Origin: Pirellulales bacterium
GTDB taxonomy: Bacteria > Planctomycetota > Planctomycetia > Pirellulales > UBA1268
DNA length: 64,000 nt
Assembly: GCA_044370415.1 (NCBI GenBank)
Contig: JBILVO010000001.1
Location: 819 to 64,818 of the forward strand
Direction: 5' to 3'
In this document: positions 1 through 64,000 of the stretch, one piece after another
How positions within the stretch are numbered: position 1 is the stretch's first letter
How the letters are laid out: each line of letters starts with the position of its first letter
The notes under the pieces: model-generated
The model's input: the letters and a program-made list of their open reading frames with translations, nothing else
Told to the model about the DNA's origin: nothing
Databases searched by the model: none
Program-made: the position numbers and the translations under genes

Positions 1-2
1 GC

Positions 3-308
3 GGCGGCGGCAGCCGCGAGATCACCGAGATCATCGGCTGGGATCCCGACCGTCGGCAGATCCGCTCCTGGCTGTTCACCTCGGGCGGCAGGTTCGCCGA
101 GGGCTCTTGGTCGCGGGAGGGCGACGCCTGGACCGTGCAGCTCGACGCGGGCACCGCCGGCGACTGCGTCTATACGCTGTCCCGCCTCGGCGCCGACGAC
201 CTCTCCTGCCGCTGCAGCGTCGACGGGCTCGGCGAGATCATGCCGCCGGCGTGCGATTTCGTGCGGACGGCCCGGGCCGCGCCGCCGCCGGACGCGGACG
301 CCCCCTGA
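3..308 (+). CDS. C-terminal fragment of a hypothetical protein (5' end outside window)
   Basis: Frame 3 is open from the window edge (..EIIGWDPDRRQIRSWLFTSGGRFAEGSWSREGDAWTVQLDAG..) to TGA 306-308. Third positions are G/C-dominated. It is absent from the track because no start codon lies in the window. Confidence 0.45.
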   Translation, partial: GGGSREITEIIGWDPDRRQIRSWLFTSGGRFAEGSWSREGDAWTVQLDAGTAGDCVYTLSRLGADDLSCRCSVDGLGEIMPPACDFVRTARAAPPPDADAP

Positions 309-350
309 GCCGTCTTTGGCCCGGCTGTTCCGCGCGAGACACGGCCCTGC

Positions 351-1631
351 TCAGCGCTTCCTGGCCGGCTGGGCCGTCGCCATCTGCCGCTTGATGAAGT
401 AGACCTTGGGATCGTCGACCACCCACGGCGTGCTCCACGTCTTGCCGTCGTCCTGCGTGCAGACGTTGTAGAAGAACGTCTTCAAGAATTCGGTGCGGTA
501 GCCGTAGGGGTATTGCGACGTGATGTGATCGTCCATCGTCAGCTCGTCCACGCCTGGGCTGGCGAAGTAGTGCACCATCCCGTCGGGCGAGAACGACAGG
601 CCGAGCGTCCACCAGCCGTTCTGATCGAGCTGCGGTCCGCGGATCTCGCCGCCGTTGCGGCCGCCACGGATACGGAGGTAGGCGGAGTCCTGCGTCTTCT
701 TCCGGGGATTCGCCGGCTCGAAGCAGATGAACATGCCCGGCCAGTATTCCTCGAGCCCGAACTTCCCCTTGTCGGGGTGGTCCTCGCCCGTGATGATCGC
801 GTGCGTGTAGCAGCCGGCGCGGAAGCCGAACGTGGGTCCGTTCCGCCGCTCCCACTGCTCGAACGGCGGCACGTACACGCGGGTCACTACGCTCGGGCTG
901 TCGCCCACGGACATGCCCCTGCCTGTCACCTTCTGCATGTTGTAGATCAGGTCGTCCTGCTGCATCTGGTAGGTCGTCCGCCCCGGGATGCCGGCGTGGA
1001 GCGTGGCGATCAGCATGCCGTGCGTGCTCCCCTCGAGGCCCGGCGACGGCAGCTCGATCCGCTTGACGACGTCGGGAGTGCCGCGCTTCGGCCCCTCGAA
1101 CCAGCGGCCGTTGACGCTTCTGCCCATCGGGCTCCGCATCCGCTTGTCCTGCTCCTCGGAGCTCTTGGGGTGGTTGTAGTTCCACTTCCACGCCTCGTCC
1201 TCGAAGTCGTCGCCGACACCCTTGACGAGGCTGCCGGTGCCGGGGACGAGCACGGGCTTCTTTGCCGGACGGGCCGGCGCGGGCGCCGGTGCCACGGGGC
1301 CTGCCGTGGCGGCGGCCTGCGGCGTTGCGGTGGTCTCAGCCTTCGTGACTGACTCGGCCTTCGTGGCAGGCTCAGCCTTCGTGGCTGACTCGGTCTGCGT
1401 GGTGGTCTCGGCCTCCGCTGTCGTCCCGGCCTCGGCGGTGGTCTGGGGCTTCGCGGCAGCATCCGTCTCCGTGGGTGCGGGCTCCGCTGCCGTCGCCTCT
1501 GCCTCCACTGCCGACGTCGTCTCCGTGTCCGTCAGGGTGATGGCCTCGTCCTCGGCCACGACGAAGGATGCGCACGACATCCCGCCGAGGCAGACGATGG
1601 CTCCCACGGCCAGAAACTCGCGAATCGACAT
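351..1631 (-). CDS. Secreted hypothetical protein with a Thr/Ala/Glu-rich repeat linker
   Basis: Signal peptide MSIREFLAVGAIVCLGGMSCASFVVA. A low-complexity TKAE-type linker is encoded by 18-bp tandem repeats, followed by a globular C-terminal ~300 aa. No family recognised. Confidence 0.75.
   Translation of the reverse strand: MSIREFLAVGAIVCLGGMSCASFVVAEDEAITLTDTETTSAVEAEATAAEPAPTETDAAAKPQTTAEAGTTAEAETTTQTESATKAEPATKAESVTKAETTATPQAAATAGPVAPAPAPARPAKKPVLVPGTGSLVKGVGDDFEDEAWKWNYNHPKSSEEQDKRMRSPMGRSVNGRWFEGPKRGTPDVVKRIELPSPGLEGSTHGMLIATLHAGIPGRTTYQMQQDDLIYNMQKVTGRGMSVGDSPSVVTRVYVPPFEQWERRNGPTFGFRAGCYTHAIITGEDHPDKGKFGLEEYWPGMFICFEPANPRKKTQDSAYLRIRGGRNGGEIRGPQLDQNGWWTLGLSFSPDGMVHYFASPGVDELTMDDHITSQYPYGYRTEFLKTFFYNVCTQDDGKTWSTPWVVDDPKVYFIKRQMATAQPARKR
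1335..1424. repeat. 5 x 18-bp tandem repeat inside CDS 351..1631
   Basis: Units are ctcagccttcgtgactga / ctcggccttcgtggcagg / ctcagccttcgtggctga / ctcggtctgcgtggtggt / ctcggcctccgctgtcgt. Confidence 0.8.
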
Positions 1632-1905
1632 GATGACAGTCCCCCGTCACGAGGCATGCGGCAACACCGGGAAGTGGTATCGGCGGCCGCGGTGCCTCGT
1701 GCCGAGCGACTCTGACGGCGGCGGTGGCAACGACGGTCTCCTGCCGCGGCCCTCCCGCTTGCCGCCGCGCACCACGCACCCCATCTCCTGCCGCTTGCCC
1801 AACTTCCATGCGGCAGCCGGCCCCGTGAAAGTCCGTCTGGCAGCGGAGCCGGGAAATCGTCACATACCTCGTCCGGACACACCGCCGCCCCCGCCGACAC
1901 CAACC

Positions 1906-2862
1906 ATGAACGCATCCCGCGCTGCACGCGTCGCCCTTCCGCCGCTCCTGCTGCTGGTCGTGGCGGCCTGCCCGCCCGCGATCCGCTGTCATGCCGCCGA
2001 CACCGGAGCCACGGCCGCCGAGACCGCACGCGAGCAGCAGCCGGCGACCCGACGATCGCACATCCAGCCGGTGGGCGAGATGGCCGCCGCGGGCCGCAAC
2101 GCCGACACGCTCGGCCTGCGACTCTCCCGCGCGTCGGAGGTGCTCCGCCAGCAGCTCGCGCTCGCCCGCGGCGCCGGGCTCGTCGTCGAGGAAGTGATCG
2201 AGGGCTCGGTCGCCGACAAGGCCGGCTTCAAGCGCTACGACGTGCTGGTGCTCCTGGACGACCAGATGCTGCTTCTTCCCGAGCAGCTGGCCGCCCTGCT
2301 CGAAGCCTCAGACAGTGGCACCGCTCCGGAGTGCACGCTGCTCCGTGGGGGCGTCAAGGTGACGATCCCGCTGGCCCAGCCGGGCCAGGTGACGCAGCCG
2401 CGGATGACGCGCCGTGCATCGGCCGGCACGCAGCCCGTCTCGGGAGCGTTCCCCACATCCGCAGCCGAGCCACCCGCGGCCGTGCGGCAGATGGCCGCGA
2501 AGCCGGCCACGCAGTCGCGACTGCGGCCCGCGGCATCCACGCTCTCGCTCGTGCAGCCGAGGCCGGCCGCCGCCCCGGCGAAAGCCCCGGCGGCAGCCGG
2601 ATCCGCCGACGCCGAAACGCTCGTGCGTCAGGACTCCGACTGCCAGCTCCGCATCTCCCGGGGCGCCGAGACGCGGCTGGTGGTCACCGACCTCAAAGGC
2701 CGGGTGCTCTTCGACCGGGAGATCGACTCGTCGGAGAGCCGCGGGCTGATCCCCGAGGCTGTCCTCGAGCGCGTCGAGGAGATGGAGCGGGCGCTCGAGT
2801 CGCCGACGCGGCCCGCCGTCGAGGTCGGCCGGCTCGAGGTCGCGCCGATCGAGATCCGCTGA
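1906..2862 (+). CDS. Secreted PDZ-domain protein
   Basis: ATG 1906 (in frame in ORF 1222..2862) gives signal peptide MNASRAARVALPPLLLLVVAACPPAIRCHA. PDZ-like segment GLVVEEVIEGSVADKAGFKRYDVLVLLDDQ. The 5' part of the track ORF is antisense to the neighbouring gene. Confidence 0.7.
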   Translation: MNASRAARVALPPLLLLVVAACPPAIRCHAADTGATAAETAREQQPATRRSHIQPVGEMAAAGRNADTLGLRLSRASEVLRQQLALARGAGLVVEEVIEGSVADKAGFKRYDVLVLLDDQMLLLPEQLAALLEASDSGTAPECTLLRGGVKVTIPLAQPGQVTQPRMTRRASAGTQPVSGAFPTSAAEPPAAVRQMAAKPATQSRLRPAASTLSLVQPRPAAAPAKAPAAAGSADAETLVRQDSDCQLRISRGAETRLVVTDLKGRVLFDREIDSSESRGLIPEAVLERVEEMERALESPTRPAVEVGRLEVAPIEIR

Positions 2863-2877
2863 CGTCGGGCGTCCGGC

Positions 2878-5481
2878 CTACCACCCGCTCTGCGCGGTGT
2901 TGCTCGACCAGTTCGAGCCGGCCGACCGCGACGACGGCGGGGGCGACACCGACGGCCCGTGCACCGTCCGCCAGGGATCGGGACCGCTGAACGTGCCCCC
3001 GGGGAGCTGGATCACCCACGGGCCGAAGCCGCGTGACATCCGCGAGAACGACTCCTCGAGCTGCCGCTGCTGAATCTGTGCCTGCCGCCGACGCCGCCGG
3101 CGTTCCGCCTCGGCCGTGGCCAGCGCATAGGCCTCGCGGGCCAGGCGTGCCGCCTCGGACGAACTCTTCAGCGAGTCCTCGTACCGCTGCCGCGTGAGCA
3201 GGGACTTGGCGGCGTCGACGGCCGCCGCCGCGGGCCGCACGTCGGGAGAGATGCCTTCTGCATAGTACGCGGCGACCCGCCGCACGAGGCCGTCGGCCTC
3301 CTCGAGGTCGTCGAACGCCTGGCGGGCGAGCCGCTCGTCCTCCGCCGCCAGCTCCTCGCCACGGGCGGCCGCAGTATCGGCGGCCTCGAGCACCTGACCG
3401 ACCTGCCGCAGGTCGGGACGCTGCACGCGGAACCCTTCCTCGGCCACTTCGAGGAGGCGGCCGGCCTCGCGGGCCCGCTCGTTGGCCCGCACGCGGTCGG
3501 TGCGCTGCCGCTCGAGGCCGCGCAGCAGGCCGTCCACCCGGCCCCGCACGTTCTCGCGCCGCTTCGGCAGGCTGGCCCGCAGCTCGTCGAGCTCGGCGCG
3601 GCGGTCCATGATCGCCCCGTAGAGTCCCTCGACCCAATCTTCCTGGCGGATCGCCTCCTCGACCAGCGCCACCGCGCGGAAGTAGTGCTGCCGCGACTGC
3701 TCCGCGGCCACCTGCGCCTCGGCCACCAGCGTGCGGACGCGGGCCAGCCCCTCGTCGGCGCGGGCGACGTTGTCTGCCAGGTCGCCCCACGAGCTGTCGG
3801 CGTAGGCGGCGGCGATCTCCTCGAGCGATCGCACGGCCTGACCGCGCCGGCCGGTCAGCGCCTCGAGCCTGGCGACGCAGGACGGCAGCAGGTCGTCCAC
3901 CTTGGCCTTGGCGGCGACGATGCTCTCCAGCAGGGCCAGCGCCTCGGCGTTGGCCTTCTCGGCCCGCTCCACGTGCGCCCGCGCCCCGGCGGTCTCGCCG
4001 GCGTCGAGCAGTTGGGCGGCCAATTCCACCTCGTGGCGGCCGACGGCGATGTTCTCGTCGGGGTTGGCACCGGGCTCGGCGAGCAGCCAGCCCTCGGCCC
4101 GCTTTGTGCGCACCTTCTGCGCCACGTCTTCCGCCTGTGCCAACGTCTTGCCGCGGCGGTCGTCGACCGCCTCGTACGCCTCGACGCGTTCGACCGTGCG
4201 GGCCAGCGCCGCCGCGTGCTCTTCCAGGCGGCCGCGGGCGGCGACGGGATCGCTCTCGAGGTCCTGGCGGGCGAGCGCGACGCCGCGCGACACCTCCGCC
4301 ATCGGCCCCTGGAACGCGGCGTTCGAACGGCCCCGGGCGGCGAGCTTCTCCAGCCGCTGCGCCGCGGCGGCGGCGTCCGCCTCGAGCGTCGCCGCGAGTT
4401 CGCGGGCCTTCTCGTGGGCCGATTCCAGGGCGTCGAGCGGCGCCCGACACTCCCCGGCGACGTCGGCCAGAGGGGGGCGGGCCTCGGCGGAATCGAGCAT
4501 CCTGATCGCCTCGTCCACCTGCGACGTGCCGAGGAAGGTCTCCTTGCCGATCCGCTCCTCCGCCTTCTCCCAGACGTCCATCAGCGACAGCCACCGCTCA
4601 CGGTAGCGCCGCAGGGCGGCCTGCACGTTGTCGTAGGCCGACCGGGTCAGTCCCTGCATCGGCGTGCGGAAGTCGGGGTCGCTGTGGGGCAGCATGCGGT
4701 GCCGCTCCTGCTGGCCGTCGAGCAGGTCGGACAGTGCCACCACCTCGCCCTTGAACGCGGCGAGCTTGCGGCGGGCCTCGGCCAGCCGACGCTCGTGCCG
4801 CGCCCATCTGGCCAGGAGCGTCCCGAGCAGACCGAGGCCAAGGAGCGACGCCAGGCCCAGGGGCAGCGTCCGGGTGCGGAACACCCGCATCGCCTCGGCC
4901 CGCGCCCGCGTGCGGTCCTCACGGGCCTTCACCCAGCGCTCGGTCGCGGTGACCAGATCGGCGAGTCCCTCGTCGTACCGCTCGTCCTTGGCGCAGGGGA
5001 CGAACACCTTGTCGATCAGTTCGGTCCTGATGGTCTCCGGATCGAGCCCGCTCGACACCTCGAGCCCCCACGGCGCCCGCATCGCGATCTGCCGGTCCTT
5101 GACGTCGAGCACGATCGTCACGTCGCGCGACGGGTCGAACGCCCCGGCGCCGCCGCCCGGCCGCGCGTCGCCCGACTCCTGACGCCACCGTTCGATCAGG
5201 CCCTCGAGCATCCGTGTCGACGCGTCCTGGCCGCCGCCGGCGTCGCCGACGACGATCACGCGATAGTCGCGGCCGCTCTCCAGCTTCGCCTTCTCGATCG
5301 CCGCCCGCACCTTGTCGAACGATCCGGCCACGCCGGCCACGAACACCCGCTGCGGATCCGCGGCCGAGGCCTCGATGGGTGGCTGCTCGCCACGGACGGT
5401 CCCGCACCATGCGCCGGCCGCGAGCAACAGGGCGGCGGAGGCGACGCGGACGGCAGAGGGGCGCGAGCTGACGGACGGCAT
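2878..5481 (-). CDS. TPM-domain membrane protein with ~600-aa alpha-helical/coiled-coil C-terminal region
   Basis: Start trimmed to ATG 5481 (MPSVSSRPSAVRVASAALLLAAGAWC signal). The track ORF 5' extension runs through the intergenic repeat. TPM-like segment RDVTIVLDVKDRQIAMRAPWGLEVSSGLDPETIRTELIDKVFVP, then a TM helix (LPLGLASLLGLGLLGTLLARWA), then long Ala/Arg/Glu-rich helices. Confidence 0.75.
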   Translation of the reverse strand: MPSVSSRPSAVRVASAALLLAAGAWCGTVRGEQPPIEASAADPQRVFVAGVAGSFDKVRAAIEKAKLESGRDYRVIVVGDAGGGQDASTRMLEGLIERWRQESGDARPGGGAGAFDPSRDVTIVLDVKDRQIAMRAPWGLEVSSGLDPETIRTELIDKVFVPCAKDERYDEGLADLVTATERWVKAREDRTRARAEAMRVFRTRTLPLGLASLLGLGLLGTLLARWARHERRLAEARRKLAAFKGEVVALSDLLDGQQERHRMLPHSDPDFRTPMQGLTRSAYDNVQAALRRYRERWLSLMDVWEKAEERIGKETFLGTSQVDEAIRMLDSAEARPPLADVAGECRAPLDALESAHEKARELAATLEADAAAAAQRLEKLAARGRSNAAFQGPMAEVSRGVALARQDLESDPVAARGRLEEHAAALARTVERVEAYEAVDDRRGKTLAQAEDVAQKVRTKRAEGWLLAEPGANPDENIAVGRHEVELAAQLLDAGETAGARAHVERAEKANAEALALLESIVAAKAKVDDLLPSCVARLEALTGRRGQAVRSLEEIAAAYADSSWGDLADNVARADEGLARVRTLVAEAQVAAEQSRQHYFRAVALVEEAIRQEDWVEGLYGAIMDRRAELDELRASLPKRRENVRGRVDGLLRGLERQRTDRVRANERAREAGRLLEVAEEGFRVQRPDLRQVGQVLEAADTAAARGEELAAEDERLARQAFDDLEEADGLVRRVAAYYAEGISPDVRPAAAAVDAAKSLLTRQRYEDSLKSSSEAARLAREAYALATAEAERRRRRRQAQIQQRQLEESFSRMSRGFGPWVIQLPGGTFSGPDPWRTVHGPSVSPPPSSRSAGSNWSSNTAQSGW

Positions 5482-5530
5482 GATGGCTCCTGGACGTGCA
5501 TGGACTGGCGGCAGACCCATCGGGATTCTA

Positions 5531-5652
5531 GCTGGCTCTGGAGAAAGCCCTCCCTGGCCTTTTTCCACGAGGGCGAGCGGCGAAAAAGCCGAGGTTTTTC
5601 GACGCTCGCTGCCGCCGCCTCCAGCGGCGGATGACTTTATCCACGGCCTCCT
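5531..5652 (+). repeat. Copy 1 of ~122-bp structured intergenic repeat
   Basis: GCTGGCTCTGGAGAAAGCCCTCCCTGGCCTTTTTCCACGAGGGCGAGCGGCGAAAAAGCCGAGGTTTTTCGACGCTCGCTGCCGCCGCCTCCAGCGGCGGATGACTTTATCCACGGCCTCCT. Near-identical to 21322-21442, 43212-43333 and 63921-64000. Confidence 0.9.
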
Positions 5653-5712
5653 CGCGGGCAACAGACGCCGCCTCCACGGCCAGGATTCGCCACGGCGGCC
5701 GCCCGTCACCAC

Positions 5713-6750
5713 TCACCGCGGCCCCGTCACAGCCGCCCGCAGCACCCCGCGCTGCACCGGTCCCCAGTGCCTCGAATCGCGGCTGCCGGAGGGGAAGTCG
5801 CCGAGGACGAAAAACTCGTCGCGACCGAGCCGCCACTCGTCGCGGCCGTCCGCGGCAGGGCGATGGAGCACGTCCCGCCACAGGCTGCACGACACGATCT
5901 CGCCCGCCCGTGGGTCGCAGTCGCGGCCCTCGTCGTCCCACCCGGGCGTCGCGGGGCAGCCGATCCAGACTCCGCAGGGTCCCGCCCACGGGTCGCCCGG
6001 CTCCGCCGCGGACGCGGGCCACGGGCGGACCACCTGCCAGTCCTCCGGGATCCCCGGCGGCAGGCGTTCGCGCGGGCCGGCGTTGCGGCACTCGGCGGTG
6101 GAAACCTGCCAGCAGGCGGCGACGAACCGGCCGTCGAGCCGGCCGGCCACCGCGGCGAATGCTCCCGCGGACGGCAGCCGCCACGCCACGACGGCTGCAC
6201 CGACCCGCATCCGCAGCCGCGGCGCTGCAGCGGAATGCCCGTGCGCGCGGACCAGCGCGGCCAGACCGACGTCGCGGACCGGCAGCAGCAGTCGCCGCTC
6301 CTCGGGCGCGAAGTCGATGTCGTCGAGGACGACACGGGCCGCGACCGTGCGGTGGCAGTGATCCGCGGCCGAGGCCGCGTCATCCGTCGCGGCAGCCGGC
6401 GGCACGGTCACCGCGGTCTCCGCAAGGACCCGTGGAGGTGTGACGACGATGCTTCCGTCCACGGCGAGGTCGCCGTCGACGAGCGCGATCGTCTCTCCCG
6501 GCAGGCCGACCACCCGCTTGATCGCGTCGCCCCCGCCGGGCGGCACGAGGAGCCAGCGTTCGAACCGGCGCGGGCCTCGGAGGCCCGTCACCGCTGGAAA
6601 CGCGGACGTGGCGACGACGTCTCCCGGCATCAGGCCGGGCGCCATCGAGACGCCCTCCACCTCGTAGCGCAGCGGCCTGGCGACGGCCCACACCGCCACG
6701 CCGGCAGCGAGGGCGGCGGCCGCGACCAGCCCGACCCCGGACGACGTCAT
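5713..6750 (-). CDS. lepB: Signal peptidase I (S26 family) with an enlarged Cys-containing middle domain
   Basis: ATG 6750 gives TM anchor MTSSGVGLVAAAALAAGVAVWAV. Catalytic boxes GVSMAPGL (Ser), IKRVVGLPGE (Lys) and FFVLGDFPSGSRDSRHWGPV are present. Confidence 0.8.
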   Translation of the reverse strand: MTSSGVGLVAAAALAAGVAVWAVARPLRYEVEGVSMAPGLMPGDVVATSAFPAVTGLRGPRRFERWLLVPPGGGDAIKRVVGLPGETIALVDGDLAVDGSIVVTPPRVLAETAVTVPPAAATDDAASAADHCHRTVAARVVLDDIDFAPEERRLLLPVRDVGLAALVRAHGHSAAAPRLRMRVGAAVVAWRLPSAGAFAAVAGRLDGRFVAACWQVSTAECRNAGPRERLPPGIPEDWQVVRPWPASAAEPGDPWAGPCGVWIGCPATPGWDDEGRDCDPRAGEIVSCSLWRDVLHRPAADGRDEWRLGRDEFFVLGDFPSGSRDSRHWGPVQRGVLRAAVTGPR

Positions 6751-6788
6751 GCGTCGGCCCGCCGCGAACGCCCACGGCGGATGCGGCG

Positions 6789-7922
6789 CTACACGTTCAC
6801 CCACTGGTGGCTCTTGGCGCTCTTGAGCACGGCGTCGCACACCTTCTGGGTCTCGAGCGCGTCGCGGAACGTCGGGTGGGCCGGCTGCTTCTTCGCGTAG
6901 GCCTCGAGGAAGTCGGCCACCTGGTGGACGAAACTGTGCTCGTAGCCGATCGCCAGCCCCGGCACCCACCACTTGTCCATGTAGGGGTGGTCGCCGTCGG
7001 TGACGTGGACGCTCTTCCAGCCCCGCATCGGTCCGGCGTCCTTGTAGTCGAACACCTGCAGGCGATGGAGATCGTGCAGGTCCCACTTCAGGCTCATGTT
7101 CTCGCCGTTGATCTCGAACGTGTAGAGGGCCTTGTGGCCGCGGGCGTACCGCGTGCTCTCGAAGAGCCCCAGCGAGCCGTTCTTGAAGTGGCAGAGGAAC
7201 GAGCAGGCGTCGTCGATCTCCACCGGCTCGACCTTGCCGGTGAGCTGGTGCGTCCGCTCCTTCACGAACGTCTCGGTCATGGCGGTGACGTCGCTCACCG
7301 AGCCGTTGAGCCAGATGGCCGTGTCGATGCAGTGGGCCAGCAGGTCGCCCGTCACGCCGCTGCCGGCCGCCTTGGCGTCGAGCCGCCAGAGGGCCGCGCC
7401 CCCCTGCGGCAGGTCGGCGCTGATCGTCCAGTCCTGAAGGAACTCGGCCCGGTAGTGGAAGATCCGGCCGAGCTTGCCCGAGTCGATGATCTGCTTGGCG
7501 AACGTGACGGCCGGGATGCGGCGGTAGTTGTACCAGACGGTGTTGGGCACCCCCGCCTTCTCGACGGCGGCGACCATCTTCTCCCCCTCGGCCGTGTCCA
7601 TCGACAGCGGCTTCTCGCAGAGGATCGCCTTGCCGTGCTTGGCCGCCTCGATGGCGATCTCGGCGTGGAGGTTGTTGGGCGTGCAGATGTCGATGGCGTC
7701 GATGTCATCGGCGGCGACGAGCTTGCGCCAGTCGCTCTCCACCCGCTTGTAGCCCCAGCGGTCGGCGAACGCCTTCGCCTTGTCGGCGTCGCGGGCCGCG
7801 ACGGCCTGGAGCACCGGCAGGTATTCGAGGTCGAAGAAGTCCTTGACGCGGTTGTAGCCGTTGGAGTGGGCGCGGCCCATGAAGCCGTAGCCGATCATGC
7901 CGATGCGCAGGGGCTTGGACAT
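6789..7922 (-). CDS. Gfo/Idh/MocA family NAD(P)-dependent oxidoreductase
   Basis: ATG 7922. N-terminal Rossmann motif [23 protein letters not shown], and family-typical CEKPL and GxxxH regions. Confidence 0.9.
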
Positions 7923-8130
7923 TGGTGTGGTCCTTGATGATGGGGAAGTGGCGGGGAGTCTTGGGGAATGGTCCGCTGCGGGACGGTGGAAGTCTCGTCG
8001 CGGATGAGCTCGCTCCTTCCACGACCTGTGGCAGTTCAATCCTCAGAAGGTCGCACTCTCATAAGCTCCTCGAGATTCCACCGATCCCTCCGCTCGCCGA
8101 ATGACGGGCCTGCCGAAGCCGGCACGTTCC

Positions 8131-9165
<1,035 letters not shown>

Positions 9166-9285
9166 GATGCGGATGTCCTCGCTAGGTCGCGATAGGGAAA
9201 GATTCAGAAGTCGGGAATGTTGGCCGGGGCAGCCCCTCGCGAAACTGTGGGGGCGGCCGCCGACACGACGGATTGAGGTGTCGAG

Positions 9286-10545
9286 TTACGCCTTCCTTCC
9301 GTGCTTGGGCAGGTCGGTGTGGACGTCGGGGCCGAAGTAGCGGAGCGACACGAGCGGGCCCGGGCCGGTGTTCTCCACCGTGTAGCCAGCCGCGGCGGCG
9401 TCGGCCGAGATGAAGAGCTCGTCGCTGGTCATCTCGCCGAAGCGGATGAGCGTCGGGGTCGCCACGTCGTGCACGCCGACGCGGCCCTCGCCCTGCACCG
9501 TGATCCACCCGCTGGCGCCGGCATCCTGCACCGTGATCTTCGCGCCCGGCTCGAGGGTGAGCTCCTTCGCGCTGAAGAGCTGCCTGCCGTCGACCTGGCC
9601 GTAGACGATCCAGCGATCGTGCACCCCCTTGTCCGACCGCTTCTCGTCGAGGATCGGCTCGAGGTAGTTGCTCTCCTTGAAGTGGGTGTCGACGTTCTTC
9701 TCCCAGTCGAGTTGGCCGATGATGAAGTCGAGGTCCTTGTGCTTCTCCTTCGGCATGTCCTTGACGAGCAGGCTCCAGGGCACCGCACGCCCCTCGACGA
9801 GCGACTGGAACATCGCGAACACGTCACTGCCCCACTGCGGCTCGTAGGTGAGCAGCGAGCCCGGGGCGTGCAGCACGCCGGGCGGAATCAGCCAGCCGGT
9901 GCCCCGCTTCAGGCGGTAGGCCTTGGCGAGGTCGATGATGCCGTTGTCGCCACGGTTCCAGTTCTCCAGGCACTTCCGCACGTCGGCCTTCGTGGTGCCG
10001 GGCTCGAGGCCCATGAAGGTGTAGGGGAAGTTGTTGTCGCAGTTGTTGTATTGCGGCGGGAAGTAGTAGCTCTCCGGCTTGCCCTCCTGGCCCACCAGCT
10101 TGGCGTCGTCGAACGACTGGTGCATGTGATGGGGGATCGGCCCCATGTTGTCGAAGAACTTCGAGTAGACCGGCCACTTCTTGTAGCGATCCCAGATCGC
10201 CTTGCCGACGAGCGTGCCCTTCCCCTCGGCCACGGCATCCCGCAGCATGAACCGCTCACCCTCGAAGACGGCCCACGACAACCCCTCGTCGGGCACGCGG
10301 CCCTCGTTGGCAGCCTCGGTCGTGCTGGCGAACCACCGCTCGTCGATGCCGCCGCGGTCGAGGCCGTAGGCGTAGTAGTCGTCGGGATGGAGCCGGACCC
10401 GCTTGCCCGGATGGAGGAAGCTGCGCGGCACCCAGGTGGGCGAGAGCCGCAGGATTCCCTTGCCGGCGGACATCGCCCGCTCGAGGGCGGCGCCGGCGTT
10501 CTTGGCTTCGGGCAGACGGGCGGAGGTGCGGGTAGCGGTCGCCAT
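9286..10545 (-). CDS. Cupin / class-I phosphomannose-isomerase-like protein
   Basis: ATG 10545 (MATATRTSARLPE..). Segment GPIPHHMHQSFDDAKLVGQEGKPESYYF resembles the PMI QxHP...GK.E.WY metal motif. Second motif LIPPGVLHAPGS. Confidence 0.65.
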   Translation of the reverse strand: MATATRTSARLPEAKNAGAALERAMSAGKGILRLSPTWVPRSFLHPGKRVRLHPDDYYAYGLDRGGIDERWFASTTEAANEGRVPDEGLSWAVFEGERFMLRDAVAEGKGTLVGKAIWDRYKKWPVYSKFFDNMGPIPHHMHQSFDDAKLVGQEGKPESYYFPPQYNNCDNNFPYTFMGLEPGTTKADVRKCLENWNRGDNGIIDLAKAYRLKRGTGWLIPPGVLHAPGSLLTYEPQWGSDVFAMFQSLVEGRAVPWSLLVKDMPKEKHKDLDFIIGQLDWEKNVDTHFKESNYLEPILDEKRSDKGVHDRWIVYGQVDGRQLFSAKELTLEPGAKITVQDAGASGWITVQGEGRVGVHDVATPTLIRFGEMTSDELFISADAAAAGYTVENTGPGPLVSLRYFGPDVHTDLPKHGRKA

Positions 10546-10717
10546 GGAAAACCCCTTTCGATGAGAACACGTGCCGGCAACGACGCAGGAGCCGCGCACG
10601 AGCCGGAAGAGAAGGAGACCGAACTGGGATCAGCCGGACTGGAGCCAGAACGGAAGTTGTACGGCCCCTCAAAAAGCCCCGCAAGGAGCCGCAGAAGGCG
10701 GCCGCCACAGCCGGCGA

Positions 10718-11773
10718 TCAGGATCCGCCGTCGGGCCTGCCGCCTACGATTTCCTCGGCGAGCCGCCGCACCGACAGCGGGGCCGAACCCTCTGCCTTGT
10801 TGTTGATCGTGATGAAGGCGTCGCGGCCGGCCGCGGCGGCCGCCCTGGCGATCGCGGCCACCGCACGCCGCGTGGGCAGATCCTCCTCGACGAGCCGGTC
10901 GAAGGGAAAGTAGCCCGCCTTGGCGTCCTCGTAGCCGCGGCCGGCATGGAGATTCCAGCGGGCGACGACCGGCTGCCGTGCATCGGGCCGCACGAGCCCG
11001 TAGGCGTCGGCCTGCTCGTCGGCCGGCGGCATCCGCGCATGGATCGCCAGGCAGGCCGCGCAGCCGGCATCGCCGATCGCCGCCGCGAATCCCGGCGTCA
11101 CCAGCTGCGGGTCGCGAACCTCGACGGCGTAGAGCGGGCGACCCGCACGGCCGTCGGGCAGGCTCCGCGGCAGCATCGTGAAAAATGCGGCGAGCCGCGC
11201 GGTGAGCCGCGCCGGATCGGCGAGCAGGCGGCGGCCGAACGGCGGAAACTGGAAGACGAGCGGGCCCGCCCGGTCGCCGAGTCCGGCGAGCGCCGGCCGC
11301 ACGAACGTGTCGACCGCCAGCCGGGCGTCGAGGAACGTCGGATTGTCGCGGGCAGCTTCGCCGGAGCCCGGCTTCCGCACCACGGGGTCGGTGATCGCCG
11401 CCGGCGCCTTGACCACGAACCGGAAGTCGGCCGGCACGTGCGCCGCATACGCGGCGAACTCCGCAGCCGCCAGCGGCGCGTAGAACGTGCGGTCGAGGCT
11501 CACGGTGCGGAAGAGCGGATGCCGCGCATAGGCTGCGAGCCCGGCGCGGGCGAGCACCTGCTCGCTCGGCTGACTGTCCCGCCCTCCCGGTCCGCCGCTC
11601 CGGGCCGCATAGACCAGCCCCGTCCAGCCCGGGAACGACCAGCTCGACGTGCCCAGGTGGATCCGGCCGGGCAGCGTCGTGCCGAGATCGACCAGCGCCG
11701 CGTCGAAATCAGCCGGGTCGACGGCGTCGACGTCGCCGAAAAGCGGCAGCTGTCCCGGTGTCTGGCGTGCCAA
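10718..11773 (-). CDS. DUF72 (UPF0759) family protein
   Basis: IHLGTSSWSFPGWTGLVY .. FRTVSLDRTFYAPL .. FRFVVKAP are typical DUF72 motifs. Confidence 0.8.
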   Translation of the reverse strand: MARQTPGQLPLFGDVDAVDPADFDAALVDLGTTLPGRIHLGTSSWSFPGWTGLVYAARSGGPGGRDSQPSEQVLARAGLAAYARHPLFRTVSLDRTFYAPLAAAEFAAYAAHVPADFRFVVKAPAAITDPVVRKPGSGEAARDNPTFLDARLAVDTFVRPALAGLGDRAGPLVFQFPPFGRRLLADPARLTARLAAFFTMLPRSLPDGRAGRPLYAVEVRDPQLVTPGFAAAIGDAGCAACLAIHARMPPADEQADAYGLVRPDARQPVVARWNLHAGRGYEDAKAGYFPFDRLVEEDLPTRRAVAAIARAAAAAGRDAFITINNKAEGSAPLSVRRLAEEIVGGRPDGGS

Positions 11774-11930
11774 GAATCACCCTGTGCAGGTTCGCGTCCA
11801 GGTTCGTGACCAGGTTCGTGCGCGCATCCCGCGGCATGGTAGCAGCCCCCGGACGCGCGGCGTTGCAGGCAGCCTTTCACGTCGAAGTGCGACGTGCGAC
11901 ACTGCCGCGGCTGCGCCGAGGACTTTTCCC

Positions 11931-14900
11931 ATGGCCACCACAACCTCCGCCGACCGACTCGCTCCGGCGCTGCGTGGGCTCGCTGCGCATCTCGAGGGCG
12001 AACTCCTCGTCGACGACCTCACCCGGACCGTCTATTCCACCGACGCCTCCGAATACCAGGAGCGGCCGCTGGCCGTGGCGCTGCCCGCCGCGGAGAAGGA
12101 CGTCCGCGAACTGGTGCGGTTCGCCGCGGCGCAGCGGGTCGGGCTGATACCCCGCGCGGCCGGCACGTCGCTGGCGGGCCAGGTGGTCGGCGGCGGCATC
12201 GTCGTCGACATGGGCCGCCACCTGAGTCGGATCGTCTCGCTGGACGTGGAGCGGCGCCGTGTGCGGGTGCAGCCGGGCGTCGTCCGCAACGAACTCAACA
12301 GGTTCCTCGCGCCGCACGGGCTCTTCTTCGGCCCCGAAACCTCCACCGCCTCCTGGGCCATGATCGGCGGGATGGTAGGCAACAACTCCTGCGGATCGAA
12401 CTCGATCGCCTACGGCTCGACCCGCGACCATCTCGTTTCCGCCCGCGGGTTCCTGGCGGACGGCTCGGAGGCCACGTTCGGCCCGTGCTCGCCCGAGGAG
12501 TTCGCCGCGAAGTGCGCCGGCCCCGAGTCGCTCGAGGCCCGGATCCACCGCGCGCTCGGCGACCTCCTCTCCGACGCGGCCACCCGCCGCCTCATCCGCG
12601 ACTCCTTCCCGCGGCCTGAGGTCACGCGCCGCAACACCGGCTACGCGCTCGACGCCCTCATGGACGCCTCCTGCTTCGATCCGGCGTCGACACGGCCGTT
12701 CAATCTCTGCCGGCTCCTCGCCGGCTCCGAGGGAACGCTCTTCATCGGCGTGGAGTACGAGCTCGGCCTGATCCCGCTGCCGCCGCCGGGGGCGCTGCTC
12801 TGCGTGCACTGCAGCGACGTCGACGAGGCGCTGCGGGCGACGCTCGTCGTGATGCGGCACCGGCCGGCCGAGGCTGAGGATGCGTGCCAGCTCACCGGCT
12901 GCGAGCTGATCGACCGGAAGATCCTCGACTGCACGCGGAACAACGCGGCGCAGGCCCGCAACCGCGCGTTCGTCGTGGGCGATCCGGGCGCGGTGCTGGT
13001 CGTGGAGGTGAAGCACGCCGACCCTGGCGCGGTGGCCGCGACGCTGCGGCGGATCGAGGACGACCTGCGCGGCGCGGGCCTCGGCTACGCCTACCCGGTG
13101 CTCGTCGGCACGGAGGGGGACAAGGTCTGGGAGCTGCGCCGCGCCGGCCAGGGGCTCGTCAACAACCTGCCGGGCGACGCCAAGCCGCGGGAGATCGTCG
13201 AGGACACGGCGGTCGCCGTCGCCGACCTCCCGGCCTACATCGCCGACTTCGACCGGCTACTCGCGGAGAAGTACGGCATCGATTGCATCCACTACGCCCA
13301 CGCCGGCGCGGGCGAGCTCCACCTGCGGCCGCTCTTCGACCTGCGTTCGCCGGCAGGGCTCGCGATGTTCCGCGCCGTGGCCACCGACGTGGCGGCGCTC
13401 GTGAAGCGCTACCGCGGCAGCCTGAGCGGCGAGCACGGCGACGGCCGGCTGCGCGGCGAGTTCATCCGCACGATGGTGGGCGACGACTGCTACCGGCTCT
13501 TCGCGCGGGTGAAGCGGGCGTTCGACCCGCAGGGCATCTTGAATCCCGGCAAGATCATCGACACGCCGCCGATGGACACCTCGCTGCGGATCCTGCCGGG
13601 GGAGCCCGAGCCGGTCTACGACACCGTCTTCCGCTTCGCCGACACCGGCGGCGTGCTTCGCGCGGCGGAGAAGTGCACCGGCGTGGGGCAGTGCCGCAAG
13701 TCGGCCGTGATCGGGGGCACGATGTGCCCGAGCTACATGGCGACGCGGGACGAGCGGCACACCACGCGGGCCCGGGCCAACGTGCTGCGGCAGGCGCTCT
13801 CCGGGCCGCCGGCCGCGGCGGACCCCTGGACGCAGCCGGAGATCGCCGCGTGCATGGACCTCTGCCTCTCCTGCAAGGCCTGCAAGAGCGAGTGCCCCTC
13901 CAACGTCGACATGGCCCGGCTCAAGGCCGAGTGGGAGCAGCACAGGCACGACGCGCGCGGCGTGCCGCTGCGCACCCGGCTCGTCGCGGGCTCGGCAGCC
14001 GCGATGCGGCTGGCCATGCCGGTGGCCTGGGCCTACAACCTCGCGGTGACCGCGCCGGGCCTCTCGAGTCTGGTGAAGCGGGCGGTCGGCTTCGCGGCTG
14101 GGCGGTCGCTGCCGCGGCTGCACAGCACGTCGCTCACGACGTGGCTCGCGCGGCGGCGGCGCGACGGCCCACGTTCCGCGCCGCTGGGCCGCGTGCACCT
14201 GTTCGTCGACGAGTTCACCGACACGCTCGACGTGCCCGTGGGCATGCGGACCGTCGAACTGCTCGAGGCGCTCGGCTACGAGGTGGTGGTGCCTAGGCAC
14301 GTCGACAGCGGCCGGGCGCAGATCTCGAAGGGGCTCCTGCGGGAGGCCCGCGGCCTCGCCGCCCGCAACGTCGAGCTGCTCGATCCGATCATCGACGACG
14401 ACGCTCCGCTCGTGGGCGTCGAGCCCTCGGCGATCCTCGGCTTCCGTGACGAGTATCCCGACCTCGTGCCGCAGCCGCTGGCCGCGGCGGCGACGCGGCT
14501 GGCGGGCCGCACGCTCCTCGTCGACGAGTTTCTCGCCCGCGAGGCCGACCGCGGCCGGATCGGCGCCGACGCCTTCACCGACGCGGCCCGGCGGATCCAT
14601 CTGCACGGCCACTGCCACCAGAAGGCGCTCGCCTCGCTCGACGCCACCGTCCGCATGCTGTCGCTGCCGCGGCAGTGGTCGGTCGAGGTGATCCCCAGCG
14701 GCTGCTGCGGCATGGCCGGCTCGTTCGGCTACGAGCGGGAGCATTTCGAGCTCTCGATGGCGATCGGCGAGATGGTGCTCTTTCCCGCCGTGCGCGCTGC
14801 CTCGACGGACGATGCGATCGCGGCGGCGGGCACCAGCTGCCGCCACCAGATCAAGGACGGCACGGGACGCACGGCACTGCACCCGATCGAGGTGCTCCAC

Positions 14901-14936
14901 GCGGGCCTGCGACGGAACGCTGCCGCTCGGCAGTGA
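11931..14936 (+). CDS. FAD-binding and (Fe-S)-binding oxidoreductase, YdiJ-like (FAD-linked oxidase fused to 4Fe-4S/CCG domains)
   Basis: ATG 11931 within ORF 11649..14936. FAD-oxidase N-terminus (GLIPRAAGTSLAGQVVGGGIVVDM), GEHGDGRLR motif, ferredoxin-type CxxCxxCxxxCP (CLSCKACKSECP), and C-terminal Cys-rich CCG region (SGCCGMAGSFGYE). Confidence 0.9.
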   Translation: MATTTSADRLAPALRGLAAHLEGELLVDDLTRTVYSTDASEYQERPLAVALPAAEKDVRELVRFAAAQRVGLIPRAAGTSLAGQVVGGGIVVDMGRHLSRIVSLDVERRRVRVQPGVVRNELNRFLAPHGLFFGPETSTASWAMIGGMVGNNSCGSNSIAYGSTRDHLVSARGFLADGSEATFGPCSPEEFAAKCAGPESLEARIHRALGDLLSDAATRRLIRDSFPRPEVTRRNTGYALDALMDASCFDPASTRPFNLCRLLAGSEGTLFIGVEYELGLIPLPPPGALLCVHCSDVDEALRATLVVMRHRPAEAEDACQLTGCELIDRKILDCTRNNAAQARNRAFVVGDPGAVLVVEVKHADPGAVAATLRRIEDDLRGAGLGYAYPVLVGTEGDKVWELRRAGQGLVNNLPGDAKPREIVEDTAVAVADLPAYIADFDRLLAEKYGIDCIHYAHAGAGELHLRPLFDLRSPAGLAMFRAVATDVAALVKRYRGSLSGEHGDGRLRGEFIRTMVGDDCYRLFARVKRAFDPQGILNPGKIIDTPPMDTSLRILPGEPEPVYDTVFRFADTGGVLRAAEKCTGVGQCRKSAVIGGTMCPSYMATRDERHTTRARANVLRQALSGPPAAADPWTQPEIAACMDLCLSCKACKSECPSNVDMARLKAEWEQHRHDARGVPLRTRLVAGSAAAMRLAMPVAWAYNLAVTAPGLSSLVKRAVGFAAGRSLPRLHSTSLTTWLARRRRDGPRSAPLGRVHLFVDEFTDTLDVPVGMRTVELLEALGYEVVVPRHVDSGRAQISKGLLREARGLAARNVELLDPIIDDDAPLVGVEPSAILGFRDEYPDLVPQPLAAAATRLAGRTLLVDEFLAREADRGRIGADAFTDAARRIHLHGHCHQKALASLDATVRMLSLPRQWSVEVIPSGCCGMAGSFGYEREHFELSMAIGEMVLFPAVRAASTDDAIAAAGTSCRHQIKDGTGRTALHPIEVLHAGLRRNAAARQ

Positions 14937-14955
14937 CGGCGCCGACGACGGCTCG

Positions 14956-16191
14956 TCAGGGCGTCATCACGGCCGGCTGGAACCGCCCATCCTCGCGGTC
15001 GGCGGCAGGCCGGACGTGCGTCGGCGACGCTCCAGCGGCGATGCGGCCCGTCCACACCTCGTGCACGTGCCCGCCGACGCGAAGGTCGATCGTCCGCAGC
15101 GGAGCCGACGGGTGACGGGGGCCCAGCAGCCGTTCGCACGCGGCCATGACGTCCGCCACGCCGATGTCGAGCATCGTGGCGGTGCCGAGGGGCCAGCGTG
15201 TCTGCTCGGGCGGCTGCCCGCGCCGCAGCGTTGCCCGTGACGGCAGCACCCGTTCCGATCGCACCACGACGGCTCGCTCGCTGCGGGGATGCCACTGATT
15301 CGGGTCGGTGGGGCCGAAGAGCACGGCGACTGGAACACCCAGCGACGCGGCGACATGCGGCAGGCCGCTGTCGATCCCGACGCAGAGGTCCATCCGCGAC
15401 AAAAGCGCGGTCACCTGGCGCAGCGGCACGCGGGACGAATGGTCGTGGACGTGCTCCGCGATCGGCGCGTCGAGGCCGGCCACGATCTGCCCGTGCATCT
15501 CGCGATCGGCGGGGCCCCCGCAGAAAAACACCTCGCAGCCGCGGTCCCGAACGAGCCGGTCCACGAGCTCCGTCCAGCGGGCCGCGGGCCAGTGCTTCTC
15601 GCTGTTCGTCGAGCAGACGGCGAGAAAGACCCGCGGCTGCCCGTCTGGCGCGTCGGTGAGGGCCGCCTCGGCGACGGCGGCGGCGGCGGCCGGCACCCAG
15701 TTCTCGTTGTGTCCGTCATCCACGTCGCCGCCGTCGGCGCGGAGCAGATCGAGGTAGGACTCCGTCTGGTGACGGCCGGGCCGCAGGGGGATGCCGCGCG
15801 ACAGGAGCCAGCCGCGGCCGTCCGTCACATGGCCGACCCGCCGGGGAATGCCCGCCAGCCAGGCGAGCACGCCGCTGGAGAACGACCGCTTGAGGAGGTA
15901 GGCCCGATCGTAGCCGCGGGACCGCAGCCACCGCGCCTGGGCATGGATCTTCGCGATGGCGGACGGCATGAAGCGTCGCGACCGCGGCGGCCGCGGCCAG
16001 CCGACGAGCGCGTCGTGGTACGGGCAGTCGGCCAGCATCGCGGCGGCGTGCGGCTCGACGAGCACGTCGATCACCGCGCGGGGAAACCGCCGGCGGAGGT
16101 TCCGCAGGAACGGAATCGCGAGCACGGTGTCGCCCAGGAATGCGTTGCCCACCACGAGGATGCGTTCACCGTCCGCGGATGCTGCTGGCAT
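14956..16191 (-). CDS. Glycosyltransferase family 9 (heptosyltransferase-like) with C-terminal extension
   Basis: ERILVVGNAFLGDTVLAIPFLRNLRRRFP and ..CVGIDSGLPHVAASLGVPVAVLFGPT.. are typical of RfaF/WaaC-type GT9 enzymes. Confidence 0.8.
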   Translation of the reverse strand: MPAASADGERILVVGNAFLGDTVLAIPFLRNLRRRFPRAVIDVLVEPHAAAMLADCPYHDALVGWPRPPRSRRFMPSAIAKIHAQARWLRSRGYDRAYLLKRSFSSGVLAWLAGIPRRVGHVTDGRGWLLSRGIPLRPGRHQTESYLDLLRADGGDVDDGHNENWVPAAAAAVAEAALTDAPDGQPRVFLAVCSTNSEKHWPAARWTELVDRLVRDRGCEVFFCGGPADREMHGQIVAGLDAPIAEHVHDHSSRVPLRQVTALLSRMDLCVGIDSGLPHVAASLGVPVAVLFGPTDPNQWHPRSERAVVVRSERVLPSRATLRRGQPPEQTRWPLGTATMLDIGVADVMAACERLLGPRHPSAPLRTIDLRVGGHVHEVWTGRIAAGASPTHVRPAADREDGRFQPAVMTP

Positions 16192-16239
16192 GGCTGCGTG
16201 CGGGCGATCCGCCCGCCCCTCGTGTCTTCCGTGCGCCGG

Positions 16240-19200
16240 CTACCTGGCGAAGCCGACGAAGAAGCTGAAGAGCTGCTTGCTGTCGTACGGGGCGTAGACG
16301 ACCGGGAAGGCGAAGTCGAGCGCGATCGGCGCCGGCCCCATGGCCGGGAGCGTGATCCGCAGGCCCACGCCGGGGGCCACGCGCATGTTGCTGATGGAGA
16401 CGTTCGACTCGACCGTGCCGAAGTCGGTGAAGACCACGCCCCGCAACGAGTCGTCGGCCGTGATCGGAAACATGTACTCCACGGTGTTGAGCCACTCGAA
16501 CGGGCCGCCGATCACCGCCGCGGCCTGGGCCGAGCTCGTGGGCGAGGCGCCGGCCGGGGTCTGCCGCGGGCTCGCCCCGCGGAACGTGAAGCCGCGGATC
16601 GTGTTGTAGCCGCCCGCGAAGAAGTTGTCGTAGGCCGGCGTGTTGGGACCCGACATGCCGAGCACCGAGCCGATCGAGAGCACGTGCCTCCCGGAGCCGT
16701 CGGGCCGCTCGTTGAGCAGGAAGTACTGCCGTCCCTCGAGGATGCCGCGCGGGTAGACGAACGTGCCGATCACCTGCTCGAACTCGAAGGTGGCCAAGTG
16801 TCCCTGCGTCGGCAGGAACGGGCTGTCGCGGGTGTCGTGGATGAGACCGCCGCTGAAGCCGTAGACCGAGTTGGTGCCGAGCATGTTTTGGATGGCGGGG
16901 GTGATCAGACGCGGGTTGTAGACGTCGACGCTCTCGCCACGGAAGCCGGTGTTCACGGAGAGATTGGGGGCGAAGGCGAACTGATAGCCCAGGCCGACAC
17001 GGCCGCCGACCCGGCCTTCCGCCCAGTCGTAGAAGTAGCGTGTGTAGTAGGAGGCGCTCGTCGACAGGCCGATGCGGGTGTCGAAGAGGTAGGGCTCCTG
17101 GAAGGTCGCTGTGTAGCGCTGCAACTGCGTGCCGGGAGCCGCCTCGAGGCGGAAACGCTGGCCGGCGCCGCGGAAGGCCGTGCCGTTGCGGATGTCATCC
17201 CAGCTGGTGGGCAGCCGCGTGATGTCGAAGTTCTGCTCGTCGATGACGATGTTGCCCACGAGCCCGGCGTTGGAGTTCACGCCGGCACCGATCATGAGCC
17301 GGCCGGTCTGCGTCTCCTCGGCGTCGACGTCGACGACCACGTAGGGATCGTTGCCCGGAAACACCTGCAGCGGTTCGGCACCGAAGTTCGGCACCATGCC
17401 AGGCTGCGCCACACCGGGCTGCATCATGCCAGGCTGCATCATGCCAGGTTGCATCATGCCAGGCTGCGCCATGCCAGGCTGCATCATGCCCGGCTGCGCC
17501 GCTCCGGGCTGCATGCCCGGCTGGAACTGCACCGGCGCCACGAAGCCCTGCCCCTGGGGCTGCGCCACGGGCTGGCCGAACGCGGGCGCCGGCTGCTGCT
17601 GGGCCACGTAGACCGGCTGCCGCGGCGCGGGCGCGACGGTGCGGGAATAGTCGACGGCATCCGGGCCCGTCGGCGCCAGCGCCGCACCGCCCCACGCCGG
17701 CTGCTGGGCCACCGGCTGCGGCTGCGGAAACGCGGGCTGGCCCACCGGGCTCTGGCCGCGCCACACCGGCTGCGCCGCCACGGCCTCCTCGCGGGCCGCC
17801 TCGCCGTCAGGATTCCATTCCCCCTCGAGCACGAGGTCGAGCACGGCCTCCTCGTCGTCGGGGCTCTGGCCGCGGAACCCGGGCCGCTTCGGATCGCGGG
17901 CGATCTGGGTGTCGCTCTCCTCGGGTTTGCTGAACACGATCCGCGGCGCCTGCCCCTTGGAGGCATCGGCCATGAAGAGGCTGCTGGCCTTGAGCCGCCG
18001 CTCGTCGTCGCGGAGCTTGCGGATGTCGAGAATGTCCCCCGGCCGCAGCGACAGGCGGTTGAGCACGGTGCTGTGCCGGGTGTGCGGATGCTCGCCACGG
18101 ATGCGGACGTTGATCTTGCCCACGCGGTACCGCAGGCCCTCCTCGACGTTGTAGACGAGGTCGAGCTGCCCCGGCTCCTCGAGGAACCGCGGATCGGCGC
18201 GAATGTCGGCGAAGACGAAGCCGCGCCCGCCGTAGATGTCGCGGATCATCCCCAGGTCGGCATCCATCTTCGACTGGTTGAAGGGCTGGCCGCTGGTGAG
18301 CTTGAGGTCCCGCGCGATGAACTCGCTCTTGAACTTGCTGTTGCCCATGAAGGAGACGTTGCGCACGGTGTACCGCGGCCCCTCATTGATCACGAACGTG
18401 AGCATCGTCCAGTCGCGGTTGCCGCCGTTCACCACCTGCACCTCGCGGCCGACCTTGGCCTGGAAGAAGCCGAGGCTGCGGTAGTAGGCGGTGAGCGCCT
18501 CGATGTCGGCGTCGATCTTCGTGCGGTCGACGTCGCCGCCGAGCAGCCAGAGCACGCCCGGCTTCGACTTGATCTGCGTGAGCAGGCGGGCGTCGGTGGC
18601 GATCGTGTTGCCGACGAATCCCGTCCACAGCGACTTTCGGCTGCGGCCCTCGTCGATGAGGAACACCGCCCCCTTGTCGCCCGGCTTGCTCCCTTCGAGC
18701 GTCGTCACTTTCGCGCCGTCGTAGCCCTTCTCATGGTAGTAGGACTCGATCCTGCGGCGGGCCTCCTCCACGACGTAGGCGTCCATCGAGTCCCCCACCT
18801 CGATCTCGGCCTTCTTGCGGATCGTGCGGGTCGGCACCCGCTGGTTGCCCACGTAGGTGACGTGGCGGAGCATCGGACGCTCGACCACCTGGAAGATCAC
18901 GACCACGCCCTCCTTCACCCGCACGTACTTGGGATGGACGTCGACGAACTTGCGGCAGCGATGCAGCGTGCGCACGTCCTCCTCGATCGCCTGGGCGTCG
19001 AAGATCTGGCCGGCCCGCGTCACGAGCTTCGGCAGCTTCGAGACATCTGTGGCGTGGTTGCCCTCGATCCGCACCTCGACGATCCGATTCGACTCGTCCA
19101 CAGGCGCCACGGTCGCAACCTGTGCCGGCGCCGCTCCGGGCATGACTCCCGGCACTGCTCCCGGCACTGCGCCCGGCACTGCGCCCGGTGCGACCCCCGG

Positions 19201-19395
19201 CAGCTGGCCCGGCATGGCGGCGGCGGGCGGAGCCGGCGGTGCGGCCGGCGGCAGCGGCTGCTGCGCGGCGGATGGCCCGCCGAGCAGCAGGCATGTCGTC
19301 AGCGCGACGGCGCACGCGAGGCCCCGATGGGCCGGGAATGGCGCGTGGCGTCGGGGGAGACGAGCGACGGCGGAGAGGTGCTCGCGCAGGGACAT
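16240..19395 (-). CDS. bamA: Outer membrane protein assembly factor BamA/Omp85 with ~200-aa low-complexity insertion
   Basis: Signal peptide and POTRA-like repeats (..VEVRIEGNHATD.., ..VRNVSFMGNSKFK.., ..VGKINVRIRGEH..). C-terminal beta-barrel (..MIGAGVNSNAGLVGNIVIDEQNFD.. to ..LFSFFVGFAR). A Pro/Gln/Gly/Met-rich insertion lies between them. Confidence 0.85.
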   Translation of the reverse strand: MSLREHLSAVARLPRRHAPFPAHRGLACAVALTTCLLLGGPSAAQQPLPPAAPPAPPAAAMPGQLPGVAPGAVPGAVPGAVPGVMPGAAPAQVATVAPVDESNRIVEVRIEGNHATDVSKLPKLVTRAGQIFDAQAIEEDVRTLHRCRKFVDVHPKYVRVKEGVVVIFQVVERPMLRHVTYVGNQRVPTRTIRKKAEIEVGDSMDAYVVEEARRRIESYYHEKGYDGAKVTTLEGSKPGDKGAVFLIDEGRSRKSLWTGFVGNTIATDARLLTQIKSKPGVLWLLGGDVDRTKIDADIEALTAYYRSLGFFQAKVGREVQVVNGGNRDWTMLTFVINEGPRYTVRNVSFMGNSKFKSEFIARDLKLTSGQPFNQSKMDADLGMIRDIYGGRGFVFADIRADPRFLEEPGQLDLVYNVEEGLRYRVGKINVRIRGEHPHTRHSTVLNRLSLRPGDILDIRKLRDDERRLKASSLFMADASKGQAPRIVFSKPEESDTQIARDPKRPGFRGQSPDDEEAVLDLVLEGEWNPDGEAAREEAVAAQPVWRGQSPVGQPAFPQPQPVAQQPAWGGAALAPTGPDAVDYSRTVAPAPRQPVYVAQQQPAPAFGQPVAQPQGQGFVAPVQFQPGMQPGAAQPGMMQPGMAQPGMMQPGMMQPGMMQPGVAQPGMVPNFGAEPLQVFPGNDPYVVVDVDAEETQTGRLMIGAGVNSNAGLVGNIVIDEQNFDITRLPTSWDDIRNGTAFRGAGQRFRLEAAPGTQLQRYTATFQEPYLFDTRIGLSTSASYYTRYFYDWAEGRVGGRVGLGYQFAFAPNLSVNTGFRGESVDVYNPRLITPAIQNMLGTNSVYGFSGGLIHDTRDSPFLPTQGHLATFEFEQVIGTFVYPRGILEGRQYFLLNERPDGSGRHVLSIGSVLGMSGPNTPAYDNFFAGGYNTIRGFTFRGASPRQTPAGASPTSSAQAAAVIGGPFEWLNTVEYMFPITADDSLRGVVFTDFGTVESNVSISNMRVAPGVGLRITLPAMGPAPIALDFAFPVVYAPYDSKQLFSFFVGFAR
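17395..17520. repeat. 15-bp tandem repeats (catgccaggctgcat-type) inside bamA encoding (QPGMM)n
   Basis: About 8 consecutive 15-bp units read directly, translating to PGMQPGAAQPGMMQPGMAQPGMMQPGMMQPGMMQPGVAQPGM on the minus strand. Confidence 0.85.
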
Positions 19396-19652
19396 CGAGG
19401 CTGCCGATCGGGTGAGGTGCTGCGGCCGGGGCGGGAGAGATACCTACTCCACCTCGGGTGTCACAAGGCGAATCACGGCCGGTTCCGTGCCGGCGAGCGG
19501 GTTCCCGTCGGTCCCCGCGCGGCTCGCCCGTCCTGCCCAGACGCCGATCCTTGACTGCCCCCGGCAAACCCCGATACTTCTAGAGGTTTCCGCCGGTTTT
19601 CCCCGATTTCTCCCCCGGGCCGGGCCTGCCGGGGGCATGGCTCTCCCAGTCG

Positions 19653-20810
19653 ATGGCCCCGCCCATGCCGCCCACGGTCATCGATCTGCGCCGGACCGAC
19701 GACGTCCGTGACGTCGTGCATCGGGCGGTGCAGGCGCTGGCCGAGGGATGGGCGGTCTCCTTCCCGACCGAGACCGACTACGTGGTGGCCGCCAGCGCCC
19801 GCCACGCGACGGCGATCGAGAGGCTGGCGGCGCTGACACCCGAGCAGCCGCGACAGCCGCGGCTGTCGCTGGCGCTGAAGAGCGCGGAGGAGGCGCTCGA
19901 CTGGGCTCCGCGGCTGAGCCCGATCGGCCGTCGGATCGCGCGGCGGTGCTGGCCCGGCCCCGTGACGATCCTCGTGCCCGACGACCACCCCGAGAGCCTC
20001 GTGCACAGGCTGCCGCCCGCCGCGCGGGCCGGCATCGTCGGCGACGGCCGGCTGCGGCTGCGGGTGCCGGGCCATCCGATGCTCGCCGACTGCATGCGGA
20101 TGCTGGCCGGCCCGATCGTGCTCGCGGAACCCGGCGGCCCGACACCCGCCGTGACGGCCGCCGACGTGCTCGATCGCGTCGCCGGCACGACAGCGCCGCT
20201 GGCCCTGGTGATCGACGACGGCCGCGCCCGCTATGCGCAGCCGGCGTCGATGATCGAGGTCGACGACACGGGCTTCCGCATGGTGCAGCCGGGAATCGTC
20301 TCCGAGGAGACGCTGCGGCGACTGTCGAGCCTGATGGTGCTGTTCGTCTGCACCGGCAACACCTGCCGCAGCCCGATGGCGGAAACAATCTTCCGGCTGC
20401 TGGTGGCCGAGCGGCTCGGCTGCCGCCCCGACGAGATCGAGCGGCACGGCGTCGTGGTCGCCAGCGCCGGCATCGCCGCCTGGGGGGGTGGCAAGGCGAG
20501 CACGGGGGCGATCGAGGCGATGCGCGAGGCCGGCGGGGATCTTTCCGGCCACGCCAGCCAGCCGGTCACCGAGAACCTGATCCGCCAGGCCGACGTGATC
20601 TGGACGATGACAGCATCCCACCGGGCCGCGCTGCTGGCCCAGTTTCCCGAGGCCGGCGGCCGGGTGGCCCTGCTCTCACCCGACAGGATCGACGTCATCG
20701 ATCCGATCGGCGGCACGCTCGAAACCTACCGGAAATGTGCGGCCGACATCCGCAAGCATTTGGCGGGCCGAGTGGATACACTTCTGCAGGAGGCGCTCGG
20801 GATCGCTTAG
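19653..20810 (+). CDS. Fusion protein: TsaC/YrdC/Sua5-family (threonylcarbamoyl-AMP synthase-like) N-domain plus low-molecular-weight protein phosphatase C-domain
   Basis: N-domain motifs FPTETDYVVAASA and CWPGPVTILV. C-domain has the LMW-PTP P-loop VLFVCTGNTCRSPMAE and the D-loop VIDPIGG. Confidence 0.85.
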   Translation: MAPPMPPTVIDLRRTDDVRDVVHRAVQALAEGWAVSFPTETDYVVAASARHATAIERLAALTPEQPRQPRLSLALKSAEEALDWAPRLSPIGRRIARRCWPGPVTILVPDDHPESLVHRLPPAARAGIVGDGRLRLRVPGHPMLADCMRMLAGPIVLAEPGGPTPAVTAADVLDRVAGTTAPLALVIDDGRARYAQPASMIEVDDTGFRMVQPGIVSEETLRRLSSLMVLFVCTGNTCRSPMAETIFRLLVAERLGCRPDEIERHGVVVASAGIAAWGGGKASTGAIEAMREAGGDLSGHASQPVTENLIRQADVIWTMTASHRAALLAQFPEAGGRVALLSPDRIDVIDPIGGTLETYRKCAADIRKHLAGRVDTLLQEALGIA

Positions 20811-20845
20811 GACCCGCGCAGCGGGATGTTTTGCGGGAAGCAGCC

Positions 20846-21322
20846 ATGCGGATTGCCATCGGAAGCGACCATCGCGGGGTGTCACAGAAACACCGCCTGG
20901 TCGGGTTTCTCGAGCGGCAGGGGCACCAGGTCGTCGATTGCGGCTGTCACGGTGACAACGCCGTCGATTATCCGGACATCGCCGCCGACGTGGCCCGCCG
21001 CGTCAGCGACGGCCACGTCGACCGCGGCATCCTGTTGTGCTGCACCGGCGTGGGCATGGCGATCGCCGCCAACAAACTGCCGGGCGTCCGTGCGGCGACC
21101 TGCCACGACGAGGTCACGGCGGAGATGAGCCGGCGGCACAACGATCTCAACGTGCTCTGCCTGTCGGCGGAAATGATCGGGCCGGAGGTCCAGGAGAAGC
21201 TGATCCAGACCTGGATCGACACGCCGTTCGAGGGGGGCCGCCATGCCCGGCGGGTCGCGAAGATCGCGGCGCTCGAGCCGGGTGAGCCCCCGCGGCGTCC
21301 CGCCGGCGGAGAGCCGCGGTAG
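20846..21322 (+). CDS. rpiB: Ribose-5-phosphate isomerase B
   Basis: ATG 20846 in frame in ORF 19748..21322. MRIAIGSDHRGVSQKHRLVGFLERQGHQVVDCG .. GILLCCTGVGMAIAANK .. RHNDLNVLCL are classic RpiB/LacAB motifs. Confidence 0.9.
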   Translation: MRIAIGSDHRGVSQKHRLVGFLERQGHQVVDCGCHGDNAVDYPDIAADVARRVSDGHVDRGILLCCTGVGMAIAANKLPGVRAATCHDEVTAEMSRRHNDLNVLCLSAEMIGPEVQEKLIQTWIDTPFEGGRHARRVAKIAALEPGEPPRRPAGGEPR

Positions 21323-21442
21323 CTGGCCGTGGAAATAGCCCTCACTGGCCTTTTTCCACGAGGGCGAGCGGAAAAAAACCGAGGTTTTTCGCCGCTCGCT
21401 GCCGCCGCCTCCAGCGGCGGATGACTTTATCCACGGCCTCCT
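21322..21442 (+). repeat. Copy 2 of ~122-bp structured intergenic repeat
   Basis: Starts at the G of the rpiB TAG stop. The 3' 50 nt are identical to copy 1. Confidence 0.9.
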
Positions 21443-21782
21443 GGCCGATCGCGGGACGGCCCGGCCGCCGTGTTTCCGCGTCGCCGCCGCAGACACGTTC
21501 CGTCGCTCCATACCGCCCTGGGGCCGGCACCGCCGGGCTGCCGTTCGCCCCCGCCCGACGCGCCTGCCGGCCGCGTTGGGCAGGAAAACGGGGCTGATCC
21601 GGGAGCCGGCGAAAAGTAGTGGCGTCGTAGCGGTCGTACCGCCGCGAGGCCGAAAAAACGGGGGGGAAAACGCCCGCCGGTTCGTTGAACCGCCTCGTGG
21701 CGTTGGTATCGTCGAGTCCGTACACGGGGCCGCCGGCACGAGACGGCGGCCCGCCCCGGCGACCCGCAGGAATCCGCACGGC

Positions 21783-22355
21783 ATGCCTCTCGCGCACCAT
21801 CCTGAACCGGACGAAGTGGAGTGCATCATCCGCAACGGCGAGTTGCGCGACGCGATCGAGCCGTACCTGGACGAGGCGATCTGGGAGATCGATTTCCGCT
21901 CGCTGCCCACGGCCGTCGAGAATCGGTTCCTCGAGTCGATGCTCGCCTGGGAGCGGGCGCCGCTGGTGCCGATCGCCCGCTGGTTCGAGCCGCCGCTGGC
22001 CCTGCAGCCTGCCTGCACCCTGGACGACGAGCAGGTCCGCGACCGCCTCTGGGAGACGGTCGAGCGGCTCTACTCGCAGCGGGTCGTGCTCGACTTCACC
22101 GACCACCTCTCCGACCGCGAGCTCTACACACTCATCCGCCGCGACATCCTGCCGGCGACGGTGAAGCGGGTCGATCTGCCCGACAACTTTTTCAATTGGG
22201 ACTGCAGCGCCTGCGACCCGGGCGACGACTCGATCTGGCTCACCTACTACGCCTCCGACGAGGAGCGGCGGGAATGGAGCCTCGAGGAGGGCCGCGAGCC
22301 GCCGCCGCGGGCGGTGCCTCCCTACCCGCGGGCCCTGCCCACGGCGCCGGTGTGA
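21783..22355 (+). CDS. Hypothetical protein
   Basis: ATG 21783 (MPLAHHPEPDEVECIIRNGELRD..). Good G/C third-position bias. No motif recognised. Confidence 0.55.
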   Translation: MPLAHHPEPDEVECIIRNGELRDAIEPYLDEAIWEIDFRSLPTAVENRFLESMLAWERAPLVPIARWFEPPLALQPACTLDDEQVRDRLWETVERLYSQRVVLDFTDHLSDRELYTLIRRDILPATVKRVDLPDNFFNWDCSACDPGDDSIWLTYYASDEERREWSLEEGREPPPRAVPPYPRALPTAPV

Positions 22356-22429
22356 CGCGGGTTGCCCGCCGCTTCCTCCCGGCCGTAGGCTTCCCCGGGT
22401 CGCCGTACCGACACGAGGAGCCGCCTGCC

Positions 22430-23581
22430 ATGCCCGCCCGCCCGCCGTCCCGACGGCAGTGGTTGTTTGTCCGTCCACGCAGCCTCCTGGCGGCCGTCGC
22501 GCTGGCGGCGCTGCTCGTGCCGCCCGCGGCCCGCGGCGCCGACGAGGCGGCCGTCCGCGCCGCCATCGCCCGGGCCTCTGCGTTCCTCACCGAGCAGGGG
22601 CAGGCCGCGGACGGCAGCTTCTCTGCGCAGGCGGGGCCGGCCGTCACAGCGCTGGCAGTGACGGCACTGCTGAAGACGGGCACGCCCCCCGACGCCCCCG
22701 TGGTGCAGCGCGGCATCGCCTCACTGCTGGCGTTTCGCCAGGAGGACGGCGGCATCCATCCCCCCGACTCGGCCGTCGCCAATTACGAGACGTCGATCGC
22801 GCTGGTGGCCCTGGCCGCCTGCAACCATGACGGCCGCCACGACGACGTCATCAAGGCCGGGCAGGCGTTCGTGAGAGGACTGCAGTGGGACGACGGCGAG
22901 GGCCGGGGCGTGGCCGACCCCGCGTACGGCGGCGCCGGCTACGGCCGCAAGAAGCGTCCCGACCTGTCGAACACCGCCTTCCTCGTCGAGGCGCTGCGCG
23001 AGCTCGGTGCGGGCCCCGACGACCCGGCGATCCAGCGGGCGCTGGTGTTCGTGTCACGGACCCAGAACCTGGAAGGCCCCCACAACGCGCTCCCCTTTCC
23101 CGCAAAGAACCCCGACGGCGGCTTCTACTACACGCCGGCGGCGGGCGGCGAGAGCCAGGCAGGCACGACGCCCGAGGGCGGCCTGCGCAGCTACGGCTCG
23201 ATGACCTACGCGGGGCTCAAGAGCATGATCTTCGCGGGCCTCACGCGGGACGATCCCCGCGTGAAGGCGGCCGTCGAGTGGCTGGCGAAGCGCTACACGT
23301 TCGCGGAGAACCCGGGGCTGGGGGATGCGGGCCTCTACTACTACTTCCACACGGCGGCCAAGGCGCTCGACGCGCTGGGGGAGGATTCGTTCACCGACGC
23401 GTCCGGGACGAGGCACGCGTGGCGGAGCGAACTGGCCGACGCCCTCATCGCCCGGCAGCAGGCCGACGGGTCGTGGGTGAACGAGAACCCGCGCTGGATG
23501 GAGGGCGACCCCAACCTCGTCACGAGCTACGCGCTGCTCGCCCTGGCGCCGTGCCTGCCGCAGCAGCCGGCCAGGCCGTAG
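22430..23581 (+). CDS. Secreted prenyltransferase/squalene-oxidase-repeat (terpenoid cyclase-like alpha/alpha toroid) protein
   Basis: ATG 22430 gives a signal peptide (..LLAAVALAALLVPPAARGAD). Repeated Q/W-containing helical hairpins (..QEDGGIHP.., ..PDGGFYYTP.., ..QADGSWVNE..). Confidence 0.7.
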   Translation: MPARPPSRRQWLFVRPRSLLAAVALAALLVPPAARGADEAAVRAAIARASAFLTEQGQAADGSFSAQAGPAVTALAVTALLKTGTPPDAPVVQRGIASLLAFRQEDGGIHPPDSAVANYETSIALVALAACNHDGRHDDVIKAGQAFVRGLQWDDGEGRGVADPAYGGAGYGRKKRPDLSNTAFLVEALRELGAGPDDPAIQRALVFVSRTQNLEGPHNALPFPAKNPDGGFYYTPAAGGESQAGTTPEGGLRSYGSMTYAGLKSMIFAGLTRDDPRVKAAVEWLAKRYTFAENPGLGDAGLYYYFHTAAKALDALGEDSFTDASGTRHAWRSELADALIARQQADGSWVNENPRWMEGDPNLVTSYALLALAPCLPQQPARP

Positions 23582-23634
23582 CGGGCCGTGACGACAGTCG
23601 TCCAACGCCGGAGGCGGCGCGGCGACCATCCGCA

Positions 23635-25503
23635 TCACCCCCGCCGTGCGGCGACGGCAAGCAGGTCGGCCTCGGCCTGGGGATGGTCGGTGAGGATCCG
23701 GCGGAAGTCCTCGCGATCGAGCACCAGGAGGTCGCACGGCGTCACCGCCCGCACCGTCGCGCTCCGCGGCCGGTCGAGCAGCAGCGCCATCTCGCCGAAG
23801 CACTCGCCGGAACGCATGACGCCGAGTCGTTCGCCATTCGCCCCGAGCGCCTCCGCCTCGCCCCGGCAGATGACATAGAACTCGGCCGTCGTGTCGCCGC
23901 GCGCGACGACCGTCGCGCCGGCCTCGACCGCCAGCGGTCGAAACGACATCACCAGCGTGTTGAGCAGCACCGGCGGGGCCGACGCGAAGAGCTCGCTGCG
24001 GCCGAGGATCTCGCGGCCGAGGCACTCGTGCCAGCGCCGGCCGTCCCGCGCGAGCAGCGCGCTCGCGGCCCGCGGGCCCCAGGTGCCCGCCATGTAGTTC
24101 GGGAAATCGGCCGCCGGCGTCGTCCGCCAGACGTCGAGCACCGGCTGCATGATCCGCCACGAGGACTCCACGAAGTCGGTCCGCGAGAAGAGCGTCGGAT
24201 CGCCCGCCAGCGCGCTGTAGAGCAGCACCTCGTAGCCCGTCCCCCGCGACGCCTCGAAGGTCTCGGCGTAGTCGAACCGCATGCCTGCCCGCTGCAGCTG
24301 GAAGGTCGGCCCGGGCCGCTTCGCCTGCATGCGGATCTCGACCCCCTGGTGGGGCTGGATGTGGAAGATCAACAGGTTCGGCTCGTCCTCGCCCTTGAAC
24401 TGCACCACGATCTCGGTGCCGCGCTTCCACAGCGCCTTGCCCGACCGCAGGTAGACCGGCATCCCCGCCCAGCGGTCGTTGTCGATGTGCAGCCTCACGG
24501 CGGCGAAGGTCGGCGTGTTCGACTGCGGATCGACGTGGGACTCCTGCCGATAGCCCACCGCAGCGCTGCCGTCCGCCCGCGTGCCGGGCCCGTACTGGCC
24601 GCGGACGCAGCAGCCCGCGACGTCGTCCGGGCCGAACAGCCGCACCGACTCCAGCAGCCGCGACTTCGCCTCACGAACCGCCCCCGGGTCGAACGACGCC
24701 GGCGGCTCCATGCAGACGTAGGCCAGCATCTGCAGCAGGTGGTTCTGCAGCATGTCGCGGACCACGCCGGTCTTGTCGTAATACTCGCCGCGGGTCTCCA
24801 CGCCCACGGTCTCCGTCGCGGAGATCTGGATGTGGTCGATGTGCGCCGCGTTCCAGAGCGGGGTGAACATCCCGTTGGCCATCCGGAAGGCCAGCAGGTT
24901 CTGCACGGTCTCCTTGCCCAGGTAGTGGTCGATGCGATAGATCTCGTCCTCGCGCCATTTCGCGAGCAGCGCGCGGTTGAGGGCCACGGCGGAGTCGAGG
25001 TCCTTGCCGAAGGGCTTCTCGACGATGATCCGCCTTCGGCCCGGAAGCCGCGTGAATCCGGCGGCGTCGAGCTGATCGTTGACGACGTGGAAAAAATCCG
25101 GGGAGATCGCCAGGTAGAGCAGCGTGTTGTCGGCGGCCGCCGTGCCGGCGGCGACGTCCCGCACCATGTCCCGCAGCCCCGCGTACGAGGCCGGGTCGGC
25201 GAAGTCTCCGCCCATGTAGTGGAGCCGCGACTCGAGCCACCGCCAGCGGTCGTCGTCGAACGACTTCCGCGTGCTGAATCCGCGGATGTCCCGCCGCTGC
25301 TGCTCGCGGAACTCCGCGGTCGTCATCTCCTTGCGGGCCATGCCGACGACGGCGAACTCCTCGGGCAAGAGCCCGTCGCAGGCCAGGTTGTAGAGCGCCG
25401 GCATCAGGAGCCGCTTGGTGAGGTCGCCGCTGGCTCCGAGGATGACGAGCACCCCCGGCGCCGCGACCGCCGATCCACTCTTCGACTCCGGTTCGCCCCG
25501 CAT
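23635..25503 (-). CDS. zwf: Glucose-6-phosphate dehydrogenase fused to a C-terminal cyclic-nucleotide-binding domain
   Basis: G6PD motifs LVILGASGDLTKRLLMPALYNL, EKPFGKDLDS and RIDHYLGKE. An extra ~129 aa C-terminal to ..GTWGPRAASALLARDGRRWHE carries the cNMP-binding signatures GECFGEMALL and RSATVRA. Confidence 0.9.
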   Translation of the reverse strand: MRGEPESKSGSAVAAPGVLVILGASGDLTKRLLMPALYNLACDGLLPEEFAVVGMARKEMTTAEFREQQRRDIRGFSTRKSFDDDRWRWLESRLHYMGGDFADPASYAGLRDMVRDVAAGTAAADNTLLYLAISPDFFHVVNDQLDAAGFTRLPGRRRIIVEKPFGKDLDSAVALNRALLAKWREDEIYRIDHYLGKETVQNLLAFRMANGMFTPLWNAAHIDHIQISATETVGVETRGEYYDKTGVVRDMLQNHLLQMLAYVCMEPPASFDPGAVREAKSRLLESVRLFGPDDVAGCCVRGQYGPGTRADGSAAVGYRQESHVDPQSNTPTFAAVRLHIDNDRWAGMPVYLRSGKALWKRGTEIVVQFKGEDEPNLLIFHIQPHQGVEIRMQAKRPGPTFQLQRAGMRFDYAETFEASRGTGYEVLLYSALAGDPTLFSRTDFVESSWRIMQPVLDVWRTTPAADFPNYMAGTWGPRAASALLARDGRRWHECLGREILGRSELFASAPPVLLNTLVMSFRPLAVEAGATVVARGDTTAEFYVICRGEAEALGANGERLGVMRSGECFGEMALLLDRPRSATVRAVTPCDLLVLDREDFRRILTDHPQAEADLLAVAARRG

Positions 25504-25570
25504 GAACTGCCTCCTGCCCGCGTGTCCGGACCGACTCCGGGCCCGATGATGGCGGCTGGTGCGGCGGCGT

Positions 25571-26845
25571 TCAATCCTTCAGGTCGAAAAGCCGCTTCAG
25601 GGCGTCGAGCAGCCCGTGCGGCGGACCGGCCCGGCTCGCGCTGCGCAGCGAGGCCAGCGGCGAGTGGAGCAGCTTGGCTGCATAGCGGTCGAATGCCTGG
25701 CGGATCTCGGCGCGGGACGCGTCGTCGAGCTGCGGCAGGCGACGGAAGAGCCGCTCGAGCTCCGCGTCGCCGGTCTCGGTCCAGCCGGCTCGCAGCCGCT
25801 CGATCACCGGCGCCGTCGACCGGTGGTGCATGTCGCCCATGAATCGCCGCGTCTCCTCGTCGACGATCGCCAACGCGGCGGGCAGTTCGCGATGACGGCT
25901 GCGCCGATTCGCCTCGCAGGCCGCGCCGAGGTCGTCCACGGAATAGAGCCAGACGCCCGGCCGCTGGCCGATCGCGGGATCGAAGTCGCGCGGCACGGCG
26001 AGGTCGAGCACGACCAGCGGCCGGCCCGCCCGCAGCGGCTCCACTCGGGCATAGTCCGCCGCGGACACGACCGGCTCGGTCGCTCCGGTCGTGCTCACCA
26101 CGAGGTCGGCGGCCGCCAGCTCCGCCGCCAGGTCCTCCATGCGGCCGGCCCGGCCGCCGAGCCTGTCGGCGAGCTCTCCGGCGCGGCCGGCGGTGCGGTT
26201 GACGACCACCACGTCCCGTGCGCCGGCCTGCCGCAGGTAGCGAAGCGTCTCGGCCGCCATCTTGCCGGCGCCGATGAGCAGCACCCGCTTGTCGTCGAAC
26301 CGCTCGAAGACCCCGCTGGCGAAATCGGCCACCGCCACGCTCGGGATCGACAGCCGTTCGCGGCCGATGGCCGTCTCGGTCGCCACCCGCTTCGCGGTGC
26401 GCAGCGCCGCCTGGAACATCTCGCCGGTGAGCGGTCCGGCGGTGCGGCTCTCCTGGGCCAGCGACCATGCCTGCTTCACCTGCGCGACGATCTGCGGCTC
26501 CCCCAGCACCATGCTGTCGAGGCCCGCCGCCACGCCGAAGAGATGCCGCACGACGGCCTCGTCGCGGTCGCCGGTGAGCACGGGCCGCAGCAGCTGCGCG
26601 TCGATGCCGCGGCAGTCCGCCAGGAACGAGACGAGTTCGTCGGTGGGTGGCGGGTCGGCCGCCTGCTCGCCCGCCGCATAGAACTCGACGCGGTTGCAGG
26701 TCGACAGGAGCACGCCCTCCCGGCCCGGGACCCGCTCCCGGAACCGCGCGAGCGCCTCGGTCGCCTGCTCGGCGGAGAAGGCCAGCCGCTCGCGGAGCGC
26801 GAGCGGCACGGTGCGATGGGTCCCGCCCACGAACGCCAGCATCAT
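25571..26845 (-). CDS. hemA: Glutamyl-tRNA reductase
   Basis: ATG 26845 in frame in ORF 25571..27937. MMLAFVGGTHRTVPLALRERLAF .. LLSTCNRVEFY .. VLLIGAGKMAE. Confidence 0.9.
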   Translation of the reverse strand: MMLAFVGGTHRTVPLALRERLAFSAEQATEALARFRERVPGREGVLLSTCNRVEFYAAGEQAADPPPTDELVSFLADCRGIDAQLLRPVLTGDRDEAVVRHLFGVAAGLDSMVLGEPQIVAQVKQAWSLAQESRTAGPLTGEMFQAALRTAKRVATETAIGRERLSIPSVAVADFASGVFERFDDKRVLLIGAGKMAAETLRYLRQAGARDVVVVNRTAGRAGELADRLGGRAGRMEDLAAELAAADLVVSTTGATEPVVSAADYARVEPLRAGRPLVVLDLAVPRDFDPAIGQRPGVWLYSVDDLGAACEANRRSRHRELPAALAIVDEETRRFMGDMHHRSTAPVIERLRAGWTETGDAELERLFRRLPQLDDASRAEIRQAFDRYAAKLLHSPLASLRSASRAGPPHGLLDALKRLFDLKD

Positions 26846-27738
26846 GTGGCCGCCTCGTGTGGGGCCGCCTCGTGCCGCGGGGCGGGAGCCACCGGCGGCA
26901 CGCCGTGCCGCGTCGCGCCGAAGAGCCCCCAGAGGATCGACCCGGTGAGCACGGCGAGGCTCGCCAGTGCCAGCCAGGCGGCCGTCCGCGGACCATCGGC
27001 GCGGCGGCTCGTGGCCCGGGTCGCGACGGCGGCCGTCAGCAGCCACGCCACCACCGCCGCCATCCGCAGCACGACGGGGTCGTTCCAGGGCACGGTCTCG
27101 AGCAGGCCGCGCTGCCGGTTCACGGCGTTGAGCACGATGCCGGAGAGGAAGCCGGCGGCCGCCAATCCGGCCGCGAAGGCCGGCACGCGACCGGTGGTGT
27201 GCTCCAGCCGCTCGAGGCTTGGCAGCCGCAGGCCGCCCAGCGGCGCCTGTTTCCTGGCCAGGCGGCCCGCCTGGATGAGCCACATGAGCCCCGCGATCGC
27301 GGCAATCGCCACCGCCACGCAGGACGCGAGGTTGAAGCTGCCGTGCACCGCGCCCCAGATCTGGGTGGCCGGGCTCTGCGGGAACGGCACACGGCTGGAG
27401 AGCTGCGCGGCGCCGATGAGCCCGAGCACGATCGGCAGCATGAACAGCCCGACGGGCGTCCGCGGGTTGGCGATCGTGCGCCACAGCGAACCACCGGCCA
27501 GCACCCACGCGGCCAGCAGGTACCAGTCGAACGCGCTGGAGAGCGGGACGGCCGCCTCGTGTGTCGCCCGCCAGCCCAAGAACAGCGTGTGCGCCACGAG
27601 CCCGGCGGCCGCGAACGCGACCATGGCCGCCCCCCGCACGCCCGACCGGAACACGAGCCGCGACGCCTCGCAGGCGAAGGCGACGGCATAGCTGGCCGCG
27701 AAGCAGACGACGGAGATTCCGGAGACGAATTCGACCAT
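26842..27738 (-). CDS. Cytochrome c assembly family (CcsA/HemX-like) polytopic membrane protein
   Basis: ATG 27738 (MVEFVSGISVVCFAASYAVAF..). About 8 hydrophobic helices. The stop overlaps the hemA start (ATGA, 26842-26845). No canonical W-rich haem motif seen. Confidence 0.65.
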   Translation of the reverse strand: MVEFVSGISVVCFAASYAVAFACEASRLVFRSGVRGAAMVAFAAAGLVAHTLFLGWRATHEAAVPLSSAFDWYLLAAWVLAGGSLWRTIANPRTPVGLFMLPIVLGLIGAAQLSSRVPFPQSPATQIWGAVHGSFNLASCVAVAIAAIAGLMWLIQAGRLARKQAPLGGLRLPSLERLEHTTGRVPAFAAGLAAAGFLSGIVLNAVNRQRGLLETVPWNDPVVLRMAAVVAWLLTAAVATRATSRRADGPRTAAWLALASLAVLTGSILWGLFGATRHGVPPVAPAPRHEAAPHEAAT

Positions 27739-27806
27739 GCTGAACGCCTGCGGGGTGCCGTGGGGTATTGTAGTCTGCAGTCCGCCTTCCGCCCGCCGAG
27801 TGCCAG

Positions 27807-28889
27807 ATGCCCGACTCCGCCTCGCCCCTGTCGATGCCCCCATCCGGCGGCCTCTCCGCTGCGCAGCGGCGCAACGAGGCGCTCCTGATGCGTGCCTGCC
27901 GGCGCGAGCCGGTGCCCCGCCCCCCCGTGTGGCTCATGCGACAGGCTGGCCGTTACCTGCCGGAATACCGGCGCGTGCGGGCGGACGTCGACTTCCTCGG
28001 CCTGGTGAAGAACCCGCGGCTGGCGGCGGAGGTGATGCTCGCCACCGTGCACCGCCTCGGCGTGGATGCGGCGATCATCTTCAGCGACCTGCTCCCGATC
28101 CTCGAGCCGATGGGCATGGACCTGGAGTTCAGCGCGGGCGAGGGGCCGGTGATCCACAATCCCGTGCGCGAGCCCGCCGATGTCGCGCGGCTCGTGGAAC
28201 TGGAGGACCTCGACCAGCTCGGCTACGTCATGGAGTGCGTGCAGGCGACGCGGGCCGGGCTCGACGACGCGATCCCGGTGATCGGCTTCGCCGGCGCGCC
28301 GTTCACGCTCGCGGGCTACTGCATCGAGGGTGGCACCAGCCGGGCGTGGCTGCACACCAAGACGCTGATGTACACGCACGAGGCCGCCTGGCACGACCTC
28401 ATGGGGAGGCTCGCCCGCGCCGTGAGCCGATATCTCGTGGCGCAGCTCGACGCGGGCGCGCAGCTCGTGCAGCTCTTCGACAGCTGGGTGGGCTGCCTCT
28501 CGCCGGACGACTACCGCCGCTACGTGCTGCCCCACAGCCGCACGGCGCTGGCCGAGGCCGCGCGGCGTGCGCCGGTGATCCACTTCGCCACGGGCAACCC
28601 GGCGCTGCTGCCACTCCTGGCCGAGGCCGGCGGCTCCGTGATCGGAGTCGACTGGCGGATCGGGCTGGCCGAGGCCTGGCGGATGGTCGGCCATGACCGG
28701 GCCGTGCAGGGCAACCTCGACCCGGCCGTGCTGCTCGCCGACCGCGACACGGTGCGCCGGCGGACGCTCGAGGTGCTGGCGGAGGCGGCCGGCCGGCCCG
28801 GGCACATCTTCAACCTCGGCCACGGCATCCTGCCGCAGACGCCCGTGGAAAACGTGCTCGAACTGATCGCCACGGTGAAGGGCGGCTGA
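27807..28889 (+). CDS. hemE: Uroporphyrinogen decarboxylase
   Basis: PPVWLMRQAGRYLPEYRRVR near the N-terminus, plus ..IIFSDLL.. and ..GHIFNLGHGI.. motifs. Confidence 0.9.
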   Translation: MPDSASPLSMPPSGGLSAAQRRNEALLMRACRREPVPRPPVWLMRQAGRYLPEYRRVRADVDFLGLVKNPRLAAEVMLATVHRLGVDAAIIFSDLLPILEPMGMDLEFSAGEGPVIHNPVREPADVARLVELEDLDQLGYVMECVQATRAGLDDAIPVIGFAGAPFTLAGYCIEGGTSRAWLHTKTLMYTHEAAWHDLMGRLARAVSRYLVAQLDAGAQLVQLFDSWVGCLSPDDYRRYVLPHSRTALAEAARRAPVIHFATGNPALLPLLAEAGGSVIGVDWRIGLAEAWRMVGHDRAVQGNLDPAVLLADRDTVRRRTLEVLAEAAGRPGHIFNLGHGILPQTPVENVLELIATVKGG

Positions 28890-29091
28890 CGGCTCGTCCG
28901 CGGCCCTCGCCAGTCGGCCGCCCGGCGGGGTACAACAGCGTGTTGCGCCCGACGGCCCCGTGGCCGTCACGCCGCGCGCAGCAGGCGAGGCGTCGGCGAT
29001 CGGCGGAACATGCCCCGATCACCGACACATCGTCGACCGCCGCCCCGGGCCGCAGGCCCCGGGGCAGAGAACCCCCAGGGTCCGCTGCCGC

Positions 29092-32000
29092 ATGACCAGC
29101 CTCGAGCACAGACTTTTTCATCTCTTCGAACCGGCCGACATCGCGAAGGCCCGGGTTCTCGTCCCCAAGCGCGTGACCTGCCCGCGTGTCGGCCACGTGC
29201 ATGCCGTCGTCGTCGCGGATGACGGCACCGCGCACGACGTGCACCTCGAGCTCTCCGCCCGGCGGAAGGGCGGCATGATGCTCGAGACCCGCAGTTCGAG
29301 CGACGCTGGCCGGGCCGGGAGGCCCTGCGCGGCCCTGGCCGCAGCGATCCTCGAGATCGATCGCCGCAGGCTCTTCTCCAACCTGCACGACCACACGCCG
29401 CTGGCGCTGGAGATCCTGGCGGAGGAGGGTGCCGAGGACGAGGAATCGCAGGTGGAGACGGCCGAGCCGGTCGACGAGGATCCGGTCGACGACGCTCCTG
29501 CACGGCCCGCGGTGCCGGTGCCCGCTGCTGCGGCCCAGAGGCGGCCGGGCGGCCGGCTGCCGCCGTGGGCGGCCGAGCTCGATGAACGGCGTCGGCTCGT
29601 CGAGCCCGCCGTCAGCGACCGCAGGGTGGCCATCGGCGACGCCCGCCGATCGGCCGGAGCGCTCGTCTTCCTGCTCGATCTGGCCGCCAGCGCCGACGCG
29701 CGGGCGGTGGTGCTGGTGCCGGGACGCATGCAGCTCGACGTCGCCGGCAACGCGACCGGACGGCCGCGACCGCTCGTCATCGGTCCCGGCGAGGTGGAGA
29801 TCGACCAGCTCGACCCGCTGGAGCGGTCGATCCTCGCCCAGCTCGTCGGCGCGGCGACCGTGGGGGAGACGGGCCTGCCGGAGCCGCTGGAGCGCCGGAG
29901 CATCGCCCGGGTGGTCGTCAGTCCGCAGTCGTCGGCCACGCACCTTGCGCTGTTGTGCGAGCACGGCCGGCTCGTCCTGCAGCCCGAGCCGCGGCGGAAC
30001 CCCGAGCTCATCGTGCCGCTCGTGTGGGATGGCGGCCGCCCCTGGGAGTTCGCGCTGGTCGTCGAGCCGGACGATGCGGTCAGCACCCGCGGCGAGTCGC
30101 TCGCGGAACTGTCGGAAGCCACGCCGCCGCCGCGGCCGGCGCGGGCCACGCTGCGCGGCATGCTGGTCCGCGGCAGCGAGCGCAAGGACCTGCGCACGCC
30201 GCGGGCGATCCTGCGGTCGGGCCTGATCGTGTTCGAGGACCGTCTCGCCCGGCTGGCGGTGGCGGAGGCGGCGGCCACGAGCGGGGCGGTCGGCCGCGTC
30301 GCCGCGGCCGGCTGGCTCGACCAGTTCGAGCGCCGCGGCCCGATCGAGTTCGCCGGCGGGCAGATCGACGGCATGATCGACAGGATCGCCACGTTCGCCG
30401 ACCTGCCGCGGCTCGAGCTGCCGGGCTGGACGGGCTGGCGGATCGAATCCGGGGTGCCGCGGCCGAAGCTCGTCCTCGACGATTCGCCGACGGTCACGCT
30501 CGACGGCGACGAACCCGACGATCCCGACCTCGTCGCCGATCGCGGCGGGCGGCCGTCCCGCCGTCGCACGACGCCCCGCGTGCAGCTGGCAGGCCGCATC
30601 TGGTTCGACTACGCGGGCATCCTCGTCGCGGCCGACGAGCCGGCGGGGGGCGCCGCCGACCTCGAACGACGCATCCTCGTCCGCCGTGACCGCGGCGCGG
30701 AACGCGATGCGATCGCGATGCTCCCGCGCTACGGAGCAACGCCTCCCCGGCTCACGGACGACGACGACGCCGCCGGCCACCATGTGGAGATTCCGCGCGC
30801 GCGGCTCGACGCCTCCGTCTCGCAGCTGGCCGGCGCCGGCTGGACGGTCGAGGTCTCGGGCCGCCGCTATCGCCCGGCCGGCAGCGTGGCCTGGAACGTG
30901 ACCAGCGGCATCGACTGGTTCGAGCTGTCGGCCGCGATCGACTTCGGCGGCGTGACGGCGGAACTCCCGGCGCTCTTGGAGGCCCTGGCGAAGGGCAGCC
31001 GGTCCGTCGAGCTCTCCGACGGCTCGATGGGGATCCTGCCCGAGGAGCTGGCGACACAGATCGAGCCGATGGCGGCCCTGGCGCAGCGGCACGACGGCCG
31101 GCTGCGGTACGGACGCATCCAGATGGCGCTCCTCGACGCGCTGCTGGCGGGCCAGCCGCAGGCCCGTGTCGACGAGGCCTTCGAGCGGATCCGCGAGGAG
31201 TTGGCCCGCGGGGAGCGGCCGGAGGCGGAGGACGAACCGGAGGGGTTCCAGGGCACGCTGCGGCACTACCAGCGCGAGGGGCTCGGCTGGCTGTCGTTCC
31301 TCGAGAGGATGGGGCTCGGCGGCTGCCTCGCCGACGACATGGGCCTCGGCAAGACGATCCAGGTGCTGGCGATGTTCGCGCGGCGCAAGCAGATGCTGGG
31401 CGACGGCGGCGTGGCCCACAGGCCCTCGCTGGTCGTCGTGCCGAAAAGCCTGGTCTTCAACTGGATCGAGGAGGCCCGCCGTTTCGCCCCCATGCTGCGG
31501 GTGCTCAACTACACCGGCAACGCCCGGCTGGACGACGCCGCCGCGCTCGCCGACCACGACCTCGTGCTCACCACCTACGGCACGCTGCGGCGCGACATCG
31601 TCGCCCACCGCGAGTCGGAGTTCGATTACGTGGTGCTCGACGAGGCGCAGTCGATCAAGAACGCCGCCAGCCAGGCCGCGAAGGCCTGCCGCCTGCTGCG
31701 GGCCCGGCACCGCCTGGCGCTCACCGGCACACCGGTGGAGAATCACATCGGCGAGCTGTGGAGCATCTTCGAGTTCCTCAATCCCGGCCAGCTCGGCAGC
31801 GCCGCCAGGCTGAAGCGGTTTCTCACCGGCGGCCGCACCAGCGCCGAGGTCGTGGCCCGCGCCGTCCGGCCGTACCTGCTGCGCCGCACGAAGGCGCAGG
31901 TGCTCTCCGACCTGCCCGAGAAGACTGAGCAGACGCTCTTCTGCGAGCTTGGCGATGAGCAGCGGAAGGCCTACGACGAGCTGCGCGAGCACTACCGTCT

Positions 32001-32637
32001 CGAGCTCTCCGGCCGCATCGGCCGCATGGGGATCGGGCGGTCGCGGATCGCGGTGCTCGAGGCGCTCCTGCGGCTGCGGCAGACGGCCTGCCACCCCGGG
32101 CTCGTCGACCCCGCCAGGATCGACGATCCGGCGGCCAAGCTCGACACGCTCCTCGACCAGCTCGACGAGGTGCTCGACGAGGGGCACAAGGTGCTCGTGT
32201 TCAGCCAGTTCACCAGCTTCCTCGCGATCCTGCGCCGGCGGCTCGACGAGCGGTCGCTCACCTACGAGTACCTCGACGGCAAGACGACCGACCGGCAGTC
32301 GCGGGTGCAGCGGTTCCAGGAGGACGCCGACTGCCGCCTGTTCCTCGTGAGCCTCAAGGCGGGCGGCCAGGGTCTCAATCTCACCGCCGCCGACTACATT
32401 TACATCCTCGATCCCTGGTGGAACCCCGCCGTCGAGGCGCAGGCGGTCGACCGGGCGCACCGCATCGGCCAGACCCGCCGCGTGTTCGCCTACCGCCTCA
32501 TCGCCCGCGACACGGTGGAGGAGAAGATCGTCGCCCTGCAGGACCGCAAGCGGGAACTCGCCGAATCGATCGTGCGGGCCGACGAGGGCATGGTCGCCAG
32601 CCTCACCGCCGAGGACGTCGAACTGCTGCTTTCGTGA
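29092..32637 (+). CDS. SNF2-family DEAD/DEAH helicase with long N-terminal bacterial SNF2-associated region
   Basis: ATG 29092. Helicase motifs LADDMGLGKTIQ, DEAQSIKN, LTGTPVENH, VLVFSQF, GGQGLNLTAADYIYILDPWWNP and QAVDRAHRIGQ. Confidence 0.85.
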   Translation: MTSLEHRLFHLFEPADIAKARVLVPKRVTCPRVGHVHAVVVADDGTAHDVHLELSARRKGGMMLETRSSSDAGRAGRPCAALAAAILEIDRRRLFSNLHDHTPLALEILAEEGAEDEESQVETAEPVDEDPVDDAPARPAVPVPAAAAQRRPGGRLPPWAAELDERRRLVEPAVSDRRVAIGDARRSAGALVFLLDLAASADARAVVLVPGRMQLDVAGNATGRPRPLVIGPGEVEIDQLDPLERSILAQLVGAATVGETGLPEPLERRSIARVVVSPQSSATHLALLCEHGRLVLQPEPRRNPELIVPLVWDGGRPWEFALVVEPDDAVSTRGESLAELSEATPPPRPARATLRGMLVRGSERKDLRTPRAILRSGLIVFEDRLARLAVAEAAATSGAVGRVAAAGWLDQFERRGPIEFAGGQIDGMIDRIATFADLPRLELPGWTGWRIESGVPRPKLVLDDSPTVTLDGDEPDDPDLVADRGGRPSRRRTTPRVQLAGRIWFDYAGILVAADEPAGGAADLERRILVRRDRGAERDAIAMLPRYGATPPRLTDDDDAAGHHVEIPRARLDASVSQLAGAGWTVEVSGRRYRPAGSVAWNVTSGIDWFELSAAIDFGGVTAELPALLEALAKGSRSVELSDGSMGILPEELATQIEPMAALAQRHDGRLRYGRIQMALLDALLAGQPQARVDEAFERIREELARGERPEAEDEPEGFQGTLRHYQREGLGWLSFLERMGLGGCLADDMGLGKTIQVLAMFARRKQMLGDGGVAHRPSLVVVPKSLVFNWIEEARRFAPMLRVLNYTGNARLDDAAALADHDLVLTTYGTLRRDIVAHRESEFDYVVLDEAQSIKNAASQAAKACRLLRARHRLALTGTPVENHIGELWSIFEFLNPGQLGSAARLKRFLTGGRTSAEVVARAVRPYLLRRTKAQVLSDLPEKTEQTLFCELGDEQRKAYDELREHYRLELSGRIGRMGIGRSRIAVLEALLRLRQTACHPGLVDPARIDDPAAKLDTLLDQLDEVLDEGHKVLVFSQFTSFLAILRRRLDERSLTYEYLDGKTTDRQSRVQRFQEDADCRLFLVSLKAGGQGLNLTAADYIYILDPWWNPAVEAQAVDRAHRIGQTRRVFAYRLIARDTVEEKIVALQDRKRELAESIVRADEGMVASLTAEDVELLLS

Positions 32638-32734
32638 CGGCCCGCAGGCCGCCTGCTCCTCACGAAACCCTCATCGACGGCATGTATACCTGTCGACCGG
32701 TCGATCCCGCCGCCGCACGCTGAGCCCGCCGTTC

Positions 32735-33490
32735 ATGCACCCCGTGGCCCCCCCCGACCGCATGAAGCCCGCCTCGTCCAAGCCGAAGCCCGCCACACCG
32801 GCGGCCGCCCCGCAGATCCTCGTCGTCGACGACGAGCAGGATCTGCTCGAACTGCTTCGCTACAGCCTCACGAAGGAGGGCTACGCGGTGCAGGGCGTGG
32901 GCAGCGGTGAAGACGCCCTCAAGGCGACGCGGGCGCAGCCGCCCGACCTGATCGTGCTCGACTGGATGCTGCCCGCGGTCGACGGCCTCGAGGTCTGCCG
33001 CCGGCTCAAGAACGACCCGAAGACCCGCGACATCCCGGTCATCATGCTCACCGCGAAGGGGGAGGAGGCCGACATGATCGCCGGCCTCGAGCGGGGCGCC
33101 GACGACTACATCGCCAAGCCCTTCAGCCCGCGGGTGCTGGCGGCGCGGGTCAAGGCGCTCCTGCGTCGCAAGGAGACGGCCGCGCAGGCGGAGGCCGAGA
33201 CCACGATCGACGTGCACGAGCTGTCGATCCACCCCGGCCGGCACGAGGTGACCCTGGCCGGCACCCGGGTGGACCTGACGTACACGGAGTTCGCGCTGCT
33301 GCAATTCCTGGCCCGTCGGCCGGGCTGGGCGTTCACGCGGTCCCAGATCGTCGACGCCGTCAAGGGCGAGGACTATCCTGTGACGGAGCGGTCGGTCGAC
33401 GTCCAGGTTGCCGGCTTGCGCAAAAAGCTCGGGTCGTTCGGGTCCTACATCGAGACCGTCCGCGGCGTGGGATACCGATTCCGGGCGTGA
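32735..33490 (+). CDS. OmpR/PhoB-family response regulator (PhoB-like)
   Basis: Receiver ILVVDDEQD..DLIVLDWMLP..TRDIPVIMLTAKGEE..GADDYIAKPFSP. Winged-helix C-terminus ..LTYTEFALLQFL..VRGVGYRF. Confidence 0.9.
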   Translation: MHPVAPPDRMKPASSKPKPATPAAAPQILVVDDEQDLLELLRYSLTKEGYAVQGVGSGEDALKATRAQPPDLIVLDWMLPAVDGLEVCRRLKNDPKTRDIPVIMLTAKGEEADMIAGLERGADDYIAKPFSPRVLAARVKALLRRKETAAQAEAETTIDVHELSIHPGRHEVTLAGTRVDLTYTEFALLQFLARRPGWAFTRSQIVDAVKGEDYPVTERSVDVQVAGLRKKLGSFGSYIETVRGVGYRFRA

Positions 33491-33517
33491 AGCACCGTCC
33501 CGGCGCGAGCCCATCCG

Positions 33518-35305
<1,788 letters not shown>

Positions 35306-35317
35306 CCGCCGGCCGCA

Positions 35318-36028
35318 TCAGCCGACGCCGTCCGCGGCCAGGCAGGTGCCGCTGGCCGACTCGTCTTCCAGGAGCGACAGGATGGCCCGGACCGCGCGGT
35401 CGTGCCCCGTCCCCGCGGGGAATTCCCCGGCAACCACGCAGTTGACCCGCACCCGCGGATGCCGCGCCGCGCATTCGACCGCCAGGCACCGCGCCATGTG
35501 CGGGATCGCACCCTGGCTGAGTGCCGCCGCCAGCCGCTCCGCCGGCGCCGCCTCCCGCAGCGCCGCCCCCACGAGCACGATGCCGCCACCCGAGGCCTGA
35601 CCGGCCATCAGTGCGGCCGCCTCCTGCGCGGCCACGAACGCGCCGACGCAGTTCACGTCGAAGTGCATCCGCAGGTCGTCGGCGGTCGCATCCTCGAGCC
35701 GGCAGGGGCGGGCGACCGCGGCACAGGTGACCAGGGCGTCGAGCCTGCCGAAATGATCAGCCACGCGGTGCACGACCGTCCGCACCGGCCCGTCCTCGCG
35801 GAGATCCGCCGTGAGGGCGAGGCTCGGCACGCCGGCGCCGGCGAGCTCCTCCGCGAGCTCTCGGGCCTGATGGAGCGCGGCATGGGCATGGATCGCCACG
35901 GCGTGGCCCGTCGCCGCCAGCGCCCGCACCACCGCCGCCCCCAGGCCGCTCTCGCCCCCCGTGACGAGCGCCACCCTGCCCGTCGGCGCCACGCTTCCGG
36001 AGGAGTCCGGCACGGCTCTGCTCTCCAC
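35318..36028 (-). CDS. Short-chain dehydrogenase/reductase (SDR) family protein
   Basis: Rossmann motif VALVTGGESGLGAAVVRAL. Start uncertain. I chose GTG 36028 because the track start 36187 overlaps the upstream gene. Confidence 0.65.
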   Translation of the reverse strand: MESRAVPDSSGSVAPTGRVALVTGGESGLGAAVVRALAATGHAVAIHAHAALHQARELAEELAGAGVPSLALTADLREDGPVRTVVHRVADHFGRLDALVTCAAVARPCRLEDATADDLRMHFDVNCVGAFVAAQEAAALMAGQASGGGIVLVGAALREAAPAERLAAALSQGAIPHMARCLAVECAARHPRVRVNCVVAGEFPAGTGHDRAVRAILSLLEDESASGTCLAADGVG

Positions 36029-36089
36029 GCTCTGCTCTCCAGGAATCGTGCGAGTCGCAGCGGGTCCGCTGCTCGGGGCCCGCGGCCCG

Positions 36090-37079
36090 TCAGGCCGGTG
36101 CAGCCGGGTGGGCCGCGTGGAAGTCGAGGATCTGCTGCCAGGTCTCCTCGGGCGTCTCCGCGTACGTGAAGAGATCGAGGTGCGCATCCTGGATCACGCC
36201 GCTGTCGGCGAGGAACTGGAAGTCGATCACCTTCGACCAGTAGTCACGGCCGAAGAGGATGATCGGCACCGGCTGCATCCGGTGCGTCTGGCGCAGCGTC
36301 AGCGTCTCGAACATCTCGTCGAGCGTGCCGAAGCCGCCGGGAAAGAGCACGACGGCCGCAGCCCGCAGGATGAAGTGAAACTTCCGCATCGCGAAGTACT
36401 TGAACTGGAAGCAGAGCTCCGGCGTGATGAACGGGTTGGGCTGCTGCTCGGCCGGCAGCTTGATGTTCAGGCCGATCGACTTGCAGCCGACGTCGAACGC
36501 ACCGCGGTTGGCCGCCTCCATGATGCCGGGGCCGCCGCCGGTGATGACCACGTAGTCCCGCTTGTCGTCGCACTGGTTGTCGATCGACACCAGGCGGGCG
36601 AACTCGCGGGCCGCGTCGTAGTAGCGGGAATAGGAGAGCAGTCGTTCGGACCGCTGCAGTTCGCGGGTGAGTTTCGCATCGGGCGGCTGTGGCCCGCGGG
36701 CGATCGCCCGCCGTGCCTCGGAGAGCCGCCGTTCGGCCGCGGTCCGATCGACGATCTGCGTGCCGCCGAAGACGATGACCGTGGAGGTGATGCTGTCAGC
36801 TTGGAAGGCGAGTTCGGGCTTGCCCAGCTCGAGCAGCATCCGCACGCCGCGCATCTCGGGCCGCTCCAGGAGCGAACGATCCTCCTGCGCCAGGCAGTAG
36901 CTCGGCGAATTGAGAATCTGCTCCATGTTTTCGGCCACGAGCGCCACGTCGTCGCCGAGCGTCGTGTCAGGGAGGATGCTGCAGGCCTTGGGCCGCGGCT
37001 CCGCCTGCGGCGCCGGCACGGCGGCCGGCTTTGCGGCGGCGGAACGATCTTTCTGTTTTCGTGCCATCTTCACCTCCAC
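36090..37079 (-). CDS. LOG/TIGR00730-family Rossmann protein (nucleotide 5'-monophosphate nucleosidase-like, long form)
   Basis: VVITGGGPGIMEAANRGA and the LOG signature PGGFGTLDE. Confidence 0.8.
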   Translation of the reverse strand: MEVKMARKQKDRSAAAKPAAVPAPQAEPRPKACSILPDTTLGDDVALVAENMEQILNSPSYCLAQEDRSLLERPEMRGVRMLLELGKPELAFQADSITSTVIVFGGTQIVDRTAAERRLSEARRAIARGPQPPDAKLTRELQRSERLLSYSRYYDAAREFARLVSIDNQCDDKRDYVVITGGGPGIMEAANRGAFDVGCKSIGLNIKLPAEQQPNPFITPELCFQFKYFAMRKFHFILRAAAVVLFPGGFGTLDEMFETLTLRQTHRMQPVPIILFGRDYWSKVIDFQFLADSGVIQDAHLDLFTYAETPEETWQQILDFHAAHPAAPA

Positions 37080-37114
37080 TGCGCCGGCCGCGCCGCCCGC
37101 CCACGTCCGCCTGA

Positions 37115-38557
37115 TCAGGAATCGAGCCGGGCGGTGACGCCGATGGCGGCCACCTCGACGTCCCAGCCGCGTGTCTCCTTCAGGAAGTCTTGCATGCCGC
37201 GGGCGGCCGGGGGCTCGCCGTGCACCAAAAACGTCTTTTTCGGGGCGGGCATGCCCGCCAGCCAGCGGCCGATCTCGTGCCGATCGGCGTGGCCCGAGAG
37301 CGCGTCAACCCGCCGCACCGCCGCCCTCACGGGCACGTCGCGGCCGTGGATCCGCAGGTATTTGGCCCCGTCGATCAGGCTGCGGCCCCGCGTGCCGATC
37401 GCCTGGAAGCCGGCCACGAGCACCGTCGTTTTCGGGTCCGGGAGCCGCTGGGCGAGGTGGTGGAGGATCCGGCCGCCGTTCATCATGCCGCTGGAGGCGA
37501 TCACGATGCCCGGCCCCTTGTGCGCGTTGATCGCCTTCGATTCCTCGGCCGTCTTCGCCATCCGCACGAAGGGCGACGCCAGCGCCTCGGCCACGCCGGC
37601 CATCTTCGCCTCCGCGAAGTCGTGCTCTTCGGCGTGCCGGCGAAACACGTTCGTCGCCTCGACCGCCATCGGCGAATCGATCCAGACGGGCACCTCGGGA
37701 AGGCGGCCCGAGGCCATCAGCGTGCGCAGCAGGTAGACCAGCTGCTGGCAGCGGCCGACCGCGAACGAGGCGACCAGCATCATGCCGCCGCGGGCGAGCG
37801 ACTCCTTCACCGCCGCCTCGAGGTCGTCCAGCGGCTGGCTCGGCGGATGGTCCCGATCGCCGTAGGTGCTCTCGCAGACCAGATAGTCGCAGGCGGGCGG
37901 CGGCACGGGATCGTGGTAGAGCGGGGCGTCGAACCGGCCGATGTCGCCCGAAAACACGATCCGGCGAGGGCCGGCGACAGTGGCCAGCTCCATCTCCACG
38001 AACGAGCTGCCGAGCATGTGGCCGGCGTCGTGGAACCGGCACCGGACGCTCCCGGCCGGCTCGAACCAGCCGCCCCTGGCCACGGGCTTCACCAGCCGCA
38101 GGGTGCGATCCACGTCCCGCTCGTCATAGAGCGGCAGCGCCGGCTGGTGCTTCGAGTAGCCCTTGCGATTGGCGTAGGCGGCATCCTCATCCTGGCACTT
38201 CGCCGAATCGTAGAGGAGCAGCCCGAGCAGGTCCGCCGTGGGCGGCGAGGTGAGGATCGGGCCCTTGAAGCCCTCCCGCACCAGTCGCGGCAGCCAGCCC
38301 GAGTGGTCGATGTGGCCATGGGTGAGCACCACCGCGTCGATCGATCCGGCGGCGACGGGAAAGCGGTCCCAGTTCCGTTCCCGCAGCTGCTTCTCCCCCT
38401 GGAAGAGCCCGCAGTCGACGAGCACGCGGGAGCCGCCGGCCTCCACGAGATGCCGCGACCCCGAGACCATTCCCGCGGCCCCGAGGAACGTGAGCTGTGC
38501 CACCGACGCCGCGGGTGACGTTCGCTGTGCTGGCTGCTTGTCCATGCGGCTCTCCAC
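37115..38557 (-). CDS. MBL-fold beta-CASP family metallo-hydrolase (RNA-metabolising type)
   Basis: VLTHGHIDHSGWLP (HxHxDH) and a beta-CASP-like middle region. C-terminal ..ALSGHADRHEI.. fits the RNA-specificity motif. Confidence 0.8.
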   Translation of the reverse strand: MESRMDKQPAQRTSPAASVAQLTFLGAAGMVSGSRHLVEAGGSRVLVDCGLFQGEKQLRERNWDRFPVAAGSIDAVVLTHGHIDHSGWLPRLVREGFKGPILTSPPTADLLGLLLYDSAKCQDEDAAYANRKGYSKHQPALPLYDERDVDRTLRLVKPVARGGWFEPAGSVRCRFHDAGHMLGSSFVEMELATVAGPRRIVFSGDIGRFDAPLYHDPVPPPACDYLVCESTYGDRDHPPSQPLDDLEAAVKESLARGGMMLVASFAVGRCQQLVYLLRTLMASGRLPEVPVWIDSPMAVEATNVFRRHAEEHDFAEAKMAGVAEALASPFVRMAKTAEESKAINAHKGPGIVIASSGMMNGGRILHHLAQRLPDPKTTVLVAGFQAIGTRGRSLIDGAKYLRIHGRDVPVRAAVRRVDALSGHADRHEIGRWLAGMPAPKKTFLVHGEPPAARGMQDFLKETRGWDVEVAAIGVTARLDS

Positions 38558-38695
38558 CAGGAGGGTTGGGGCGGGAAACGAGTGCGAGCGGTCCCGAACG
38601 AATGTCCCGACAGTGGTACCGGCTGACGGGACATCGGTCGATCAGGCCCCCGGGCGGCCGCGGAATTCCGGCCTCGGCGACACGCGCAGGCCGCC

Positions 38696-39442
38696 TCAGG
38701 GGGCGGGCGAGCCACTGCCGGGGCCGACCGGGGCCCGCACCGCCGAGGCGGTGCTGCCGGCCACGATCAACTCGCCGTCGACGAGCGCCAGCGTCTCGAT
38801 GCTGGGCCGGGCCTCGGCGGCACCCCGCGGCGCGGGCAGGTGCGCCACCAGCACCAGGCGGCCATCCAGCCGGCGCAGGTCGGTCGCGATGCCGAGCCTC
38901 CCGAGCCGGCCGGCCATCGCGCGCACGATCGCGTCGCGGGGCAGGGGAATCGCGCCGAGGCTGGCCCGCTCGACCACGATGCCGATCTGGCCGACGTCCC
39001 GCAGCACGATCTCGAGGTCGAGCGCCGCGACCGCCGACACGGGGCCGTAGCCGACCCGGGCGGCAACCTCGGCGTGCCTCCGTTGAAAGCCGACCCGCGG
39101 CGCCGTCACGCCACGGGGCAGCCAGGTGGGGTGGCTGCGCGGCAGGTCGATCGCCAGCCAGGCATTGAGCTCCTCGGCACCGATCGCCGCCTCCCAGCGG
39201 CCGGCCTCGCCGTCGCGGCGGGCCGGCGGCCGCGACAGGGCTGCATGCAGTGCCGAAACCTTCGTGACCAGCCGGCGCGCCCGGGCCTCGCCCTCGGGCC
39301 CGCCGGTTCCTGCCGCGATGGCCCGCCGATAGAACGGCGGCTGTCCGGCCAGCAGGATTGCCACCACCGCCACGACCAGGACGACGGCTACGGCCACGCC
39401 GATCACCACGCGCCGCAGCCGCCGCCAAGCCGATGTCTTCAC
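38696..39442 (-). CDS. Hypothetical N-terminally membrane-anchored protein
   Basis: MKTSAWRRLRRVVIGVAVAVVLVVAVVAILLAG anchor. Begins 25 nt downstream of the csrA stop on the same strand. Confidence 0.6.
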   Translation of the reverse strand: MKTSAWRRLRRVVIGVAVAVVLVVAVVAILLAGQPPFYRRAIAAGTGGPEGEARARRLVTKVSALHAALSRPPARRDGEAGRWEAAIGAEELNAWLAIDLPRSHPTWLPRGVTAPRVGFQRRHAEVAARVGYGPVSAVAALDLEIVLRDVGQIGIVVERASLGAIPLPRDAIVRAMAGRLGRLGIATDLRRLDGRLVLVAHLPAPRGAAEARPSIETLALVDGELIVAGSTASAVRAPVGPGSGSPAP

Positions 39443-39467
39443 GACACTTCAGCCGGCCCGCGGCCGG

Positions 39468-39689
39468 TCAGCCCGTCAGGCCCAGCAGTCGCGGGATCGG
39501 CAGCTCGTCCGCGACGTCGAGCGTGACCTCTCCCAGCGTTTCCGGCTCCAGTTCATCCCGCAGCACTCGCACGTTCGGCGGTGCCTCGATCCCGATCCGC
39601 ACCTTGTCACCGCTCACCCGGACGATCGTGACGACCACCGAATCACCGACCCGAATCCGTTCGTTCTGCTTCCGTGACAAGACCAGCAT
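39468..39689 (-). CDS. csrA: Carbon storage regulator CsrA (73 aa)
   Basis: ATG 39689 preceded by GGAGGT. MLVLSRKQNERIRVGDSVVVTIVRVSGDKVRIGIEAPPNVRVLRDEL is a canonical CsrA sequence. Confidence 0.9.
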   Translation of the reverse strand: MLVLSRKQNERIRVGDSVVVTIVRVSGDKVRIGIEAPPNVRVLRDELEPETLGEVTLDVADELPIPRLLGLTG

Positions 39690-39721
39690 GAGTACCTCCG
39701 TGCGCTCGTGATGTGGAGATG

Positions 39722-39751
39722 AATATAGCGGCACTGCTATACAAATGTCAA
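39722..39751 (-). promoter_or_regulatory. Sigma-70-like promoter candidate for csrA (TTGACA - 18 nt - TATATT)
   Basis: Minus strand reads TTGACAtttgtatagcagtgccgcTATATT, about 30 nt upstream of the csrA SD, in a locally A/T-rich patch. Confidence 0.45.
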
Positions 39752-40001
39752 TCTGCCATCGCCGGCGGAATTGACCGGCCATAGTCCGGTCGACGCGCCG
39801 CACCCGACCGGTCGCCCCGGCCGCTTGGGCAAGCTGTGCCACGCAGGAAACATCGTCCGATGGCGGCGACTTTCTTGGGGGCTTCCCCACGGCGCACCGG
39901 CTGCGCGCATTGTGCGGCCTGCGTGAGGCGCGTGCTGATCGACCACAGTCCGTCGGCGGCAGCGGCCCGGGACGACACCGCCGGCAGCGCGCAGCGGGCG
40001 G

Positions 40002-40865
40002 TCAGTCGTCCGCCTGCGGAGCCGCGACAAACTCGGCGAGATCGACCGCCGTGGCGGCCGCCACCCGGCTCTCCGCCTCCTCGATCCGCGAGAGGTCGGA
40101 GGAGAGCAGCCGCGGGTGGAAACGATGCGTGCACCGCAGCCGCGCCGCCCGGCCCGTGAATGCCGCCATGCCGGGGTCGATCTCGAGAGCGACGCTCGTG
40201 GGGATGCCGCCGGCGGCGGCCACACGGCGGTTGATCGCCATGCGGGGGAAGGGCGGCAGGCCGCCGGGCCTCATGAGCCCCTTGAGCAGGATGGCCGTGT
40301 CGGCGAACTGCCGGTACGAGTCGGCCTCGTCGGCGGAGGGTGTGATCGCATACTCCACTGCGTAGCGGACCCGCGGACCGGCCAGCTCCACCATGTCGGC
40401 GGTCTCCTTCATGCCGTCAGCGAAGTCGGGCCCGCCGGCCCAGCGGACGAGCCGGTCGTCGGACCGACGGGCCCATGCCGCCAGCGACGCGCTGAGACGC
40501 TCCAGCCGGATCGCGTCGACCTGGGTCTTCATGTTGCGGACCGGATCGACGACTACCACGCGCTCCCGCGCCGGATCGTGGAGCACGATTTCCGTCACCG
40601 CGGCGACTGCCTGTGGCCGATCACTCACGGCGGACGGCACCGTCTCGATGAAGTCCCAGGCGATCCGCCCGCGGAACAGCGTGAGCGTCCGCGCGACCGG
40701 CTCCTGGGCACCGTTGGCGTAGACCTCGCTCTCCACGCGAAAGCCCTCGGCGACTGCGTCGGCAGCCGGCGCGGAAACGCACCAGCCGCACGCCAGCGCG
40801 ATCACGATCCAGACGAGCCCGCCACTCGCAGGCCCACTGCCGGTATGCCCGCCACTCGTATGCAT
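40002..40865 (-). CDS. Secreted hypothetical protein
   Basis: Signal-like GGLVWIVIALACGWCVSAPAADA. Coding-type G/C third positions. No motif recognised. Confidence 0.6.
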   Translation of the reverse strand: MHTSGGHTGSGPASGGLVWIVIALACGWCVSAPAADAVAEGFRVESEVYANGAQEPVARTLTLFRGRIAWDFIETVPSAVSDRPQAVAAVTEIVLHDPARERVVVVDPVRNMKTQVDAIRLERLSASLAAWARRSDDRLVRWAGGPDFADGMKETADMVELAGPRVRYAVEYAITPSADEADSYRQFADTAILLKGLMRPGGLPPFPRMAINRRVAAAGGIPTSVALEIDPGMAAFTGRAARLRCTHRFHPRLLSSDLSRIEEAESRVAAATAVDLAEFVAAPQADD

Positions 40866-41094
40866 GGTCGACCTGCTGGGTGAGGTGCCGTGCCGCGGTC
40901 AGCCCGCGTGCCCGGGAGGCGGACGGTAGCAGGAGCCCCGCGGCGGACCAAGTGCGGCCGAAGGCGGGGGCCGCCGGCCGCGATCTGGATCACGCGATGG
41001 CGACCACCGGGCCGCCGCGGCCTGCGCAGCCCCCCCGTTTTTGCCCGCGGCCGATGCAGGGGGATCGGTCACCTGGCGGCTGTCTGGGCGGCCA

Positions 41095-42147
41095 TCACGG
41101 GAGGCCAGACAGACCGGACACGTCCGTGGGGTCCGCAAAGACCTGCAGCATGCCGCCCGGCAGCCGGCGGGCGAGCCGGTCGAGCCGGCCCTGCACCTTA
41201 TGCCGCGCATGCCGACCGGCCACGCGACGGATGGCCACGGCCGCGACCTGCCGCGGGTGGCGACGCGCGATCGCGGCGTAGACCTCCGGGTCCCGTTCGC
41301 CCGAGTCGCCCACCAGCAGGAACCTGCGGCCGGGAAAGTCGGCCATGATCTGCTCGATGATCCGCCGCTTCGAGTGCTTGCGGGACGGCAGCCGCCGCAA
41401 CGGCGTCGAATCCTTGAGACGAAAGAGCTTGAGATGCATCGAGCCGAAGGGGAGCTGCTCGTCCCGCAGGAAGCCGCACAGGCACCTGGCCAGCTGCCAC
41501 GGGCTCGCAGACACGTAGTGGAACACGGCCCCCTCACGCTCCCAGCCCCGGTAGACGTCCGCCATACCCGGCACGGCGGCGAATTCCCGCAGCAGCGTGT
41601 TGGCGAGCAGTTCCCTGCGGTCTGCGACGTTGGTCACCTTCACCGTGTCGTCGATGTCCGACACGACGGAAAGCCCCTGCTCGTCGATCATCTGGATGCG
41701 GCCGCTCGCGGACGGCGACGCGGCTCCGGGAGGGGCCGGCCACGCCGCTGCGGCGTCGGGCTCGACGATCGCCTCGTAGGACAGCCAGCGCGAGCCGCCA
41801 GCGGGGCCCCCGGCCAGGGCGTCGACCTCCGCCTCGTCGAGGTCGATGGTCCGCTGGAAATGCCCCACGCGGTCGGACGCCCCCGCCTCCACAAGCCGGT
41901 CGCCGACGCGGATCCGCACGGGCTCACCCGCCACCCGCTGGAAGAGGAAGGCGTCCGCCCGGCGCTGGAAGATGTCTGACTGCAGGTGGGCGTCGTCGAG
42001 TTCGAGCAGTCGCTTGATGACGCCGATAGCGAGCGTGCGGCGGCGGCTTTTCGGCGGCAGCGGCCGTAAGATCATGCCGGCGACATGAGCCCGCCAGCGG
42101 CTCTCGCCGGGAATCCGCCGTGCATAGGTGGGGAATGGGATGATCAT
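41095..42147 (-). CDS. App1-family (DUF2183) phosphatidate-phosphatase-like HAD protein
   Basis: ATG 42147. VVSDIDDTVKVT (DxDxT) .. YVSASPWQL .. FLLVGDSGERDPEVY. Confidence 0.7.
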   Translation of the reverse strand: MIIPFPTYARRIPGESRWRAHVAGMILRPLPPKSRRRTLAIGVIKRLLELDDAHLQSDIFQRRADAFLFQRVAGEPVRIRVGDRLVEAGASDRVGHFQRTIDLDEAEVDALAGGPAGGSRWLSYEAIVEPDAAAAWPAPPGAASPSASGRIQMIDEQGLSVVSDIDDTVKVTNVADRRELLANTLLREFAAVPGMADVYRGWEREGAVFHYVSASPWQLARCLCGFLRDEQLPFGSMHLKLFRLKDSTPLRRLPSRKHSKRRIIEQIMADFPGRRFLLVGDSGERDPEVYAAIARRHPRQVAAVAIRRVAGRHARHKVQGRLDRLARRLPGGMLQVFADPTDVSGLSGLP

Positions 42148-42225
42148 GCCACCGAGGGGACGGCAGTGAGGCAGCGGTCGGGGCGATCCCCCGTGGTCTC
42201 GTCGCGACGCCATCGTGGCCGGTGC

Positions 42226-42254
42226 TTGCAGAGACGCGGAACCCATCTTACAAC
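42226..42254 (+). promoter_or_regulatory. Promoter-like hexamers TTGCAG - 17 nt - TACAAC upstream of the 29-codon ORF
   Basis: Read directly. Followed by hairpin GCGACC-agttc-GGTCGC (42262-42278) and GGAGGA (42284-42289). Confidence 0.35.
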
Positions 42255-42293
42255 CTCTGCCGCGACCAGTTCGGTCGCCACCTGGAGGAACGC

Positions 42294-42383
42294 ATGGGAG
42301 TCAAGAAAACGGGCAAGGGCCGCCGCAAGCTGGGCCAGAAGAAGCGGCGGATGCGGGCCAAGATCCGCCACCGCAAGGGCTGA
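42294..42383 (+). CDS. Untracked 29-codon ORF encoding an extremely basic peptide MGVKKTGKGRRKLGQKKRRMRAKIRHRKG (possible bS22-like small ribosomal protein)
   Basis: ATG 42294 lies 4 nt after GGAGGA. 15 of 29 residues are Lys/Arg. TGA at 42381-42383 is followed at once by a 9-bp perfect stem. Confidence 0.5.
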   Translation: MGVKKTGKGRRKLGQKKRRMRAKIRHRKG

Positions 42384-42416
42384 CGGCTGCCGCGTCCGAC
42401 GGCAGGACGGCAGCCG
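42384..42416 (+). terminator. Stem-loop CGGCTGCCG ... CGGCAGCCG immediately after the small ORF
   Basis: Perfect 9-bp inverted repeat (42384-42392 / 42408-42416). No U-tract, so terminator function is uncertain. Confidence 0.3.
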
Positions 42417-42714
42417 CCCTTGGCGCCTCTGGAGCATGTCGGCCCGCGGAAGACATCGGACCGCGGAGAACATCCGCTGCCGCGTGCGGCGGCGCGCCGG
42501 ACCCGCGGTGCGGCGCACGTCCGCCGACCGTGCCGCAGATCTCCCGTGCCGGTCGTCTCGTCACGATCCGCACAGCTTCACGACCGCGACGTGATGGATG
42601 CGGCAGAGGTCGTCGCTTTTTCTTGCCGCGCCTCAGGCGTGGGGTAGTTTTGCGTGGAGTCCGGGCGTCGTCCCGTGACCCGCGGTGAGAAACCCCGGCC
42701 AGGAGATCCGTTCG

Positions 42715-43194
42715 ATGCGTGCCGATTCATGGTGTCGCGCCACGGCGCGGTGCATGCCGCTGGTGGTGCTGGCGGCGGCCGCCAGCCTTTCCGGATGCAA
42801 GACGCTCAGCGAGCGGTACATCGCGCTGGAGGTCTGGAAGTACGAAAAATGCTTCGGACATCTCCCCCCCGGCTTCGTGCCCCCCGGCACTGTGGCCGCG
42901 GCAGCCCCGATGGCCGCAGCGGCACCGCCGATGCAGCCGTGCGGACAGGCCTCCGCCTGCCCGCCAGCCGCGTGCGGCGGCGAGGCCGTGGGCGGCATGG
43001 CCGGCAACTGCGGCGGCTGTCAGGGCGGGATCGTCGAGGGCGGCCTGCCTGCCGGTGCCGTCGTGTCGCCAGGTGTCATGTCGTCAGGTGTGCCGTCCGG
43101 TCCCGGCGGGTCGCCGGGCGCGGGCATCCCGACGCCGGCGTCCGTCACCAGCAGCCGGCCCGTCGTGATCTCGGACGAGGTCGTGCTGCCGTAG
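42715..43194 (+). CDS. Cys/Gly/Pro-rich lipoprotein
   Basis: ATG 42715 lies 8 nt after AGGAGA. Lipobox in MRADSWCRATARCMPLVVLAAAASLSGC. Confidence 0.6.
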   Translation: MRADSWCRATARCMPLVVLAAAASLSGCKTLSERYIALEVWKYEKCFGHLPPGFVPPGTVAAAAPMAAAAPPMQPCGQASACPPAACGGEAVGGMAGNCGGCQGGIVEGGLPAGAVVSPGVMSSGVPSGPGGSPGAGIPTPASVTSSRPVVISDEVVLP

Positions 43195-43211
43195 CACCGG
43201 GGCGGCAGTTC

Positions 43212-43333
43212 CGTGGCTGTGGAAAAAGCCCTCCCTGGCCTTTTTCCCCGAAGGGCGAGCGGCAAAAAGCCGAGGTTTTTCTGCGCTCGCTGCCCCCGCC
43301 TCCAGCGGCGGATGACTTTATCCACGGCCTCCT
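43212..43333 (+). repeat. Copy 3 of ~122-bp structured intergenic repeat
   Basis: Fills the gap between convergent stops (43192-43194 and 43332-43334). Its 3' end overlaps the panB stop codon. Confidence 0.9.
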
Positions 43334-44150
43334 ACCCCAGCGTCTCGCCGGGCCCGGGAAAGGACCGCTCCTCCACGTCGCGGCGCCAGCGGGCGACCGC
43401 GTCGCGAATCGTGCCGCCAACGTCGGCGTAGGACCGCACGAACCGCGGCACCCGGTCGAGCGACAGCCCGACCAGGTCGTGCATCACGAGCACCTGTCCG
43501 TCGCAGTGCGGCCCGGCGCCGATGCCGATCGTGGGCACGTCGAGCGAGCGTGTGATCCGCGCCGCCACGTCCTGCGGAATGCACTCCAACAGCACGGCAC
43601 AGGCGCCCGCATGGGCCGCCGCCTCCGCGTCGGCCAGCAGTTGGTCGACGTCCCGCTGCATGCGGTAGCCGCCGAGCTGGTGCACGGCCTGCGGCCGCAG
43701 GCCCACGTGCCCGATCACGGGGATGCCGGCGGCGGCGATGCCGGCGATGACGTCGGCCTGCCCGGCGGTGCCCTCGAGCTTGACGGCCTGGCAGTCGGTC
43801 TCCTTCAGCAGTCGCGCGGAGGCCTCGACGGCGGTCCGCACCCCGAGGTGCTGCAGTGGGAACGGCAGATCAACCACCACGAACGCCCGCGACACCGCCC
43901 GGCCCACAATCTCGCCGTGATAGATCATCTGCTCGAGAGTGGCCGGGATCGTCGACGACCGGCCAGCCACCACCATGGCGACGCTGTCCCCCACGAGCAC
44001 GCAATCGACGCCCGCCTCGTCAGCCAGCCGCCCCGTGGGCCAGTCGTAGGCCGTCACCATCGTCAGGGGCCGACCGGCACGCTTGGCGGCGGCCAGATCG
44101 CGCACGGTGACCCGGCGGGCTCCGGGCGGCGGCGATGCGGGAGTGGTCAT
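43332..44150 (-). CDS. panB: 3-methyl-2-oxobutanoate hydroxymethyltransferase
   Basis: VTVRDLAAAKRAGRPLTMVTAYDW .. VDCVLVGDSVAMVV .. VKLEG. I prefer ATG 44150 over track start 44219 because of N-terminal length relative to known PanB and a TATAAT overlapping 44219. Confidence 0.85.
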   Translation of the reverse strand: MTTPASPPPGARRVTVRDLAAAKRAGRPLTMVTAYDWPTGRLADEAGVDCVLVGDSVAMVVAGRSSTIPATLEQMIYHGEIVGRAVSRAFVVVDLPFPLQHLGVRTAVEASARLLKETDCQAVKLEGTAGQADVIAGIAAAGIPVIGHVGLRPQAVHQLGGYRMQRDVDQLLADAEAAAHAGACAVLLECIPQDVAARITRSLDVPTIGIGAGPHCDGQVLVMHDLVGLSLDRVPRFVRSYADVGGTIRDAVARWRRDVEERSFPGPGETLG

Positions 44151-44293
44151 GGTGCGACCGCGGGCGGGCGTTGGGATCGGACTCGCCGCCGGACGGACGG
44201 CTGGCGCGTTCACGTTCATTATACGATTTCACTATAGTAATCGGGCGGTGCGACCGCCGCCGCTGCGTGTCGTGCGGCAGGCGGGATGGCCCG

Positions 44294-45040
44294 ATGGCGA
44301 CCGAGACGGGAAGGGGTGTTTCCATGATGCCGCGACCGGTGACGACGCGACGGGGTGGTCGATCGTGGGCGACGTGGGGCATGACGCTGTCGGCCTGCCA
44401 GCTGTGGGCCGCCGCCGTCGAGGCGCAGCAGTGGCAGCCGCTCCCGCCGGAGGAGCGAAACGGCGTGATCATGGAGGTGGTCGGTCCCGCCATGCTGCAG
44501 GTGCGGCTGCCGAAGGAGGGGGCGACGATCTGGACCGTGGTGCCCGCGCCCAACATCCGCGTCGAGATCACCGGCGCGGCCAGCCGGGAGATGCTGCAGC
44601 CGGGCCAGTTCGTGACGGCGAGCGTGTCGATCGACGAGAAGGGGGCGGTGACCGAGCCGATTTCACGGCTGGTGTTTCCCGGAGGCGGCGTGCCCGGCGT
44701 GATCGCTCCCGGCATCGGCGACCAGGGGGGGAAGCGGCTCCCGGGCCGGCGGCCGGCCGGCACGTATCTCGTGTCGGGAACCATCAAGAAGGTCGAAGGC
44801 GACGTGGTCACCATCCAGGCCGGCAAGGACAAGTTCGACGTGCCCGTGCCGGAGACGGCCGAACTCGTCGTCAACACCACCGACATGTCGCTGGTCCGAC
44901 AGGGCGACTCCGTGGACGTGGAAGGCCGGTTCATCCAGCGGGGCCAGCTGCAGGCGTCGTCCCTGGCGGTCAAGCTTGCCAACCCGGTCACCCCGCCGCC
45001 CCAGAAGGGCTCGCGGCGGCCCGAAAAGGCCGCCAAGTGA
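44294..45040 (+). CDS. Secreted hypothetical protein
   Basis: In frame in ORF 44135..45040. Signal-like ..RSWATWGMTLSACQLWAAAVEA. Start could be ATG 44294 or 44324. Confidence 0.55.
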   Translation: MATETGRGVSMMPRPVTTRRGGRSWATWGMTLSACQLWAAAVEAQQWQPLPPEERNGVIMEVVGPAMLQVRLPKEGATIWTVVPAPNIRVEITGAASREMLQPGQFVTASVSIDEKGAVTEPISRLVFPGGGVPGVIAPGIGDQGGKRLPGRRPAGTYLVSGTIKKVEGDVVTIQAGKDKFDVPVPETAELVVNTTDMSLVRQGDSVDVEGRFIQRGQLQASSLAVKLANPVTPPPQKGSRRPEKAAK

Positions 45041-45168
45041 CGCGTCGGCCGCTGGGCCGCCGGCTCCGCGGTCCTGCTTTCGATCGTGCTGCACCGCTCG
45101 CGGCCTGCCCGTGATGCCGCACAACCTTCCGCCCCCGCAAAAAACCCAGCCTTCCCCGCCGGGTGACC

Positions 45169-45196
45169 TTGCGGCGACCCCCGGCCACCCTATAAT
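45169..45196 (+). promoter_or_regulatory. Promoter candidate TTGCGG - 16 nt - TATAAT upstream of tRNA-Gly
   Basis: Perfect -10 hexamer at 45191-45196, 66 nt upstream of the tRNA 5' end. Confidence 0.4.
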
Positions 45197-45262
45197 TCCG
45201 GGTTCCCTGACGGTTTTCGCGGGTTCCAATCCCGGATCCTGCGACGCCGTCGGAAACCGCCC

Positions 45263-45335
45263 GCGGGTGTAGCTCAGTTGGTAGAGCACCACGTTGCCAA
45301 CGTGGTTGTCGTGGGTTCGAATCCCATCACCCGCT
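45263..45335 (+). tRNA. tRNA-Gly (anticodon GCC)
   Basis: Manual cloverleaf: acceptor GCGGGTG/CACCCGC, D arm GCTC-AGTTGGTA-GAGC, anticodon arm CCACG-TTGCCAA-CGTGG, variable TTGTC, T arm GTGGG-TTCGAAT-CCCAT, discriminator T. No encoded CCA. Confidence 0.9.
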
Positions 45336-45487
45336 TCCGAGCCGCATGTTCCCCGGCGCCCCCGCCCGGGCCGTCTTCCTGGTGAGCCCTCGGGGCTGGC
45401 CGAGGGGCGCGGCCCGGCCGGCCGGGCGACCGCGGATCTGCCGCGGCACAAGTGTCCCGTTCCCTCCGTCGGCCCTCGGAAACACCC

Positions 45488-46978
45488 ATGTCTGCTCCCG
45501 CCAGCCCCACGTCCGCCCCCGGCTCCCCCGTTTCCGGCGACGAGTCGGCGACGCAGCCCCTGAAGCTCGAGGTGGCGATCGACAAGGTCTCCGCGTGCGA
45601 ACGCCGCGTGCGGGTGACGGTGCCACGGGAGGACATCGATCGCTACCGCGACCTGGCGCTGGGCGACATGATGCCGGCCGCCATGCTGCCCGGCTTCCGT
45701 CCCGGTCGGGCGCCGCGCCGCCTGGTCAGCAGCCGGTTCAAGTCGGAATTGTCGGATCAGATCCGCAGCAAGCTCCTCGCCGACGCGATGACGCAGGTGT
45801 CGGAGCAGGAGAAGCTGTCGCCCATCAGCGAGCCCGATCTCGACGTCAACGCCGTCATCATGCCGGACGACGGCGCGATGACGTTCGAGTTCACCATCGA
45901 GGTGCGGCCGGAGTTCGACCTGCCGGACTGGAAGGGCCTGTCGATCCGCCGCCCCTCGCGAACGATCTCGGACGCCGACGTCGAGGAGTCGCTGACGAAC
46001 CTGCTTCGCGAGCGGGCACGATTCGTGCCCCACGACGGCCCCGCGGCCGCCGGCGACCTCGTCGTCGCCACCCTGCGGTTCCTCGACGGCGACACGCTGC
46101 TGTCCGAGGCGACCGACCTGGAGATGATCGTCCGCCCCCGACTGTCGTTCGCCGACGCGGAGGTGGAGGGGTTCGACAAGCTCGTCGCCAAGGCCCGCCC
46201 AGGCACGACCGTCACGACGGCCGTGCGGGTGTCGGACGAGGCGGCCGTGGAATCACTCCGCGGTAAGGACGTGACGATGGAGGTCGTGATCGCCGACGTC
46301 AAGACGCTCGAGCTGCCCGAGCTCGGTGCCGAACTGCTGGAGGAGCTGGGCGGCTTCGCGTCTGCAGACGATCTCCGCTCCGCGGTCCGCAAGCAGCTCG
46401 AGGGCCAGCTGGAGTGGCATCAACGCCGCCAGGTCCGCCAGCAGGTGTCCAGCGCCCTCACCGCCTCGGCCGGCTGGGACCTGCCCCCCGACCTGCTGCG
46501 GCGCCAGAGCCTCCGCGAGCTCGAGCGGGCCATCCTCGAACTGCGTCGCAGCGGCTTCGACGACGACGCGATCCGGCAGCACGTCAACGAACTCCGTCAG
46601 ACGGTCATGGGAAGCACGGCCCGCGCGCTCAAGGAGCACTTCATCCTGGAGCGGATCGCGGAGGACCAGTCGATCGCCGACACCGCGGCCGACTACGACG
46701 AGGAGATCCGCGCCATCGCCGCCCAGTCGGGCGAATCGCCGCGCCGCGTGCGCGCCAACCTCGAGAAGCGCGGGCTCATGGACGTGCTCCGCAACCAGAT
46801 CATCGAGCGGAAGACGATCGACCTCGTGACATCGCACGCGAAGTTCACCGACGTACCGTTCGAGTTCCAGAAACGCGATGCGGAGGCCGTGGACCATGCC
46901 GTCTGCGGCGCCATCGTCGGCGAGGAGGAGATTCCGACGGCGACCCACCCGGAGCCCGCCGCGCCACGCCGCTCCTGA
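45488..46978 (+). CDS. tig: Trigger factor
   Basis: ATG 45488. Ribosome-binding signature GFRPGRAPRRLV after ..LKLEVAIDKVSACERRVRVTVP... Position directly upstream of clpP. Confidence 0.85.
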   Translation: MSAPASPTSAPGSPVSGDESATQPLKLEVAIDKVSACERRVRVTVPREDIDRYRDLALGDMMPAAMLPGFRPGRAPRRLVSSRFKSELSDQIRSKLLADAMTQVSEQEKLSPISEPDLDVNAVIMPDDGAMTFEFTIEVRPEFDLPDWKGLSIRRPSRTISDADVEESLTNLLRERARFVPHDGPAAAGDLVVATLRFLDGDTLLSEATDLEMIVRPRLSFADAEVEGFDKLVAKARPGTTVTTAVRVSDEAAVESLRGKDVTMEVVIADVKTLELPELGAELLEELGGFASADDLRSAVRKQLEGQLEWHQRRQVRQQVSSALTASAGWDLPPDLLRRQSLRELERAILELRRSGFDDDAIRQHVNELRQTVMGSTARALKEHFILERIAEDQSIADTAADYDEEIRAIAAQSGESPRRVRANLEKRGLMDVLRNQIIERKTIDLVTSHAKFTDVPFEFQKRDAEAVDHAVCGAIVGEEEIPTATHPEPAAPRRS

Positions 46979-47042
46979 GCGCGGCCAATCCCCGGCTCCA
47001 GCGCCCCCCGCCACCCGTCCCATCCGTCATCCGAGACATCCC

Positions 47043-47669
47043 ATGCACGATCGCGCATTCGTCCCGCACGCCTCCAGCGCCTACCGCGACTACCAGCGTC
47101 AGCGGCAGATGACGCTGGGCGACCTGCTCCTGGAAAACAGGATCATCCTGCTTCAGGGCGAGATCTACGACGGCAACGCCAACGAAGTGGTCATGAAGTT
47201 GCTCTACCTGCAGAGCGAGAACCGCCGCAAGGACATCCACTTCTACATCAACTCGCCGGGCGGCAGCGTGACGGCCACCATGGCGATCTACGACACGATG
47301 CAGATCCTCTCCTGCCCCGTGGCCACCTACTGCGTGGGGCTCGCCGCCAGCGGCGGCGCGGTGCTGCTCGCCGGCGGCGCGAAGGGGAAGCGTTTCGTGC
47401 TGCCGCACGCCAAGGTGATGATCCACCAGCCCTACGGGCAGGTCGGCGGGCAGGTCAGCGACATCGAGATCCAGGCGGACGAGATCATCAAGACCCGGGC
47501 GATCCTCAACGAGATTCTCGCCCGCCACACCGGCCAGCCCATCGAGCGGATCGCGAAGGACACCGACCGCGACCGCTACCTGACCGCCACCGAGGCGAAG
47601 GAATACAGGCTCGTCGACGAAGTGCTCACGAAGCCGCCGGCGGCGCCGGAGGACGAGGGCAAGGATTGA
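47043..47669 (+). CDS. clpP: ATP-dependent Clp protease proteolytic subunit (paralogue 1)
   Basis: ATG 47043. [23 protein letters not shown] (Ser) .. AKVMIHQP (His) .. DTDRDRYL (Asp). Confidence 0.9.
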
Positions 47670-47730
47670 GCCCGCCAGCGTTCCCGTTCCGATCCACGAG
47701 CATCCCTCCAGCCCCGCCGAGACGCCGTCC

Positions 47731-48345
47731 ATGCCCCTGATTCCCTACGTGATCGAGAAGAGCGGCCGCGAAGAGCGGGCGATGGACATCTACAGCCGGC
47801 TCCTCAAGGACCGGATCGTGTTCCTCGGCTCGCAGGTCAACGACGAGGTCGCCAACGCGATCGTGGCGCAACTTCTGTTCCTGCAGTCGGACGACCCGAA
47901 GGCGGACATCCATCTCTACATCAATTCGCCGGGCGGCAGCGTCACGGCGGGTCTGGCCATCTACGACACGATGCAGTTCGTGACCTGCGACGTGGCGACC
48001 TACTGCATCGGCCAGTGCGCCTCGATGGGCGCGGTCCTGCTCACCGCCGGAGCCAAGGGGAAGCGGCGGGCGCTGCCGAACGCCCGCATCATGATCCACC
48101 AGCCCCTGGCCGGCATGGAAGGCACGGCGGAGGAGATCATGATCCACGCCAAGGAATTCAAGAACATCAAGCACAAGCTCAACGCGATCCTGCTCAAGCA
48201 CACCGGCCACCCGCTGGAGAAGATCGAGCAGGACACCGATCGCGACCGCTTCATGTCGGCGCACGAGGCGATGGAGTATCGGCTCATCGACGAGGTGATC
48301 GACCGGATGCCGACCGCCGGCAAGGTGGAGCCGAAGGGCGGTTGA
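47731..48345 (+). CDS. clpP: ATP-dependent Clp protease proteolytic subunit (paralogue 2)
   Basis: [23 protein letters not shown] .. [13 protein letters not shown] .. ARIMIHQP .. DTDRDRFM. Confidence 0.9.
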
Positions 48346-48467
48346 CGCACGCAGGAGGCGGGGCGGCGGCTGCAAGCGAGGAGCGTGGGCAGGGAGGACG
48401 GGCGGACAGGAACGACGGTCGGCTGAAGACGCCCCGCGAGGGGCCGTGAGGCGCAAGGAGGCGCGTC

Positions 48468-49559
48468 ATGACACGATCACTGTGCCGGATGTTCGAGTGT
48501 GCTCCGACGGCCCTCCGCGGCCGCCTCGCAGCCGTCCTGTCGCTGCGTGCGGCCGGGGCGTCGGTGGCGACACGGGCGGCTCTCCTGGCCGCGGCGCTGT
48601 GCGCCGGCTGCAAGAGCGACCTGAGCCAGCAGCTGCTCGAGCGCGAGCTGCGGATGCAAGAGGATCAGATCTATCAGCTGCAGGACGAGCTGGAGGCGAA
48701 GTGCGCCCGGCTCGAACGGGTCGCCGGCGAGAACACGAGCCTGCGCCGCCAGCTCGGGTTCGCCGACAGCGACGTCGCGGCCCCCGCGCCGCGGTCGCTG
48801 CCCACGCCCCGCACACTGCCCACGCCCTCCTCCGGGCAGCCCACGCTCGTGCCGCCGCCGTTGACCATCCCAGGCGGCCCCGCATCGGGCGGCGGCGGCG
48901 GGCGGCTGCCACCGCCGATCTCGATCCCGTCGGCACCCGGCGGTGTCGCCCCGCCGAAGCTCGAGGGCGTGCCGCCGCTGCCGAGCGAGCCACGGCTGCC
49001 GGGGGCCGCCGCTCCGGCGGCCGCGACCGTGCTGCCGGCCGCCGCAGCCATGCCCGCCGCCGCCGACGTCGATCCCGGCGCCCGCCCCATCGCCCCGGCT
49101 CCCGCGACCGACGCCCAGCCACCCGCCGGCAAGCAGCTCTCCCACGAGGAGAGCCTTGCCGAGGCCGGGAAGATCACACACCTCGTCATCAATCAGTCCC
49201 GCACCGAGTGTTTCGACGGCACTGGCGACGGGCTCAGCGACGGAATCGCGCTGGTCATCGAGCCTCGCGATGACGACGAGCGTCTCGTGGCCGCCGCCGG
49301 CGACGTGGTGATCGCCGTCATCGACGACCGCGGCGGCCCGGTGGCACGCTGGGACATTCCGGCCCAGGAAGCGTTCACACACTTCCGGCGGACCTCCCGA
49401 AACCGTGGACTGCACTTCGTGCTCCGCTGGCCCGGGCAACCGCCGCAGGGCACGGCCGTCCGGCTGCTGGTGAAGCTCACCTGCTTCGACGGCGCGTCGT
49501 TCGAGACGGACTGCACGGTCGCGACGCAGCCCAACGGGATGGCCGGCGGACCTCGATAG
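48468..49559 (+). CDS. Lipoprotein with coiled-coil and Pro-rich segments
   Basis: AAGGAGG lies 7 nt upstream of ATG 48468. Lipobox ..LLAAALCAGC, a heptad-like LQQLLERELRMQEDQIYQLQDELEAK, then a Pro-rich linker and a C-terminal domain. Confidence 0.65.
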   Translation: MTRSLCRMFECAPTALRGRLAAVLSLRAAGASVATRAALLAAALCAGCKSDLSQQLLERELRMQEDQIYQLQDELEAKCARLERVAGENTSLRRQLGFADSDVAAPAPRSLPTPRTLPTPSSGQPTLVPPPLTIPGGPASGGGGGRLPPPISIPSAPGGVAPPKLEGVPPLPSEPRLPGAAAPAAATVLPAAAAMPAAADVDPGARPIAPAPATDAQPPAGKQLSHEESLAEAGKITHLVINQSRTECFDGTGDGLSDGIALVIEPRDDDERLVAAAGDVVIAVIDDRGGPVARWDIPAQEAFTHFRRTSRNRGLHFVLRWPGQPPQGTAVRLLVKLTCFDGASFETDCTVATQPNGMAGGPR

Positions 49560-49707
49560 GCCGCTTTGCGCAGCCGCGGAGCGGCGATCGAACGGAGTCG
49601 GGAGGCGGCCCACCGTCCCGCGATTTCCGGGAAAAACCGCCTCCGCGATCCCGGCGACCCGGTCCGTGCATTCCCGAAAAGCCCGCGTAGACTAGGGCTG
49701 CACGCGG

Positions 49708-52700
49708 ATGGCGATGAGTGTGGTGGCCGTTGCCGCCCGCTCCGCGTCCGCGAACTTCGAGGAGCCGCGCGTGCGCCAGTCGACGTTGGGTCTTTTTCGC
49801 AATCGCAACCGCCGCACCGCCCGCCACCGCGACACCCGGGAGCGCCGGTTCGAACGGCTCGAGAGCCGCGCCGTGCTGGCCACGTTCACCGTGAGCAGCC
49901 TCGCCGATGCCGGGCAGGGATCGCTGCGGCAGGCGGTGCTCGACGCGAACGCCACCCGTGATGCCGACGTGATCGAATTCGAGGTGTCGGGCACGATCAC
50001 CCTGAAGACGGCGCTGCCGGCCGTGACGGCACCCCTCGCAATCGATGGCACGACGGCGCCCGAGTTCAATGAAGCGCCGCTGGTGGCCGTCGATTTCGGC
50101 AGACGTGCCGGCCTGCAGTTCGCCCCGGGCAGCGACGGATCGGTCGTGCAGTCGCTCTACCTGTCGAACGCTGCCGGCGCCGGGGTCACGCTCAACGCCT
50201 CACGGATCACGCTCACCGACAACTTCATCTTTGGCAACACCGGCGACGGCGTGCGGATCAACCCCAAATCCGTCGGCAACACCATCGGCAACGTCGATCC
50301 GGTCCGCGCCATCGATTACTTCACCGCGGACGGCGTCTCGATCGGTACTGAAAAGGTCGCGGTCGCCGCCTGGCAAGGGATCACACTCTCGGAAACCGAC
50401 GGCCAGTATCTGCTCGCCGGCACCCTGGCATCCAGCACCGACGGCATCGTCTACGACGGGCCGATCGACGACATGACCGGCACCGGCTACCGCGTCAGCC
50501 TGCCGGGCGAGGCGAAGAAAGCAAACGTTTTCGACGTGGATCGCCTCGAGACCGGCGACGTGCGGGTGGTGGGCGGCGGCACGTTGTTGTTGGTCGAGAC
50601 GCGCGGATTCTTCTACGAGGGGCCTCTGTCCGAGGAAGGCTTCGCGGATGCCGACAACTACCGCGACCTGGTGCTGCCGGGCGACCCGAAGTTCGTCACC
50701 GCATACGGCACGGGCGGCAATCTGATCGTGGGCGACTACGGCGCCAGCCCGACGTTCACCGGCGCGAGCCGGGCATTCATCTACGACGTTGCCGACGTCG
50801 CCCAGGCCGTATACGTGACCGATGTCGCCTATCCGGGGGCCGTCAGCACGGCGGTCCGCGGCATCTGGCACAACGGCGACAGCAGCTACACGATCTGCGG
50901 CAGCTACTCGGCGCAGGCGACCAACAACTTCCGCGACAACAGCACCCCGCTCGGACAGGCCTTCCTGGTCGACTACGATTCCGAAACCGGCCTGTTCTCC
51001 AACTGGCAGACGTTCGCCAACCCGGCTGACACCAGCGCAGCCGCGCAATTCCAGTCGATCAGCAGCGTCGAGACCGGCTGTTACACGATCGGCGCGACCT
51101 CCGTCGCCGCAGCGGCCGGTTCGAACCTCTCAGGCGCTTTCGTGACCGTCAGCCGCAATGCCGACGGCACGTTCGGCGACGCGACATGGACGACCATCGC
51201 GGACCCCGACGCCACGAAGGGCACCGCCGCCATGGCGGTCTACGGCAACCAGGTCGTCGGATCCGCGAACGACGGCGGGCTGATCAACTACGCCTACCAG
51301 GCGACGGTCGACCTGGGTTTCCAGCGGTCGAACGTGATCTCCGGCAACGGGGGCAACGGCATCAGCATCTACGGCTCCGTCGACAACCGGATCGCGATGA
51401 ACTTCATCGGCACCGACGCGACCGGCCTGCGTGCCGAGCCCAACAAGCTCAACGGCATTTTAGTGACGTCACGGGCGGCCCGGAACATCATCGGCGGCGA
51501 GGTTTCGGCCGGGAACGATCCGACGCAGGCCAGCGGCTTCGTGCGGCCGGCGCTGTCCAACCTGATCTCCGGCAACAAGCAAAACGGCGTCCTCATCACC
51601 GGCGGAGCCACAGCCACCACCCTCAGCGGCAACTTCATCGGCACCGACGTGTCCGGCAACGCGCCGCAGGGGAACGGCCTGGACGGCGTGGCGATCGTGG
51701 GTGCCAATGGCAATCGGCTGATCGGCAGCGGCGCACGGCAGAACGCGTTCGCCTTCTTCAACGTCATCGGCGGCAACGCGGGCAACGGCCTGCGGATCAC
51801 CAACTCGAACAACACCACGGTTCAGGGCAACTTCCTCGGCCTCGGCGCGAACAACAAGTCGGACGTGGGCAACGGCGGTGATGGCCTGCTCATTTCGGGC
51901 CGGTCGACGAACACGCAGGTGGGCGGCGCGGGTTCGAACCCCGTCGCCGCGGGCATCCCCGACGAGGTCGACAGCCTGCTGCTGGGCCCGCTCACCAACG
52001 TCACCTCCGGCAACAACCGGCATGGCATCGAGGTGCGGGACCGATCCGGTGGAGTGGTCATCACCAACCTGTTCAGCGGCACGCAGGCCTTCGGCCCGAC
52101 CGCGGTGCCCAACAACCTCGACGGCATCCTCGTCACGGCAACCGGCGGCAACATCCTCGTGTTCGGCGCCATCATCGGCGGCAATCTTGCCAATGGCATC
52201 GAGATCACCGGCGTCGCGAGCGGCGTGCAGGTGCTGAACGCCGCGATCGGCACCACCGTCGACTTCGACACCTATGAGACCGATGTCGCCGTTCCCAACG
52301 CCCGCAGCGGCATCCTGATCAGCAGCCGAGCCCGCGGCAACGCCATCGGCGGCTTCCAGCCCGCTGAAAATGGCGACGTGTATGTCTCCGGCAACGGCCG
52401 CTACGGCATCGAGATCATTGGGCGGGCGAACAACAACCGCATCGTCAACAGCACGATCGGCGCGGGCATCCTCGGGGAGACCGTGGCCAACGGCCTCGGC
52501 GGCATCTCCCTCGCCGCCGGCACGGCCAGCACCACGATCGGCGGCGAACCGGCGGACCCGGTCGCGTCACCGCAGGTGCTGGCAAACAAGATTTCCGGAA
52601 ACCAGGGCGCCGGGATCACGGTGATCTCGTCACGCGGCAACAGGATCCTGGGGAACCAGATCTTCCAAAACACCGCGGCGGGGATCGTGCTCAGCGGCGC

Positions 52701-53037
52701 CCTGAACAACCAGGTCGGTTCCGCGACGGGCGGCAACACGATCTATGGCAACCAGACCAGCGGCGTCTTCGTGACGGGAAATTCCCAGGGCACGACGATC
52801 GCCGGCAACTCGATCCAGTCGAACGGTCAAAACGGCCTGATGCTCAGCGCGGCCACCCGGGCCGTCTGCGGCGGAACAACCGACCAGTCGATCAACACCG
52901 TGGTCACGAACGGGGGCTTCGGCATCTACGCGGTCGGGAACTGCGCGGGCACGAAGCTGCTGCGGAACGTGGTCGCGGCCAACAAGCTGGGCCAGGTTTC
53001 CCTCGGCTCGGCGTCCGGCATCATCCAGGCCGGATGA
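49708..53037 (+). CDS. Large secreted right-handed parallel beta-helix repeat protein (1109 aa)
   Basis: N-terminal ..RRFERLESRAVLATFTV.. motif. Dozens of ~22-aa repeats of the type ..N.I.GN...GI.I... Confidence 0.8.
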   Translation: MAMSVVAVAARSASANFEEPRVRQSTLGLFRNRNRRTARHRDTRERRFERLESRAVLATFTVSSLADAGQGSLRQAVLDANATRDADVIEFEVSGTITLKTALPAVTAPLAIDGTTAPEFNEAPLVAVDFGRRAGLQFAPGSDGSVVQSLYLSNAAGAGVTLNASRITLTDNFIFGNTGDGVRINPKSVGNTIGNVDPVRAIDYFTADGVSIGTEKVAVAAWQGITLSETDGQYLLAGTLASSTDGIVYDGPIDDMTGTGYRVSLPGEAKKANVFDVDRLETGDVRVVGGGTLLLVETRGFFYEGPLSEEGFADADNYRDLVLPGDPKFVTAYGTGGNLIVGDYGASPTFTGASRAFIYDVADVAQAVYVTDVAYPGAVSTAVRGIWHNGDSSYTICGSYSAQATNNFRDNSTPLGQAFLVDYDSETGLFSNWQTFANPADTSAAAQFQSISSVETGCYTIGATSVAAAAGSNLSGAFVTVSRNADGTFGDATWTTIADPDATKGTAAMAVYGNQVVGSANDGGLINYAYQATVDLGFQRSNVISGNGGNGISIYGSVDNRIAMNFIGTDATGLRAEPNKLNGILVTSRAARNIIGGEVSAGNDPTQASGFVRPALSNLISGNKQNGVLITGGATATTLSGNFIGTDVSGNAPQGNGLDGVAIVGANGNRLIGSGARQNAFAFFNVIGGNAGNGLRITNSNNTTVQGNFLGLGANNKSDVGNGGDGLLISGRSTNTQVGGAGSNPVAAGIPDEVDSLLLGPLTNVTSGNNRHGIEVRDRSGGVVITNLFSGTQAFGPTAVPNNLDGILVTATGGNILVFGAIIGGNLANGIEITGVASGVQVLNAAIGTTVDFDTYETDVAVPNARSGILISSRARGNAIGGFQPAENGDVYVSGNGRYGIEIIGRANNNRIVNSTIGAGILGETVANGLGGISLAAGTASTTIGGEPADPVASPQVLANKISGNQGAGITVISSRGNRILGNQIFQNTAAGIVLSGALNNQVGSATGGNTIYGNQTSGVFVTGNSQGTTIAGNSIQSNGQNGLMLSAATRAVCGGTTDQSINTVVTNGGFGIYAVGNCAGTKLLRNVVAANKLGQVSLGSASGIIQAG

Positions 53038-53107
53038 TCGGAGCGACCGGGCCGACCCCCGCGCCGCATGCGGGAACCCGGATGCGTCCTGGCAATGCGT
53101 CCTCGCA

Positions 53108-53145
53108 GGCCGTGGAAGGCTTTTTCCAAAAGCCAGTGAGAGACC
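53108..53145 (+). repeat. Possible degenerate/truncated relative of the 122-bp repeat
   Basis: GGCCGTGGAAGGCTTTTTCCAAAAGCCAGTGAGAG shares the GGCCGTGGAA 5' end and the GGC(C)TTTTTCCA arm with the full copies. Confidence 0.3.
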
Positions 53146-53260
53146 CCTGTCTAGATCGCATTCGACGTACGTTTAGTACCGGCTCGGAGGCGGCAAAAGT
53201 CTCGTCGCGTGGGCCGCGGCGGCCCACAGCTCCTCGAGCCCCTTTTCTAGAGCCTCTTTT

Positions 53261-54277
<1,017 letters not shown>

Positions 54278-54287
54278 GGGGAATCTC

Positions 54288-54349
54288 CTGGGGAGTAACT
54301 CTGGGGAGTAAAGCTGGGGCGTGTGTCTGCTGCGTGAATCTGGGGCGTG
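54288..54349 (-). promoter_or_regulatory. Four copies of AC(G/T)CCCCAG at 13/13/26-nt spacing in the gap leader
   Basis: Plus strand CTGGGGAGT at 54288 and 54301, and CTGGGGCGT at 54314 and 54340. The proximal copy overlaps the SD. Confidence 0.35.
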
Positions 54350-54546
54350 AATACGGACGTGCGGTGCGGCCCGGGGCGAGACGACTCCCGCGACGGGCGG
54401 ACGCTCGACTGACGCTCCGGGCGGCGGAATATACACCGCCCAGCCACGGCCGCTCAAACATCGGTCTGAAAAGCCGGTTTTGACTGCGAGCGGCCGGCGT
54501 GGGCTACGATGCATACTGTGATTCGCACCCCGCTGCCCCAGTCGTG

Positions 54547-55227
54547 ATGCCCGCCCCCGTCATCGAACTCGTCGATGTCCGCAAGTCGTTCGCCATGCCG
54601 GGAGGCGAGCGGGTCGACATCCTCGACGTCCCGGCCTTCAGCCTGGCCGCCGGCGAGCACTGCGCGCTGGAGGGACGCAGCGGGTCTGGCAAGTCGACGC
54701 TCCTGAACGTCGTGTCGGGCATCATGCGGCCGGACTCCGGCCGCGTGCTCATCGACGGGATCGACGTCACCCGCCTCGACGAGCCGCGCCGCGATCGCGT
54801 GCGGGCCGACAAGCTGGGGCTGGTGTTCCAACAGTTCAACCTGCTGCCGGGATTCACGGCCCTCGAGAACGTGCTCGTGGCGATGTCGTTCGGCTCCGGC
54901 CGCCCCGACCGCCGGCGGGCGGAGCGGCTGCTCGAGGCCGTCGGCCTGGGCCACAGGCTCGACCACAAGCCGGCGGCCCTGAGCGTGGGCCAGCAACAGC
55001 GGGTGGCCGTGGCGCGGGCCCTGGCCAACAGCCCGCGGGCGGTCCTCGCCGACGAGCCGACCGCGAGCATCGACCCGGCCCACCAGCAGCAGGTGATCGA
55101 CCTGCTGCGGAACACCTGCACGGAGCAGGGGGTGGCGCTGCTGGTCGTCACGCACGACGACGACGTCGCGGGGCAGTTTCCGCGGCGGGTGCGGCTGGAG
55201 GACTTCAACCGCGCCGCCAGGGTCTGA
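54547..55227 (+). CDS. ABC transporter ATP-binding protein (MacB/LolD/FtsE-like)
   Basis: Walker A GRSGSGKST, signature LSVGQQQRVAVARAL, Walker B/H-loop LLVVTHD. Start is ATG 54547 (GTG 54499/54544 also possible). Confidence 0.9.
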   Translation: MPAPVIELVDVRKSFAMPGGERVDILDVPAFSLAAGEHCALEGRSGSGKSTLLNVVSGIMRPDSGRVLIDGIDVTRLDEPRRDRVRADKLGLVFQQFNLLPGFTALENVLVAMSFGSGRPDRRRAERLLEAVGLGHRLDHKPAALSVGQQQRVAVARALANSPRAVLADEPTASIDPAHQQQVIDLLRNTCTEQGVALLVVTHDDDVAGQFPRRVRLEDFNRAARV

Positions 55228-55487
55228 TACGGCTCGTACACGGATACCATGTGAACCTCACGTATCGGAGATCCCTGATACCACCATCGAGGCAGGGGTG
55301 GCCCAGGCCCGCAGGGCCGGAGCGAACGTCAAGCGACGGGGCATGGGCCACCCCGGCCCCCCCGTCGAGCACCTGCAAACCGTTTTCAGTGATCACGAAA
55401 CGAAGCGGTGCCAGGTCGTCTGCTTGATGAACCACACATAAAACCCAGCCAGATCAACCACACCCACCCCGCCATGACAGTCCTCCC
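55228..55487 (+). other. 260-nt lower-G+C spacer between ABC ATPase and permease, with nested inverted repeats and GATACC direct repeats
   Basis: GTGGCCCA (55298-55305) / TGGGCCAC (55344-55351) enclose GGCCC-GCA-GGGCC (55306-55318). GATACCA at 55243 and 55276, GATACGG at 55226. The 5-codon uORF ATGACAGTCCTCCCATGA overlaps the permease ATG. Confidence 0.5.
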
Positions 55488-56837
55488 ATGACCCTCCTCG
55501 GCATCGCCTGGCGCAACATCCGGCAGCGGCTGCTCACCAGCGGGCTGACCGCGCTCTCGCTGGCGCTGGGCGTCGCGCTCGTCGTGGCCACACTCGTCAC
55601 GGCCGGCATCGTCAAGCAGGCCTTCGAGTCGGGCTCGGGCCTCGGCTACAACATGATCATCGGGGCGAAGGGGAGCCCGCTGCAGCTGGTCCTCAACAGC
55701 GTCTATCTGATCAGCAAGCCGATCGAGAACATCTCCTGGGACTTCTACCAGCAGTTCCTGCCGGCGGCGGCACGGCCCGACGGCACCGACGGCACCTACG
55801 CCTCCAGCACGAAGACGGCCGTGCCGATCTGCATGGGGGACTATTTCCGCGGCTTCCGCGTGATCGGCACCAACGCCTCCTACTTCGACCGGCTCACCGT
55901 CGGCGACGGACGGCCGTTCGCGTTCTCAGCGGGCCGCAACTTCCGCGATGACGAGTTCTTCGGCGGCGTGCTCGGCGCGACCGTGGCAACGCGGCTGGGC
56001 CTGCGGGCCGGCGACTCCTTCGCGCCCACCCACGGCGCCGACGACGGCAAGGTGCACGACCCCTTTACCGTCATCGGGATCCTGGCCCGCACCGACACGC
56101 CCGTCGACCGCGGCGTCTTCGTGAACATGGAGGGCTTCTATCTGCAGGATGGCCACGCGAAGCCGGTGGAAGGGGCGGAGGACGCTCCGACGCCGGCCGC
56201 AGGCGGGCAGCCGTCCGCCTCGGGCCACGTGCCGCTGCCGTTCGCGCAGCGCGAGGTCACGGCGATCCTCGTGGAGACAGCGTCGCTGCCGGGGATGCCC
56301 GGCATGCCCGACCTGCCCGCGGAGCTCACCGCCATGGGCCTGCGGACCGCCATCAACGAGGGCCGCGACGGCCAGGCCGCGGAACCCGTCCGCGAGATCC
56401 GCCAGCTGCTGGATCTCTTCGTGCGGCCCATGGAGCTCCTGCTGCTGCTGGTGACGGCGCTGGTCGTCGTGGTCTCGGCGATCGGCATCCTCGTGAGCAT
56501 GGTGGGCTCGTCGCTGGAGCGCAGTCGGGACGTGGCCATCATGCGGGCGCTCGGTGCCCGGCGGTCGCACGTGCTCGCCGTGGTGCTCATCGAGGCGGTG
56601 CTCCTGGCGGTGGGGGGCGGCCTCGCCGGATGGCTGCTCGGGCACCTGCTGGTGGGGGCTATCTCGCCGCTGATCACGACCAACGCCGGCGTCTCGGCCA
56701 GCGTGCTCTCTGCGGCGCCGGGGGCCGAGCTGCTCCTGGTGCCGTTCCTCGTGGCACTGGCGATTCTCGCCGCCCTCCTCCCGGCCGTGGTGGCCTATAG
56801 GACCGACGTCGCCAAGTGGCTCCAGGGCGGGTCGTGA
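55488..56837 (+). CDS. ABC transporter permease, FtsX/MacB type (4 TM with large periplasmic domain)
   Basis: N-terminal TM, a ~270-aa extracytoplasmic domain, and a C-terminal FtsX-like 3-TM bundle (..AIMRALGARRSHVLAVVLIEAVLLAVGGGLAG..). Confidence 0.85.
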   Translation: MTLLGIAWRNIRQRLLTSGLTALSLALGVALVVATLVTAGIVKQAFESGSGLGYNMIIGAKGSPLQLVLNSVYLISKPIENISWDFYQQFLPAAARPDGTDGTYASSTKTAVPICMGDYFRGFRVIGTNASYFDRLTVGDGRPFAFSAGRNFRDDEFFGGVLGATVATRLGLRAGDSFAPTHGADDGKVHDPFTVIGILARTDTPVDRGVFVNMEGFYLQDGHAKPVEGAEDAPTPAAGGQPSASGHVPLPFAQREVTAILVETASLPGMPGMPDLPAELTAMGLRTAINEGRDGQAAEPVREIRQLLDLFVRPMELLLLLVTALVVVVSAIGILVSMVGSSLERSRDVAIMRALGARRSHVLAVVLIEAVLLAVGGGLAGWLLGHLLVGAISPLITTNAGVSASVLSAAPGAELLLVPFLVALAILAALLPAVVAYRTDVAKWLQGGS

Positions 56838-56878
56838 GCCGTCGCGAACGCCGGCGTGCCAGCCGCTACAATGCCGGG

Positions 56879-58474
56879 ATGCACACACAGCTGCCACGCC
56901 GCCGCCTGCCGCCGCTCTCCTTCCGGTTCCGGGCCGTGCTCACAGTGGCGACCGTCGCGGCGGTCGCGGCCGGGCGGATGGAGCCGCTGGCGGCCTGTCC
57001 GTTCTGCTCGGCCGTGTCGCTGACGTTCGCGCAGGAGATTGCCCAGAGCCAGACGGCCGTCATCGGCAGGCTCGTCGAGCAGCCGCCGGCCGGCTCGCTG
57101 TCGCCGCGGGCGGAGGGGCCGTTGCCGAAGGGCAAGTTCGCCGTGGTCGAGGTACTCAAGGGTGCGGACCTGGTCGCCGAGGCCGGCCATACGGCCGACG
57201 GGCCGCCGATCGAGACGATCCTCCTGGAGAACAAGCCCGTCGGCTCGCTCTTCCTGCTCCTGGGCATCGAGCCGCCGAAGCTCATCTGGTCGAGCCCGAT
57301 CCCGGTGAGCGACCGCGCCGTCGAGTATCTCAGGAAGCTCGGGCCGCTTCCCGAGAAGGGGCCCGACCGCCTGGCCTTCTTCCAGCAGCACCTCGAGGAT
57401 CCCGACGAGACGCTCGCCCGGGACGCCTACGACGAGTTCGCCGTCGCGCCCTACAGCGACGTTCGCGGGCTCGCCGACCGCATGGATCCCTCGCAACTCC
57501 TGGCCTGGATCGAGAACCCGAAGGTGCAGGCGAACCGGCGCAGGCTCTACGCCACGATGCTCGGGGCCTGCGGCACCAAGGCCGACGCCGATCGCATCGG
57601 CAGGATCCTGGCCAACACCGATCCCGGGCCGGAGAAGAACGAGGTCCGCAGCGGCCTCGACGCGCTCATCGCCTGCTACGTGACGCTCCGCGGGCCCGAG
57701 GGCCTCGACCTCGTCGACGAGCTGTTCCTCGACCGGCGCGGCCGGGACGTCCCGTTCACGGAGACCTACGCGGCGGTGATGGCGCTGCGGTTCCTCGGCG
57801 AGGAGTCGGACAGCGTGCCACGCGACCGCGTGCTCCGGTCGCTGCGGCTGTTGCTGGCCGAGCCGAAGCTCGCCGACCTCGTGATCGCGGACCTGGCACG
57901 CTGGCAGGACTGGTCGGTGATCGACCGGCTCGTCGAGCTCTTCGAGAAGGCCGAGGCCGACAACATCTTCGTCCGCGAGCCGATCGTGAACTACCTGCGG
58001 GCCTGCCCGCTGCCGGCGGCGGCGGCGGCGATCACGAAGCTGGAGAAGGTCGACCCCGAGGCGGTCCGCCGCGCAGCGACCCTGGCGGCGTTCTCCGGGG
58101 CGATCGGTCCCAAACCCGCCGGCACCACGGCGGCCGCACCGCAGGACGCAGACCCCGGCGATCCGGCCGCGGTGGCGCCCGCCACGCCGCCCGCCACGCC
58201 GCCCGCCGCGGCCCAGGGCACGCCCCCCGCGGCAACGCCGGAGGAGATGGCCGTCGCAGCGAGAATCCCCGCGGTACTCGCCGACGAGGAGGCGACCGAC
58301 GAGACCCCGGGCATCGACCCGTCGCGGCCTGCGGCCACCGCGAAGGCCGCCCCGGCGGAGCCGCGCGGAGCGAGCGGAATCAGGTGGGCCATCTGGGCGG
58401 CGATCGTCCTCGCGATCGGGCTGTGTTCCCGCGCGGCCCTGCGGGCGGGTGGCGCGGGCTCGTTGGGCCGCTAG
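56879..58474 (+). CDS. Signal-peptide CPFC-motif helical-repeat (HEAT-like) protein with Pro/Ala-rich linker and C-terminal TM helix
   Basis: ATG 56879. ..AAGRMEPLAACPFCSAVSLTF.. right after the signal/anchor. Clear paralogue of 62740..63921. Confidence 0.7.
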   Translation: MHTQLPRRRLPPLSFRFRAVLTVATVAAVAAGRMEPLAACPFCSAVSLTFAQEIAQSQTAVIGRLVEQPPAGSLSPRAEGPLPKGKFAVVEVLKGADLVAEAGHTADGPPIETILLENKPVGSLFLLLGIEPPKLIWSSPIPVSDRAVEYLRKLGPLPEKGPDRLAFFQQHLEDPDETLARDAYDEFAVAPYSDVRGLADRMDPSQLLAWIENPKVQANRRRLYATMLGACGTKADADRIGRILANTDPGPEKNEVRSGLDALIACYVTLRGPEGLDLVDELFLDRRGRDVPFTETYAAVMALRFLGEESDSVPRDRVLRSLRLLLAEPKLADLVIADLARWQDWSVIDRLVELFEKAEADNIFVREPIVNYLRACPLPAAAAAITKLEKVDPEAVRRAATLAAFSGAIGPKPAGTTAAAPQDADPGDPAAVAPATPPATPPAAAQGTPPAATPEEMAVAARIPAVLADEEATDETPGIDPSRPAATAKAAPAEPRGASGIRWAIWAAIVLAIGLCSRAALRAGGAGSLGR

Positions 58475-58483
58475 GAGCCTGCG

Positions 58484-59191
58484 GTGGACACAGGGACTTC
58501 TCGCATGGCCGCAGGACTCTCCGATCCCGTCCACGATGCGGCCGGCGAGGCTCCCGAGGACCGCTACCGCGCGGTCGCCGGGGCGGCGATCGCGGCCGCC
58601 GCTGCGGCCCTGCTCTCCCCGCTGGCCTTCATCGACTTCGCCCTGGCGGCGGTGCCGCTGCTCGGCGTCGTGCTCGGGCTGGTGGCGCTACGGACGATCG
58701 CCAGCCGGCCCGACGAGCTCATCGGCCGCGGTCTCGCGATCGCGGCGATCGCGGTGTCGGCGGTGTCGCTCGTGGCGGGGCTCGGCACCGTCTCGCTCCG
58801 CTACGCCCGCGAGCTTCCCGAGGGCTACGAGCGGATCGATTACGGGCTCCTGCAGCCGCTGGCCGGGGACCCGGCCGACGCCATCCCCGATACGGCCCGG
58901 GAACTCGACGGTCGCAGCGTGCTGCTCAAGGGCTACATGTATCCCGGCAAGCAGCAGCACGGGATCACGCAGTTCCTGCTCGTGCGGGACCAGGGCGACT
59001 GCTGCTTCGGCGGCAATCCCAAGATCACCGATCGCGTGCTCGTGCAGCTCGACGATCCCGCCCACCCCAAGGGCATCGACTTCTCGCCGCGGCTCACGAA
59101 GATCGCCGGGAAATTCGTCGTCCGTCCCACGATCTCCCCGGGGCTCGACGGCGGCGTGCTCTATCACCTCGAGGCCGCTTTTGTCCGCTAG
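58484..59191 (+). CDS. Membrane protein: N-terminal 2-TM region plus C-terminal DUF3299-like domain with CC motif
   Basis: GTG 58484 lies 6 nt after AGGAG. C-terminal LDGRSVLLKGYMYPGKQQHGITQFLLVRDQGDCCFGG. Confidence 0.7.
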   Translation: MDTGTSRMAAGLSDPVHDAAGEAPEDRYRAVAGAAIAAAAAALLSPLAFIDFALAAVPLLGVVLGLVALRTIASRPDELIGRGLAIAAIAVSAVSLVAGLGTVSLRYARELPEGYERIDYGLLQPLAGDPADAIPDTARELDGRSVLLKGYMYPGKQQHGITQFLLVRDQGDCCFGGNPKITDRVLVQLDDPAHPKGIDFSPRLTKIAGKFVVRPTISPGLDGGVLYHLEAAFVR

Positions 59192-59834
59192 CGCTCGAGC
59201 CATTGCTTCCCGAGGTCCCACCGCCCGTGCATGCCGCGGCCGAACGCTCCTCCTGATCGCCGGCGGCTGCATCGTCGGCTGTGGTGCGCCGGCCGTTCCA
59301 GTGAAGACGCAGCCAGTGAAGACGCAGCCAGCGAAGACGCAGCCAGCCAACACGCAGCCAGCCGAGCCACGGCCCGCTACGCGTGCCCCGTCGGAGTCCT
59401 CCGCGCCGGCCGTGGCCGCGCCGAAGCCGGCCGCCACCACCGCCCCGGCGGCCCGCGCGACCAGCGTGCGCGACATCTCCTTTGACGACGTCAAGCTCGA
59501 GATGCAAAAGGGAGACCCGTTCACACGGGACCTGCTGCCCGCGCGGGTGACGTCGCTGGAGAACACCCGCGTGCGGATCCGCGGCTACATCCTGCCGAGC
59601 TTCCAGCAGACGGGCCTCACGCAGTTCGTATTGGTGCGCGACAACATGGAGTGCTGCTTCGGCCCCGGCGCCGCCCTGCACGACTGCGTCGTGGTGCGGA
59701 TGGTGCCGGGCAGGACGGCCGACTTCTCGATCCGCCCCGTGGCCGTGGCCGGCACGTTCCGCGTCGAGGAACTGCGGGGGCCAGACGGCCGCCATCTCGC
59801 GATCTATGCACTGGACGGCGAAAACGTGCAGTGA
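59181..59834 (+). CDS. Lipoprotein with (K/N)TQP(V/A) repeats and DUF3299-like domain with CC motif. Non-ATG start inferred.
   Basis: The frame has no ATG upstream of the lipobox ..RTLLLIAGGC. TTG 59181 (overlapping the upstream gene by 11 nt) or ATT 59202 are the only candidates. C-terminal NTRVRIRGYILPSFQQTGLTQFVLVRDNMECCFGPG. Confidence 0.6.
   Translation: MSASARAIASRGPTARACRGRTLLLIAGGCIVGCGAPAVPVKTQPVKTQPAKTQPANTQPAEPRPATRAPSESSAPAVAAPKPAATTAPAARATSVRDISFDDVKLEMQKGDPFTRDLLPARVTSLENTRVRIRGYILPSFQQTGLTQFVLVRDNMECCFGPGAALHDCVVVRMVPGRTADFSIRPVAVAGTFRVEELRGPDGRHLAIYALDGENVQ
59298..59372. repeat. 5 x 15-bp tandem repeat (ccagtgaagacgcag) encoding PVKTQ PVKTQ PAKTQ PANTQ PAEPR
   Basis: Read directly. 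The first two units are identical. Confidence 0.85.
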
Positions 59835-59932
59835 CCCCGGGGCGTTGGTAGTATCGGCCCGGCAGCCCAAAAACCGCGGCCGCCCCCTCCTGTGGGGTGG
59901 TGCCCCGGAGCGGCCAGCCGAGGCAGGCGACC

Positions 59933-60739
59933 ATGAGCCACGACTTCAGCCACGACTTCTTCTGGATTTACGACATCCCGCCGAATGAGCTGGCGCTCCT
60001 CATCATCGCGCTGTTCGTCGGCGTCTACTGGGCCGGCGCGATCCTCGTGCGGCCGATCCTGCGGCAGTTCGTCAAGAACACGCCGGGGGCCAACGATATC
60101 GTCGGCTACATCCTCTCCTGCTTCTGCGTGTTCTACGGCTTGCTGCTTGGCCTGATCGCGGTCACGGCATACCAGGGCGTCGCGGAGGCCGGCGCGAACG
60201 TCACCCGTGAGGCCGCGGCTCTCTCGGCGCTCTACGAGGACGTCTCCCGCTACCCGGAGCCCCACGGGCAGAACCTGCGCTGGATGCTCCGCGACTACAC
60301 GCGCTACGTGATCAAGTACGCCTGGCCGCTCCAGCAGCAGGGCATCGTGCCCGAGGAGGGCACCATCCGTGCCGAAGCGGTCCACGACCGGCTGCTCGAC
60401 TTCCAGCCCGGGACGCCGGCCCAGGAGATCCTCCACGCCGAGGCGCTGCGACAGCTCAACCACTTCCTCGAATGCCGACGGATGCGGCTGTATTCCGTGA
60501 AGTCAGCCCTGCCCGCGTCGATGTGGTACGTGATGCTCCTGGGGGCCGTCTTCAACATCATGCTCTGCTGGATGTTCAACATGAAGCTCATCTCGCACAT
60601 CGTGCTCGGCGGGATCTTGGCCGCCTATCTGGGCACGATGATGTACCTGATCATCGACATGAACCAGCCGTTCCGGGGAGACGTGAGCATCTCGGCCGAG
60701 CCCTTCGAGGTCCTCTACCGGCGGATGAACGATGACTAG
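59933..60739 (+). CDS. DUF4239-like integral membrane protein
   Basis: ATG 59933 (MSHDFSHDFFWIYDIPPNELALLIIALFVGVYWAG..). Two N-terminal and two C-terminal TM helices flank a soluble region. Confidence 0.65.
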   Translation: MSHDFSHDFFWIYDIPPNELALLIIALFVGVYWAGAILVRPILRQFVKNTPGANDIVGYILSCFCVFYGLLLGLIAVTAYQGVAEAGANVTREAAALSALYEDVSRYPEPHGQNLRWMLRDYTRYVIKYAWPLQQQGIVPEEGTIRAEAVHDRLLDFQPGTPAQEILHAEALRQLNHFLECRRMRLYSVKSALPASMWYVMLLGAVFNIMLCWMFNMKLISHIVLGGILAAYLGTMMYLIIDMNQPFRGDVSISAEPFEVLYRRMNDD

Positions 60740-62069
60740 GAAACATACGCCAGCCGCTCCGATGATCCGTTCAGGGCCGGCAGTCACGCGGCGGCAGGCG
60801 CTCTCGCGGTCCGCGGCCGCCACGCTGGCCGCCGCCCGCGTGCTCGCCCCGGGGCTCTTCGCGGGCTGCTCGACGGGCGTCCCCCATCGCACCGCAGCCG
60901 TGCCCGTGGGCCTGCTGCACTCCCAGACCGGCACCATGGCGATCAGCGAGACGTCGCTGCGCGACATCGAACTGCACGCCTTCGAACGCATCAACGCGGC
61001 AGGTGGGCTCCTGGGGCGGCAGCTTGTCGCCCGTGCGCCCGACACCCGCTCCCGTCCCGAGATCTTCGTCCGGCGCGCCAGAGAGTTGCTCGACGAGGGC
61101 GTGGTCGCCGCATTCGGCTGCTGGACGAGCACCAGCCGCAAGGCGGTGCTGCCGCTCTTCGAGGAGCACCGCAAGCTCCTCTTCTACCCGGTGCAGTACG
61201 AGGGGAACGAGTCGTCCCCCTACGTCGTCTACGGCGGCAGCCTCCCCAACCAGCAGGTGCTGCCGGCGATCGACTGGCTGATGAGCCCGGAGGGCGGCTC
61301 GAAGAAGAAGATCTTCCTGCTCGGCTCCGACTACGTCTTTCCCCGGACCGCCAATTACATCGTCCGGCGGCACCTCGACGCGATGGAAATGCGGCCGAGC
61401 GGCGAGGTCTACGTGCCCATGGGGCAGCGGGATTTCTCGACGGTGGTCCAGCAGATCCTGTTCTCCAAGGCCGATTGCGTGCTGAGCACCGTCAACGGCG
61501 ACAGCAACCTGGGCCTCTTCGCTGCGCTGGCCGAGGCCCGGATCGATCCCGACAAGCTGCCCGTCGTGGCGACCAGCATCGGCGAAGACGAACTCCGCAG
61601 CCTGCTGCCGGAGCAGGCGCAGGGCCACTACGCCGCGTCGTGCTATTTCCAGAGCCTCGACACCGACGCCAACCGGCAATGGGTCGACGGCTTTCGCAGC
61701 GAGTTCGGCCACGACCGCGTCACGGACGACCCGATGGAGCCCGACTGGTGCCTCGTGCACCTGTGGAAGGCGGCGGTCGAGAAGGCGGGGTCGTTCGAGA
61801 CGGATGCCGTGCGGCAGGCGTTCCGCGACGGCCTGGAGTTCGCCGGCCCCGGCGGCCCCATCCGGCTCGACCCGAAGACCCAGCACTGCACGAAGTATTT
61901 CCGGGTGGGCAGGATCCGCCCCGACCGGCAGTTCGACATCGTGCACGCCTCGGCGGCGCCGATCGACCCCGACCCCTACCCGCAGGTCGCCTTCCCGGGA
62001 TGGAAGTGCGACTGGACGGACGGCGGCGTCACCCGCGGCCAGGAGGTGTCGATCGATGGCGACCTTTGA
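60732..62069 (+). CDS. UrtA/AmiC-type (urea/short-chain amide) periplasmic binding protein, Tat-like signal plus lipobox, without cognate UrtBCDE
   Basis: TRRQALS..LFAGCS signal. VGLLHSQTGTMAISETSLRDIELHAFERINAAGGLLGRQL closely matches the UrtA N-terminal motif. The start overlaps the upstream stop (ATGACTAG). Confidence 0.8.
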   Translation: MTRKHTPAAPMIRSGPAVTRRQALSRSAAATLAAARVLAPGLFAGCSTGVPHRTAAVPVGLLHSQTGTMAISETSLRDIELHAFERINAAGGLLGRQLVARAPDTRSRPEIFVRRARELLDEGVVAAFGCWTSTSRKAVLPLFEEHRKLLFYPVQYEGNESSPYVVYGGSLPNQQVLPAIDWLMSPEGGSKKKIFLLGSDYVFPRTANYIVRRHLDAMEMRPSGEVYVPMGQRDFSTVVQQILFSKADCVLSTVNGDSNLGLFAALAEARIDPDKLPVVATSIGEDELRSLLPEQAQGHYAASCYFQSLDTDANRQWVDGFRSEFGHDRVTDDPMEPDWCLVHLWKAAVEKAGSFETDAVRQAFRDGLEFAGPGGPIRLDPKTQHCTKYFRVGRIRPDRQFDIVHASAAPIDPDPYPQVAFPGWKCDWTDGGVTRGQEVSIDGDL

Positions 62070-62724
62070 GGTGGAGCACCGCGAAGGCATGCGCTGGGTG
62101 AAGGTGCACCTGGACGGCGACGATGTGCGGACCGAGCGGGGGGCGCTCAACCACATGCAGGGTGCGATCACGATGGACGTCCCGTGGCCCACGCTGCAGG
62201 CGATCTGGGTGTCGCTCTTCTCCGATGAATCGCTCCTGCGCCCGAGGTACCGCGGCACCGGTACCGTCCACCTCGATGCGAAGCTGGGCGGATTTCATCT
62301 GATCAAGATCCAGACGGATGAGCGCTGGATCCTCGACACGAAGTGCTTCTGGGCGAGCGACGCGAACGTCAGGCTGGCGATTCACCGCGAGCGGCTGGTC
62401 ACCTCCCTGCTCGCCGGCCAGGGGGTCTTCTGGTACAAGACGACACTGAAGGGAAAGGGCCGGGCGGTGCTGTGTGTCGACGGACCGGTGCAGGAAGTGG
62501 AGCTGGACGACGAACGATTCGTCGTCGACGGCCCCTTCGTCGTCGCCCGGACGCAGGGTATTTCCCTCTCGATGCGGCGGCCGGCAAAGTCGTTTCTGAG
62601 CTCCGCGCTGTCGGGCCAGACGCGGGCCTATGTCTACGAGGGCACGGGCAGGCTCTTGCTGTGCAACATCCCCTATTGGCGGGCCAGAATGCAGGCACAG
62701 CGTGCCGGCATGCTCGATGAATGA
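62056..62724 (+). CDS. AIM24/TIGR00266 (DUF124) family protein
   Basis: ATG 62056 lies 9 nt after AGGAGG and overlaps the upstream gene by 14 nt. ..GEGMRWVKVHL..RTERGALNHMQG..GQGVFWYKTTLKGKGRAVL.. fits the family architecture. Confidence 0.75.
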   Translation: MATFEVEHREGMRWVKVHLDGDDVRTERGALNHMQGAITMDVPWPTLQAIWVSLFSDESLLRPRYRGTGTVHLDAKLGGFHLIKIQTDERWILDTKCFWASDANVRLAIHRERLVTSLLAGQGVFWYKTTLKGKGRAVLCVDGPVQEVELDDERFVVDGPFVVARTQGISLSMRRPAKSFLSSALSGQTRAYVYEGTGRLLLCNIPYWRARMQAQRAGMLDE

Positions 62725-62739
62725 ACCGCTGGTGACGGC

Positions 62740-63921
62740 ATGATCGGCGGCCCCGGCACGCGACGACTCGCCAGCTGCATGCGCTTCGCTGTCGCGGCGG
62801 CCGCCTGCCTCACCGCGACGATCGCGCATGCCTGCCCGTTCTGCGGCGTTGTGGGCCAGTCGCTCGCGCAGCGGCGCGACGCGGCGACCGTGGTGGCCGT
62901 GGGAGAGGCGACCGACGCCGCCGTGACCGATGCCGCGGGCCTGCCGGCCCAGACGTTCCGGATCGATCAGGTGCTCCGCGGGCGGGCCGCAGCGGCGCAG
63001 CCGGGCGCCGCGGTGCAGGCCCGCGTACCCGCGCCGCTGACCGGAACGGCCATGCTCTTCGCTGCGGCCGACGACCCGCCCTCGGCCCCACTGCGTTGGT
63101 CAGCGATCGCCGCCGACGAAACGCTCCTGGGATACGCGGTCGCGGCCCCAGGCGTCACGCTGCCGGCCGCGGAGCGGCTGCGCTGGTTCGCCGCCCGGCT
63201 CGAGCACCCCGAGCCGGCGATCGCCGCCGACGCGTTCACGGAATTCGGGCTCGCCCCGTTCGCCGACGTGCGGGCCGCCGCAGACGCGTTCGACGTGCCT
63301 GCCCTGCGGGCGTGGCTGGCCGATCCCGGCATCGACCAGCGGCGGCGAGGTCTCTACGGACTCCTGCTCGGCGTGGCGGCCCGCGCCACAGGCGACCCGG
63401 CCGTCGTCCGCGACTGCACCGCCGCGTTGCTCCACGCCCTCGACGCGCCCGGCGACGACTTCAGGGCTGGGTTCGACGGGATCCTCGCTGGCCTCCTCGT
63501 CGCCGAGGGGGAGGCCGGCCTCGACTCGCTCCGCGATCGCGGCCTCTTCGGCCCGACGGCGCGGCCGCTCGACCAGCGGCACCTGCTGGCTGCCCTGCGG
63601 TTCGCCGGCGAGAGCCTCGCCGACACAATCCCGCGGCCGCGGATCGTCACCGCGACGCGGCTGTTGCTCGCGCGCCCGGCCGTGGCGGCCGACGCGGCGA
63701 TCGACCTGGCCCGCTACCGCGATTGGGACGCGGTCGACGACGTCGCCGGTCTGTGGGATGCCCTCGGCCGCGATGATCCGCTCATCCGCCGGGCGGTGGC
63801 CGGCTATCTCGCCGCCTGCCCGCTGCCGGCAGCGAAACGGCGGCTCGCCGAGATCACGGATCGCGACCCCGAGGCCCTCCGCCGGGCGCTCGATGCGGCA
63901 GCCCTGCCGGCCGCACGGTAG
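62740..63921 (+). CDS. Signal-peptide CPFC-motif helical-repeat protein (shorter paralogue of 56879..58474)
   Basis: ..ATIAHACPFCGVVGQSL.. Aligned blocks RLRWFAARLEHPEPAIAADAFTEFGLAPFADVR and GYLAACPLPAAKRRLAEITDRDPEALRRA match the first copy. Confidence 0.7.
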   Translation: MIGGPGTRRLASCMRFAVAAAACLTATIAHACPFCGVVGQSLAQRRDAATVVAVGEATDAAVTDAAGLPAQTFRIDQVLRGRAAAAQPGAAVQARVPAPLTGTAMLFAAADDPPSAPLRWSAIAADETLLGYAVAAPGVTLPAAERLRWFAARLEHPEPAIAADAFTEFGLAPFADVRAAADAFDVPALRAWLADPGIDQRRRGLYGLLLGVAARATGDPAVVRDCTAALLHALDAPGDDFRAGFDGILAGLLVAEGEAGLDSLRDRGLFGPTARPLDQRHLLAALRFAGESLADTIPRPRIVTATRLLLARPAVAADAAIDLARYRDWDAVDDVAGLWDALGRDDPLIRRAVAGYLAACPLPAAKRRLAEITDRDPEALRRALDAAALPAAR

Positions 63922-64000
63922 CTGGCTGTGGAAAAAGCCCTCCCTGGCCTTTTTCCATGAGGACGAGCGGCAAAAAAGCCGCGGTTTTTCGGCGCTCGCT
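63921..64000 (+). repeat. Copy 4 of the structured repeat (3' part cut by window end)
   Basis: GCTGGCTGTGGAAAAAGCCCTCCCTGGCCTTTTTCCATGAGGACGAGCGGCAAAAAAGCCGCGGTTTTTCGGCGCTCGCT. Starts at the G of the upstream TAG stop. Confidence 0.85.

Follow-up and report, generated by a model that had tools for sequence, protein, structure and literature searches.

A 119-nt Three-Hairpin Repeat on TAG Stop Codons of Uncultured Planctomycetota: A Probable Non-autonomous DNA Transposon

Copies of the Repeat in a 64-kb Window

The 64-kb stretch of Pirellulales DNA analyzed here (hereafter, the window) contains several copies of a short hairpin-forming repeat, most of them placed directly at the ends of genes, and the question raised by this locus is what kind of element the repeat is and whether its position reflects a function for the host. 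There are four copies in the window, all on the forward strand, the last of which is cut by the window end. A full copy including its flanking 4-mers spans approximately 127 nt, and the element proper is 119 nt. A 37-nt probe from the 3' part matched at positions 5612, 21402, and 43293 with zero or one mismatch and had no match in any of 100 shuffles; the 5' part was also recovered at 63919–64000 by the repeat search and by nhmmer. Pairwise identity among the copies is 89.9–92.5%, and over the final ~50 nt copy 1 matches copy 2 exactly, with copy 3 departing from them at a single nucleotide. An earlier note on this DNA had described four copies of ~90% identity with nearly identical final ~50 nt, and the probe, nhmmer, covariance model (CM), and alignment results agree with it. 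The copies and possible remnants are as follows:

5528–5654, plus strand: copy 1, 127 nt with flanking 4-mers (CM match, 123.6 bits)
21319–21444, plus strand: copy 2, 126 nt (CM match, 114.6 bits)
43209–43335, plus strand: copy 3, 127 nt (CM match, 107.6 bits)
63918–64000, plus strand: copy 4, cut by the window end (CM match, 65.2 bits, 3' truncated)
23578–23668, minus strand: tentative decayed remnant, derived from the 3' half and oriented opposite to the intact copies (CM E-value 0.02)
53102–53140, minus strand: possible short remnant, in which a segment like the 5' repeat adjoins TTCCACGGCCTG (CM E-value 0.48)

Copy 1 sits between two minus-strand genes; read along that strand, the first, for an S26 signal peptidase, stops at 5713, 60 nt before the copy, and the second, of 867 aa, starts at 5481, 47 nt after it. 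The TAG within the 5' flanking 4-mer of copy 2 (21320–21322) is the stop codon of rpiB (20846–21322, plus strand; Pfam 9e-57), an arrangement that is repeated in four other assemblies. At copy 3, the 5' flanking 4-mer has decayed, and the CTA of the 3' 4-mer (43332–43334) forms the TAG stop of panB (43332–44150, minus strand; Pfam 9e-100). The TAG at 63919–63921 next to copy 4 is the stop of a HEAT-repeat gene (62740–63921, plus strand); this copy is complete in another assembly of the same locus (L048, 1614–1740), where a 53-nt derivative belonging to a second subfamily stands in tandem behind it and shares the junction 4-mer. The remnant at 23578–23668, which adjoins the TAG stop of a gene at 22274–23581 (plus strand), has a local alignment score of 34 compared with a window background maximum of 32 and a maximum of 28 in 300 shuffles. 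The candidate at 53102–53140 is weak, with a score of 33 against the same background maximum of 32. Given these two tentative minus-strand remnants, the earlier description of a single orientation applies to the four intact copies, for which it is a 1-in-8 chance event.

Terminal Repeats and a Conserved Three-Hairpin Interior

The anatomy of the element is illustrated by copy 1, with all features on the plus strand:

5528–5531: 5' target-site duplication, CTAG
5532–5547: left terminal inverted repeat, CTGGCTCTGGAGAAAG
5538–5568: hairpin 1, loop CTCCCT (folding, RNAalifold)
5573–5609: hairpin 2, GCGAGCGGCGAAAAA / loop GCCGAGG / TTTTTCGACGCTCGC (folding)
5612–5630: hairpin 3, CCGCCGC / CTCCA / GCGGCGG (folding, RNAalifold)
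5635–5650: right terminal inverted repeat, CTTTATCCACGGCCTC
5651–5654: 3' target-site duplication, decayed to CTCG

The terminal inverted repeats are 16 nt long and imperfect, with the pattern CWGNCY-GTGGAWAAAG and the family consensus CWGNCYGTGGAWAAAG; the complementarity is that of the 5' end CTGGCYGTGGAAAAAG to the reverse complement of the 3' end, GAGGCCGTGGATAAAG. Complementary termini had been noticed earlier, but they extend further than was stated. The stem of hairpin 1 forms between the left repeat's core and an inverted copy of that core inside the element (GGCCTTTTTCCAC), and the interior contains further inverted copies of it in hairpins 1 and 2. All three hairpins fold as had been described, with single-strand fold z-scores of −2.4 to −5.4 relative to shuffles, and were recovered independently by RNAalifold on 25 family members.

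Between subfamilies the stem of hairpin 2 differs while its loop is conserved: 10 of 14 pairs are changed on both sides, and about eight different stem sequences all pair around a constant GCCGAGG loop. Loops 1 and 3 change together, being CTCC/CTCC in the window group and ATCC/ATCC elsewhere. Conservation of a MITE interior from one family of a phylum to another is unusual. As judged from these comparisons, the three-hairpin interior is unusually well conserved for a MITE; covarying stems with constant loops across 13 assemblies represent more conservation than is normal for such an interior, and a plain MITE model does not predict that pairing in hairpin 2 is kept across about eight stems with a constant loop.

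The element has no coding capacity. Its sole open frame, 38 codons on the reverse strand, is broken by length differences of 1–2 nt in 10 of 30 copies, namely those of 125, 126, and 128 nt, and is kept only in 127-nt copies. A small protein encoded by this frame (VDKVIRRWRRRQ...AFSTAS, followed by a stop) was rejected: substitutions follow stem pairing and not codon positions, and the start context is not conserved, the AGGAGG found 2 nt from a GTG in the window subfamily being absent from the other subfamilies. In L011 a 127-aa gene has been called across copy 2, and the element could be mis-annotated elsewhere as small ORFs. An integron attC site was considered for its position after stop codons and its structure-based conservation, and was judged unlikely, as the copies lie 15–21 kb apart among housekeeping genes and have inverted repeats and a target duplication; no cassette arrays surround them.

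A Direct 4-bp Duplication That Coincides with Stop Codons

A 4-bp direct duplication, absent from the earlier description, flanks the element. CTAG is the dominant target; CTAA and TTAG also occur, and CTAT was found in two independent copies. To quantify the match between the two ends, we considered as informative the 14 independent copies that keep TA at positions 2–3 of both flanking 4-mers. The two 4-mers are identical in 10 of these copies, and the variable fourth base matches in 12 (binomial P = 0.002). Where the flanks are not palindromic they are direct and not inverted, as in CTAT/CTAT (L023 and L031) and CTAA/CTAA (L028), showing that the flanking 4-mer has been duplicated and does not belong to the inverted repeat. 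An insertion of the IS630 type, in which TA is duplicated inside CTAG, was rejected because it does not predict a matching fourth base at both ends.

The tetranucleotide CTAG occurs only 10 times in the 64 kb, compared with an expectation of 61 (Markov) to 170 (base composition), which corresponds to a ~6- to 17-fold under-representation in a genome of 71% GC. (The CTAG literature on Halobacterium concerns methylation.) The remaining CTAG sites are mostly located at TAG stop codons; insertions into this rare target consequently land on stop codons, which accounts for copies adjoining the stops of rpiB, panB, and the HEAT-repeat gene. TAG terminates 13 of 40 genes in the window, three of which adjoin an intact copy and a fourth the tentative remnant at 23578–23668. 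Within the family, the TAG of the duplication is a gene stop at the 5' end of the element in five cases and at the 3' end in four, and at locus L006 two convergent ORFs end on the two copies of the duplication. Owing to the 4-bp duplication, the stop of the gene survives insertion, and where two convergent genes share one CTAG, each retains its own. The family thus provides a clean example of target choice alone yielding an apparently functional position, exactly on TAG stops, in a high-GC genome.

Distribution in Other Genomes

We searched species-representative genomes with a pattern consisting of the two repeat cores only and obtained 24 loci, 20 of which carry the three-hairpin architecture and come from 13 assemblies. 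Eleven of these assemblies are labelled Planctomycetota, Pirellulales, Planctomycetaceae, or Planctomycetia. Two loci separate the ends of the element from its interior: L024, from an acidobacterial genome (Bryobacteraceae), has perfect 18-nt repeats and a CTAG duplication around an unrelated interior, and L007 has only the termini and hairpin 3 in common with the family. These loci indicate that the repeats plus the duplication constitute the mobile unit. An exact 21-mer from the 3' end had no match in the species-representative genomes, and the window's own subfamily is absent there. BLAST searches against plasmids gave no match for the window-type element, the L041-type element, or the L024 repeat. 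Among viral contigs the gapped repeat pattern had no matches and a single repeat had five, four of which look like chance, whereas one contig starts inside an element. Some contigs also end inside a copy (L042, L047, and L032).

Nothing in Rfam passes the gathering thresholds for the repeat, and a literature search on the repeat sequences, on Planctomycetes MITEs, and on CTAG duplication at stop codons found no description of the family, in line with the earlier statement that it is not a named Rfam family. We conclude that the repeat is a new family of a known, ordinary kind of element. As a searchable family, it accounts for a repeat at which metagenome assemblies of freshwater Planctomycetota break.

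Mobility and Decay in Place

Comparison with related genomes provides evidence both for movement and for subsequent decay. In the relatives L013 and L017, whose panB products have 88–89% amino acid identity to that of the window, panB ends in TAG and no element follows the stop; the spacer is 40 or 82 nt in these genomes versus 137 nt in the window, although the empty sites are too diverged for a base-exact junction. Two copies at different loci of one MAG (L030 and L035) are 100% identical, which points to recent movement. Once inserted, copies appear to erode. A ~95% identical relative (L001) has an orthologue of copy 1 without hairpin 2, the orthologue of copy 3 in L042 is present but likewise without hairpin 2, orthologous copies also lose the flanking 4-mers, and in the tentative remnant the AT-rich parts drift towards GC. 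Of the options raised earlier for the complementary ends, that of MITE-type inverted repeats proved right given the repeats, the duplication, the empty orthologous sites, and the identical copies elsewhere.

A Non-autonomous Transposon and Its Alternatives

The repeat is most likely a non-autonomous DNA transposon (MITE) that has spread through uncultured Planctomycetota, and the host probably derives no function from it. The element shows the hallmarks of this class: it is non-coding and well below ~300 bp, it has inverted repeats and a target duplication, and there is evidence of its movement. A transposase encoded elsewhere in the genome would bind the GTGGAWAAAG repeats and make 4-bp staggered cuts. 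Our best guess for this enzyme is an IS5-group-like DDE transposase, a suggestion drawn only from the 4-bp YTAR-type duplication, because IS5 duplicates 4-bp YTAR targets; such duplications have been reported for IS5, with CTAG and CTAA among its targets (PMC5009759). The flanks found here are of this type with the exception of CTAT, which lies outside the YTAR consensus. The internal core copies of hairpins 1 and 2 may serve as extra binding sites, or the fold may be needed for transposition; either role would account for hairpins that persist across lineages but go missing from single resident copies. As had been noted, the window itself encodes no transposase: all of its 40-odd predicted genes belong to housekeeping Pfam families or to no family. 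Searches of the window, of ~340 kb of related loci, and of the viral and plasmid collections turned up no autonomous partner, and no transposase-sized ORF adjoins the viral-contig repeat match of L046.

The conserved interior raises the possibility, unlikely in our judgment, that the hairpins are not filler but structures read as single-stranded nucleic acid. If so, they would point either to a transposition mechanism not yet described, combining hairpin recognition with a 4-bp staggered target cut, or to a mobile RNA module, for example paired CsrA-binding GGA hairpins, spread to gene 3' ends across Planctomycetota. A rival proposal is a REP/REPIN- or PATE-like element mobilized in single-stranded DNA form by a tyrosine HUH transposase (RAYT, TIRYT, or IS200/IS605 TnpA), with the enzyme recognizing the hairpins and an adjoining xTAG tetranucleotide tag. 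Covarying stems with conserved loops are what a hairpin-binding enzyme would preserve, the concerted change of loops 1 and 3 between lineages is in keeping with this, GTAG-tagged REPs have been reported to supply TAG stops to flanking ORFs, and Rhodopirellula baltica is reported to have many tyrosine-transposase genes with flanking repeats (PMC3733652). However, REPINs and PATEs make no target duplication (PMC3733652; PMC3119063), and PATEs have sub-terminal palindromes in place of terminal inverted repeats (PMC3119063), so that the presence of both inverted repeats and a duplication led us to reject a PATE or IS200/IS605 derivative; membership among the REPs/REPINs was rejected for a 119-nt unit whose CTAN 4-mer is directly repeated and varies per copy. 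An inverted tag would give CTAT...ATAG, and none was seen, whereas direct flanks vary within one subfamily (CTAT/CTAT, CTAA/CTAA, and CTAG/CTAG). Furthermore, the right end is not itself a hairpin, the 64-kb window contains no Y1 transposase, and in L024 the repeats and the duplication persist around an interior that lacks the hairpins. We therefore regard such single-strand mobilization as very unlikely.

Two further alternatives assign the element a role in the host or in its transcripts. It might be a structural repeat that the host keeps at gene ends as a terminator, an mRNA 3'-end stabilizer, or a nucleoid-protein site, its mobility being historical. Most copies indeed lie just downstream of at least one gene and few between divergent genes, the folds are stable, and hairpin 1 of the L041 subfamily scores as one weak terminator-like site; yet the CTAG target by itself is enough to account for this position, no element accompanies the same genes in the closest relatives, hairpin 2 and the flanking 4-mers disappear from orthologous copies, and the identical copies at different loci speak for recent movement and not a historical one, all of which makes domestication highly improbable. 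An intrinsic terminator specifically was rejected, since nowhere in the window-type element does a T-run directly follow a G+C-rich stem. The remaining alternative, a mobile RNA module, develops the idea of the earlier note that the reverse-strand GGA-loop hairpins bind CsrA or that the forward CUCC loops mimic an anti-SD sequence; insertion into UTRs would then bring genes under post-transcriptional control, or the copies would jointly titrate CsrA. Most members do have the reverse-strand loops AUGGAU/AGGGAG and AGGAU/UGGAG, the RNA fold of the reverse strand is the more stable one in 22 of 25 members (by a mean of 4.3 kcal/mol), RsmW on the reverse strand is the best Rfam match for two different subfamilies, and csrA is encoded in the window (39468–39734). 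But the RsmW matches reach 15.1 and 19.5 bits where the gathering score is 52, and csrA belongs to a panB neighbourhood that relatives conserve without any element. Neither orientation is preferred relative to the genes reading into the copies: copies 2 and 4 present the forward strand to the transcript of the upstream gene, and copies 1 and 3 the reverse strand. Loop 3 lacks the TCC/GGA triplet in 5 of 28 members and loop 1 in 2 of 28, wobble pairs in the stems are not significantly asymmetric (17 G-T versus 24 A-C cells), hairpin 2 is missing from some resident copies, and neither promoter-like nor terminator-like sites occur in the window-type element. With copies in both orientations, sub-threshold Rfam scores, no strand asymmetry, and losses of GGA, nothing favours the anti-SD or CsrA idea, and we consider an RNA module very unlikely; an Rsm/Csr-type sRNA (Rfam clan CL00106) was rejected on the score and on the sequence signs against an independent transcription unit, namely the lack of promoter-like and terminator-like sites and the occurrence of copies in both orientations.

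Comparison with Known Systems

The probable MITE described here most closely recalls those of the IS5 group, and the Tourist and PIF-Harbinger elements of eukaryotes, which are likewise short, non-coding, and multi-copy with ~16-nt inverted repeats and a 4-bp YTAR-type duplication. It differs from IS5-group MITEs in that CTAT falls outside YTAR and in that the interior is a conserved set of three hairpins and not arbitrary filler. In addition, no IS5-family partner was found here, and the repeats are not visibly like that of E. coli IS5 (GGAAGGTGCGAATAAG), the sole IS5-family element compared, which is also 16 nt but has no convincing similarity.

The Correia (NEMIS), ERIC, RUP, and BOX elements (~100–150 bp) resemble the family in size, in being foldable via inverted repeats, in lying between and near genes, and in having internal-deletion variants. 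Correia and RUP duplicate TA. The present family, in contrast, has a different sequence and different hosts, duplicates CTAN and hence is found on TAG stops, and forms three local hairpins plus a closing stem where those elements form one long palindrome. All four are listed as bacterial MITEs (PMC3733652).

GTAG-tagged REPs and REPINs, which are mobilized by RAYTs and have been reported in Planctomycetes (PMC3733652), are also hairpin repeats whose outer xTAG is often the stop of a neighbouring ORF. REPs are 20–40 bp and make no target duplication, whereas the element described here is 119 nt long with three different hairpins and a direct, varying 4-mer, and no RAYT lies near the window copies. 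Finally, the sRNAs of the CsrB and RsmX/Y/Z/W type share with the family two GGA-loop hairpins, here on the reverse strand, and a weak similarity to RsmW; the repeat is set apart from them by scores far below the Rfam threshold, by the lack of a promoter or terminator of its own, by its occurrence in both orientations, and by its inverted repeats and target duplication.

Copies and Architecture of the Element

Four copies of the repeat, all on the plus strand and 89.9–92.5% identical in pairwise comparisons, are present at the positions that the earlier note had proposed. A 37-nt probe from the 3' part matched at 5612, 21402, and 43293 (+) with 0–1 mismatch and had no match in 100 shuffles, and the partial copy at the end of the window was recovered by repeat finding, nhmmer, and a covariance model. 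The full sequence of copy 4 was taken from L048, another assembly of the same locus.

Copies in the window, coordinates including the flanking 4-mers
5528–5654, +: copy 1, between two minus-strand genes
21319–21444, +: copy 2, its start forming the TAG stop of rpiB
43209–43335, +: copy 3, its end forming the TAG stop of the opposite-strand panB
63918–64000, cut by the window end, +: copy 4, its start forming the TAG stop of a HEAT-repeat gene

The three hairpins described in the earlier note fold as claimed (z-scores of -2.4 to -5.4 against shuffles), and RNAalifold recovers them independently. With copies oriented alike, the parts follow one another in a fixed order.

Parts of the element, 5' to 3'
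Flanking 4-mer: CTAN
Left repeat, outer part: CTGNCY
Hairpin 1: GTGGAAAAAGCC, loop YTCCNT, GGCCTTTTTCCAC
Hairpin 2: variable stem, loop GCCGAGG
Hairpin 3: CGCCGC, loop ATCCT, GCGGCG
Right repeat, core: GACTTTATCCAC
Right repeat, outer part: RGNCTG
Flanking 4-mer: CTAN

Three clear occurrences of the repeat core mark the two ends of the element and the 3' arm of hairpin 1, and a degenerate form also occurs in both arms of hairpin 2 (e.g., ATGGAAAAGCC and GGTTTTCCAT in L030, a copy from a MAG).

The window has a G+C content of 70.9%, and its closest PanB homologs bear names such as Planctomycetota, Planctomycetia, and Pirellulales MAG. All predicted genes are housekeeping genes (among them rpiB, panB, bamA-like, G6PD, hemA, hemE, two clpP genes, tig, gap, and csrA) or lack a Pfam match, and Pfam analysis of all of them identified no transposase. 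Public gene calls at two other loci (L011:10497–10880 and L012:978–1361) place a 127-aa minus-strand "gene" over copy 2 and the spacer following rpiB; the repeat has probably given rise to a spurious ORF here. Several further features of these genes were observed.

Other features of the window
17391–17514: 15-nt tandem repeat of ~7–8 units (GCATCATGCCAGGCT) inside the bamA-like Omp85/POTRA gene (16240–19395, minus); the repeat is in frame and hence gives a pentapeptide repeat within an outer-membrane assembly protein
19653–20810, +: fusion of a Sua5/YciO/YrdC domain with a phosphotyrosine phosphatase domain of the low-molecular-weight type, with rpiB directly downstream
23635–25503, minus: glucose-6-phosphate dehydrogenase carrying a cyclic-nucleotide-binding domain at its C terminus (Pfam cNMP_binding, 8e-21), an unusual fusion present also in a gene call of L011
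46878–47669 and 47731–48345, +: adjacent clpP paralogs sharing a 202-nt stretch of 77% identity, downstream of tig (trigger factor) and a tRNA-Gly(GCC) gene (45263–45335)
59298–59362: 4.3 units of a 15-nt tandem repeat (CCAGCGAAGACGCAG; 94% matching) inside ORF 59181–59834 (DUF3299)

Distribution in Other Genomes

An exact 21-mer had no match in 185,579 species-representative genomes. A 20-mer search yielded ten metagenome loci, which show that the terminal complementarity extends over 16 nt; they include an ortholog of copy 1 without hairpin 2 (L001), a 3' fragment (L004), and L007, an element with only the termini and hairpin 3 in common with the window copies. A pattern built from the two repeat cores alone (GTGGAWAAAGYC, a gap of 54–84 nt, GRCTTTWTCCACNG) identified 24 loci, and 20 of these, from 13 genome assemblies, have the same architecture. 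Eleven of the assemblies are labeled Planctomycetota, Pirellulales, Planctomycetaceae, or Planctomycetia; the other two are labeled 'Ca. Kuenenia', yet their contigs have a G+C content of 65–67%. One pattern locus came from a bin labeled Gammaproteobacteria. In a Bryobacteraceae MAG (L024:2590–2695) a 98-nt element (106 nt with 4-mers) has perfect 18-nt terminal repeats (CAGCCCGTGGATAAAGTC), CTAG on both sides, and an interior unrelated to that of the planctomycete elements; repeats of this type appear to be used in Acidobacteriota too.

A variant at L018:2–149, consisting of one and a half tandem units, has the same three-hairpin layout with similar loops (CTCCAT, GCCTGAGG, and TTCCT) on different stems (GCAAAAACG..., GCCCGGC...), and GTGGAWAAAG termini are not recognizable in it.

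Target-Site Duplication, Mobility, and Decay

The 4-mers on either side of the element are direct repeats. Fourteen independent copies keep TA in both 4-mers; the two 4-mers are identical in ten of these, and the variable fourth base is the same in 12 (P = 0.002). Informative pairs are CTAT...CTAT (L023; L031, the same insertion as L039) and CTAA...CTAA (L028). If the inverted repeats simply extended outward, CTAT...ATAG would be expected, and this explanation was rejected because the observed pairs are direct. Because the 4-mer differs even within one subfamily, it is part of the target rather than of the element. Such direct 4-mers are the signature of a putative staggered 4-bp cut. CTAG is preferred over CTAA, CTAT, and TTAG, a preference resembling the YTAR target of IS5 (PMC5009759).

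Comparison with relatives points to movement. In two loci from relatives (L013 and L017; PanB 88–89% identical) panB ends with ...GGC TAG at the same codon as in the window, and an unrelated spacer of 82 or 40 nt separates it from the convergent gene; the corresponding spacer in the window is 137 nt, 122 of which are the element, and no copy was found in ~20 kb around panB in these relatives. Two copies from one MAG (L030 and L035) are identical across 127 nt and have different flanks. Just past the window end, a 53-nt deletion derivative (L048:1741–1793) adjoins copy 4 in tandem, with the 4-mer at the junction common to both; this is the product expected if a second element had inserted into the regenerated CTAG. 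The termini of the derivative (CTGTCA...AGTCTG) are those of a second subfamily, the L041 type, and the window genome therefore hosts two subfamilies.

Resident copies decay, indicating that the structure at a given locus is not preserved by the host. Hairpin 2 is lost in the orthologs of copy 1 (L001) and copy 3 (L042; PanB 99% identical), the 5' 4-mer of copy 3 is gone in the window and is still CTAC in L042, and in a tentative remnant at 23578–23668 G+C has replaced the AT-rich parts. A 14-nt tandem repeat at 53236–53272 (GAGCCCCTTTTCTA, 2.6 units), with two TCTAGA sites, lies just downstream of the gap stop and near a possible mini-remnant (53102–53140).

CTAG Rarity and Stop Codons

CTAG is strongly avoided in the window, with 10 occurrences versus 61–170 expected, and most of these sites are at ORF ends; TTAA and CTAA are absent from the 64 kb, and TTAG occurs four times. 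TAG is the stop codon of 13 of the 40 genes, three of which adjoin an intact copy and one the tentative remnant. Family-wide, an incoming ORF takes its stop from the TAG of the 5' 4-mer in five cases (copies 2 and 4, L006, L018, and L021), and an opposite-strand ORF takes its stop from the CTA of the 3' 4-mer in four (copy 3, L003, L006, and L035). Both 4-mers serve as stops in L006, where the convergent genes presumably once shared one palindromic CTAG and each retained its stop after the duplication. By targeting CTAG the family decorates TAG stop codons, and the functional-looking position follows from target choice and selection against insertions within genes.

Conserved Hairpins

For the covariation test, 25 members were aligned with plain MAFFT and the three hairpins were imposed on the result. 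The bases pair in 88% of cells, and both-side changes occur in 15 of 33 pairs; hairpin 2, with 14 pairs, accounts for ten of these. Covariation scores 0.194 versus 0.099 for shuffles (0/500 reach it), and every slid control is lower. By eye, hairpin 2 has ~8 distinct stems, with complementary arms in each and a GCCGAGG loop that does not vary (stems include GCGAGCGGCG, GGCAACACCCG, GACACMCCCA, GCCGACCGATGG, ATCGACCGCAGG, GTCGACCGGTG, and GCGACACCCC; in the variant L018:2–120 hairpin 2 is GAGCAGCGGGCACGAA). TCC is present in loop 1 of 26 and in loop 3 of 23 of 28 members, and the two loops co-vary by lineage (CTCC with CTCC or ATCC with ATCC).

The earlier note had read the exposed loops as RNA motifs, either CUCC mimics of an anti-SD sequence or GGA loops bound by CsrA. 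Against both, the orientation of the copies relative to transcription is mixed. On the GGA strand the best Rfam match, RsmW, scores 15–19.5 bits versus a threshold of 52, and the neighborhood of csrA (39468–39734), the suggested partner, is kept in relatives without the element. The reverse strand folds ~4 kcal/mol better as RNA; the stem mismatches that might betray a strand-specific RNA do not differ significantly (17 G-T vs 24 A-C cells), and the window-type element contains no promoter-like or terminator-like sites. The element does stand outside the named Rfam families, none of which was matched at gathering thresholds. A reverse-strand frame of 38 codons was rejected as a gene because it is not conserved. 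We prefer to infer that the interior hairpins are extra copies of transposase-bound motifs or a fold that aids transposition; selection on them would then act while the element moves and not at its resting place.

Comparison with Known Elements

The repeat family is real and of an ordinary kind. The element fits the definition of a MITE apart from the missing partner, and no publication describing it was found in a search that covered neither ISfinder nor most subscription journals. We consider it quite likely that it represents a MITE family of Planctomycetota that had not been described before, of which only the covarying hairpins and the identity of the transposase merit further work. PATE elements have neither inverted repeats nor a duplication (PMC3119063), and the element, which has both, fails that definition. 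GTAG REPs supply TAG stops (PMC3733652), a trait that the element shares; it is, however, too long to be one, has a target duplication, and does not include the tag as part of itself. The target and its duplication are like those of IS5-type elements, and the IS5 family is a candidate; the terminal repeats of Escherichia coli IS5 do not obviously resemble those of the element.

What the first reader, a model, noticed from the sequence alone, without database searches (positions are those of the whole stretch)
42226..42416. Self-contained mini-gene for a 29-aa hyper-basic peptide (possible bS22-like ribosomal protein), absent from the ORF track
The unit is compact:
- TTGCAG-17-TACAAC hexamers at 42226-42254.
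- A 6-bp hairpin at 42262-42278.
- GGAGGA at 42284-42289.
- ATG 42294 through TGA 42383, encoding MGVKKTGKGRRKLGQKKRRMRAKIRHRKG.
- A perfect 9-bp stem immediately after the stop.

The KKRRMRAKIRHRK core resembles, from memory, the KKRRKRMAKKKHRK-type core of the ~30-aa bS22 / AURKAIP1-COX24-like peptides found in actinobacterial ribosomes. Such genes are routinely missed by annotation.
Basis: partly seen in the sequence, partly recalled or inferred. Interest (0 to 1): 0.55.

Follow-up and report, generated by a model that had tools for sequence, protein, structure and literature searches.

The report
Unannotated 29-residue hyper-basic Planctomycete protein gene
This is a real, separately transcribed gene for a 29-amino-acid, extremely basic peptide that is almost invariant across Planctomycetia; no database names it, it looks like the tiny ribosomal peptides bS22/eL41, and sequence alone cannot show that it is one of them.

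Summary
The ORF (42294-42383, +) is a genuine protein-coding gene.

- **Conservation:** over 270 database proteins and 72 genome loci, all Planctomycetota, end in the same 28-30 residues.
- **Selection:** codon-position entropy is 0.25/0.15/1.26 and pN/pS is 0.076/0.674, in genomes of 49-72% GC.
- **Start codon:** it alternates ATG/GTG/TTG. Some relatives have a stop codon directly upstream. The N-terminal extensions drawn by gene callers are unrelated to each other.
- **Expression signals:** A Shine-Dalgarno sequence is present in 67/72 loci.

The bS22 interpretation is neither confirmed nor excluded. The peptide matches no Pfam, NCBIfam or PDB entry. Its similarity to bS22, eL41, Thx and bL34 does not exceed that of composition-matched shuffles. 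However, the structurally proven bS22 proteins of Flavobacterium, Porphyromonas and Borrelia fail the same profile tests, so these tests cannot decide.

Best reading: an rRNA-binding ribosomal peptide of the bS22/eL41 kind, forming a new sequence family. It needs a Planctomycete ribosome structure or intact-mass spectrometry to settle.

The parts
42226..42231 (+). -35-like promoter hexamer TTGCAG, within the conserved GTGCTTGCAr
   Evidence: Sequence. TTGCAA/TTGAAA is conserved at this position in relatives. The combined promoter motif occurs in 38/72 loci, against 0.1% of background windows.
42244..42254 (+). Extended -10 element CATCTTACAAC (-10 hexamer TACAAC at 42249-42254)
   Evidence: The same 11-mer recurs in many relatives, ending 39-76 nt (median 49) before the start codon. 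It appears in all three reading frames of the mis-called N-terminal extensions (SYNL/ILQP/HLTT), so it is conserved as DNA, not as protein.
42262..42278 (+). 5'-UTR hairpin (6-bp stem GCGACC/GGTCGC, 5-nt loop)
   Evidence: It is present but not beyond chance (z = -0.8). Relatives often have some hairpin here, but the sequence is not conserved. Its function is inferred only.
42284..42289 (+). Shine-Dalgarno sequence GGAGGA, 4 nt before the ATG
   Evidence: GGAG/GAGG/AGGA lies 4-16 nt upstream of the start in 67/72 loci.
42294..42383 (+). CDS for the 29-aa peptide MGVKKTGKGRRKLGQKKRRMRAKIRHRKG (15 K+R, no D/E, 3.45 kDa)
   Evidence: Purifying selection: codon-position entropy 0.25/0.15/1.26 and pN/pS 0.076/0.674. 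275 representative proteins match at E<=1e-3; among the 150 best that are listed, all but one match at their C-terminus. AlphaFold2 predicts a helix over peptide residues 8-28, with block-mean pLDDT 82-94 over most of it.
42384..42416 (+). Post-stop hairpin (perfect 9-bp outer stem), probably a 3'-end or terminator structure without a U-tract
   Evidence: -23.3 kcal/mol, z = -1.7. Relatives mostly have a GC-rich hairpin just after the stop, but the sequences differ. A terminator role is inferred.

Best explanation
The locus is an independent, monocistronic gene. It has its own sigma-70-type promoter, a ~35-40-nt leader, a strong Shine-Dalgarno sequence, 29 codons and a hairpin after the stop.

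Its product is a 3.4-kDa peptide with a net charge of about +15. It consists of a short Gly-rich N-terminal tail followed by one long basic helix.

The most likely function is as a structural, rRNA-embedded ribosomal peptide of the same kind as bS22, mS38 and eL41. These are single basic helices inserted into an rRNA pocket. The most probable site is the 16S h44/h45 pocket at the subunit interface.

**Shown:**
- The gene is real and translated in this frame.
- It is under very strong purifying selection across Planctomycetia.
- Its expression signals are conserved.
- It belongs to no described family.

**Inferred:**
- Ribosome association.
- The binding site.
For: **Coding and frame**
- 120 of the 120 best word-index hits, and 149 of the 150 best representative hits, end in the same peptide. 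Their N-terminal extensions are unrelated.
- Position 1 alternates M/V/L, corresponding to ATG 58, GTG 10 and TTG 4. In-frame stops lie at or close upstream of the start in L056, L060, L062, L066 and L069.
- Third-codon-position entropy is 1.26, against 0.25 and 0.15 for positions 1 and 2. pN/pS is 0.076/0.674. Locus L043 differs from the window at 22 of 84 nucleotides with about one nonsynonymous change.
- The peptide is conserved in genomes of 49-72% GC.

**Own transcription unit**
- Promoter and Shine-Dalgarno conservation.
- The downstream gene has its own conserved promoter.
- Gene neighbourhood differs in distant relatives.

**Ribosomal-peptide-like properties**
- 29 aa, 52% K+R and no acidic residue, against 55-61% K+R and 28-33 aa for solved bS22 chains.
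- A single predicted helix.
- Non-basic residues G2, G7, G9, G14, M20, I24 and H26 are invariant. This argues for a fixed, specific binding site rather than bulk charge.

**Precedents**
- Actinobacterial and Bacteroidota/Borrelia bS22 show the same syndrome: near-invariance within a phylum, stand-alone genes, mis-called starts and no annotation.
- The literature reports the same for Borrelia (PMC10618245) and Flavobacterium (PMC7797042).
- The Borrelia authors explicitly predict further undiscovered bS22 genes with non-canonical starts.
- Planctomycetes group with Spirochaetes and Bacteroidetes in the ribosomal-protein tree (PMC3353972).
Against: - There is no experimental evidence of translation or ribosome association.
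- No profile or structure-database hit exists: Pfam, NCBIfam and PDB all return nothing at E<=10.
- Similarity to every small ribosomal protein tested is within the range of composition-matched shuffles, with z<=1.2.
- hhalign gives 0.6% against Flavobacterium-type bS22 and 1.4% against actinobacterial bS22. Those two validated types reach 14.5% against each other.
- The gene is not linked to translation genes in any locus examined.
- I could not test whether the same genomes also carry a canonical bS22.
Confidence: 0.6

Rival explanations
1. It is specifically the Planctomycetia orthologue or functional equivalent of bS22. It would sit between 16S h44 and h45 (with h2 and h27) and touch 23S H68-H70, and would have diverged beyond sequence recognition. 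This is a narrower version of the best explanation.
For: - It has the same length, charge, helicity and gene syndrome as solved bS22 chains.
- Position by position without gaps, it shares K16-K17-R18, R21, K23 and the R25-H26-x-K28 end with the Borrelia sequence given in the paper's supplementary alignment. This is a reading by eye.
- Validated bS22 types are themselves barely alignable. bS22 in Flavobacterium and Borrelia was assigned by position, not by sequence.
- bS22 occurs in Bacteroidota and Spirochaetes, which group with PVC bacteria in ribosomal-protein trees.
Against: - PF08213 and NF047430 give no hit.
- hhalign gives <=1.4%.
- Shuffle tests are not significant. The best is 0.6% of shuffles without composition correction, rising to 6% with it.
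- The four invariant N-terminal glycines have no counterpart in known bS22.
Confidence: 0.35
2. It is a ribosomal peptide at a different site. One candidate is a substitute for bL34, which a COG survey reports as lost in certain Planctomycetes. Another is the Thx site, since Thx is absent in Pirellula.
For: - Galperin et al. (preprint 10.1101/2021.01.31.429008) state that L34, a mostly buried protein, is lost in certain Planctomycetes.
- Yutin et al. report Thx absent in two Pirellula genomes.
- The peptide is a small hyper-basic protein of the right size class.
Against: - There is no similarity to bL34 beyond composition. The HMM score equals the shuffle mean, and SW z ranges from -0.2 to 1.0.
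- There is no Thx similarity and no PF00468 or PF17070 hit.
- Which Planctomycetes lack L34 could not be established, so complementarity is untested.
Confidence: 0.1
3. It is a non-ribosomal nucleic-acid-binding peptide, such as a protamine-like nucleoid compactor or a general RNA chaperone.
For: - Extreme positive charge and no acidic residues.
- No linkage to translation genes.
- From my own knowledge, not tested here: Planctomycetes have condensed nucleoids.
Against: - Charge-driven DNA binders evolve fast and are low-complexity. Here the non-basic residues and the exact length are invariant across orders and a 49-72% GC range. That pattern is typical of a fixed macromolecular pocket.
Confidence: 0.15
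4. It is a regulatory leader peptide or uORF, whose translation controls the downstream lipoprotein gene, or a Lys/Arg-sensing attenuator.
For: - It is a small ORF upstream of a same-strand gene that is syntenic in close relatives.
- It has many Lys and Arg codons.
Against: - The amino-acid sequence, not merely the act of translation, is under selection.
- A spacer of about 120-330 nt containing the downstream gene's own conserved promoter separates the two genes.
- Synteny is lost in distant relatives while the peptide is kept.
Confidence: 0.03
5. It is a chance ORF in GC-rich intergenic DNA, or a conserved non-coding RNA.
For: - Short ORFs are abundant in a 71% GC window.
- The hairpins are not above chance.
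Against: - Three-base periodicity of variation and pN/pS.
- Conserved start and stop positions.
- No Rfam family overlaps it.
Confidence: 0.01

Closest known systems
bS22 of Bacteroidota and Borrelia (Fjoh_1533, PDB 7JIL chain 5; P. gingivalis 9I5V chain 10; B. burgdorferi bb0822, 8FMW chain V)
   Same: - 28-31 aa, 57-61% K+R, no acidic residues and helical.
- Near-invariant within its clade.
- A stand-alone gene that is unannotated or 'hypothetical'; GUG start in Borrelia.
- No Pfam or NCBIfam hit in this tool.
- A C-terminal R-H-[KR]-K motif at the same positions, 25-28.
   Different: - No significant alignment: hhalign 0.6%, SW z 0.2-1.0.
- The MPxGKKRK...ATHKRKK signature is replaced by MG[VT]KK[TS]GKGRRK[LIV]G, with four invariant glycines.
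- The ribosomal location of the Planctomycete peptide is unknown.
Actinobacterial bS22 and mitochondrial mS38 (Pfam PF08213 COX24_C; NCBIfam NF047430)
   Same: - About 30 aa, hyper-basic, with a single His in a KKRR...HRK-like context.
- Ultra-conserved, and gene callers add spurious N-terminal extensions.
   Different: - The profiles do not match the peptide at E<=10, while the control scores 4e-12 and 3e-17.
- HMM scores are within the shuffle range.
- hhalign gives 1.4%.
- All 120 listed bS22 homologues carry a precomputed PF08213 hit. None of the 120 listed homologues of this peptide does.
eL41 (Pfam PF05162)
   Same: - A single basic helix of 25 aa. According to PMC10618245 it occupies the same small-subunit pocket as bS22.
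- MRAK[IW]R[HK][RK][KR] is shared by eye between the two sequences.
   Different: - No PF05162 hit.
- 4-8% of shuffles score as well and SW z = 1.2.
- eL41 is eukaryotic and archaeal.
bL34 (PF00468) and bTHX (PF17070)
   Same: - Small, very basic bacterial ribosomal proteins.
- L34 is reported missing in certain Planctomycetes and Thx in Pirellula, so those sites could be vacant.
   Different: - No sequence similarity beyond composition.
- The HGFRxRM signature of L34 and the GKGDxR[TS]xRGK signature of Thx are absent.

Membership tests
bS22 / mS38 (PF08213, NF047430) | Significant match to the curated family profiles | tested here: not met
   The window peptide and two variants give 0 hits at E<=10. 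The M. smegmatis bS22 control gives PF08213 4.2e-12 and NF047430 2.7e-17. Caveat: the solved Flavobacterium and Borrelia bS22 also give 0 hits.
bS22 / mS38 (PF08213, NF047430) | Sequence similarity to structurally validated members beyond amino-acid composition | tested here: inconclusive
   SW z is 0.2-1.0 against Fjo, Pgi, Bbu and Msm. For the bS22 HMM, 6% of shuffles score as well with the composition correction and 0.6% without it. hhalign gives 0.6-1.4%. The test has little power: Fjo against Msm, both validated, gives z = 0.5 and hhalign 14.5%.
bS22 / mS38 (PF08213, NF047430) | About 30-residue, >50% Lys+Arg, acid-free, alpha-helical peptide | tested here: met
   29 aa, 52% K+R and 0 D/E. 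AlphaFold2 predicts a helix over residues 8-28, with block-mean pLDDT 82-94 over most of it.
bS22 / mS38 (PF08213, NF047430) | Bound in the 16S rRNA pocket formed by h2/h27/h44/h45, contacting 23S H68-H70 (the criterion actually used to name bS22 in Flavobacterium and Borrelia) | not testable with these tools
   The criterion comes from PMC7797042 and PMC10618245. The literature searches returned no paper describing a solved Planctomycete ribosome, and no PDB chain matches the family profile.
bS22 / mS38 (PF08213, NF047430) | Only one such protein per genome (no canonical bS22 alongside it) | not tested
   This needs whole-genome six-frame scans. 
bL34 (PF00468) | Profile match and the HGFRxRM...GRxVLxRRRxKGR signature | tested here: not met
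   No Pfam hit. The L34 HMM score equals the shuffle mean, with 45% of shuffles scoring as well.
bTHX (PF17070 / TIGR04560) | Profile match | tested here: not met
   No hit. The Thx control scores 6e-18 and 8e-15. The family HMM against Thx scores below the shuffle mean.
eL41 (PF05162) | Profile match | tested here: not met
   No hit. The eL41 control scores 3.9e-12. 4-8% of shuffles score as well.

The most novel reading that the evidence does not exclude
The peptide is a previously unrecognised ribosomal protein of Planctomycetia. It would be either that clade's counterpart of bS22/eL41 at the decoding-site-proximal h44/h45 pocket, or a replacement for the bL34 reported as 'lost' there. In either case it would represent a third, independent sequence family of ~30-residue rRNA-embedded basic helices in bacteria.
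Probability: 0.55. Interest if true: 0.75.

Novelty: new variant of a known kind. Interest (0 to 1): 0.62.

Why it matters
**A testable prediction.** I found no paper describing a solved Planctomycete ribosome, and no PDB chain matches this family. If the peptide is ribosomal, this gives a concrete sequence and a mass (about 3.45 kDa before any Met removal) to look for.

**Wider significance for ribosomes.** It would extend the emerging picture that many bacterial phyla carry tiny, unannotated, rRNA-buried basic helices. These are bS22 in Actinobacteria, Bacteroidota and Spirochaetes, analogous to mS38 and eL41.

**Possible link to antibiotics.** In mycobacteria bS22 is reported to modulate aminoglycoside access to h44 (title of bioRxiv 10.1101/2023.03.31.535098). 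An equivalent peptide could therefore bear on antibiotic behaviour in Planctomycetes.

**Annotation.** The family shows a systematic error. Gene callers either miss it or extend it upstream to spurious starts, and many members start with GTG or TTG. A dedicated profile for this family would fix its annotation across many Planctomycetota assemblies.

Tried and rejected
- **Direct search with the 29-aa peptide:** I used the natural 53-aa extended ORF instead.
- **Pfam, NCBIfam and PDB phmmer/hmmsearch:** with the peptide, variants and the family profile, all returned nothing.
- **Intermediates linking the families:** I looked among 275 representative hits and 120+120 bS22-type hits and found none. 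The families are tight and separate.
- **Taxon names for Flavobacterium-type bS22 clusters:** I tried listing of cluster members, to test for complementary distribution within the PVC bacteria. No names were on record.
- **Which Planctomycetes lack bL34:** Table 2 of the preprint is an image, the supplement has no Planctomycete entries, and a search for the published version failed.
- **rpmH, Thx or bS22 signatures in the DNA held in the session:** none in 0.58 Mb, which is uninformative.
- **Literature searches:** the peptide sequence and 'bS22 + Planctomycetes' both gave no papers.
- **Leader-peptide, ncRNA and chance-ORF readings:** rejected on codon-level evidence.
- **GTG 42222 as an alternative start:** rejected. 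The upstream translation is not conserved, the conserved upstream elements are DNA motifs seen in all three frames, and relatives carry in-frame stops at or close upstream of the start codon.
- **Fold search:** not run, because matches to a single predicted helix would be meaningless.

Full report
**Observation**

Reading window 41800-42800 confirms every element at the stated coordinates:

- TTGCAG at 42226-42231, a 17-nt spacer, then TACAAC at 42249-42254.
- A 6-bp hairpin, GCGACC-AGTTC-GGTCGC, at 42262-42278.
- GGAGGA at 42284-42289.
- ATG 42294 to TGA 42383, encoding MGVKKTGKGRRKLGQKKRRMRAKIRHRKG.
- A perfect 9-bp stem, CGGCTGCCG 42384-42392 / CGGCAGCCG 42408-42416.

The mechanical ORF list shows the frame open from GTG 42222, giving 53 aa.

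Taken alone, the structural elements are weak evidence.

- The strict sigma-70 scan does not call the promoter.
- The 5' hairpin has z = -0.8. The 3' hairpin has z = -1.7.
- The 3' stem has no U-tract.
- The window is 71% GC, so short ORFs and hairpins are common.

**It is a real protein-coding gene**

A search with the 53-aa extended ORF returned 232 proteins. The 120 retrieved sequences all end in the same 28-29 residues. Their N-terminal parts are unrelated to one another.

A filter-free profile search of 1.84 billion representative proteins found 275 hits at E<=1e-3. The 150 best are listed, and all but one match at their C-terminus.

Every informative title is Planctomycetota. The taxa named include:

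- Pirellulales and Pirellulaceae
- Planctomycetaceae and Planctomycetales
- Two complete Planctomicrobium genomes
- Thermogutta

A few MAGs are labelled 'Ca. Kuenenia' or 'Chitinophaga'. They have 60-72% GC, and several of them carry the promoter motifs seen in the Pirellulales-labelled loci. These labels are therefore probably wrong.

Evidence for the start codon:

- The first codon is ATG in 58 loci, GTG in 10 and TTG in 4.
- The length is 28-30 aa in 71 of 72 loci.
- In L056, L060, L062, L066 and L069 an in-frame stop lies at or close upstream of the start.

Evidence for selection on the protein, across 71 distinct coding sequences:

- Entropy by codon position is 0.25, 0.15 and 1.26.
- Mean pN is 0.076 and mean pS is 0.674.
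- L043 differs from the window at 22 of 84 nucleotides with about one nonsynonymous change.
- Conservation holds in genomes from 49% to 72% GC.

**It is its own transcription unit**

The spurious N-terminal extensions contain the recurring strings SYNL, ILQP and HLTT. These are one DNA motif, ATCTTACAACC, read in three frames. VLAI and GACN are likewise GTGCTTGCAAT.

Aligning the upstream regions shows CTTG[CA]AA-N16-19-CAT[CT]TACAAC in most close relatives. It ends 39-76 nt before the start codon.

- The motif is present upstream in 38 of 72 loci, against 4 of 4537 background windows.
- More distant relatives have TATAAT- or TATACT-like -10 boxes instead.
- A Shine-Dalgarno sequence is present in 67 of 72 loci.
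- GC-rich hairpins follow the stop in most loci, but their sequences are not conserved.

The downstream gene is a lipoprotein-like ORF starting at ATG 42715. It has its own conserved promoter: TTTCTTGCCGCG at 42619-42630 and TGGGGTAGTTTT at 42640-42651. Terminator-like T-runs sit at 42600-42650.

In distant relatives the neighbouring genes are different and are not translation genes. In the window they are an APP1-type phosphatase, the lipoprotein-like ORF and panB.

**What it is not demonstrably**

The peptide and its variants hit nothing in Pfam or NCBIfam at E<=10. Neither the peptide nor the family profile hits any PDB chain. Positive controls worked:

- M. smegmatis bS22 scored PF08213 4e-12 and NF047430 3e-17.
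- Thx hit PF17070.
- eL41 hit PF05162.

All 120 listed actinobacterial bS22 homologues carry a precomputed PF08213 hit. None of the 120 listed homologues of this peptide does.

Composition-matched shuffle tests show no excess similarity:

| Comparison | Result |
|---|---|
| bS22 HMM against the peptide | 0.6 bits; 6% of shuffles as good (0.6% without composition correction) |
| Smith-Waterman against Fjo, Pgi, Bbu, Msm bS22, eL41 and Thx | z = 0.05-1.2 |
| bL34 HMM against the peptide | score equal to the shuffle mean |
| hhalign against Flavobacterium-type bS22 | 0.6% |
| hhalign against actinobacterial bS22 | 1.4% |

**Why that does not exclude a bS22-like role**

The Borrelia ribosome paper (PMC10618245) and the Flavobacterium paper (PMC7797042) named their ~30-aa proteins bS22 because of where they sit, between h44 and h45. 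They did not use sequence.

I verified those sequences in the PDB: 7JIL_5, 9I5V_10 and 8FMW_V. They too hit no Pfam or NCBIfam model. Flavobacterium against Mycobacterium bS22 is no better than shuffles (z = 0.5) and reaches only 14.5% in hhalign.

Both known bS22 types show the same syndrome as this family:

- Near-invariance within a phylum.
- Stand-alone genes.
- Non-canonical starts.
- Spurious N-terminal extensions in gene calls.

The peptide matches them in length, charge and lack of acidic residues. It is also predicted to be a single helix over residues 8-28, with block-mean pLDDT 82-94 over most of it. The Borrelia authors explicitly expect more such genes to be found.

**Mechanism proposed**

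I take the peptide to be an rRNA-embedded ribosomal peptide.

- The Gly-rich tail (G2, G7, G9 and G14 are invariant) would thread into RNA.
- The basic helix (K16-K28) has invariant M20, I24 and H26. These would provide the few specific non-ionic contacts.

That these non-basic residues and the exact length are invariant across orders argues for a fixed pocket rather than bulk charge neutralisation.

The h44/h45 pocket is the most likely site, by analogy with bS22. Two literature leads keep other sites open:

- L34 is reported lost in certain Planctomycetes.
- Thx is absent in two Pirellula genomes.

All of this is inference. Nothing here shows ribosome association.

**Rivals**

- **Nucleoid or RNA-chaperone peptide:** possible, but disfavoured by the pattern of conservation.
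- **Leader peptide:** excluded in practice by selection on the amino-acid sequence, the separate downstream promoter and the loss of synteny.
- **Chance ORF or non-coding RNA:** excluded. No Rfam family overlaps the locus.

**Novelty and verdict**

No paper in the library contains the sequence or links bS22 to Planctomycetes. No curated family covers it.

I classify it as a new variant of a known kind: tiny, hyper-basic, probably ribosomal peptides.

- The gene is certain.
- Ribosomal function is probable, at about 0.6.
- bS22 equivalence specifically is about 0.35.
- Interest is 0.62. This is a concrete, cheaply testable prediction of a new ribosomal component in a phylum for which I found no solved ribosome structure.

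Noticed in passing
window 42562-42582: The motif CACGATCCGCACAGCTTCACG (consensus GGCACGAYCCGCACAGCTTCACG) recurs in many related loci. In the loci that carry both elements it lies about 35-60 nt upstream of the downstream gene's -35 box, while the rest of the spacer varies from about 120 to 330 nt. It may be an operator or UP-like element of the downstream promoter, or the end of the peptide's transcript.
   Followed up: partly
window 42619-42651, and the ORF from ATG 42715 to 43194: The downstream lipoprotein-like gene (LSGC lipobox, no Pfam hit) has its own strongly conserved promoter, TTTCTTGCCGCG-N9-TGGGGTAG[TG]TTTGC. It also has a ~60-90-nt leader and an AGGAG Shine-Dalgarno sequence in many relatives. 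It is syntenic with the peptide gene only in the closer relatives.
   Followed up: partly
window 42600-42650: Five terminator-like hairpin-plus-T-run sites were called in the 41900-42900 scan, against 0.4 expected. Four of them (+ strand) cluster at 42600-42645, just before the downstream promoter. The peptide's mRNA may therefore end here, giving a 3' UTR of about 230-260 nt, rather than at the hairpin after the stop.
   Followed up: no
window 41095-42246 (-): The 383-aa APP1-type phosphatase ORF (PF09949, 1e-45), as listed, starts at ATG 42246. That position lies inside the conserved promoter of the peptide gene. Its true start is probably an internal Met (for example MIIPFPTY...), so the divergent intergenic region is larger than the ORF list suggests.
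   Followed up: no
L008, L013, L018, L026, L028, L037, L039, L058 ('Ca. Kuenenia') and L004, L029, L034, L045 ('Chitinophaga/ceae'): These MAG records have 60-72% GC, and several carry the promoter motifs seen in the Pirellulales-labelled loci. Their organism labels are almost certainly wrong or placeholders.
   Followed up: partly
L011, about 110-215 nt after the stop; L008, about 120-170 nt after the stop: Short tandem repeats lie in the variable spacer downstream of the peptide gene. L011 has CTTGCGGTATCTGCCGAGCACCCA about four times. L008 has TTTTCTCGGGGGATCA-like units.
   Followed up: no
L068 3734-3841: One locus encodes LGTKKTGKGRRKVGQKKRRMRAKFAIARNKLFADS. The family sequence is intact up to residue 23 and then diverges, which looks like a frameshift, either an assembly error or a pseudogene.
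   Followed up: no
proteins P0121-P0240 and P0342-P0461: Known bS22 genes are also systematically mis-called in public data. Actinobacterial bS22 genes are extended at the N-terminus. Many Bacteroidota-type entries read through the expected stop into C-terminal junk. None of the 120 listed Flavobacterium-type clusters carries a Pfam annotation.
   Followed up: partly
window 45263-45335 (+): A tRNA gene is the only Rfam match in the 64-kb window (74 bits).
   Followed up: no
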